The translations under genes were made by a program, and so were the position numbers. The notes beneath the pieces were generated by a model that had not been told where the DNA came from, made no database searches, and saw only the letters and a program-made list of their open reading frames with translations. A stretch of 32,000 nt of DNA from Citreicoccus inhibens. GTDB lineage: Bacteria; Myxococcota; Myxococcia; Myxococcales; Myxococcaceae. This document shows positions 1 to 32,000 of the stretch, piece by piece (positions within the stretch are counted from its first letter, which is position 1; the number at the start of each line of letters is the position of its first letter). The stretch spans positions 242,049-274,048 of the forward strand of contig NZ_JAHNZT010000001.1 in the NCBI RefSeq assembly GCF_019039035.1, in the 5' to 3' direction.

Positions 1-234
1 GCCCAGCGCGACCATCGGCTCCACCACCGCGCGCACGCCCCGAGGCTTCGAGCCCGAGCGCGCCGCGAGCGTCTCCAAGGACACGGGCGCGGAGCCCTCG
101 TCCGGCAGGTGCGCGAAGAGGCCGAGCGCGGGCGCGGCGAGCAGCGCGGCGGACTCGTTGCTCGCGTCGCGGGCCCAGAAGTTGAGGCGCCGGACGAAGT
201 CGGGGGGAGGTGCGGAGGCAGCGGGCTCGCTCAC
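1..234 (-). CDS. Partial CDS (5' end only, continues past the window start). Hypothetical protein whose N-terminus resembles a winged-helix / O-methyltransferase-type dimerisation region.
   Basis: Absent from the ORF track because it has no stop in the window. The minus-strand frame starts at GTG (232-234), with AGGAG 6 nt upstream (complement of 241-245), and stays open to position 1. It translates to VSEPAASAPPPDFVRRLNFWARDASNESAALLAAPALGLFAHLPDEGSAPVSLETLAARSGSKPRGVRAVVEPMVALG with strong G/C third-position bias. It begins 58 nt downstream of the ABC permease stop on the same strand. The family assignment is only a resemblance. Confidence 0.45.
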   Translation of the reverse strand, partial: MSEPAASAPPPDFVRRLNFWARDASNESAALLAAPALGLFAHLPDEGSAPVSLETLAARSGSKPRGVRAVVEPMVALG

Positions 235-292
235 GAGAGACTCCTGTCGGTGCGATGGGGAGAGCGTCGAGGGGAGAGACGAAGCGGCGGGC

Positions 293-1314
293 TCATACCC
301 ACCGGAAGAAGCGAAGGGCGCCCGCGTAGAAGACCACGGACCATGCGAGCAGCACGGCCAGCGGCACCGCCAGCGTGGTCAGCCCCGCGCCTTCCAACAT
401 GATGCCGCGCAGGGCTGCGTTGAGAGGCGTAAGCGGCAGCGCCTCGATGAGCGGCCGGGCCCAACCCGGCAGCCGCTCCAGCGGGAAGAAGACGCCCGAG
501 AGGAACACCATGGGGAGCGTGACGACGTTGAAGACGCCGTTGGCGGACTCATCGCTGTCGATGCGGCTGGCGGCGAAGAGCCCCAACCCGCCAAAGCACG
601 TGGCACCGAGCAGCACGACGCCCGCGAAGGCCAGGTAGCTGCCCACCATGGGCACGCCATACGCGAGCCGGGCGAAGGCGCAGAAGAAGACCATCTCCAG
701 CAACGCGAACACACCCCGCGCGAGCGCGAAGGCGGCGAAGAAGTGCCCCCTCCGCATGGGCGTGGCGCCCAACCGCTTGAGCAGCTTGCCGCCCCGCATG
801 ATGACCAGCGGCAGCGCCATGGTCCACACGCTGGTCGACATCAACGACAGGCCCAGGAGCCCCGGGATGAGGAAGTCCACGTAGCGGCTGCCCGGCTCGG
901 ACACGGGCGTGGCGCGCAGCCGCTTGCGGTCCGCAGAGGGAGGAGACAACGCGGACTCCACCAGCAGCCGCGCGGACCGGCCCTCCGGGCGACTCGGATC
1001 CACGCGCAGCTCCAGCGCGGGGCCCGGCACGAGCACCATCGCCACCTTGCCCTGGCTGAGCTGTCGGTGCGCCTCCTCGGCCGTCAGGCGCAGCACGGCC
1101 AGCTCGGGCTCCGTGGCCAATCGCTCGGCCAGCGCCTGCGCGCCCGCTCCGTCCACGATGGCGACCTTCACCGGCCCCAGCACGTCGCGCTCGAAGGCGG
1201 TGCCCAGCACCATGGACACCACCACGGGGAAGACGAACGTCCAGAAGAGCACGCCCGGGTTGCGCCACAGCAAGCGCAGGCGCATGAGCAGCAACTGCAC
1301 GAGGGGATTCGTCC

Positions 1315-1318
<4 letters not shown>
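293..1318 (-). CDS. ABC-2 type transporter permease
   Basis: 341-aa ORF with about 6 hydrophobic segments and a typical ABC-2 N-terminus (LLLMRLRLLWRNPGVLFWTFVFPVVV). Its GTG start overlaps the upstream ATPase stop as GTGA (1315-1318), suggesting translational coupling. Confidence 0.85.
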
Positions 1319-2253
<935 letters not shown>

Positions 2254-2356
2254 GGGGAGAGAACCAGGTGGGGAGAGGCCCCGAGTATGGCCCAGCCCGC
2301 GACGGGCGCCCACCGCCCTGTGCGTGCAAACGCGCGGGCAGTGGTACGGTGCGCGG

Positions 2357-3175
2357 GTGTCCCTGGACGACTCTCTCGCGGCGCGGGTGGAACGGCTGGA
2401 GCTGCCGTTCAACGAGTACGGCGTGGACCCGTACGGCATCTCCAAGAAGCACCTGAAGCTGGCGCTGGAGGCCTTCGGCCTCCTGTACCGCCACTACTTC
2501 CGCGTGCGCTGCGTGGGCGCGCAACACATCCCCCCGCGCGGGCGGGCCATGCTGGTGGGCAACCACTCCGGCGGCGTCGCCGTGGATGGGGCCATGGTGC
2601 TCACCTCCACCCTGCTGGAGATGAACCCGCCCCGGCTCTCCCAGGGCATGGTCGAGCGCTTCATCCACAAGTTCCCCGTGGCCTCGCTCTGGGCCAGCCG
2701 CACCGGCCAGTTCACCGGCCTGCCCGAGCACGCCCGGCGGCTGCTCGAGGATGACCGGCTCCTGATGATCTTCCCCGAGGGCGCGCGCGGCACCGCCAAG
2801 CTGTTCCGCGACCGCTACTCGCTCGTGGACTTCGGCACGGGCTTCATGCGGATGGCGCTGCAGACGCGCTCGCCCATCGTCCCGTTCGCGTTCCTGGGCG
2901 GCGGCTCGGCCATCCCCACCATCTTCAACGCCTACGCACTGGGTCGGCTGCTCGGCGTTCCATATGTGCCGCTCACGCCCTACCTGCTGCCCGTCCCCCT
3001 CCCCGTCCGACTGGAAATCCACTATGGCGAGCCGCTCCATTTCCAGGGCACCGGCGACGAGGAAGACCATGTCATCGAGGGCTACGTGCAGCAGGTGAAA
3101 CAAGCCATCACCCGGCTCATCGAGACGGGCCGCCAGGAGCGGCAGCACCGCCGCGAGCAGGGGCTGCTGCCATGA
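2357..3175 (+). CDS. Lysophospholipid / 1-acyl-glycerol-3-phosphate acyltransferase family protein (PlsC-like)
   Basis: Acyltransferase motifs MLVGNHSGGVAVDG and IFPEGARGT, followed by a conserved SPIVPFAF block. The likely start is GTG 2357 (VSLDDSLAARVERLELPF). The upstream part of the 400-aa ORF is antisense to the ABC ATPase and has junk composition. The stop overlaps the next gene's start (ATGA at 3172-3175). Confidence 0.8.
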   Translation: MSLDDSLAARVERLELPFNEYGVDPYGISKKHLKLALEAFGLLYRHYFRVRCVGAQHIPPRGRAMLVGNHSGGVAVDGAMVLTSTLLEMNPPRLSQGMVERFIHKFPVASLWASRTGQFTGLPEHARRLLEDDRLLMIFPEGARGTAKLFRDRYSLVDFGTGFMRMALQTRSPIVPFAFLGGGSAIPTIFNAYALGRLLGVPYVPLTPYLLPVPLPVRLEIHYGEPLHFQGTGDEEDHVIEGYVQQVKQAITRLIETGRQERQHRREQGLLP

Positions 3176-4107
3176 GGGTGCTCATCCTGGGCATCGCGGG
3201 CGGCATCGCGCGCAAGCTGGCGCTGCGCCTGCACGCGGCCGGGCACGAAGTGGTGGGCATCGACGTGCGCCCCTGGCACGACGCGCCCGAGGGCATCGAG
3301 GTGCACCGGGTGGACGTGCGCAAGCGCGCCGCCGAGGACGTCTTCCGCCGCCGCCGCCCCGAGGCCGTGGTGCACATGGCCACCGTGACGGCCTTCACCG
3401 TGCGCGGCGGCGAGCGCGGGCGCATCAACCTGGATGGCACCAAGGCGGTGTTCGACCACTGCGCCACCCACGGCGTGAAGCAGGTCGTCTTCGTCGGCCG
3501 CCACACCTTCTACGGCGCGGCGGCGGACTCGCCCCTGTACCACTCCGAGGACGAGCCTCCCCGCGCGCTGGAGTCCATCCCCGAGCTGGCGGACCTGGTG
3601 GCCGCGGACCTGTACGCGGCGACGGCGCTGTGGCGGCTGCCGCAGATGACCACCGCGGTGCTGCGGCTCGTCTACACGCTGGGCACACCGGGCACGGGCA
3701 CGCTGGCCACGTTCCTGCGCGGCCGTCGCGTGCCCATGGTGCTGGGGTACGACCCGCTGTTCCATGTCCTCCAGGAAGAGGACGTGGTGACGGCGCTGCA
3801 CCTCGCGCTGGAGAAGCAGCTGCGCGGCATCTTCAACGTCGCGGGGCCGCCGCCCATCCCGCTGTCCGTCATCATCAAGGGCACGGGCCGCACGCCGGTG
3901 CCGCTGCCCGCGCCGGTGCTCTCGCTCATTCTGGGCCGCGCGGGGCTGCCTCGACTGAGCGTGGGCGCGGTGGACCACCTGCGCCACCCCATCGTCCTCG
4001 ACAACCGCCGCTTCCTGGACGCCACGGGCTTCCAGTACTCGTACGACGAGGGCCGCATCCTCCGCGCCTACGCGGATGCCCTGCCGGTGGACCGCACCGG
4101 GCGCTGA
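3172..4107 (+). CDS. NAD-dependent epimerase/dehydratase family (extended SDR) protein
   Basis: N-terminal Rossmann motif [20 protein letters not shown]. 311 aa with almost exclusively G/C-ending codons. Its start is coupled to the acyltransferase gene. Confidence 0.85.
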
Positions 4108-4210
4108 CCTGGCACGGCGGACACCCGCCCCCGGTTCGTGACGACCCCCTGCCAGGGGTCCACTTCTGGAAACGACCCAAGCCACCGGGTCTCCCCCTCG
4201 CTTGATTCCC

Positions 4211-5506
4211 ATGGATTCCTGGGAGCAGGCTCGGCATCGCGCGGCGGGCCTCCGCCGCCCGACCCGTGGGGGAGTTCGCTTGTCGCCGCCGGTGGAAGCC
4301 GCGCTGCTCGATGCCTTGGATCGCCAGGCACGCCGACGCGCGGAGGGAGTCGCCACGCTGAGCGTCCTCGCGGGCCCGCTCGGGTCCGGCGCGGCGCTGT
4401 GGTCTCGCTGGGCGGAGCGACAAGGTCGGCGCGTCGTCGTCACCGACGCCGAGGATCCGCGCTCGGCCGCGCTCGATTGGGCCCGAGCGCTCTCGGCGGA
4501 GCGAGACCTGGGCGCGGACGCCGAAGCGCTCGCGACCTTCGCGCTCACGGCCGCGCACCCGCGCCACGCCCCCTCCTTCGCGGGCAAGACGCCGCATGAG
4601 CGCCGCGTCCTTCTGGACGCGCTGCCCCCTCCGGCACTGCCCGAGTTCACCTGGGCGCTGTGTCGCCAGCTCATCGAGCAGCGCCCCTCGTTCGACCCCG
4701 GCACGCTGCCGCCTCCCGTGCGAGAGGCACTCCGCCGAGAGCCCCACGCGGCGCTGCAGGCCCTGGAGGCCCTCGTGCCCGCGAGGCATCTGCCCGCGCT
4801 CCGCTGCCGCGCCGGAGCATCCCCCACCCTCTGGGGCCTGCAGTCCGCCGCCGCCCTGTGCCTCGCGGCGCCGATGCTGCCGCTGGCGTGCACGGTGGAG
4901 CCTGACGCGCTCGACGCCTTCCTGCGGGGGCGGGAGTCCCAGGTGCTCGCCGTCGCGCGCGAAGGGCGGCTGGACCTGGGGGCCCCCGTGCCCACCCCCG
5001 TCGCCGCCGCGGCCGACGCGGCCATGGCGCTCCACGGCCGACTCGCGCGCGAGCAAGCCCCCGACGCGAAGCGCGTGCTCCACGCGGAGGCAGCGCGGGC
5101 CGTCCTGTCCGGAGCCCCCGGAACGCCCGAGGAGTTCGCGCGAAGCAAGGCCGAGCAATTCCTCGCCGAGTGCCTTCGTGGCCGCCCCGCCACCGCGGGG
5201 CTGTTCCAGCTCAACCAGCGCCTCCAGCTCGCGGGGGAGGAGCGCGCGTGGGAGGTGGACCTGCTGTGCCGCGAGTGGCGGCTCGCCGTGGAGATTGACG
5301 GCTACTTCCACTTCCTCGACGCGGAGCGCTTCCGTCGGGATCGCCGCAAGGACCTCGCGCTCCAGCGCGCGGGTTACTGGGTGGTCCGCGTGCTCGCCGA
5401 GGACGTGGTGTCTCGCGCCGAGGACATCCTCGACACCTTGGAATCCCTCATCGCCGCCCGCCAGCGTGACGCCGTCGGGCAGGAGGCCGCTCATGGACGC
5501 CGCTGA
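4211..5506 (+). CDS. Hypothetical protein with a C-terminal DUF559 / Vsr-like (PD-(D/E)xK) endonuclease domain and a degenerate P-loop-like N-terminus. Gene A of the candidate system.
   Basis: The C-terminus (SKAEQFLAECL...WEVDLLCREWRLAVEIDGYFHFLDAERFRRDRRKDLALQRAGYWVVRVLAEDV) matches the DUF559 pattern; the E-I-D codons are at 5291-5299. The N-terminus has LSVLAGPLGSGAALW, which is GxxGxG with no Lys. The start is ATG 4211 or TTG 4202, and I see no clear Shine-Dalgarno sequence. Confidence 0.7.
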   Translation: MDSWEQARHRAAGLRRPTRGGVRLSPPVEAALLDALDRQARRRAEGVATLSVLAGPLGSGAALWSRWAERQGRRVVVTDAEDPRSAALDWARALSAERDLGADAEALATFALTAAHPRHAPSFAGKTPHERRVLLDALPPPALPEFTWALCRQLIEQRPSFDPGTLPPPVREALRREPHAALQALEALVPARHLPALRCRAGASPTLWGLQSAAALCLAAPMLPLACTVEPDALDAFLRGRESQVLAVAREGRLDLGAPVPTPVAAAADAAMALHGRLAREQAPDAKRVLHAEAARAVLSGAPGTPEEFARSKAEQFLAECLRGRPATAGLFQLNQRLQLAGEERAWEVDLLCREWRLAVEIDGYFHFLDAERFRRDRRKDLALQRAGYWVVRVLAEDVVSRAEDILDTLESLIAARQRDAVGQEAAHGRR

Positions 5507-6503
5507 CACCCGACTGGAGGGACTCGCCCTCGCCTGGCTCGCCACCCGAAGCAGCCGTCCCGGCACGCGCAAGGAGCTGGCGGACGCGTTGCACCCCTTC
5601 GTCGAGCACCGCTGGAGTCGCGCGGAGTGGGCGCGGCGCTACGAGACCCTCGTGGACACGATGCTCGCGGACGCGCTGGTGCAGCCGCGCTCGCGCCAGG
5701 GACTCACCCTGACGCCCGACGGGCGCAAGCGGGCCCTCCAGTTCCTCGGCGTGGATTCACCCCGGGGCCTCACGTGGAAGAGACTCAAGCAACAGCACCT
5801 GATGGCGCGGAGCCTGGAGCTGCCCGCGTCCAAGGCCGTGCTGACGAAGCTGGCGAACGCGGATGGAATGCGCGCCGCGCTCCTCAAGCGAGAGCACGCC
5901 GTGGAAGGACCGGACGCGCCCACGCTCGCGCAGGTGCGAGACCGGCTGCTGTGGCGCAGCCTGGGCGTGGAGACCGACAGGCCCTTCACCCTGGCCGCGG
6001 TGCAGGCGCACCTCCTGAGTTCGCTCCTGGAGCTGGAGGTCGCTCAACCGCGCCGAGCCTTGGAGCAGCTCGCGGCCCGAGCCGCGGGCGCGGCGCGCGC
6101 GGACGCCGAAGCGCTGCGACTCGCGCTGCTGCGCGGTTGGCTGATGGCGGACGCCACCGAGGCCGCGCCCCGCCCCACCGCGCCGCCGCCCGAGGAACCC
6201 AGGCCCACGGCCCCCGAGCCCACCTCGGCGAGAACCTCGTTCGCGGAGCACCTGCTGGCGGTCGCGCGCGCGCTGCCCACCGGACGCTACGGAGACAACA
6301 AGGTGTTCATCTCCCACGTCTGGCGAGCCCTCCAGCCCGAGTGGCCCAACCGCGAGGCCTTCGATGAGGCCCTGCTGGAAGCCAACCGCGCAAGACAGCT
6401 CTCCCTGAGCCGCGCGGACCTCGTGTCCGCGATGGACCCCACGGACGTGTCCGAGTCCGAAGTGCGCGCGCTCGGCGCCAGCTTTCACTTCGTCGTCATC
6501 TAG
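5493..6503 (+). CDS. Hypothetical protein with no recognisable catalytic motif. Gene B of the candidate system.
   Basis: ATG at 5493 (MDAADTRLEGLALAWLATRSS...) overlaps the end of gene A by 14 nt. 336 aa, helical and Leu/Ala/Arg-rich, with a Pro-rich linker holding two PRPTAP copies. The C-terminal block is GRYGDNKVFISHVWRAL...LSLSRADLVSAMDP...GASFHFVVI. The codons 5' of 5493 in the 635-aa ORF are an alternate frame of gene A. Confidence 0.6.
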   Translation: MDAADTRLEGLALAWLATRSSRPGTRKELADALHPFVEHRWSRAEWARRYETLVDTMLADALVQPRSRQGLTLTPDGRKRALQFLGVDSPRGLTWKRLKQQHLMARSLELPASKAVLTKLANADGMRAALLKREHAVEGPDAPTLAQVRDRLLWRSLGVETDRPFTLAAVQAHLLSSLLELEVAQPRRALEQLAARAAGAARADAEALRLALLRGWLMADATEAAPRPTAPPPEEPRPTAPEPTSARTSFAEHLLAVARALPTGRYGDNKVFISHVWRALQPEWPNREAFDEALLEANRARQLSLSRADLVSAMDPTDVSESEVRALGASFHFVVI

Positions 6504-6523
6504 CCCGAGGTCCGCGAATCCCC

Positions 6524-9500
6524 ATGGCCACCGATGCTCGACTGACTGCCTTCCTCACTGACGGCTGCGAGGTCTTCAGCAGCGTCCAGCAGGGACAAGC
6601 CCTCTGGCAGCCCGACCCCTTCGACGTCGAGTCGATGAACGCGCAGGCCCGCCGCGCCTTCGAGCGACTCGTCCAACGCGCCACGCGCCGCGCCCCGCCC
6701 CCGGACTCCGGCAAGCTCCTGCTCGTCCTGGGCGAGTCCGGCAGCGGGAAGACACACCTGGTCCGGGCGTTCCGGAACGGCGTGCACGGCAAGCAGCAGG
6801 GCTATGTCGGCTACGTGCCCATGACGGTGGACGCGGCCCACTACGACCGGCATGTGCTGTCCAATCTCATCACGTCGCTGGACCACAGCTATGCCAGCGA
6901 CCAAGGGGAGGACTCCGGGCTCACGCGGCTGTCCGACGCGATGATGAAGCGCTGCTCCAGCGCCTTCGCGCCCCTCATCCCCGCGGAGCAGATCCTCGAC
7001 GAGGAGGAGCTGCACGGCGTCATCCACTCCGTCGCGGATGAGCTGCACGCCGACCCGAACTTCAGCGCGGTGGACGTGAGCCTCCTGCGCGCGCTGCTCT
7101 ACTTGCAGCGCCGAGACGCGCGCTTCCATCACCGCGTGCTCCAGTGGCTGCGCTGCGAGGACCTGTCCCCCGCGGACCGCAAGGTGCTGGGGGAGCTGGT
7201 GCCCCGCACGGCGGACGATGACCCGGGCCGCATGATGGAGCACCTGGGCCTGTTGATGGGTGTGCTGGGTCAGGCGCTCGTCATCTGCGTGGACCAGATG
7301 GAGGACATCAGCGACTTCGAGCAGAACCCTCGGATGGAGCCCTCCTGCCGCCGAGCGATGAGCTCGCTGGCCGCGCTGGCCGGGCGCGTGCCCACGGCGG
7401 TGGTGGTCGTCTGCTGCCTCACCGACTTCTGGACCAAGATGCGCGCCCAGCTCAATCAGGCGATGATCGACCGGATCGAGAACGACCCAGAGCCCGTGGA
7501 GCTGGACCGGCTGGTGAGCGCCGCCACGGCGCGGGACATCGCCGCGCGGCGGCTGAGCGCGCTGTATGCGCAGCGCCAGGCGAAGCCAGACGCAGCGGAT
7601 CCGACATACCCCTTCCCCGTGCAAGGCTTCGAGAAGCTCGCCGGCTTCCGCGCCCGCGACGTGCTGAACGAGTGCCGCCGCTACCGGGACCGCGCCATCC
7701 AGGACGGCAAGCTGCCCGAGACCTTCCCGCTGGTCCGCCCTGCGCGCCCCGGAACCGAGCACCCGCTCACGCCCCCCGTGACGCCCTCGCCGCTCGGGCA
7801 GGTGTGGATCGACTTCAAGGCCAACTTCAAGGCGCAGGTCCCGGATCAGAGCGCGGACATCGCCGCGCTGCTCGCGTGGGCCATCGAGTTGGGCGGCCAT
7901 GAGCTGGGCGGCCCGCCACGCTTCGCGGTCCGCGCGCGGGATGGCGAGTCACTCGAGGTCTTCGAGAAGCCCGCGGGCCGCGAGCTGTTCGTCGCGCTGT
8001 GCAACAAGTCCTCACGAGGCGGGCACCTGTCGAAGCAGATGGCCGAAGCGCTGCGCGCCGCCGCGGGCAAGGTCCCCATCCTGGTGCGCACCACGGACTT
8101 CCCCTCGACGCTGGGCAATCAAGTGGCGGAGCAGACCTCGCTCCTGCTGAAGCGAGGGGGCCGGCGCGCGGTCATCGCCGACAGCGACATGCGCGAACTC
8201 GTGGCCCTGCAAGCCTTCCGGCAAGCACACCCCGAGCAAGCCTTCCTGGACTGGACCCGCCAGTCACAACCCATCACCCGGTTGAAGTCCATCAGCGACA
8301 TGCTCGGGCTGGAGAGGCTCGCGGGGCAGTCCGGAGCCCAGGCCGCGGCGCGCGCCCCCGCCCCGACCACCAAGCGCGCGGACGTGCAGGTTTTCGAGCA
8401 GCAACGCGGCACGTTCGGCAAGCCCCCCGGCCTCACCCCCAACACGAGGCGCCCCGACGCCGCGCCTCGCTCGCCACAGGATTTGGATGAGGTCGCGTTC
8501 TCGGGGGACTTCGAAGCCATGGGGCACATGCTGACGTCGCATCCCCCCGAGCCGCGCAAGCCACACTCCGACTCCACACCGGTCATCAATCAACCCATCG
8601 CGAGAATCCCGCTGCCGGACCTCGTCACGGGTCCGCTCCAGTTGGGCGTCACCGAGGGCCTCCTCTCCGAGCCCCTCACGATGGACGTGGAAGACCTGAC
8701 GCGGCACTGCGCCTTCCTGGGCGGAACGGGCAGCGGCAAGACGACGCTGGCGCTCAGCGTGGTGGAGCAGCTCCTGCTGCAAGGCATCCCCGCGCTGCTG
8801 CTGGACCGCAAGGGCGACCTCGCCTCCTACGCGAAGGATGAAGCGTGGCGGGAGAAGCTGGACGTCCCCTTCCTCGAGGAGCGGCGCCGGCTGCTGCGTG
8901 AGCGCGTGGACGTGGCGCTCTACACCCCGGGCCGCTCGGATGGACGTCCACTGGCCATGCCCCTGGTGCCACGCGGCCTGGAGCAACTCCCTCCCGAGGA
9001 ACAGGAGCAGGGACTGCAACAAGCGGCGGACGCGCTCGCGAGCATGCTGGAGTACAAGAACAATCCCCGAGACCGAGCCTCCCGCGCGCTCCTGTCGCAA
9101 GCCATCCGCCTGCTGACCCATCGCGCGCCGCAGCGAGAACTGTCGCTGGGGATGATTCATGAGCTCGTGGAGTCGATGGACCCCACGCTCGTCCAGGAGG
9201 CCAAGGGCCTGGACCCCAAGTTGTTCCCCAAGCTCAGCCAGGACATCGCCACGCTGCGCATGAACAAGCGCACGCTGCTGTCCAGCACGGGCGAGAAGCT
9301 GGACCTGGAGGAACTGCTGGGCCGAGGCCCGGGTGCCAACTCGGGGCGCACGCGGCTGAGCATCGTCAGCACCAAGTTCCTGGGCGACACCCCCAACGTC
9401 CTCTTCTGGGTCTCCCAGTTGCTCCAGGAAGCGAACCGCTGGGCGAGCCAGCATCCCTCGCCGCGCCTCCAGGCCACGATCCTCTTCGACGAGGCGGACC

Positions 9501-9886
9501 TGTACCTGCCGGCCGTGGGCGTACCCGCGACGAAGCCGCCCATGGAGAACCTGCTCCGGCGGGCGCGCTCGGCGGGCGTGGGCGTGCTCCTGGCGACGCA
9601 GAGCCCTGGCGACTTCGACTACAAGTGCCGCGAGAACGTGCGCACCTGGTTCGTCGGCTGCGTGCGAGAGGAGCGCGCCATCGGGAAGCTGCGGCCCATG
9701 TTCTCCGAGGCCAAGGTGGATGCATCCCAGACCCTCCCGCCGCAGCGGCAGGGGCAGTTCCACCTGCTGCGCGACGGGCAGGTGCGCAAGCTCAAGGCGG
9801 ACCGCAGCGTCATGCGCACCGAGCAGCTCCCCGAGGATGAAATCCTCCGGCTTGCTCGGCGGACCCAGGAGCGACAGGGCAAGTAG
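6524..9886 (+). CDS. Large dual P-loop NTPase: an N-terminal AAA/ORC-like ATPase module plus a C-terminal HerA/FtsK-like (DUF87-type) ATPase module. Gene C of the candidate system.
   Basis: Module 1 has Walker A LLLVLGESGSGKTHLV (6731-6754) and Walker B-like ALVICVDQMEDI. Module 2 has LTRHCAFLGGTGSGKTTLA (8720-8743), Walker B ATILFDEADLYLP (Asp-Glu at 9488-9493) and the HerA-type VGVLLATQSPGDFD motif. A Pro/charge-rich linker spans about 8340-8620. The gene starts 20 nt after gene B. Confidence 0.85.
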   Translation: MATDARLTAFLTDGCEVFSSVQQGQALWQPDPFDVESMNAQARRAFERLVQRATRRAPPPDSGKLLLVLGESGSGKTHLVRAFRNGVHGKQQGYVGYVPMTVDAAHYDRHVLSNLITSLDHSYASDQGEDSGLTRLSDAMMKRCSSAFAPLIPAEQILDEEELHGVIHSVADELHADPNFSAVDVSLLRALLYLQRRDARFHHRVLQWLRCEDLSPADRKVLGELVPRTADDDPGRMMEHLGLLMGVLGQALVICVDQMEDISDFEQNPRMEPSCRRAMSSLAALAGRVPTAVVVVCCLTDFWTKMRAQLNQAMIDRIENDPEPVELDRLVSAATARDIAARRLSALYAQRQAKPDAADPTYPFPVQGFEKLAGFRARDVLNECRRYRDRAIQDGKLPETFPLVRPARPGTEHPLTPPVTPSPLGQVWIDFKANFKAQVPDQSADIAALLAWAIELGGHELGGPPRFAVRARDGESLEVFEKPAGRELFVALCNKSSRGGHLSKQMAEALRAAAGKVPILVRTTDFPSTLGNQVAEQTSLLLKRGGRRAVIADSDMRELVALQAFRQAHPEQAFLDWTRQSQPITRLKSISDMLGLERLAGQSGAQAAARAPAPTTKRADVQVFEQQRGTFGKPPGLTPNTRRPDAAPRSPQDLDEVAFSGDFEAMGHMLTSHPPEPRKPHSDSTPVINQPIARIPLPDLVTGPLQLGVTEGLLSEPLTMDVEDLTRHCAFLGGTGSGKTTLALSVVEQLLLQGIPALLLDRKGDLASYAKDEAWREKLDVPFLEERRRLLRERVDVALYTPGRSDGRPLAMPLVPRGLEQLPPEEQEQGLQQAADALASMLEYKNNPRDRASRALLSQAIRLLTHRAPQRELSLGMIHELVESMDPTLVQEAKGLDPKLFPKLSQDIATLRMNKRTLLSSTGEKLDLEELLGRGPGANSGRTRLSIVSTKFLGDTPNVLFWVSQLLQEANRWASQHPSPRLQATILFDEADLYLPAVGVPATKPPMENLLRRARSAGVGVLLATQSPGDFDYKCRENVRTWFVGCVREERAIGKLRPMFSEAKVDASQTLPPQRQGQFHLLRDGQVRKLKADRSVMRTEQLPEDEILRLARRTQERQGK

Positions 9887-9924
9887 CGCGGCGGGCGCGT
9901 CTTCCTGCTAGGACACGCCCCCGC

Positions 9925-11379
9925 ATGGATGCCCTGCCTCACCCCGTGCCCACGCTGGACCGCGAGCGCTTCGAGGCGCTCGTGCGTCAGGGCTACTCGC
10001 AGGTTCCCCTCGTTCGCCGGCTCGAGTCCGTCGTCGCGCGCCCCGTGGACCTCTTGCGCGCCCTGCCCACCGAGGGGCGATTCCTCCTGGAGAGCACCCG
10101 CGTCAGCGAAGAGGGACGCTATTCGTTCCTCGGCGCAAGACCGTTCCTTCGCTTCACCGCGAAGGGCGCGCGGTGCCACATCGACGGCGCCGAGCAATCG
10201 GGCTCACCGCTCGACGTCCTCGGGGCGCTGCTGCGGCGATGGAGCGCCCCACGCCTGCTGGGCATGCCGCTCTTCTGTGGCGGCGCGGTGGGCGTCTTCG
10301 CCTACGAGGCGAACCACTACTTCGAGCGCCTGCCTCGACACCCGGGCGATGACCTGGGGATCCCCGACATCGCCCTGCACTTCGTGGACACGTTCCTCGT
10401 GGTGGACCATGTCGAGGGCGCGGTGCTGGCCGTGGCCACGGGCAACGACCACGACGACTGCGCGCGACGGCTGGATGAACTGGAGCGAAGCGCCCGACAG
10501 GCCGTGCCCACGGCCGCGCCACCCGCACCGCCCGCGGATACGCCGCCCGTGGCGTGGCGCTCCAACTTCACGCAGCCGGACTACCTGCGCGCGGTGGAGC
10601 GTGTGCGTGAGTACATCCTCGCGGGGGACACGTATCAGGTGAACCTCTCGCAGCGACTGGAGGTGGACTTCACGGGCGAGCCGCTCGCGCTCTACGACTG
10701 CCTCTGCGCCACCAGCCCCGTCCACTTCGCCAGCTACTTCGAGTTCGATGGCTTCCAAGTGGTGAGCGCGTCCCCCGAGCGGCTGGTGCGAGTGGAAGGC
10801 GGCTGGGCCACCACCCGCCCCATCGCCGGCACACGGCGCCGAGGCACGCCTGAAGAAGAAGCGCGCTTCGTCCACGAACTGCGCACCAGCGAGAAGGAAC
10901 AGGCCGAGCACGCCATGCTCGTGGACCTGGAGCGCAATGACCTGGGCCGCGTGTGCGCGCATGGCACGGTGGCGGTGACGCGGCTGATGGAGATCATCGA
11001 GTACGCCCACGTCCTGCACATCGAATCCGAGGTGAAGGGCCAGCTCGCCCCAGGCGTGGAGCCGCTCGACGTGGTGGGCGCGCTGTTCCCGGGCGGCACC
11101 ATCACGGGCGTCCCGAAGATTCGCACCATGCAGATCATCACCGAGCTGGAGCCCGCGCCCCGCGGCCTCTACACGGGCTCGCTGGGCTACTTCAGCTTCG
11201 CTGGGGGCCTGGACCTGAACATCGTCATCCGCACCCTGTGGGTGAAGGACGGGCGCGCCTACACGCAGGTGGGCGGCGGCATCGTCCACGACTCGGAGCC
11301 CCGCCAGGAATACAAGGAGACGCTCAACAAGGCGCGCTCACAGCTCCTCGCCCTGGCGGCGTGTGGAGGGGCGCGGTGA
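9925..11379 (+). CDS. pabB: Aminodeoxychorismate synthase component I (chorismate-binding enzyme, TrpE/PabB family)
   Basis: Chorismate-utilising motifs [51 protein letters not shown] and [11 protein letters not shown]. It is assigned to PabB rather than TrpE because pabA- and pabC-type genes are tightly linked downstream. Confidence 0.8.
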
Positions 11380-11960
11380 TTCTCCTCGTCGACAACTTCG
11401 ACTCGTTCACCTTCAACCTCGTGCAGGCCTTCGGTGCGCTGGGCGCGGAGCTGCTCGTGAGGCGCAACGACGCGCTCACGGTCGCGGACGTGGAGGCGCT
11501 GCGCCCGAGTCACCTCGTCATCTCACCCGGGCCATGCACACCGAATGAAGCGGGGGTGTCGCTCGCGCTCATCCGAGCGTTCGCCGGACGCATCCCGTTG
11601 CTCGGTGTCTGCCTGGGTCATCAGTGCCTGGGACAGGTGTTCGGCGCGAAGGTGGTGCGTGCTCCCGTGCCCGTGCATGGAAAGACGGCCGCGGTCGAGC
11701 ACGCGGGCCAGGGCGTCTTCGAGGGGCTCCCCGTCCCCTTCCGCGCCGCCCGTTATCACTCGCTGGTCGTCGAGCGAGCCTCGCTGCCCGAGGGCCTGGA
11801 GGTCACCGCGTGGCACGGCGACCTCATCATGGGTCTGCGACACCGCGAGCTGCCGCGCGTGGAGGGCGTGCAGTTCCATCCCGAGTCCTTCCTCACGCCC
11901 GAGGGCCCTCGGCTCCTGGCCAACTTCCTGGAGCCGGGGCGCGGACGCCGCCCCGCGTGA
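11376..11960 (+). CDS. pabA: Aminodeoxychorismate/anthranilate synthase component II (class I glutamine amidotransferase)
   Basis: [16 protein letters not shown], the catalytic Cys in [11 protein letters not shown], and the His/Glu pair in GVQFHPES. The GTG start overlaps the pabB stop (GTGA at 11376-11379). Confidence 0.9.
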
Positions 11961-11968
11961 CACGCGCC

Positions 11969-12793
11969 ATGCTTTCCACCGTCGCCGTCAACGGCGAGCT
12001 TCGACGCTGGGAGGACCTGCGCCTCCAGGACTTCTCGCAGGGCTACTTCTTCGGCGCGGGCTTCTTCACCACCCTCCGCATCGAGGCGGGCGCGCCGCTG
12101 TTCCTCACGCGCCACCTGGACCGCTTGAAGGCGAGCCTCGCGGCCCATCCCCGCGCCGTGCGCGCCCCTCCCTCCGAGCAGCTCGACCCCAGCACCGTGC
12201 GCGACGTCTTGCGGCGCTGCCTGGCCACGGACGCCGCGCTCGGCACGGGCTTCGATGGCGTGGCCAAGTTGGCGGTGAGCGACGGCCACGCGCTGCTCAC
12301 CTTTCGCCCTCACGCGGCGGACTTCGCGACACTCCAGCGGGAAGGGCGCGCCGTGGACGCAGTCGAGCCCGGTGCATACCGACACGGGGAGGTGTCCGTG
12401 AACCACAAGGGCCTCTCGTACTTCCGACAGTACGCGCACCTGCCCCGGCAGCCGCTGCTGTGCAACGAGGCGGCCCAGGTCTGCGAGCTGCCCACCGCGA
12501 ACCTCTTCTTCCACCTGGACGGCGCGCTCGTCACGCCCCCGGTCGACGCACCGTGCCTGCCCGGCATCGCCCGAGCGGTGCTGCTCGACGCGGGCCACGT
12601 GGCGGGGCTGCCCGTGCGAGAGGAGGAGGTTCCGCTCGCGCGGCTCGCGCGGGCGCGCGCGGCCTTCTCTACCAACGCCGTGGCGCTGGCCGTGGGCATC
12701 TCCCACCTGCTGGACCGCGCGCTGCCGGAGAGCGCCTCGCTGGCCGCGCACGCCCGGGCCTTGCTCTCCGCCCAGGCGAGCCGCGAGCCCTGA
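11969..12793 (+). CDS. pabC: Aminodeoxychorismate lyase / class IV aminotransferase-fold protein
   Basis: ATG 11969 (MLSTVAVNGELRRWEDL...GYFFGAGFFTTLR). Fold-type IV motifs are present: E-x-x-TANLFF-x-DGALVTPP and GIARAVLL. It starts 8 nt after pabA. The upstream part of the 389-aa ORF overlaps pabA in another frame. Confidence 0.75.
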   Translation: MLSTVAVNGELRRWEDLRLQDFSQGYFFGAGFFTTLRIEAGAPLFLTRHLDRLKASLAAHPRAVRAPPSEQLDPSTVRDVLRRCLATDAALGTGFDGVAKLAVSDGHALLTFRPHAADFATLQREGRAVDAVEPGAYRHGEVSVNHKGLSYFRQYAHLPRQPLLCNEAAQVCELPTANLFFHLDGALVTPPVDAPCLPGIARAVLLDAGHVAGLPVREEEVPLARLARARAAFSTNAVALAVGISHLLDRALPESASLAAHARALLSAQASREP

Positions 12794-12799
12794 CGCACG

Positions 12800-13345
12800 C
12801 TAGTGGCCGGAGGCACCGCCGCTGCCCTCCTCGGGCGGCGTGCCGGTGCTCGGCACCGCGGGGCTGGTCCCGATTCCCTTGTTCGCCTTCCACACCTGGG
12901 GCGACGGGTCGAAGCGCGCGCCATAGTTGCGCGGGGAGGGCAGCCCACTGGCCGCGCCCTGCACGGCTCCGGCGCCCCCGGTGCCGACCTCCACGCAGCC
13001 CTCTTGAATCACCGCGCCGCGCGAACTCAGGCGCGCGTTGCCCTCGCGCTGCGTGGCGCCGCCCGTGTCGTAGTACTCGCCGTAGCCCTCGTAGAAGTTG
13101 AGGCCGTGGGCGCGCAGCATGGACTGCGTGCGCGGCTCCTCCACGGGGTCCCAGGACTTCTCCTCGCTGGAGCCCTCGCCGTTCGCCACGGCCTCGGCGG
13201 ACGCGGTGTCCGGGGGCGGAATGCCCTGGCCAGCCTTGGCTTCCGCCTCGGCGTCCGCATGGCTTCTCGCCCGCTCCGATGGGGACTGATGGGCACAGGC
13301 GGACAAGGCGAGCACAGCGAGCGCGGGCAGCAGGGAAGGCTTCAT
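12800..13345 (-). CDS. Hypothetical lipoprotein
   Basis: Signal peptide with lipobox MKPSLLPALAVLALS-A-C. 181 aa with good G/C third-position bias. Convergent with pabC (6-nt gap). Confidence 0.7.
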   Translation of the reverse strand: MKPSLLPALAVLALSACAHQSPSERARSHADAEAEAKAGQGIPPPDTASAEAVANGEGSSEEKSWDPVEEPRTQSMLRAHGLNFYEGYGEYYDTGGATQREGNARLSSRGAVIQEGCVEVGTGGAGAVQGAASGLPSPRNYGARFDPSPQVWKANKGIGTSPAVPSTGTPPEEGSGGASGH

Positions 13346-13584
13346 GAGTGCGGCTCCTGAAGTGTTTTCTTCCCATCAAGGTGGAGAGCCGGCCGCCTCG
13401 GGGACAACCGTCGGGCGTCCCACCGAGCGGCGCCCGCGCCGTCGCAGGTGGCCCGAGCGGGCACCCGGGCCCGCGCCCTGAAACCCCCGACCGGGAGTGC
13501 GCGCGCGTGGGGATTGAATCTCCGCCGCCCCGCCGCGTCAGAATGCCCAAGACGCAACACGATGCGGTTCATCAGGAGGCAGTC

Positions 13585-13995
13585 ATGAACGGATGGATGA
13601 AGCGGGTCTCGGTGGTCTTCGCCCTCGCAGCCAGCACCCCGGTCTTCGCGCAGCCGGGCGTCCATGATGCCTCCGCCATCGGCACCCGTGACACGAACTC
13701 CCAGCGGGAGCGCGAGCGCATCGCCCGCGAGAACCACGAGCGCGCCGAGCGCGAGCGCGTCGCCCGGGAGCGCGCCGAGCGCGACCGCCGCGAGCGGATG
13801 GAGCGGGAGCGGGCCGATCGGGAGCGCGAGCGCCTCGCCCGCCGGGAGTACGAGCGCCGGGAGCGCGAGCGCCGGGAGCAGGAGCGCCGCGAGCAGGAGC
13901 GCCGCGAACGGGCCGAGCGAGAGCGCCGCGAGCGGGAGCGCCTGGCCCAGTTGGAGCGCGAGCGGTGGGAGCGCAACCACCACGGTCACCACTAA
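13585..13995 (+). CDS. Secreted Glu/Arg-repeat protein (predicted long charged helix) with a His-rich C-terminus
   Basis: ATG 13585 is preceded by AGGAGG (13575-13580). Sec-type signal MNGWMKRVSVVFALAASTPVFA|QP. About 90 residues that are almost entirely E/R follow (RERERIARENHERAERERVARERAERDRRERMERERADRERERLARREYERRERERREQERREQERRERAERERRERERLAQLERERWERN), ending in HHGHH. Confidence 0.6.
   Translation: MNGWMKRVSVVFALAASTPVFAQPGVHDASAIGTRDTNSQRERERIARENHERAERERVARERAERDRRERMERERADRERERLARREYERRERERREQERREQERRERAERERRERERLAQLERERWERNHHGHH
13702..13977. repeat. Low-complexity (GAGCGC/GAGCGG)n-like coding repeat
   Basis: Degenerate hexamer repeats encode the E/R tract. They keep several frames open on both strands (ORFs 13572..13976 minus, RS-rich; 13664..14014 plus, AS-rich). 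Confidence 0.7.
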
Positions 13996-14182
13996 GCGAT
14001 TGAGCAGGTCGTGAGCCTCCGGGGCTCGCTCGAACTCCGCGCCCAGGCGCGCGAGCGAGCGGGCCCCGCGCCGTTTCCCCTGCCCGAGTTCCGTGCGGCC
14101 CCGAGCGCGCCTCCGCGCACAGCCCCTACATTGTGGGCAGGAGCCCTCCGCAGTCTCCGGTGAGGGCTCGCGCGGAGGTGGA

Positions 14183-16987
14183 ATGGACGAGGAAAGCCAG
14201 GCCCTCCCCAACGAGCGGGAGCGAATGCTCCACCGCCAGGCCGTCCTCTTGGAGCAATCCATCCTGCTCGAGCTGGCCGCCGCGCGGACCTCGGACTTCG
14301 AGGCCAGCCTGCGCCAGATTCTCCAGAGCGACGCGGAGCTGCTGGGCGTCGACCGGGTGAGCTACTGGACCTTCGAGCAGGACTCCCGCGCGCTCCTCTG
14401 CCGTCTCCTGTACGTGCGCGGCCAGGGCGCGTCCGAGCCCGGCATCCGACTGCTGGCGAGCGAATACCCCCACTACTTCGAGGCGCTCGCGCAGGCCCCC
14501 TTCATCGCGTCCTCGGACGCGCAGGTGGATCCGCGCACGCGGGAGTTCAGCGCCAGCTACCTGCGGCCCCTCGGCATCAGGGCCATGATGGATGTCCCAG
14601 TCTGGGTCCAGGGCCGGCTGGGAGGCGTCGTCTGTCACGAGCACCAGGGCACCCAGCGCATCTGGACCTTGGAGGAGCAGTCCCTCGCGCGTTCCATCGG
14701 GCACCTGGTGTCCATGGCCCTGGAGTCCACCGAGCGGCACCGGGCCGAGGACTCCTTGAGGCAGAGCGAGGAGCACTTCCGCCTGCTCGTCGACGGCGTG
14801 AAGGACTACGCGCTCGTGATGTTGGATCCGGACGGGCAGGTGGTGAGCTGGAACGCGGGAGCCGAGCGCATCACCGGCTATGGCGCGCAAGAAGCGCTGA
14901 CGAAGCACTACACGGACTTCCAGACGAAGGAGAGCGTGGAGCGCGGTTGGCCCCAGCTCCAGCTCCTGGGCGCGTCCGAGGCGGGCCGGGTGGAAGTCGA
15001 AGGCTGGCGCGTTCGCAAGGACGGCTCGCGCTTCTGGGCGAACGTCGTGCTCACCTCGCTGCGCGCGCCCGACGGACGGCTGCGCGGCTTCGCCGAGGTG
15101 AGCCGCGACCTGACCGAGCAGAAATGGGCCGAGCATCAGCGCGGCCTGCTCGTGGAGGCGAGCGCCTCCGAGCAACGCCAGCGCCTGTTGTCGGAGGTGA
15201 GCTCGGCGCTCGTGTCCTCGTTGGATGTCTCCGCGGCGCTCGCGGCGCTCGCGCATCGCGTGGTGCCGCTCCTGGCGGACGCGTGCATCCTCCACCTGGA
15301 ACATGAGGGCGGGCTGAAGCTCGCCGCGTGTGAGCAGGGCTTCGGCGCGATGGAGGTCGACGTGTGCCGCCTCTTGAGCGGCCCCACCCCAGCGCTCGAA
15401 CCACCTCCCGCGTTGCTCCAGGTGCTGCGCACCGGCAAGGCGCGTCGCATCCGTCACCTGGGGCGGCTCATGCATCGGCTTGGACCGCGCATCGCCAGGC
15501 CCGGGTCCACGCTCGCGTCCCTGGAGCCGTTCTCGGTGATGATGGCGCCCCTGCTCGCCCGCGGACGCGTGCTGGGGACGCTCACCTTGCTGAGGAACGC
15601 GCCCGCGTATCCGTACTCGCGCGCGGAGCTGCTGCTGGCCGAGGAACTGGCGCGTCGATCCGCCTACGCCGTGGACAACGGGCGGCTCTACGAGGAGCTG
15701 CGCCGCGCCGAGCAGTCACAGCGACTGCTCGACGAGGCGAGCAAGACCTTGGCGGAGTCACTCGACTACGAGACGACGCTGTCGCGCGTCGCGCACCTGG
15801 GCATCCCGCAGATGGCGGACTGGTGCGTGGTGGACGTGCTGGAGGAGTCCGGCACACCGCGGCGCATCGCGCTCGCGCACGCGGACCCCTCCAAGCTGGC
15901 GATGCTCCAGGAACTCCAGGACCGGTATCCCGCGCGGCGGGACTCCCATCCGCCCGCGGCCCGCGTGCTCCGCACGGGCGTCTCGGAGATCTTCCCCACC
16001 ATCACCGACGAGCGGCTGAAGGCCGTCGCGTCGGATGCGCACCACGAGCACCTCCTCCGGGAGCTGGGGACCCGCACCGCCATCGCCGTGCCGCTGCGTG
16101 CGCGGGGCCGGATCCTCGGCGCCATCACGTTCGCCTCGGGCGCAGGGCGCGTCTACGGCCCCGCCGACCTCCAGCTCGCGGAGCAGCTCGCCCATCGCAC
16201 CTCGATGGCCATCGACAATGCACGCCTGTATCAGCGCGCCCGCGTCGCCATCGACTCGCGGGATGAGTTCCTCTCCATCGCCTCGCATGAGCTGCGCACG
16301 CCCGTCACCACGCTGCATCTCCAGCTCCAGACGATTCAACGCATGGGTCGGGCAAGACAGGACCTGGAGCTGACGCGCCGGGTGGATGTGGCGGTGAAGC
16401 AGATGCACCGGCTCGACAAGCTGATTGATGGATTGCTCGACGTGTCGCGCATCACCGCCGGCAAGCTCCACTTCGACCTGGAGCCGTTGGACCTCTCCGA
16501 GCTCGCGGCCGAGGTGGTGGAGCAGTTCCAAGTCGAGGCCCACCGCGCGGGCTGCGAGCTGCGCCTCCACGCCGACGAGCCGGTGACGGGCCTGTATGAC
16601 CGCCTGCGGCTGGAGCAGGTCCTGGCCAACCTGCTGTCCAACGCCTTCAAGTACGCGCGAGGCAAGCCCGTGCAGGTGACGGTGCGGTCCGCGCCCGGCG
16701 ACCTCGCCCTGCTCACCGTCGAGGACCAGGGCATCGGCATCTCGGAGGCGGACGCGACGCGCATCTTCAGTCGCTTCGAGCGAGCCGTCTCGCCTCGTCA
16801 CTATGGCGGCTTGGGCCTGGGCCTCTTCATCACCCAAAGCATCGTGCAGGCCCACGGCGGCACCATCCACGTCACGAGCCGCCCCGGAGAAGGCTCGCGC
16901 TTCACCGTCTGCCTGCCACGTCGACCCGAGACCGCGCGCGCGTTGGACGGCGCCGTGTCCTCGGCTCAGGAAGCCTCTCCCCCGTGA
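14183..16987 (+). CDS. Cytoplasmic multi-sensor histidine kinase (GAF-PAS-GAF-GAF-HisKA-HATPase_c)
   Basis: PAS region EEHFRLLVDGVKDYALVMLDPDGQVVSWNAGAERITGY...RKDGSRFWANV. H-box FLSIASHELRTP (His codon at 16286-16288), N-box LANLLSNAFKYA, G-boxes VEDQGIGI and GGLGLGLFI. No TM segments and no receiver domain. The likely start is ATG 14183, preceded by GGAGGTG. Confidence 0.9.
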   Translation: MDEESQALPNERERMLHRQAVLLEQSILLELAAARTSDFEASLRQILQSDAELLGVDRVSYWTFEQDSRALLCRLLYVRGQGASEPGIRLLASEYPHYFEALAQAPFIASSDAQVDPRTREFSASYLRPLGIRAMMDVPVWVQGRLGGVVCHEHQGTQRIWTLEEQSLARSIGHLVSMALESTERHRAEDSLRQSEEHFRLLVDGVKDYALVMLDPDGQVVSWNAGAERITGYGAQEALTKHYTDFQTKESVERGWPQLQLLGASEAGRVEVEGWRVRKDGSRFWANVVLTSLRAPDGRLRGFAEVSRDLTEQKWAEHQRGLLVEASASEQRQRLLSEVSSALVSSLDVSAALAALAHRVVPLLADACILHLEHEGGLKLAACEQGFGAMEVDVCRLLSGPTPALEPPPALLQVLRTGKARRIRHLGRLMHRLGPRIARPGSTLASLEPFSVMMAPLLARGRVLGTLTLLRNAPAYPYSRAELLLAEELARRSAYAVDNGRLYEELRRAEQSQRLLDEASKTLAESLDYETTLSRVAHLGIPQMADWCVVDVLEESGTPRRIALAHADPSKLAMLQELQDRYPARRDSHPPAARVLRTGVSEIFPTITDERLKAVASDAHHEHLLRELGTRTAIAVPLRARGRILGAITFASGAGRVYGPADLQLAEQLAHRTSMAIDNARLYQRARVAIDSRDEFLSIASHELRTPVTTLHLQLQTIQRMGRARQDLELTRRVDVAVKQMHRLDKLIDGLLDVSRITAGKLHFDLEPLDLSELAAEVVEQFQVEAHRAGCELRLHADEPVTGLYDRLRLEQVLANLLSNAFKYARGKPVQVTVRSAPGDLALLTVEDQGIGISEADATRIFSRFERAVSPRHYGGLGLGLFITQSIVQAHGGTIHVTSRPGEGSRFTVCLPRRPETARALDGAVSSAQEASPP

Positions 16988-18921
16988 GGGTCCGCGAGCC
17001 CCAGCGCCCACAGCGGGAAGATGCGCAGATAGGCGTCGTAGTGGATGGCACAGGTGCGGTTGAACACGCCCGCGAGCGGCTCGCTCGGCCACCGGCCATC
17101 AGCGCCCTGCCAGCCTCGCAGCCACGCCACGCCTCGCCGCGCGGACTCGGATGCGCCATCCCCCGTGGCCACCAGGGACAGCAGCGCCCACGACGTCGTC
17201 ACCGCGTGGCCCGTGGCGCCCTCCACCCACCTCCGCTCCCGGCAGCTCTGGATGGTCTCGCTCCAGGCGCCGTCTGCCCGCTGACGCGCGCACAGGAAGG
17301 CCGAGGCGCGCCGCAGCGCGGGGTCATCCTGGGGAGCTCCCGCGGCCACCAGCCCCGTGACTCCGAACCACGTGCCGTAGCTGAAGCACACGCCCCACGC
17401 GCCTTCCCAGCTCCCATCGGCGCGCTGGGTGCGCCGCAGGAAGTCCACGCCCCGCGCGATGGCACGGTCCACCGCGGCGCTGGGCGCGACCTGGCGCCAC
17501 GCCACCAGCGCCTGCACGCAGGCCGAGGTGCACTCGACATAGCTGGTGTCCACCATGATCCCGGCGAACACGTCCGAGGGATTGAGGCGCTCCAGCCACC
17601 GCGGCCCGCGCTGCGGCTCGTACGTGGCCCAGCCGCCGTCCCGGTTCTGCAGCGAGAGGATGAACTCCACCGCGTGCCCCAACCGCTCACGTGACACGCG
17701 GTTGAGCCCCAGGGGCTCCAGCAGGAGGCACGCCTTCACGCCCTCCGCCGTGCAGTCGCTGATGGGCCAGCCATGCGCGCGCGTGCTGAAGGGCCAGCCG
17801 CCTCGGCTGGGGTGGCGATGGAAGCGCGCCGCGCGAGGCGAGTCCTCCAACACCTGCTGCGCCTCCAGGAAGTCGGCCGCGCGCGCCAGCGTCTCGCGCG
17901 CGGCCTCCGCCTGCCCAGACGCCACCAGCGCTTGCACGGCGAAGGCGGTGTCCCAGAGCTGCGAGGAGTTGTAGCCGTTGACCTTCACCCCGTCGTCGGA
18001 GCGCTGGAGGTAATCCGGCAGTCGCGCCAGATGCGCTTGGACCTCTGGGCCCTCGGGCCGCGCCAGGTGCCACACCGCCGCATGGAGCACCTTGTTGATG
18101 GGCCCGATGCAGATGAAGTGCGTGGCCTCGTCTTCGCCGCGCATCTGCGCGAGCGACTCCTCCAACGCCCGCGCGCGCAGCCGCTTCGAGTGCACGCGCT
18201 CATAGACGCCCAGCACGCGATTCACCGCGCGCAGCCAGAAGGTGCGCGGCGTGTACGCGTCCGAAGGCGCCACCCGCTCCCGCGCCGCTTTCCAATCCAC
18301 GGCCTCGTAGGGCTCGGGGTACAGCTCGCGCCGCAGCTCGGCGAGCAGCGGCGTCTCGGGTGCCCGCGCCCGACGCCCGTACAGCCATCCCATGGGCAGG
18401 TACACCATGCGGCAGTGGCACCACAGCCGCGAGGGATGGAACGGGAGCGCGCGCGGCAGGAGCCACAGCTCGGGCGGAACGGGTGCCAGGCCCTCGTACT
18501 CATAGAGCCCCAGCAACGCGAGGACGAACTTCCCCCACGAGCCACTGCCCAGCGGCCCGCCCTGGGCGTGCAGCCACGCGCGGGCTCGCACCAGCGCGGG
18601 GTCCTCCGCGGGCACGCCCGACAGCCGCGCCGCCACGTAGTTCAGCGCCGTGGTGAAGACGAGGCTGGGCGATTCCACATCGAGGCCCCAGCCACCGTCC
18701 GCGTTCTGATGGAGCCGCGCATGCGTGAGCATCCCCTCACGAATGTCCGGCTCCGGCGCACGGCCCATCAAATACAGCGCCGCCACGTACACCGGCCCCA
18801 GGAACAGCGGGCCGCCGTAGTCGCCCTTCCAGGAGCCATCCCCCTCCTGGGTCCGAGCGAGCACGTCGCGCGCCCGCCGCGTCACCGCACCGCCTCCTCC
18901 CCTCGGGGCGTCCGTGAGCAA
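16966..18921 (-). CDS. Oxidosqualene cyclase (terpene cyclase/mutase family), predicted cycloartenol synthase type
   Basis: Multiple QW repeats (QNADGGWG, LQNRDGGWA, RTQRADGSWEGAWG, ARQRADGAWSE, GWQGADGRWPSE). The catalytic motif is WPISDCTAEG (DCTAE at 17743-17757), typical of oxidosqualene cyclases rather than the DxDDTA of squalene-hopene cyclases. An alternative GTG start at 18883-18885 overlaps the squalene synthase stop as GTGA. Confidence 0.9.
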   Translation of the reverse strand: MLTDAPRGGGGAVTRRARDVLARTQEGDGSWKGDYGGPLFLGPVYVAALYLMGRAPEPDIREGMLTHARLHQNADGGWGLDVESPSLVFTTALNYVAARLSGVPAEDPALVRARAWLHAQGGPLGSGSWGKFVLALLGLYEYEGLAPVPPELWLLPRALPFHPSRLWCHCRMVYLPMGWLYGRRARAPETPLLAELRRELYPEPYEAVDWKAARERVAPSDAYTPRTFWLRAVNRVLGVYERVHSKRLRARALEESLAQMRGEDEATHFICIGPINKVLHAAVWHLARPEGPEVQAHLARLPDYLQRSDDGVKVNGYNSSQLWDTAFAVQALVASGQAEAARETLARAADFLEAQQVLEDSPRAARFHRHPSRGGWPFSTRAHGWPISDCTAEGVKACLLLEPLGLNRVSRERLGHAVEFILSLQNRDGGWATYEPQRGPRWLERLNPSDVFAGIMVDTSYVECTSACVQALVAWRQVAPSAAVDRAIARGVDFLRRTQRADGSWEGAWGVCFSYGTWFGVTGLVAAGAPQDDPALRRASAFLCARQRADGAWSETIQSCRERRWVEGATGHAVTTSWALLSLVATGDGASESARRGVAWLRGWQGADGRWPSEPLAGVFNRTCAIHYDAYLRIFPLWALGLADPHGGEAS

Positions 18922-19925
18922 TCCGCGTACAGCGCTCGCAGCGCGCCATCCGAACCCACTCGCTCCTGCGTGAGCAGCATCACCGTGCGCACCGCGTCCC
19001 GGCTGATCTTCACCGGCGCGGGGTCGAACACGGCGGGATTGCCCTCCAGCGCGTTGAGCGTCAGCGCCGCGAAGAAGAGCGGGTAGAGACAGAACAGCCG
19101 AAGGCCCGGCTCCTCCACCGGCAGCGCCAGCGAGTACTCCATCGCCGCGTCCAGTTCGCGCCGCGCCACCGCCACCAGCTCCTCCATCATCGCCACCGCC
19201 CGCGCGCGCTGGCCGGGCTGCGCGAGCGTGGCGGGCTCCAGGCCGTGCGCGGCCATGCGGTCCCGCGGCAACCAGCAGTAGCCCCGGTCCAGGTCCTCGC
19301 GCACGTCCTTGAGGATGTTGGTGAGCTGCAGCGCGCGACCGAACGCGGGGGCGCGGGGAATGAGCGTGGACGCGTGCGGCGCGACGCGGGGCGAGTAGTC
19401 GATGAAGAGCTCCGTCAACATCTCCCCCACCACCCCCGCCACGTAGTAGCAGTACGTGAACGTCGCCTCGAGGTCAGGCAGCCCGCGGATGCGCCCCGCG
19501 CTCCCGTGCTCGCGCTGCATCCGCACCATGCCGTCGGTCATGGTGCGCACGCAGCGCGCGATATGCGGTTGGACCCACGTGGGAAGCGAGGCCAGGGCCT
19601 CCAGCACCGTGGGCGTGCCGGCGACCAGCTCCGCCTCCGCGCTCGGCGTCTCGCCTCGCAACGAGGGCCCCGCCCGCTGGACGAAGGAGCGGGCACGGCC
19701 TTCCCAGCCCGGCCGCAGGGTCACCAGCTCCGCCAGCGCGGTGAGCAGCTCCCCCTGGAGCGCCCCAGGGGCCTCGTCCTCCAGCGTGTCCGCGATGCGG
19801 CACAGCAAGTAGGCCACCGTTACGGCCAGGTCGAGCGGCTCGGGGAGCAAGGGGATGTTGAGCGCGAAGGTGCGGGACACCCGGGGCAGTTGCGTGCGGC
19901 AGAACGACTCTCCGGGAACAGTCAT
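18882..19925 (-). CDS. Squalene synthase (farnesyl-diphosphate farnesyltransferase, eukaryote-type SQS/PSY family)
   Basis: SRTFALNIPLLPEPLDLAVTVAYLLCRIADTLEDE and LQLTNILKDVREDLDRGYCWLPRD match the two Asp-rich SQS boxes. ATG 19925 is preferred because GGAGGA lies 4 nt upstream; ORF-track ATG 19937 is the alternative. Confidence 0.85.
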   Translation of the reverse strand: MTVPGESFCRTQLPRVSRTFALNIPLLPEPLDLAVTVAYLLCRIADTLEDEAPGALQGELLTALAELVTLRPGWEGRARSFVQRAGPSLRGETPSAEAELVAGTPTVLEALASLPTWVQPHIARCVRTMTDGMVRMQREHGSAGRIRGLPDLEATFTYCYYVAGVVGEMLTELFIDYSPRVAPHASTLIPRAPAFGRALQLTNILKDVREDLDRGYCWLPRDRMAAHGLEPATLAQPGQRARAVAMMEELVAVARRELDAAMEYSLALPVEEPGLRLFCLYPLFFAALTLNALEGNPAVFDPAPVKISRDAVRTVMLLTQERVGSDGALRALYADCSRTPRGEEAVR

Positions 19926-19996
19926 GGCTTCCTCCACGCCGTGCGGCGCTCCGCGTCAGTGACTAAGTGTTGTGTGGACAAAAAGGTGGGGGCTTC
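19926..19996. promoter_or_regulatory. Divergent promoter region between the squalene synthase-cyclase operon and squalene epoxidase
   Basis: A 71-bp intergenic spacer separates the divergent starts (19925 minus, 19997 plus). It is locally less GC-rich (gtgactaagtgttgtgtggacaaaaaggtggggg). I could not assign any specific -35/-10 elements. Confidence 0.4.
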
Positions 19997-21406
19997 ATGC
20001 GGGACGTCGATGCGGTGATTGCCGGTGGCGGACCCGCGGGCTGCGCGGCGGCTGCGGCAATGGCGGGGCTGGGGCTGTCCGTCATGTTGGTGGACGCGGG
20101 CGTGGACCGCCACAAACAACTTGCGGGGGAGCTCTTGCACCCCTCCGGCGTGGAGGATCTCCGCGCGCTGCGCTTCGACGCGGTGGTGGATCACTGGGTG
20201 TCGCAGCCCGTCCGAGGCTTCGCCGTCCGCTTCCACGCACCGCGCCATACCGTCCTCCTGCCCTACGGACGCGGCGTCACGGGCCTGTCGCTCGAACACG
20301 CCTCGCTCACCGTGCCCCTGCTGGAGTCGGTGGCCTCGCGCCCCGGCGTCACGCTCATCCCCAAGGCCCGCGTCACGGCGGTGGAGCACAATGACGCCAC
20401 GGGCGTCCACGTGCGCTTCATCCACCAGGGCACCGAGCACACGGTCCGCGCGCGGCTGTTGGTCGCCGCGGACGGCCGAGCCTCGCCCGTGCGGCGCATG
20501 CTCGGCATCCCCGAGCGGCTGCACCGCATCTCCACCATGCTGGGCGTCACCGTGGACAGCGACAGCCTGCCCCACCCCGGCTATGGGCACCTCTTCGTGG
20601 GCGGCCCCATGCATGCGCTGGCCTACGCCATCCAGCCCGGCGTGGCGCGCGTGATGGTGGACCTGCCCCTGGGCGGCAACGTGAGCACCCTCCAGGCCCG
20701 GCCCGAGCTGCTCGGCGCCCTCCCCTTGGAGCTGCGCGCCGAGGTCCTGCGCGCGCTGGAGGCGACACCCGCGCCCCGGCTGGCCTCGAATGATGACCGG
20801 CTGTCGGGCACCGTCCGGGTGGGCAGCGCCGTGCTCGTGGGAGACGCCGCCGCGTGCTGCCATCCCCTCACCGCCAGCGGCATGGCCTCGTGTTTCCGCG
20901 ACGCCCGCGCGCTGCAAGACGCCCTGCGATGCCATGGGACGGACATCCCGCTCGCGCTGGAGGCCTACGCCCGCGCGCGCCGCCCCGCGCAGCGCACCCG
21001 CGTGGCGCTCGCGTCCGCGCTCTATGACGCCTTCTCCGGTCAGGACGAGGGCATGCGCGCGTTGCGGCGCGGGCTCGTGCGCTATTGGGAGCACAGCCCT
21101 GGCGGCGCGCGGACATCCATGTCCTTGCTGGCCGCCGAGGAGCCCCGCATGCGCGTCATGGCGCGCGAGTACCTCCGCGTGGTCGGCCATGCCCTCACGA
21201 GCCTGGCCTCGCCCCGACAGCGGAGCATGCCGCTGCGCTCGGCCGCGCCGCTGCTGCGCTCGGCCGGACCGCCGTTGAAGACCGCCATGGAGAGCGCGGT
21301 GGAGCAGATGGGAGCGTGGTGGCATCGCTGCGTCCAACGTCCTGTCTACTGGCTGGCCAAGGCGGGGCGCGCGGTGCCCAATCGCGCGTTCGCGTCCAGT
21401 CGATAA
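19997..21406 (+). CDS. Squalene monooxygenase (squalene epoxidase, FAD-dependent)
   Basis: FAD Rossmann motif DAVIAGGGPAGCAAA, DG motif LLVAADGRASPVRR, and the squalene-epoxidase GD motif VGDAAACCHPLTASGMA. The likely start is ATG 19997 (MRDVDAV...). Confidence 0.85.
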   Translation: MRDVDAVIAGGGPAGCAAAAAMAGLGLSVMLVDAGVDRHKQLAGELLHPSGVEDLRALRFDAVVDHWVSQPVRGFAVRFHAPRHTVLLPYGRGVTGLSLEHASLTVPLLESVASRPGVTLIPKARVTAVEHNDATGVHVRFIHQGTEHTVRARLLVAADGRASPVRRMLGIPERLHRISTMLGVTVDSDSLPHPGYGHLFVGGPMHALAYAIQPGVARVMVDLPLGGNVSTLQARPELLGALPLELRAEVLRALEATPAPRLASNDDRLSGTVRVGSAVLVGDAAACCHPLTASGMASCFRDARALQDALRCHGTDIPLALEAYARARRPAQRTRVALASALYDAFSGQDEGMRALRRGLVRYWEHSPGGARTSMSLLAAEEPRMRVMAREYLRVVGHALTSLASPRQRSMPLRSAAPLLRSAGPPLKTAMESAVEQMGAWWHRCVQRPVYWLAKAGRAVPNRAFASSR

Positions 21407-22548
21407 CCGCGTCCGCGCCAGTCCACTTCGCGCGACAGCCGCGCGGACAGCGCCACCCCCGCGCCCAGGAGCGGCAGCACCGCGGGCACCCACAGGTGGC
21501 GCGGCGCCACCGGCGGCCCGTGACACGCGCGCTGCAACCGCACCTGGCTCCACACGGAGAAGCCGATGGGCAGCGTCGCCAGCGCCGCCATGCTCCACGC
21601 GCGCCGGGACATCGCCACCGCCAGGCTCCCCCAGGCGAGCCACACCGAGACACCCCGCGCCCAGTTGGGACGGGCGAAGGACCAGGGCAGGCCGCTCTGC
21701 GAGAAGAGAATCCACCGACGGAAGATGCGCAGGAACGCGCGCAGGCCCAGGCGTCCCGTGACGATGCGCAGCGGCGCATGCACCACGCGGTTCTTCCAAC
21801 CGGCCTCGTGCAGGCGGCGCCCCAGGTACATGTCGTCCACGAACTGACCCGCGGCGCAGCCCACGCCCCCAATGGCGTCCAGCGCCTCACGGCGGAACAC
21901 CATCATCTGGCCCATGATGAAGGGCAGCGAGCCATCCGGCCCCGACGCGCACGCGACGGAGGCGCCGTACCACGCGTTCACCAGCAGCCCGTAGCCCACG
22001 TCTCCCGCCAGCGGCTCCTCGGACGCGGCGTACACGGGCGCGAACGTGGCGCCGGTGCGCTCATCCTCCAGGAGCGCGCCCACCAACGCGGTGAGCACAT
22101 GGGGCGCTGGCCGCGTGTCCGAGTCACTGAACGCCACGAGCGTGCCGCGCGCCCGAGCCATGCCCACCTGCATCGCGTTGAGCTTGCCCGTCAGGCCCTC
22201 GGGGGGCTCGCCCGCGACGATGAGCTCCACGCGCCTTGCCCGCGTGGGGTGCGAGCGCAGGGCCTCGCGCGTCGGCGCGAACGCCGGGTCATCCTCGCTG
22301 TCGAAGACGAAGAGCACCTCCCACTCACCGGGATAGTCCAGGTCGAGCAGCGCCCGCACGTTCTCGGGCGCCTCCACGTCCAGGCCCCGGATAGGGCGGA
22401 TGAGGGTGACGGACGGCGGCTCGAACGGCTTCGCGGAGAGGGCCGGGCGCCTGCGCAGCCCCGCCATCAATCCCCGGTGTCCCTGCAGCAGCACGCCCAG
22501 CGCCGCCGCCCCCGCCAGCCCCCACACGATGTCGCGCGCTCTCACCAC
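21346..22548 (-). CDS. Family 2 glycosyltransferase (ceramide glucosyltransferase / HpnI-like, membrane-anchored)
   Basis: N-terminal TM segment, then VTLIRPIRGLD, a D-x-D-like FSDSDTRP, and DDMYLG. The C-terminal TM region carries an FRRW (QxxRW-like) motif. The GTG start at 22548 lies 1 nt after the MMPL stop. Confidence 0.8.
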   Translation of the reverse strand: MVRARDIVWGLAGAAALGVLLQGHRGLMAGLRRRPALSAKPFEPPSVTLIRPIRGLDVEAPENVRALLDLDYPGEWEVLFVFDSEDDPAFAPTREALRSHPTRARRVELIVAGEPPEGLTGKLNAMQVGMARARGTLVAFSDSDTRPAPHVLTALVGALLEDERTGATFAPVYAASEEPLAGDVGYGLLVNAWYGASVACASGPDGSLPFIMGQMMVFRREALDAIGGVGCAAGQFVDDMYLGRRLHEAGWKNRVVHAPLRIVTGRLGLRAFLRIFRRWILFSQSGLPWSFARPNWARGVSVWLAWGSLAVAMSRRAWSMAALATLPIGFSVWSQVRLQRACHGPPVAPRHLWVPAVLPLLGAGVALSARLSREVDWRGRGYRLDANARLGTARPALASQ

Positions 22549-22549
22549 C

Positions 22550-24802
22550 TCACCCCCTGCTCCCCGAGTCCCGCGCCCCCGGCCGCCCCGAATGGCCGGG
22601 CCCCCACCAGTTGAAGTCGCCCATCAGCCGCATCATCGAGGGGACGATGAGCACTCGCACCAGCGTGGCATCCAGCGCCACCGCGATGGCCATGCCCACG
22701 CCCATCGCCTTCACCACCACCACCGTCGCCAGCGAGAAGGCCGCGAACACCGCGACCATGATGGCCGCCGCGCTGGTGATGAGCCCGCCCGTGCGCTCCA
22801 GGCCCTCGGCCACCGCGTGGGTGTTGTCGCCCGTGCGCAGCCACTCCTCGCGGATGCGGCTGAGGAGCAGCACCTCGTAGTCCATCGACAGGCCGAACAG
22901 CGCGCAGAACAACAGGATGGGCAGCGAGGGCTCGATGGGGCCGGGCTCGAAGCGCAAGAGCCGCTGCAGGTGTCCCTCTTGGAATATCCACACCAGCGCG
23001 CCGAAGGAACCGCACAGCGACAGCAGGTTCATCAGCAGCGCCTTCAGGGGCAGCACCACCGAGCGCAGGAGGATGAAGAGGACCACGCACGTCATCCCCA
23101 TCACGAAGGCCACGGCCGCAGGCGTGTGGTGCCGCACGAACGCCGTCGCGTCCACGTCCGTGGCCGTCTGGCCGCCCACCCGCAAGCGCCCATCGCCCAC
23201 GGTGCGCTCCTCGCGCAGCATGCGCACCAACGCGCGGGCCTCGGGGCTGGTGGGCGGAGCGGACGTCAGCACCTGCATCACCGCCGCGTGGCCGCTCAAA
23301 TAGGCATCGCGCGCGGCGCGCAACTCCGGCGGCAGGGACTCCGGCGGCGCGGCGGCCAGCTGCTCCAGCCGCGAGCGATCCATCCCCGGCGCGAGGTCCA
23401 CCGCGCTCTCCACGCCCAACACCCCCGGCAGCGCGGCGATGCGTCGGCTCGCGTCGTACAGCGCGCTGGCTCGCGCGGGCGTGAACGGATTCCCGGAGGG
23501 GAACTCCACCACCACCAGCACCCGGGTCGCGGCCTCGCGAGGAAACAGCCGGGCCAGCGTCGCCGCGCCCTGACGCGCGGGCGTGTCCTCGGGCAGCGCG
23601 GTGATGTCCGTGGCCGCCAGCTGCAAGCGCCGGAACGGCAGGCCCATGGCGAGCAGCAACACCAGCGTGGGCAGGAGCACCCACCAGGGATGACGCATCA
23701 CCCAGGTGGCCAGGGCGTGCCAGCCCCCGCCTCGCCCCACGCGGTTCACGAAGGGCAGCCGGCCCAGGTCCACCCGCGGCCCCAGCCACGACAGCAGCGC
23801 GGGCAGCGCGGTGAGCGCGAACAGCACCGCGAAGGCCACCACCAACGCGCCGCCCAACCCCATGGCGCTCAGGTACGAGCCTCGGAAGAACAAGAGACCG
23901 CCCAGCCCCACCGTGACGGCCAGCCCGGAGAACGCCACCGCGCGGCCCGCCGTGTCCAGGGTGCGCGCCAGGGCCCGCTCCGTTGAATGGCCCGCGCCCA
24001 GCTCCGCGCGGAAGCGGCTGACGATGAACAGCGAGTAGTCGATGGCCACGCCCAGGCCGATGAGCGACACGACGTTGAGCGTGTACTGCGCCATGTTCGT
24101 CACGCGTGACAGAAGCAACACGCCCGCCACGCCGCACAGCACCGCCAGCCCGCCCACCACCAGGGGCAACGCGGCGGCCACCACGGAGCGGAACACCCAG
24201 AGCAGCACCACCAGCGCCAGCGGGAAGGAGATGAGCTCGGCGCGCAGCAGGTCATGGGCCAGCAGCGCGTTGAGCGCGTCGAGGAACGCAACCTTGCCGG
24301 TGATGGTGGTGCGAAGGCGCGGGTCCTGGAGCGCGGCGCTCACCGCGGGGAACGCGGCGGTGGCCTCACGCTCACCGCCCTTCAAGCGCACCAACGCGAG
24401 CACGTCATGCCCCGTGCGCGCCACGAAGCGCGCGCGATAGGCCTCGGGCGCCCCCACGGGCGACACCACGGACTCCACCTCCGGCAGCTTCTCCACGCGC
24501 GCGAGCACTTGCGACACCGCGCCCTGGAACGGCGCTGCGTCCGCGCGCCAGTCATCGCGGTGGAAGATGACCGCCAGCGTCTGATCATTCGAGCCCGCGG
24601 CGGCCCCCCGTGCGAGCGCCTCGGCCCGCGCGGACTCGACGCCGTCGATGGTGCCGGTGGTGAGGTGACCTCCCAGGCTCAGCACCCAGACGGCCAGGGC
24701 GAGGAGCACGCCGCTGCCCACGAGCACCCAGCGGCCATGCCGATGAACGGCCTCGGCCAACCGGGTGAAGAGGGACGGCGCGTCTCCCGCCGGCTCCATC
24801 AT
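22550..24802 (-). CDS. MMPL / RND-superfamily membrane transporter
   Basis: 750 aa with two homologous halves, each with about 6 TM segments and the MMPL motif (GVAIDYSLFIVSRFRAE and GLSMDYEVLLLSRIREE). Its start overlaps the HMGR stop (ATGA at 24799-24802). Confidence 0.9.
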   Translation of the reverse strand: MMEPAGDAPSLFTRLAEAVHRHGRWVLVGSGVLLALAVWVLSLGGHLTTGTIDGVESARAEALARGAAAGSNDQTLAVIFHRDDWRADAAPFQGAVSQVLARVEKLPEVESVVSPVGAPEAYRARFVARTGHDVLALVRLKGGEREATAAFPAVSAALQDPRLRTTITGKVAFLDALNALLAHDLLRAELISFPLALVVLLWVFRSVVAAALPLVVGGLAVLCGVAGVLLLSRVTNMAQYTLNVVSLIGLGVAIDYSLFIVSRFRAELGAGHSTERALARTLDTAGRAVAFSGLAVTVGLGGLLFFRGSYLSAMGLGGALVVAFAVLFALTALPALLSWLGPRVDLGRLPFVNRVGRGGGWHALATWVMRHPWWVLLPTLVLLLAMGLPFRRLQLAATDITALPEDTPARQGAATLARLFPREAATRVLVVVEFPSGNPFTPARASALYDASRRIAALPGVLGVESAVDLAPGMDRSRLEQLAAAPPESLPPELRAARDAYLSGHAAVMQVLTSAPPTSPEARALVRMLREERTVGDGRLRVGGQTATDVDATAFVRHHTPAAVAFVMGMTCVVLFILLRSVVLPLKALLMNLLSLCGSFGALVWIFQEGHLQRLLRFEPGPIEPSLPILLFCALFGLSMDYEVLLLSRIREEWLRTGDNTHAVAEGLERTGGLITSAAAIMVAVFAAFSLATVVVVKAMGVGMAIAVALDATLVRVLIVPSMMRLMGDFNWWGPGHSGRPGARDSGSRG

Positions 24803-26142
24803 GGCGCGGCGAGCTCCGGGAACGAGGCGAGAATCTCGCGCGCGGTGTCCACCTTCACGCTGCCGCGCTCCACGAGCAGGCGCGCCACCTTCTCCACGTC
24901 CTGGCCGCGAGCGCCCGCCGTGACGGCGACGCAGCGCGCGTGCAGCGCCATGTGGCCCTTCTGGATGCCCACCGAGCCCAGCGCGCGCACCGCCGCGAAG
25001 TTCTGCGCCAACCCCACCGACGCGAACACCATGGCCAGCTCACGCACCGACGACACCCGCAGCAGCTTGAGTCCGAGCTGCGCGCCCGGATGGATGCGGA
25101 TGGGGCCGCCCACCAGCCCCAGCGCCAGCGGCAGCTCGATGCGCCCCACCAGGTGGCCCTGCTCCAGCGTCCAACGCGACAGCGGCCCGTAGCGCCCCAT
25201 CCGGCAGGCATACGCGTGCGCCCCCGCCTCGATGGCCCGCCAGTCCTGGCCCGTGGCGATGGCCACCGCGTCGATGCCGTTCATCACGCCCTTGTTGTGC
25301 GTGGCCGCGCGATAGGGGTCCGCCTCGGCGAAGCGGCTCGCTTGGAGGATGCCCTCGGCGATGGCCTCGCCCGGCAGGTCGAAGTCCGCCAGCGCATCCA
25401 ACGGAATCCGACACGAGGCGCGCGCCAGCCGTTGATCCGCCAGGTTCGACAGGATGCGCACGAAGACGCGCCCGCCCGTGAGCTGCTCGATGAACGGCGC
25501 CACGCCCTCGGCCATGGTGTTGATGAGGTTGGCGCCCATGGCCTCCTGCGTATCCACCAGCAGGTGCACGATGAAGAGCGGCTCGCCCTGCGGCCCCTCG
25601 GGCGCGGGCAGGATGCGCACCTGCACGTCGCGCGCGCCGCCGCCCCGCCGCTGCAGCGAGGGGTGGAAGCTGTTGGCCAGCGCGAGCAAGGGCTCACGCG
25701 CCGCCAGCACCCGAGCGCGCGCCACCTCGGCCGAGCCGTACCGGGTGAGCTGCACCTGCGCAATCATGGTGGAATCATCCGCCTCGGCGGTGAAGCCGCC
25801 CGCCTGGCGCACCACCTTGGCCGCGAACGACACCGCCGCGACCACCGAGGGCTCCTCCACCGCCATGGGCACCAGGTGGTCGCGCCCGTTGACGGTGAGG
25901 TTCAGCCCCAACCCCAGCGGCAGGGAGAACACCCCCACCGCGTTCTCAATCATCTGGTTCACCACATCGAAAGAGGAAGCCTCCCACCCGCGCAACACGC
26001 GCAGCTCCTCCGGTGAGACATGTCCCCGCCGCGCCAGCTCCCGCCATCGCTCGTCCACGCCGCGGCGATGGAAGCCCGGCAGACGAGAGGACGGAGTGTC
26101 CGGAGGGGACTCCGGCAATCCATCGTCCAACACTTCCGACAT
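24799..26142 (-). CDS. mvaA: Hydroxymethylglutaryl-CoA reductase, class II
   Basis: Class II signatures IENAVGVFSLPLGLGLN, VPMAVEEPSVVAA, EAMGANLINTM, ATHNKGVMNGIDAV and ALGLVGG. A GGGGGA Shine-Dalgarno-like element lies upstream of ATG 26142. Confidence 0.92.
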   Translation of the reverse strand: MSEVLDDGLPESPPDTPSSRLPGFHRRGVDERWRELARRGHVSPEELRVLRGWEASSFDVVNQMIENAVGVFSLPLGLGLNLTVNGRDHLVPMAVEEPSVVAAVSFAAKVVRQAGGFTAEADDSTMIAQVQLTRYGSAEVARARVLAAREPLLALANSFHPSLQRRGGGARDVQVRILPAPEGPQGEPLFIVHLLVDTQEAMGANLINTMAEGVAPFIEQLTGGRVFVRILSNLADQRLARASCRIPLDALADFDLPGEAIAEGILQASRFAEADPYRAATHNKGVMNGIDAVAIATGQDWRAIEAGAHAYACRMGRYGPLSRWTLEQGHLVGRIELPLALGLVGGPIRIHPGAQLGLKLLRVSSVRELAMVFASVGLAQNFAAVRALGSVGIQKGHMALHARCVAVTAGARGQDVEKVARLLVERGSVKVDTAREILASFPELAAP

Positions 26143-26563
26143 ACATGTCCCCCATCGCTGGGTCCGTGACGCACCTGGGAACTGGTGACGGCGCGCGGGG
26201 TTGTGCAGGGGCCGCGTGGGGGTTCGTCACGCCAGGGGTTCGCAAGTCAACGCGGCCCCCCCTCGCATGTGGACACGTGGGCCTTTGCCGTGCTCGCCCG
26301 CCAGCCCTCCCGGGCAACCTTCCGGGTCCCCGAGCTGCTCAGGCGCCATCCCTGCATGCGTGCTTCACGCCCCGCGATGAGGTGGGCAAGCACCTGACAT
26401 TCGCCTCCGTTCGTGAGGCGCCATTCATGGCAGTCAGAAGTGAATCCATCGCGAGGACACCGCGCTGTGACAAACCCGGAGAAATCGGATCATCCCTACG
26501 CAACTCGGGCATCCCACGAACGACAATGGGCTGCGAACTTCTCCATTCCTTTCGGGACCTGCC

Positions 26564-27403
26564 ATGACCGTCCGCTCCTCGGCTTCGACTCCCCGCGTCA
26601 CCACGGCCGCGCTGACCCGCACCGCCGCGACGACGAGCCCCCCTGTGACGGCGCCCGCCGCGCCCCTGAAGAAGGGCGACGCGGGTCCCAAGGTGAAGCA
26701 GTTGCAGGACGCCTTGGTGAAGCTGGGCTACCTGACGAAGGAGGCGGCGGCCTCGGGCCCGGGCACGTACGGCGTGAAGACGGAAGCCGCCGTGAAGAAG
26801 TTCCAGACGGACAAGAAGCTGTCGGTGGATGGCGCGTACGGCGCCAAGACGCAGGCGGCGCTGGCCAAGGCGCTCTCCGGCACCACGCCCACCACGCCGC
26901 CCACCAAGTTCACCAAGCCGGCGGTCATCAGCGCGCCCTCGCCCAACTACGACGAGCGCAACGGCACGGCCATTGACGCCATCATCCTGCACCACACGGC
27001 GTCCAACGACGGCAAGGCGGACCTGTCGTGGCTGCGCAATCCGCAGAGCAAGGTCTCGGCGAACTACATGATCGACCGTGACGGCAAGGTGTACCAGCTC
27101 GTCTCGGACGAGAAGCGCGCGTGGCACGCGGGCGTCTCCGAGCTGCGCGGCGTCCCCACGGACATGAACGCGCGCTCCATCGGCATCGAGATCGTCAACG
27201 ACGGCAGCGGCAAGACGGCCTTCACCGAGGCGCAGTACAAGTCCATCACCCAGCTCGTGGGCTACCTGAAGCAGGAGTACAAGGTCCCCATGGAGAACAT
27301 CCTGGGCCACAAGGACGTCGCCGTCCCCAAGGGCCGCAAGGACGACCCCGCCTCCAACTTCGACTGGAAGCGCGTGCGCAGCGGCATCACCAAGCCGTCC
27401 TGA
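26564..27403 (+). CDS. N-acetylmuramoyl-L-alanine amidase (Amidase_2/AmpD fold) with an N-terminal peptidoglycan-binding domain
   Basis: PG_binding_1-like LKKGDAGPKVKQLQDALVKLGYL...KKFQTDKKLSVDGAYGAKTQAAL. Amidase_2 motifs IILHHTAS, RAWHAG, SIGIEIVN and LGHKDV...KDDP. Confidence 0.9.
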   Translation: MTVRSSASTPRVTTAALTRTAATTSPPVTAPAAPLKKGDAGPKVKQLQDALVKLGYLTKEAAASGPGTYGVKTEAAVKKFQTDKKLSVDGAYGAKTQAALAKALSGTTPTTPPTKFTKPAVISAPSPNYDERNGTAIDAIILHHTASNDGKADLSWLRNPQSKVSANYMIDRDGKVYQLVSDEKRAWHAGVSELRGVPTDMNARSIGIEIVNDGSGKTAFTEAQYKSITQLVGYLKQEYKVPMENILGHKDVAVPKGRKDDPASNFDWKRVRSGITKPS

Positions 27404-27433
27404 GTCCACGCCCGAGCCAGCCAGTTCGTTCAA

Positions 27434-27461
27434 GCCCGCCCGTTGGCGGGTTTGTACTTTT
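27434..27461 (+). terminator. Rho-independent terminator after the amidase gene
   Basis: Stem CCCGCC (27435-27440), loop CGTT, stem GGCGGG (27445-27450), followed by TTTGTACTTTT. It starts about 30 nt after the amidase stop. Confidence 0.6.
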
Positions 27462-27466
27462 CAGGC

Positions 27467-27934
27467 ATGGCTCCGCTCATCGTCCTCGTCGCGTTGTTCG
27501 CCCTGCTCTCCGGACTGGGGCGCCTCGGTGTCCCAGCGCTCGCGGGGTGGTACCCACCGCTGCGCTTCGCCCTGGCGGGAATGTTCCTCCTCACCGCGTC
27601 CGCGCACTGGGGCCGTAGGCGTCCGGACCTGGTGCGCATGGTGCCGGACACCCTGCCCCGTCCCGAGCTGTGGGTGACGCTCACGGGCGTCCTCGAAGTG
27701 GCCGGAGCGCTGGGCTTGATGCTCCAGCCCCTGGCGTCGTGGGCCGCGCTCGGGTTGTCGCTCCTCATGGTCGCGATGTTCCCCGCGAATGTCCGCGCCG
27801 CCCGTGAGCACCTGAGCATCGCGGGGACGCCGGTGATGCCGTTGTGGCCTCGGTTGCTGTTGCAACTGGGCTTCATCGCCGCCACGGGGGCCGTGTCCCT
27901 GGCCGGCCTGCGCCCGAGCCTCGCCACCGGGTGA
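27467..27934 (+). CDS. DoxX-like integral membrane protein
   Basis: About 155 aa with 4 hydrophobic segments and a FPANVRAA motif typical of DoxX-like proteins. ATG 27467 is preferred over TTG 27443 because the latter sits inside the terminator hairpin. Confidence 0.6.
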   Translation: MAPLIVLVALFALLSGLGRLGVPALAGWYPPLRFALAGMFLLTASAHWGRRRPDLVRMVPDTLPRPELWVTLTGVLEVAGALGLMLQPLASWAALGLSLLMVAMFPANVRAAREHLSIAGTPVMPLWPRLLLQLGFIAATGAVSLAGLRPSLATG

Positions 27935-28125
27935 GCCCATCGCGGCGAGCGCTGGGAGCCCCGCTGCTCCGGAACCCGCCGTGTCGGCTGGCTGCTCGCC
28001 CGGGCGGCGACGCGCGGACCGCTCCCTGATACGAGCCCTCCCATGGGACCCCGTCGCAACGGGGCCCACGCTCCAGCATCCGACAGGCACGAGCCGGGGC
28101 GCCCGCCGCCCAGGGAGAGGAATCC

Positions 28126-29055
28126 ATGAGCACCGAGCACGATGAGCGCATCACCCGCCGCACCACCCTGGTCGCCGGCCTCGCTGGCGCCGCCACGCTC
28201 GCGGCCCTTCCCACCGAGGGACACGCTCCCTCCGGAGACGGCCCCACCGCGAACCACCGCGAGCGACTCCCTGTCGCCTTCCTCCCGCATGGCGGAGGCC
28301 CATGGCCCTTCGTGGACCTCGGCTTCGGAGACCCCGCGGAGCTGTCCGAGCTGGCCGGCTACCTGCGCTCCGTGCGCGCGCTGCCGAAGACGCCGCCGCG
28401 CGCGGTGCTCATCATCTCCGCGCATTGGGAGGAGTCCGTTCCCACGGTGATGTCGGGGGCGCACCCGCCCATGCTGTATGACTATTACGGCTTCCCGCCC
28501 GAGTCGTATGAGATTACCTGGCCCGCGCCCGGCGACCCGACGCTCGCGGCGCGCGTGCGGGAGTTGCTCGGCAAGGCGGGGTTCCAGACCGCGGCGAACG
28601 CGGAGCGCGGCTTCGACCACGGCACGTTCGTGCCGCTCAAGCTCGCATACCCTGACGCGGCGATGCCCACCGTGCAGTTGTCTTTGAAGCGCGGCCTGGA
28701 TCCCGCCGAGCACCTCGCCATGGGCCGCGCGCTCGCGCCGCTGCGAGACGAGGGTGTCTTCATCGTGGGCAGCGGGATGACCTTCCACAACCTCCGCGCC
28801 TTTGGTCCGCAGGCCAGTCCCGTAGCGGAGGCCTTCGACGCGTGGCTGCGCGACGCCGCGACGCGCGAGCCCACTGCGCGAGACGAACACCTGAAACAGT
28901 GGGCCAGCGCTCCCGCCGCGCGACTGGCTCACCCGCGCGAGGAGCACCTCCTGCCGTTGATGGTCATCGCCGGCGCGGCGGGACAAGACCGAGGCACTGT
29001 CGCGTACAACGGATCCATCCTCGGGCTGCGCCTCTCGGCGTACCATTTCGGGTGA
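28126..29055 (+). CDS. Class III extradiol ring-cleavage dioxygenase (LigB/YgiD, 4,5-DOPA-dioxygenase-like) with a Tat signal peptide
   Basis: Twin-arginine signal ITRRTTLVAGLAGAATLAALPTEGHA. Family motifs FLPHGGGPWPF, IISAHWE, YDYYGFPPESY, GFDHGTFVPL and GSGMTFHNL. A GGGAGAGGA Shine-Dalgarno-like element lies upstream. Confidence 0.85.
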   Translation: MSTEHDERITRRTTLVAGLAGAATLAALPTEGHAPSGDGPTANHRERLPVAFLPHGGGPWPFVDLGFGDPAELSELAGYLRSVRALPKTPPRAVLIISAHWEESVPTVMSGAHPPMLYDYYGFPPESYEITWPAPGDPTLAARVRELLGKAGFQTAANAERGFDHGTFVPLKLAYPDAAMPTVQLSLKRGLDPAEHLAMGRALAPLRDEGVFIVGSGMTFHNLRAFGPQASPVAEAFDAWLRDAATREPTARDEHLKQWASAPAARLAHPREEHLLPLMVIAGAAGQDRGTVAYNGSILGLRLSAYHFG

Positions 29056-29460
29056 TATCTTGCGGCCAACCGCCGCGTCTCGCTGGCCTGGGCGGGCGCC
29101 AAGCGACTGCTGATCCGCGCCGACTACCGCCTGTTCGACGTCGCCATCAACACGACGCTCAGCGCCTCCACCTGGCAGCAGTGGCCCTTCGAGAGCCCGG
29201 ACGACGCCTATGACGTCCCCGTGGGAGATCTCGTCTTCACGGATGGCAAGCCCACCATCGCGTTCAACCACCATGGCAGCGTGGAACTCATCACGCCCGA
29301 CGCGAACAACTCCTGGACCTATACCGCCCTCACGACGAAGAACGGCATCAGGGCCTCGTTGCTGAGCATGAACCGGCCCCCCATCAGCATGGCCGTGCGG
29401 CCCACCACGGGCCAGCGGCATGTCTGCTATCCGAACAACGACAACATCATGTTCCAGTAG
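29056..29460 (+). pseudogene. 5'-truncated remnant of a paralog of the downstream repeat lipoprotein (only the C-terminal ~130 codons remain)
   Basis: The frame is open from the codon right after the dioxygenase TGA. Its translation aligns with the C-terminus of the 29669..31141 product:
- Remnant: ...SLAWAGAKRLLIRADYRLFDVAI...VGDLVFTDGKPTIAFNHHGSVELITPDANNSWTYTAL...ISMAVRPTTGQRHVCYPNNDNIMFQ
- Intact: HLAMAWGEPNHLLLRAEAVYVDIAL...AGDLTYAQGKPYIVHSHAGHVELVTVGASGSWAYTEL...MSVAVRPTTQTAHVCYPANGTILFQ
The remnant has no signal peptide and no N-terminal ~375 aa. Confidence 0.6.
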
Positions 29461-29525
29461 GCGGTGAGCATGTCCACGCGCCTGCTTCTTCCGAGACCAG
29501 CGGCTGATGCTGTACTGAAGCACCC

Positions 29526-29568
29526 CACCGGGGCGCGGGTCGGGCAATCCCTGACACGCGCCCCGGTG
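29526..29568. repeat. Perfect 12-bp GC-rich inverted repeat (stem-loop or palindromic operator)
   Basis: CACCGGGGCGCG (29526-29537), a 19-nt spacer, then CGCGCCCCGGTG (29557-29568). It lies between the gene remnant and the intact lipoprotein gene and has no U-tract. Confidence 0.5.
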
Positions 29569-29668
29569 CCCCGCGCCGAGCGTCTGCCTTTCACACCCGG
29601 CGCCTGTCTTGACCCCAGACAAATTCAGGACTAATCGGAATCCTTTCTTTGCCGTGAGGGGGTTTCCG

Positions 29669-31141
29669 TTGAAGCAGACACGCGTGGGAGTGATTCACGT
29701 CCTGGGGGCTTGTCTTTCAATGGGTTGGGGGCTGACCGCATGTCAGTCCGAACCTGCCACCGAGCCGCTCGCTCAGCACGGGCCGCGGGCCTCCGCGCTG
29801 ACGCTGGAGCGAGAGGCGACAGGCCCCTACTACGCGGGCACCACCGAGCGCTTCCGCGCGGACTGGCCCGAGGCGCAGATGGCCACCGTGCGCTGGAGCG
29901 CCTCGGGCGGGACGCTGGAGATGCTGGGGGAGCGCGTGGCCTGGACCCTGCCCACCGCGGGCAACGCGTCGCTGACGGCCACCGTGGTGACCACCGGGGG
30001 AGAGGAGGTCACGGGGACGTGGAACTTCCAGGTCTCCGCGCCCGAGTTCCCGGAGACCGCTCCGAATCATCCCCAGGCCGTCGCGCCCACCGCCGTGGCG
30101 CTCGACTCGAGCGGGGCCACCCTGTCCCCGCACTGCGAGCTGGCCTTCGATGCCTCGGGCACTGGCCACATCGCCTACGTCGAGCAGACCCACCCCACGC
30201 TCTGGTACGCGACCTGGGATGGCACCACTTGGACCCGGCAAGTGGTGCAGTCCATGGGTCCCTCGGGAAAGCTCGAGTTCGTCACCCATGACCTGGGGCT
30301 CGCGGTGGCTCCGGATGGCACGCCGCACCTGCTCTACGCGATGGGACCCGGCATCTTCATGTACGCCACCCTGGTCAACGGCAGCTGGGTGCGTGAGCGC
30401 ATTCCGGACCTGGGCTCGCCGCGCGAGTTCGCGGTCATCGCCCTGGACCCGAGCCAGGGCTACCGCCCCACCGTCGCGGGCCAGGTGACCGTCACCGTCA
30501 GCGGAGTGCAGTACAGCCGCATCGCCATCGCCACCCGCACGGCCGCCAACACCTGGACGACCTCGAACATCACGCTGAGCGCGACATCGAACCAGCGGCT
30601 CGCGGGCGAGATGCTGTTCGACAACACCGGCCGGCTCTACATCCCCTGGCAGTGGACCGCCAGCAGCCCGCCCACCACGGGCGTCCTGTCGCTCAAGGGG
30701 ACGAGCGTGCAGTCCGTCCGGCTCGACACGCAGGTCCCCTACCTCTCCGGCTATGGCGACCCCGCGCTGCACCTGGCCATGGCGTGGGGTGAGCCCAATC
30801 ACCTGCTCCTGCGCGCCGAGGCGGTCTACGTCGACATCGCGCTCGCGCCGGAGTTCGTGTCCTCGGTGGCGACCGCCTCATGGATTGAAGCCGCCCCGAG
30901 CCTGACCGCAGGCGACCTCACGTATGCCCAGGGAAAGCCTTACATCGTCCATTCCCACGCCGGCCACGTGGAGTTGGTCACCGTGGGGGCCTCGGGCTCC
31001 TGGGCCTATACCGAGCTGAGCACCATCCCGACCCTTCCCGACCTCTACGTTGGCGCCGCCAGCATGAGCGTGGCGGTGCGCCCCACGACGCAGACGGCGC
31101 ACGTCTGCTACCCGGCCAACGGCACCATCCTGTTCCAGTAG
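29669..31141 (+). CDS. Lipoprotein with an Ig-like N-terminal region and beta-propeller-like internal repeats
   Basis: The likely TTG start at 29669 follows GAGGGGG. Signal peptide and lipobox: KQTRVGVIHVLGACLSMGWGLT-A-C. The blade-like motif D-x-x-G-x-p-h-h-h-Y ... Y-A-x-x-x-G-x-W recurs at least 5 times (for example FDASGTGHIAYVEQTHPTLWYATWDGTTWTRQ and VAPDGTPHLLYAMGPGIFMYATLVNGSWVRE). Confidence 0.75.
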   Translation: MKQTRVGVIHVLGACLSMGWGLTACQSEPATEPLAQHGPRASALTLEREATGPYYAGTTERFRADWPEAQMATVRWSASGGTLEMLGERVAWTLPTAGNASLTATVVTTGGEEVTGTWNFQVSAPEFPETAPNHPQAVAPTAVALDSSGATLSPHCELAFDASGTGHIAYVEQTHPTLWYATWDGTTWTRQVVQSMGPSGKLEFVTHDLGLAVAPDGTPHLLYAMGPGIFMYATLVNGSWVRERIPDLGSPREFAVIALDPSQGYRPTVAGQVTVTVSGVQYSRIAIATRTAANTWTTSNITLSATSNQRLAGEMLFDNTGRLYIPWQWTASSPPTTGVLSLKGTSVQSVRLDTQVPYLSGYGDPALHLAMAWGEPNHLLLRAEAVYVDIALAPEFVSSVATASWIEAAPSLTAGDLTYAQGKPYIVHSHAGHVELVTVGASGSWAYTELSTIPTLPDLYVGAASMSVAVRPTTQTAHVCYPANGTILFQ

Positions 31142-31165
31142 GCCGGGCGTCGAACAGGCACGACC

Positions 31166-31513
31166 TCACGCCTCCAGCATCGCCCGCAGGTCCTCGGGGA
31201 TGGGCAGGGGCGTGAGGATTCCCACGTTCGCGCCGCCGGTGTTTCCGAGCGGCGCGCGCCCGAACCACGAGCCCGGGGCCGCCACCAGGATGCGCACCCA
31301 CTGGCCCACCAGTTCCCGCAGGTCTCGGCGCCGCCACCCGAAGGCAAACATCCGCACGTGCACTCGCACATGCGGCCCCGCGTGGGCCTGACTCAGCACA
31401 TGGGCTCGCTCCAGGTGACGCCACGCGCGGGCCAGGTCTCCTGCTCGCTCGGCGTCGTTCCCCTGGCGCAGCTCCGCCTCGAAATGTCCTCGCAGCTTCG
31501 GCGTCATCGACAT
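31166..31513 (-). CDS. DUF3703 domain-containing protein
   Basis: MSMTPKLRGHFEAELRQGNDAERAGDLARAWRHLERAHVLSQ...HVRMFAFGWRRRDLRELVGQWVRILVAAPGSWFGRAPLGNTGGANVGILTPLPIPEDL matches the DUF3703 pattern as I recall it. ATG 31513 is preceded by GGGAG. Confidence 0.7.
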   Translation of the reverse strand: MSMTPKLRGHFEAELRQGNDAERAGDLARAWRHLERAHVLSQAHAGPHVRVHVRMFAFGWRRRDLRELVGQWVRILVAAPGSWFGRAPLGNTGGANVGILTPLPIPEDLRAMLEA

Positions 31514-31576
31514 CGTGTGGCTCCCTTGGAGAGACACCTTCGCGCCAGAGCGAGCCACCGCGCTTGTAAGAACGCG

Positions 31577-32000
31577 CTACGGGCGCGAGGGCACCACCCA
31601 CTCGACGAGTCCCGCGAGCGATGACGGCGCCATTCCGAACATGCGGCGGAACACATGGCTCAGGTGCGCGCTGTCACTGAAGCCCGCGGCATGGGCGGCC
31701 TCGGTGAGCGAGACACCGCGACTCAGGTGCTCGGCCACGCGCGCCATGCGCAACCACAGCACATAGGGGCGCAGCGGCGTGCCCACCTGCGCGGCGAACA
31801 GATGGGACAGCCGTCCCGGGGACAGGCCCACGCGCCGCGCCAGCGTGGCCAGCCGCACGTCCTCCTCCAGCGACTCGGGCAGCACGCGCAACAGCCGCTG
31901 AATCGCCGGATGCGTGGGCGGGGGCAGCGGGATGTCCGCCTCGAGTGCGCCCAACACGGTGCGCGCCAGGGCCTCCGCCTCGGACCAGCGCCGAGGCAGC
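31577..32000 (-). CDS. AraC family transcriptional regulator (partial; the N-terminus lies beyond the window end)
   Basis: C-terminal double HTH: LATLARRVGLSPGRLSHLFAAQVGTPLRPYVLWLRMARVAEHLSRGVSLTEAAHAAGFSDSAHLSHVFRRMFGMAPS. The frame stays open from 31957 to 32000, so the GTG at 31957 is probably not the true start. Confidence 0.8.
   Translation of the reverse strand, partial: LPRRWSEAEALARTVLGALEADIPLPPPTHPAIQRLLRVLPESLEEDVRLATLARRVGLSPGRLSHLFAAQVGTPLRPYVLWLRMARVAEHLSRGVSLTEAAHAAGFSDSAHLSHVFRRMFGMAPSSLAGLVEWVVPSRP

What the first reader, a model, noticed from the sequence alone, without database searches (positions are those of the whole stretch)
4202..9886. Three-gene operon (DUF559/Vsr-like nuclease protein, orphan protein, dual P-loop HerA-like ATPase): candidate uncharacterised defence or DNA-processing system
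Three co-directional ORFs with minimal spacing look like one transcription unit. Gene A is 4211-5506. Gene B is 5493-6503 and overlaps A by 14 nt. Gene C is 6524-9886 and starts 20 nt after B.

- A ends in a DUF559/Vsr-like PD-(D/E)xK endonuclease module (WRLAVEIDGYFHF...RRDRRKDLALQRAGYWVVRV).
- C carries two independent P-loop modules. The C-terminal one is of the HerA/FtsK clade (LTRHCAFLGGTGSGKT, ILFDEADLY, LLATQSPGDFD).
- B has no motif I recognise.

Pairing a nuclease with a HerA-like ATPase is the logic of NurA-HerA end resection and of the HerA-Sir2 and HerA-DUF4297 anti-phage systems. I know of no described system that combines a DUF559 effector, this middle gene, and a HerA module fused behind a second ATPase.

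The triad sits between lipid-metabolism genes and the pab operon. There is no integrase, transposase or tRNA nearby, so if it was acquired the boundaries are not obvious.
Basis: partly seen in the sequence, partly recalled or inferred. Interest (0 to 1): 0.85.

Follow-up and report, generated by a model that had tools for sequence, protein, structure and literature searches.

The report
Conserved nuclease, DNA-binder, double-ATPase operon
Three tightly packed genes (a DNA-cutting enzyme, a DNA-binding adaptor and a large protein with two ATP-driven motors) form a real, uncharacterised module shared by several soil-bacterial phyla; it probably acts on DNA, but a role in phage defence is plausible rather than shown.

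Summary
Coordinates, the 14-nt overlap, the 20-nt gap and all quoted motifs are correct. The true start of A is probably TTG 4280.

The three genes travel together in the order A-B-C. I found them in Myxococcota, Planctomycetota and Verrucomicrobiota, and in a remote form in Actinomycetota.
- B followed by C is obligate: 52 of 52 loci with enough DNA.
- A is a frequent accessory, present in about 40 of 47 loci.

What each gene encodes:
- A: a degenerate P-loop/AAA+-like domain plus an intact DUF559/Vsr-fold nuclease.
- B: a winged-helix protein with no known family. Its C-terminal 90-aa domain recurs in phage proteins, including a phage-type polyvalent protein.
- C: a STAND/BrxD-like ATPase (Walker B is DQxE) joined by a disordered linker to a HerA/DUF87 ATPase.

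No PADLOC, Pfam, NCBIfam or PDB entry covers A's N-domain or B. The only defence-model hit is Mad8-like, for the HerA module alone. The triad is not MADS, BREX, HerA-NurA or SIR2-HerA.

Against a classical defence island:
- The locus is fixed between the same housekeeping genes across Myxococcaceae.
- Eight gene-called contexts show no defence genes or mobile elements.

Best reading: an ATP-driven DNA translocase-nuclease module, probably conflict-related. Housekeeping repair is the main rival. It is a new variant of a known kind.

The parts
4211..5506 (+). Gene A (431 aa from ATG 4211; probably 408 aa from TTG 4280): pseudo-ATPase domain plus DUF559 nuclease
   Evidence: ORF. 221 homologues, mostly annotated as DUF559 or endonuclease. 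AlphaFold model has pLDDT 90.7. GGGGGAG lies before TTG 4280.
4283..5110 (+). A N-terminal alpha/beta domain with a large helical insert (aa ~25-300). It is P-loop/AAA+-like, but its Walker A is degenerate (LSVLAGPLGSGAA, nt 4358-4396)
   Evidence: No homologue has the GK[ST] lysine or a Walker B acid. Weak Foldseek hits to ORC2, HslU, Rubisco activase and MuB, E 0.03-0.5. It aligns strand for strand with C's ATPase core, but not significantly: hhalign E 0.07.
5198..5470 (+). A C-terminal DUF559/Vsr-fold endonuclease domain. Invariant residues: E348, D350, E361, D363, H367, R375-D381, Q385, R393
   Evidence: Pfam DUF559 E 1.8e-7, above cut-off. Foldseek to 3hrl has TMt 0.79 and prob 1.0; also I-Bth0305I and PvuRts1I. 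Profile alignment to 3hrl. Invariant columns.
5493..6503 (+). Gene B (336 aa): orphan winged-helix adaptor, the obligate partner of C
   Evidence: No Pfam, PADLOC, NCBIfam, PHROG or PDB family. 2453 clusters at 50% identity in the representative library. Always directly upstream of C.
5493..5747 (+). B N-terminal winged helix-turn-helix (aa 1-85), followed by a helical domain (aa 86-220)
   Evidence: Model pLDDT above 90 here. Foldseek prob 0.99-1.0 to MepR, SSV1 F-93, DtxR and PadR winged helices, E about 0.05. Viral wHTH proteins also hit.
6225..6500 (+). B C-terminal ~90-aa domain (GDNKVFISHVW, LSRADLVSAMD, FHFVVI). A mobile module also found, sometimes in tandem, in phage proteins
   Evidence: Best-conserved part of B across phyla. 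An HMM of it scores 56-84 bits on ORFs of 5 IMG/VR contigs and on none of 160 shuffled sequences. One carrier is a polyvalent protein with ParB_N, Sigma70_r2 and LPD38.
6524..9886 (+). Gene C (1120 aa): double ATPase
   Evidence: ORF. 496 homologues, full length in several phyla. 100% identical to a Citreicoccus inhibens / Corallococcus sp. M34 protein. The M. xanthus orthologue is MXAN_1591.
6524..8323 (+). C N-module (aa 1-600): STAND/ORC/BrxD-like P-loop ATPase with Walker A GESGSGKT (nt 6731-6754) and Walker B ICVDQMED (nt 7283-7306), plus a conserved alpha/beta region (aa ~430-600) of unknown fold
   Evidence: AAA_16 and AAA_22 in 14 of 14 members, nSTAND1 in 13 of 14, BrxC_BrxD in 4 of 14. 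Invariant G70, G73, G75, K76, T77 and D257, Q258, E260. No PDB relative by profile.
8324..8620 (+). C linker (aa ~600-700): Pro/Ala-rich, variable in length, presumably disordered
   Evidence: tblastn alignments break here and C length varies from 1043 to 1294 aa. This linker explains the spurious 'TonB-dependent receptor' annotations of homologues.
8621..9883 (+). C HerA/FtsK-type ATPase module (aa 700-1120): Walker A GGTGSGKT (nt 8720-8743), LLDRKGDL (8798-8821), Walker B ILFDEADLY (9479-9505), LLATQSPGDFD (9587-9619)
   Evidence: DUF87 E 3.9e-12 and HerA_C 9.4e-9. PADLOC mad8 E 9.7e-20 over 274 of 314 profile positions. YjgR and HerA PDB chains hit. Motifs conserved across phyla except in L024.

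Best explanation
A, B and C form one self-contained, horizontally spread DNA-handling module.

**Core: B plus C.** C combines two engines.
- An N-terminal STAND/ORC/BrxD-like P-loop domain has an invariant Walker B of DQxE. This suggests a slow-hydrolysing switch or loader rather than a motor (inferred).
- A flexible linker tethers it to a catalytically intact HerA/FtsK-type ATPase. In all studied relatives that type forms rings that pump DNA (established for the family, inferred here).

**B** supplies DNA recognition through its N-terminal winged helix. Its C-terminal domain probably docks it to C or to DNA (inferred).

**A** is an accessory effector present in most versions. Its Vsr/DUF559 nuclease domain keeps all catalytic residues. 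Its N-terminal domain looks like a dead copy of a P-loop ATPase, which would let it plug into C's ATPase assembly so that cutting is coupled to ATP-dependent loading or translocation (inferred).

**Role.** The most likely biological role is surveillance and destruction or processing of foreign or aberrant DNA. This would be a conflict system in the broad sense of HerA-nuclease and BREX-like ATPase systems, retained vertically in Myxococcaceae.

**Shown:** the operon, its co-inheritance, the domain identities and the motif conservation.

**Not shown:** any activity, any complex, any phage phenotype.
For: **Co-inheritance**
- Same gene order in 20+ genome loci from three phyla, and no fourth conserved gene.
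- In metagenomes, B is followed by C in 52 of 52 cases and preceded by A in about 40 of 47.
- Identities of A, B and C to the window co-vary across 35 loci: Spearman 0.88 (A-B), 0.62 (B-C) and 0.75 (A-C).
- A remote version with the same architecture exists in Nonomuraea.

**Domains**
- DUF559 fold and invariant catalytic residues.
- Degenerate P-loop domain in A.
- Winged helix in B.
- AAA_16/nSTAND1/BrxC_BrxD-like N-module with DQxE.
- HerA module with intact Walker A, Walker B and TQ motifs.

**Conflict-type signals**
- Patchy distribution over Myxococcota, Planctomycetota, Verrucomicrobiota, Alphaproteobacteria and Actinomycetota, in unrelated neighbourhoods.
- A second paralogous triad in Stigmatella, and several C paralogues in Archangium and Cystobacter.
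- In Myxococcaceae the triad diverges faster than its flanks: A 48-56%, B 59-65% and C 56-64% identity against 75-86% for the flanking genes.
- Decayed copies:
  - C split next to IS110 in Singulisphaera sp. GP187.
  - C cut by IS3 on plasmid pXAUT01.
  - HerA Walker motifs lost in L024.
- A type II R-M pair (m5C methylase plus Eco29kI-like) is inserted directly upstream of A in two Myxococcus species.
- B's C-terminal domain occurs in phage proteins, including a phage-type polyvalent protein. That class is proposed to be injected early in infection (PMC5512222).
- The closest defence model is Mad8 of MADS.
Against: **No functional data.** Nothing is published for the M. xanthus orthologue MXAN_1591 or its neighbours.

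**Genomic context**
- In Myxococcaceae the triad is at one fixed locus between housekeeping genes in every genus sampled. It is present in all M. xanthus strains seen, so it behaves like a core gene set.
- Eight gene-called contexts contain no recognised defence gene, integrase or prophage.
- It is essentially absent from 72,556 plasmids and 50,697 phage genomes.

**The nuclease is dispensable.** It is missing in 7-10 loci, and Pfam detected no replacement effector there. That is odd for an effector-based immune system.

**Weak statistical support for some structural claims**
- The AAA+-like reading of A's N-domain: Foldseek E 0.03-0.5.
- Its relation to C's ATPase: hhalign E 0.07.

**No self/non-self discriminator.** There is no methylase in the conserved module.
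Confidence: 0.45

Rival explanations
1. Housekeeping DNA repair or maintenance machine. This would be an analogue of HerA-NurA end resection, or of a mismatch/lesion nicking pathway, used by large-genome soil bacteria. B targets the complex to damaged or structured DNA, C unwinds or translocates, and A nicks.
For: - Fixed syntenic position and near-universal presence in Myxococcaceae.
- Housekeeping neighbourhoods everywhere and no mobile-element hallmarks.
- Absent from plasmids and phages.
- The Vsr fold is a repair nuclease fold.
- HerA partners with a nuclease in end resection (established knowledge of HerA-NurA).
Against: - Very patchy across bacteria, with different genomic positions in each lineage.
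- Paralogous copies within one genome.
- Faster divergence than flanking genes.
- Decayed copies.
- The nuclease is optional.
- No NurA, Mre11/Rad50 or other repair gene is linked.
- B's C-terminal domain is shared with phage polyvalent proteins.
Confidence: 0.3
2. The B-C pair is a DNA translocation or partition device, or a STAND-type signalling switch, whose primary output is not DNA cleavage. FtsK/TraB-like pumping directed by a sequence-specific winged helix is one example. A would be a lineage-specific add-on.
For: - B-C occurs without A in at least 7-10 loci with no substitute effector found.
- FtsK and TraB motors use winged-helix DNA readers (established knowledge).
- A long flexible linker lies between the two ATPase modules.
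Against: - A accompanies B-C in about 85% of loci and co-evolves with them: rho 0.88 with B.
- No membrane anchor, conjugation genes or partition genes are nearby.
- A DUF559 protein also accompanies the remote Nonomuraea version.
Confidence: 0.12
3. It is a diverged member of an already named system (MADS, BREX, SIR2-HerA / DUF4297-HerA, Dnd/Dpt or Dpd).
For: - PADLOC mad8 E 9.7e-20, and weak HerA, DpdH and mad3 P-loop hits.
- Pfam BrxC_BrxD hits in 4 of 14 N-modules.
Against: - Only the generic ATPase cores match.
- No hit to Mad6 or Mad7, which are mandatory for MADS (10.1101/2023.03.30.534895).
- No methylase, PglZ, SIR2, DUF4297, NurA or Dnd genes in the conserved module.
- A and B hit nothing in PADLOC.
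Confidence: 0.04
4. Chance ORFs or three unrelated neighbouring genes in a high-GC genome.
For: High-GC DNA produces many long spurious ORFs on all frames.
Against: - Codon-position GC signature.
- Hundreds of homologues.
- Conserved order and spacing in over 50 loci from several phyla.
Confidence: 0.01

Closest known systems
HerA-NurA end-resection complex, and the HerA-based anti-phage systems SIR2-HerA and DUF4297-HerA
   Same: - A HerA/DUF87-type ATPase is encoded next to a nuclease or other effector.
- The HerA module has intact Walker A, Walker B and TQ motifs.
- The working logic of a ring ATPase that activates or feeds an effector is the most likely analogy.
   Different: - The effector is a Vsr/DUF559 nuclease with a dead P-loop domain. 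It is not NurA, SIR2 or DUF4297.
- The HerA module is C-terminal to a second STAND/BrxD-like ATPase and a roughly 100-aa disordered linker.
- An obligate winged-helix partner (B) has no counterpart.
- PADLOC HerA models match only partially: E 5e-10 to 0.03, short stretches.
MADS (methylation-associated defence system), protein Mad8
   Same: C's HerA module is the best PADLOC match to Mad8: E 9.7e-20 over 274 of 314 profile positions.
   Different: - MADS is an 8-gene operon with methylase, specificity and kinase-like genes.
- Mad6, Mad7 and Mad8 are mandatory for detection (10.1101/2023.03.30.534895).
- None of those other components is present or matched.
BREX ATPases BrxC/PglY and BrxD (Pfam BrxC_BrxD, formerly DUF2791), and STAND NTPases (AAA_16, nSTAND1, NACHT)
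   Same: C's N-module is a P-loop NTPase of this broad class. From general knowledge, BrxD-type ATPases are paired with a motor (the BrxHI helicase) in some BREX types. That resembles the fusion to HerA seen here.
   Different: - Matches are weak and near or below the gathering cut-offs.
- The Walker B is DQxE.
- There are no sensor repeats, PglZ or PglX.
- A profile search finds no solved relative.
DUF559 / Vsr-fold endonucleases (NGO0050 3hrl, I-Bth0305I, PvuRts1I, E. coli Vsr)
   Same: A's C-terminal 90 aa have the fold and the conserved acidic/His/Arg residues.
   Different: - It is fused behind a 300-aa degenerate P-loop domain found only in this family.
- It is encoded in an ATPase operon rather than next to a Dcm methylase or inside an intron.
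Kleisin-type bridging subunits (MukF, JetA of Wadjet)
   Same: B has an N-terminal winged helix, a helical body, a disordered linker and a small C-terminal domain. MukF and JetA appear among full-length Foldseek alignments.
   Different: - Scores are at noise level: E 0.05-0.13, TM about 0.2.
- No SMC partner is present.
- This is a resemblance in layout only.
Phage polyvalent proteins (Iyer et al. 2017, PMC5512222)
   Same: B's C-terminal domain occurs inside one such protein (ParB_N, Sigma70_r2, LPD38). It also occurs in tandem in other viral-contig proteins.
   Different: - B itself is a small cellular protein.
- The shared domain is not one of the Pfam LPD families.

Membership tests
HerA/FtsK superfamily ATPase (C, aa 700-1120) | DUF87/HerA central P-loop domain with Walker A, the DxxGE-type strand after it, Walker B DE and the TQ motif | tested here: met
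   Pfam DUF87 47.2 bits (cut-off 23.2) and HerA_C 34.9 bits (cut-off 22). GGTGSGKT, LLDRKGDL, FDEAD and ATQSPGD are conserved across phyla.
HerA/FtsK superfamily ATPase (C, aa 700-1120) | N-terminal HAS-barrel of canonical HerA, and hexameric ring assembly | not testable with these tools
Only about 30 ordered residues precede Walker A after the linker, so a HAS-barrel is unlikely.
HerA-NurA | Adjacent NurA (RNase H-fold) nuclease | tested here: not met
   A is DUF559/Vsr-fold. No NurA hit appears in any conserved neighbour.
SIR2-HerA / DUF4297-HerA defence systems | SIR2 or DUF4297 effector encoded with HerA | tested here: not met
   No such domain in A, B or C. PADLOC HerA models match only partial stretches.
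MADS | Mad6, Mad7 and Mad8 together, with methylase, specificity and kinase genes as accessories | tested here: not met
   Only the mad8 model matches, plus a 20-aa P-loop hit to mad3. System definition taken from 10.1101/2023.03.30.534895.
BREX | PglZ phosphatase and PglX methyltransferase together with a BrxC/PglY ATPase | tested here: not met
   Neighbours are an acyltransferase, an epimerase and PabB/PabA-like genes. BrxC_BrxD hits only 4 of 14 N-modules, at E 6e-4 at best.
STAND NTPases (Avs-like) | NTPase core of the AAA_16/NACHT/nSTAND type | tested here: inconclusive
   AAA_16 31.2-35.6 bits against a cut-off of 32.6. nSTAND1 26.5-28.2 bits against 27.1. All 14 relatives hit AAA_16.
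STAND NTPases (Avs-like) | C-terminal sensor repeats (TPR, WD40, LRR) and a fused effector | tested here: not met
   No repeat domains in C. The C-terminal half is a HerA ATPase.
DUF559 / Vsr-like endonuclease (A, aa 330-420) | Pfam DUF559 match above cut-off, and a Vsr-like fold | tested here: met
   31.4 bits against 20.6. Foldseek to 3hrl: prob 1.0, TMt 0.79, rmsd 3.2.
DUF559 / Vsr-like endonuclease (A, aa 330-420) | Conserved catalytic acidic and His residues, implying activity | tested here: met
   E348, D350, E361, D363 and H367 are invariant in 50 sequences and aligned to 3hrl. Enzymatic activity itself is not testable here.
AAA+/P-loop NTPase (A, aa 25-300) | Walker A GxxxxGK[ST] and a Walker B acidic residue | tested here: not met
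   GP(L/P)xxxA replaces the P-loop and no lysine occurs in any of 50 homologues. Fold resemblance only.
Kleisin (MukF/JetA) | Significant structural match and an SMC partner | tested here: not met
   Foldseek E 0.05-0.13 and TM about 0.2. No SMC gene is linked.
Defence-island resident (operational criterion for new defence systems) | Enrichment next to known defence genes or on mobile elements | tested here: inconclusive
   0 of 8 gene-called contexts contain defence genes. An R-M pair is adjacent in 2 Myxococcus species. No genome-wide statistic could be computed.

The most novel reading that the evidence does not exclude
B-C is a previously unrecognised class of self-loading DNA-surveillance machine.
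- A BrxD/ORC-like switch ATPase, natively slowed by its DQxE Walker B, is tethered to a HerA pump.
- A two-winged-helix, kleisin-like adaptor (B) guides it.
- A nuclease carrying a dead copy of the switch ATPase co-assembles with it.
- Phages counter it by injecting polyvalent proteins, and by expressing tandem arrays, that carry decoy copies of B's C-terminal docking domain.
Probability: 0.12. Interest if true: 0.85.

Novelty: new variant of a known kind. Interest (0 to 1): 0.6.

Why it matters
If the triad is an immune or DNA-surveillance system, it adds a widespread family. B alone spans about 2,450 clusters at 50% identity. The architecture has not been described before: two different ATPase engines in one chain, an orphan DNA-binding partner, and a nuclease with a pseudo-ATPase handle. 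It occurs in phyla (Myxococcota, Planctomycetota, Verrucomicrobiota) where defence biology is barely explored.

The phage-borne copies of B's C-terminal domain would give a ready hypothesis for a counter-defence.

If it is instead a repair machine, it would be a bacterial functional analogue of HerA-NurA built from different parts.

Either way, MXAN_1589-1591 in the genetically tractable M. xanthus makes it directly testable.

Tried and rejected
**MADS membership.** Rejected. Only Mad8 matches.

**Menshen.** I read the paper because it cites MADS. It contains no HerA, DUF559 or Vsr content and is irrelevant.

**PDB sequence and profile searches.** Searches for A's N-domain, for B and for C's N-module returned only P-loop noise and designed helical proteins.

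**Fold searches**
- Against PDB and BFVD, B gave only generic winged helices.

**Literature searches (all empty)**
- DUF559 + HerA + defense, DUF853 + defense system, Myxococcus + anti-phage + HerA, YjgR, and MXAN_1589-1593 found nothing on this module.
- One search (HerA/Vsr/STAND/conflict) returned only clinical noise.

**Other database searches**
- Plasmid and phage collections: no close copies.
- PHROGs: nothing.

**Search for more components**
- A fourth conserved gene: none found.
- Alternative effectors where A is missing: the neighbours were WD40, EamA, YcaO/TfuA, trypsin-like and TonB-receptor genes, all unrelated.

**A's N-domain as a duplicate of C's ATPase.** The alignment is topologically sensible but statistically insignificant: hhalign prob 0.8%, E 0.07.

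**Promoter and terminator scan.** Uninformative in this GC-rich genome.

Full report
**1. The observation**

The window is about 71% GC. It matches *Citreicoccus inhibens* / *Corallococcus* sp. M34: C is 100% identical to P0001.

- A opens at TTG 4202, has an ATG at 4211, and ends with TGA at 5504-5506.
- B runs from ATG 5493 to 6503. It overlaps A by 14 nt and has GGAGG 6 nt upstream.
- C runs from ATG 6524 to 9886, starting 20 nt after B.

All quoted peptide motifs are present, and the residue numbers K76, K739 and E364/D366 (ORF-track numbering) are right.

The called frames carry the coding signature of a high-GC genome: GC3 is 0.88-0.91 and GC2 is 0.46-0.55. Each product has hundreds of homologues.

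One correction concerns the start of A, which is probably TTG 4280 (408 aa).
- A GGGGGAG box lies upstream.
- The 99%-identical database entry P0241 has that length.
- Homologues align only from about residue 25.

A chorismate-binding (PabB/TrpE-like) gene begins 38 nt after C, so transcription may continue into it.

**2. Is it a unit?**

Yes. A scan of one genome per species returned 28 loci encoding full-length C relatives. They come from:
- Myxococcaceae;
- Planctomycetota (Pirellulales, Isosphaeraceae, *Aquisphaera*, *Frigoriglobus*);
- Verrucomicrobiota (Chthoniobacterales);
- one Azospirillaceae MAG.

tblastn of A and B shows them directly upstream of C, in the same order, wherever the contig reaches that far. 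All-against-all clustering of flanking ORFs found no fourth gene conserved outside Myxococcaceae.

A metagenome scan seeded with the B profile added 49 loci.

Over all loci:
- Every B with downstream sequence is followed by C. The count is 52 of 52. The 13 apparent exceptions arise only because that script kept just C's second HSP.
- A precedes B in about 40 of 47 loci.
- Identities of A, B and C to the window proteins co-vary across 35 loci: Spearman 0.88 (A-B), 0.62 (B-C) and 0.75 (A-C).

B-C without A occurs in L018, L024, L027/L028, L045, L053, L063, L074, L088 and on plasmid pXAUT01. Pfam found no substitute effector in those places.

A remote version exists in *Nonomuraea gerenzanensis* (Actinomycetota). 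It has a 366-aa DUF559 protein, a 235-aa protein with a winged-helix-like segment, and a 1175-aa AAA_16 + DUF87 protein.

The conclusion is that B-C is an obligate pair and A a frequent accessory.

**3. Anatomy**

*A.* The AlphaFold model has pLDDT 90.7.
- The C-terminal 90 residues are a DUF559/Vsr-fold nuclease.
  - Pfam scores it above cut-off.
  - Foldseek to 3hrl gives TMt 0.79 and prob 1.0; I-Bth0305I and PvuRts1I also hit.
  - The profile aligns to 3hrl.
  - E348, D350, E361, D363, H367 and the RRDRRKD stretch are invariant in 50 sequences.
- Residues ~25-300 form an alpha/beta domain with a roughly 100-residue helical insert.
  - The position of a P-loop reads GP(L/P)xxxA, with no lysine in any homologue and no Walker B acid.
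  - Foldseek lists ORC2, HslU, Rubisco activase, MuB and PAB2304, but only at E 0.03-0.5.
  - hhalign against C's N-module aligns the pseudo-P-loop to C's Walker A, and the next core strands to C's Walker B and sensor strands. Its probability is 0.8%, which is insignificant.
  - I therefore call it a degenerate P-loop/AAA+-like domain. That is an inference, not a result.

*B.* The model has pLDDT 81.
- It consists of an N-terminal winged helix (aa 1-85), a confident helical body (to aa 220), a disordered linker (222-243) and a small C-terminal domain (245-336).
- Foldseek probabilities of 0.99-1.0 to MepR, SSV1 F-93 and DtxR winged helices support the first domain, although E is only about 0.05.
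- MukF and JetA appear as full-length but noise-level alignments.
- B hits no family in Pfam, PADLOC, NCBIfam, PHROGs or the PDB.
- The family is nevertheless large: 2453 representatives of 50%-identity clusters at E <= 1e-3, and 548 at E <= 1e-30.

*C.*
- The N-module (aa 1-600) matches AAA_16 and AAA_22 in 14 of 14 relatives, nSTAND1 in 13 of 14 and BrxC_BrxD in 4 of 14.
- It has an invariant GxxGxGKTH and an invariant Walker B of D257-Q258-x-E260.
- A profile search finds no solved relative.
- Residues ~430-600 are conserved but unassigned.
- Residues ~600-700 are Pro/Ala-rich and variable in length.
- The C-terminal module is a HerA/DUF87 ATPase, closest to PADLOC's Mad8 at E 9.7e-20.
- Its Walker A, DRKGDL, FDEAD and ATQSPGD motifs are conserved across phyla. 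In the A-less L024 variant both Walker motifs are lost.

**4. Genomic behaviour**

Within Myxococcaceae the triad sits at one locus: acyltransferase, epimerase, a 0.1-4.3 kb gap, A-B-C, then pabB.
- The flanks are 75-86% identical to the window.
- A is 48-56%, B 59-65% and C 56-64% identical.

The triad is therefore vertically inherited there, but it diverges faster than its neighbours.

It is present in all *M. xanthus* strains represented. The DK1622 orthologue of C is MXAN_1591. No paper in the library mentions MXAN_1589-1593.

The gap upstream of A is variable. In *M. llanfair...ogochensis* and *M. eversor* it holds an m5C methylase plus an Eco29kI-like endonuclease.

*Stigmatella aurantiaca* has a second, paralogous triad at another locus. 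*Archangium* and *Cystobacter* have several C paralogues.

Seven gene-called contexts outside the window were examined. They come from *Singulisphaera* (two), *Stigmatella* and four metagenomic contigs. Their neighbours are sugar-metabolism, ribosomal/GTPase, glucan-synthesis and respiratory genes. No defence genes or prophages are present.

The window itself carries pabA/B-like, histidine-kinase, squalene/hopanoid, MMPL and HMG-CoA reductase genes and no tRNA.

Decayed copies exist:
- C is split next to an IS110 in *Singulisphaera* sp. GP187.
- C is cut by IS3 on *Xanthobacter* pXAUT01.

Plasmid and phage collections hold no close copy.

**5. A lead from phages**

Scanning IMG/VR with the B profile found five viral contigs that encode only B's C-terminal domain, at 41-54% identity.

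An HMM of that domain scores 56-84 bits on these ORFs and on none of 160 shuffled controls.

The carriers are:
- two proteins with a receiver domain plus two tandem copies of the domain;
- two roughly 370-aa proteins next to tail-like genes;
- a 2044-aa protein with ParB_N, Sigma70_r2 and LPD38.

[quoted passage not shown] Those proteins are proposed to be injected with the DNA at the start of infection (PMC5512222).

A metagenomic protein, P0431, carries a kinase-like N-terminus plus three to four copies of the domain.

This shows the domain is a mobile module used by phages. Whether it binds DNA or C is unknown.

**6. Interpretation**

The parts point to an ATP-driven DNA machine.
- A winged-helix reader (B).
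- A switch- or loader-type ATPase fused to a ring translocase (C).
- In most versions, a Vsr-fold nuclease that may dock through its pseudo-ATPase domain (A).

I put the conflict-type reading at about 0.45, housekeeping repair at about 0.30, and a non-nucleolytic translocase or switch role at about 0.12. Membership of a named system and chance ORFs take the small remainder.

**7. Comparison and novelty**

The module works most like HerA-plus-effector systems and BREX-type ATPase systems, but it fails the membership tests for all of them.
- HerA-NurA: no NurA.
- SIR2-HerA and DUF4297-HerA: no such effector.
- MADS: only Mad8 matches.
- BREX: no PglZ or PglX.
- Avs-type STANDs: no sensor repeats.

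I found no description of the module in PADLOC-DB 2.0 or in the searchable literature. I rate it a new variant of a known kind (NTPase-nuclease DNA modules).

Interest is moderate to high, for four reasons:
- the family is large;
- the architecture has not been described before;
- there is a concrete phage link;
- a tractable model organism carries it.

Noticed in passing
window 6225-6500 (B aa 245-336); L035 6468-8285, L036 5541-11675, L037 7149-8645, L038 1560-2651, L039 7155-8297: B's C-terminal ~90-aa domain is a mobile module in IMG/VR viral contigs. It occurs single or in tandem, once inside a polyvalent protein with ParB_N, Sigma70_r2 and LPD38. No Pfam or PHROG family covers it. It is absent from 50,697 cultured-phage records.
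   Followed up: partly
L004 4949-7512 and L013 5222-7513: A C-5 cytosine methylase plus an Eco29kI-like restriction endonuclease are inserted between the epimerase gene and gene A in two Myxococcus species. The gap upstream of the triad is variable, from 0.1 to 4.3 kb.
   Followed up: partly
L034 4705-9839 (Nonomuraea gerenzanensis): A remote actinobacterial version of the same architecture: a DUF559 protein (366 aa), a 235-aa protein with a winged-helix-like segment, and an AAA_16 + DUF87 protein (1175 aa; 26% identity to C over aa 486-1087).
   Followed up: partly
L033 6823-9278 (Xanthobacter autotrophicus pXAUT01, Xaut_4854/4853): A remote B homologue (hhalign 98%, E 2.5e-13) lies next to a 455-aa N-module-only ATPase that ends at an IS3 transposase. 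It looks like a truncated B-C pair on a conjugative plasmid.
   Followed up: partly
L031 12412-17091 (Singulisphaera sp. GP187): C is called as two genes (797 + 317 aa), with an IS110 transposase just downstream. S. acidiphila has an intact 1074-aa C at the same rhaA-adjacent locus.
   Followed up: no
L024 9225-10385: In the Azospirillaceae B-C pair, which has no A, the HerA module has lost Walker A (GDPASGAEA) and Walker B (LDAAE). This points to an inactive translocase.
   Followed up: no
L072 2089-, L074 3986-7936, L075 936-: A metagenomic subgroup of A-less B-C pairs has C with an extra N-terminal extension of about 210-280 aa and no Pfam match. It might replace A.
   Followed up: no
window 4280: The likely true start of A is TTG 4280, preceded by GGGGGAG, rather than ATG 4211. 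The database protein P0241 has the corresponding 408 aa.
   Followed up: yes
window 9925-11960: PabB/TrpE-like and glutamine-amidotransferase genes start 38 nt after C. PabB follows C in most Myxococcaceae loci with downstream sequence (it is absent after C in L003 and L005), so co-transcription with the triad is possible.
   Followed up: partly
P0077, P0082, P0117, P0362, P0363 (public annotations of C homologues): Several C homologues are annotated 'TonB-dependent receptor' or 'EcfA2'. These look like mis-annotations caused by the Pro-rich linker and the P-loop.
   Followed up: no
P0385 (474 aa), P0431 (693 aa): B-family variants. P0385 has its N-terminal winged-helix region duplicated. P0431 has a kinase-like N-terminus followed by three to four tandem B C-terminal domains.
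   Followed up: no
window 16966-26142: A cluster of isoprenoid and hopanoid-type genes on the minus strand: squalene-hopene cyclase, squalene/phytoene synthase, an MMPL transporter and HMG-CoA reductase. It is unrelated to the finding.
   Followed up: no
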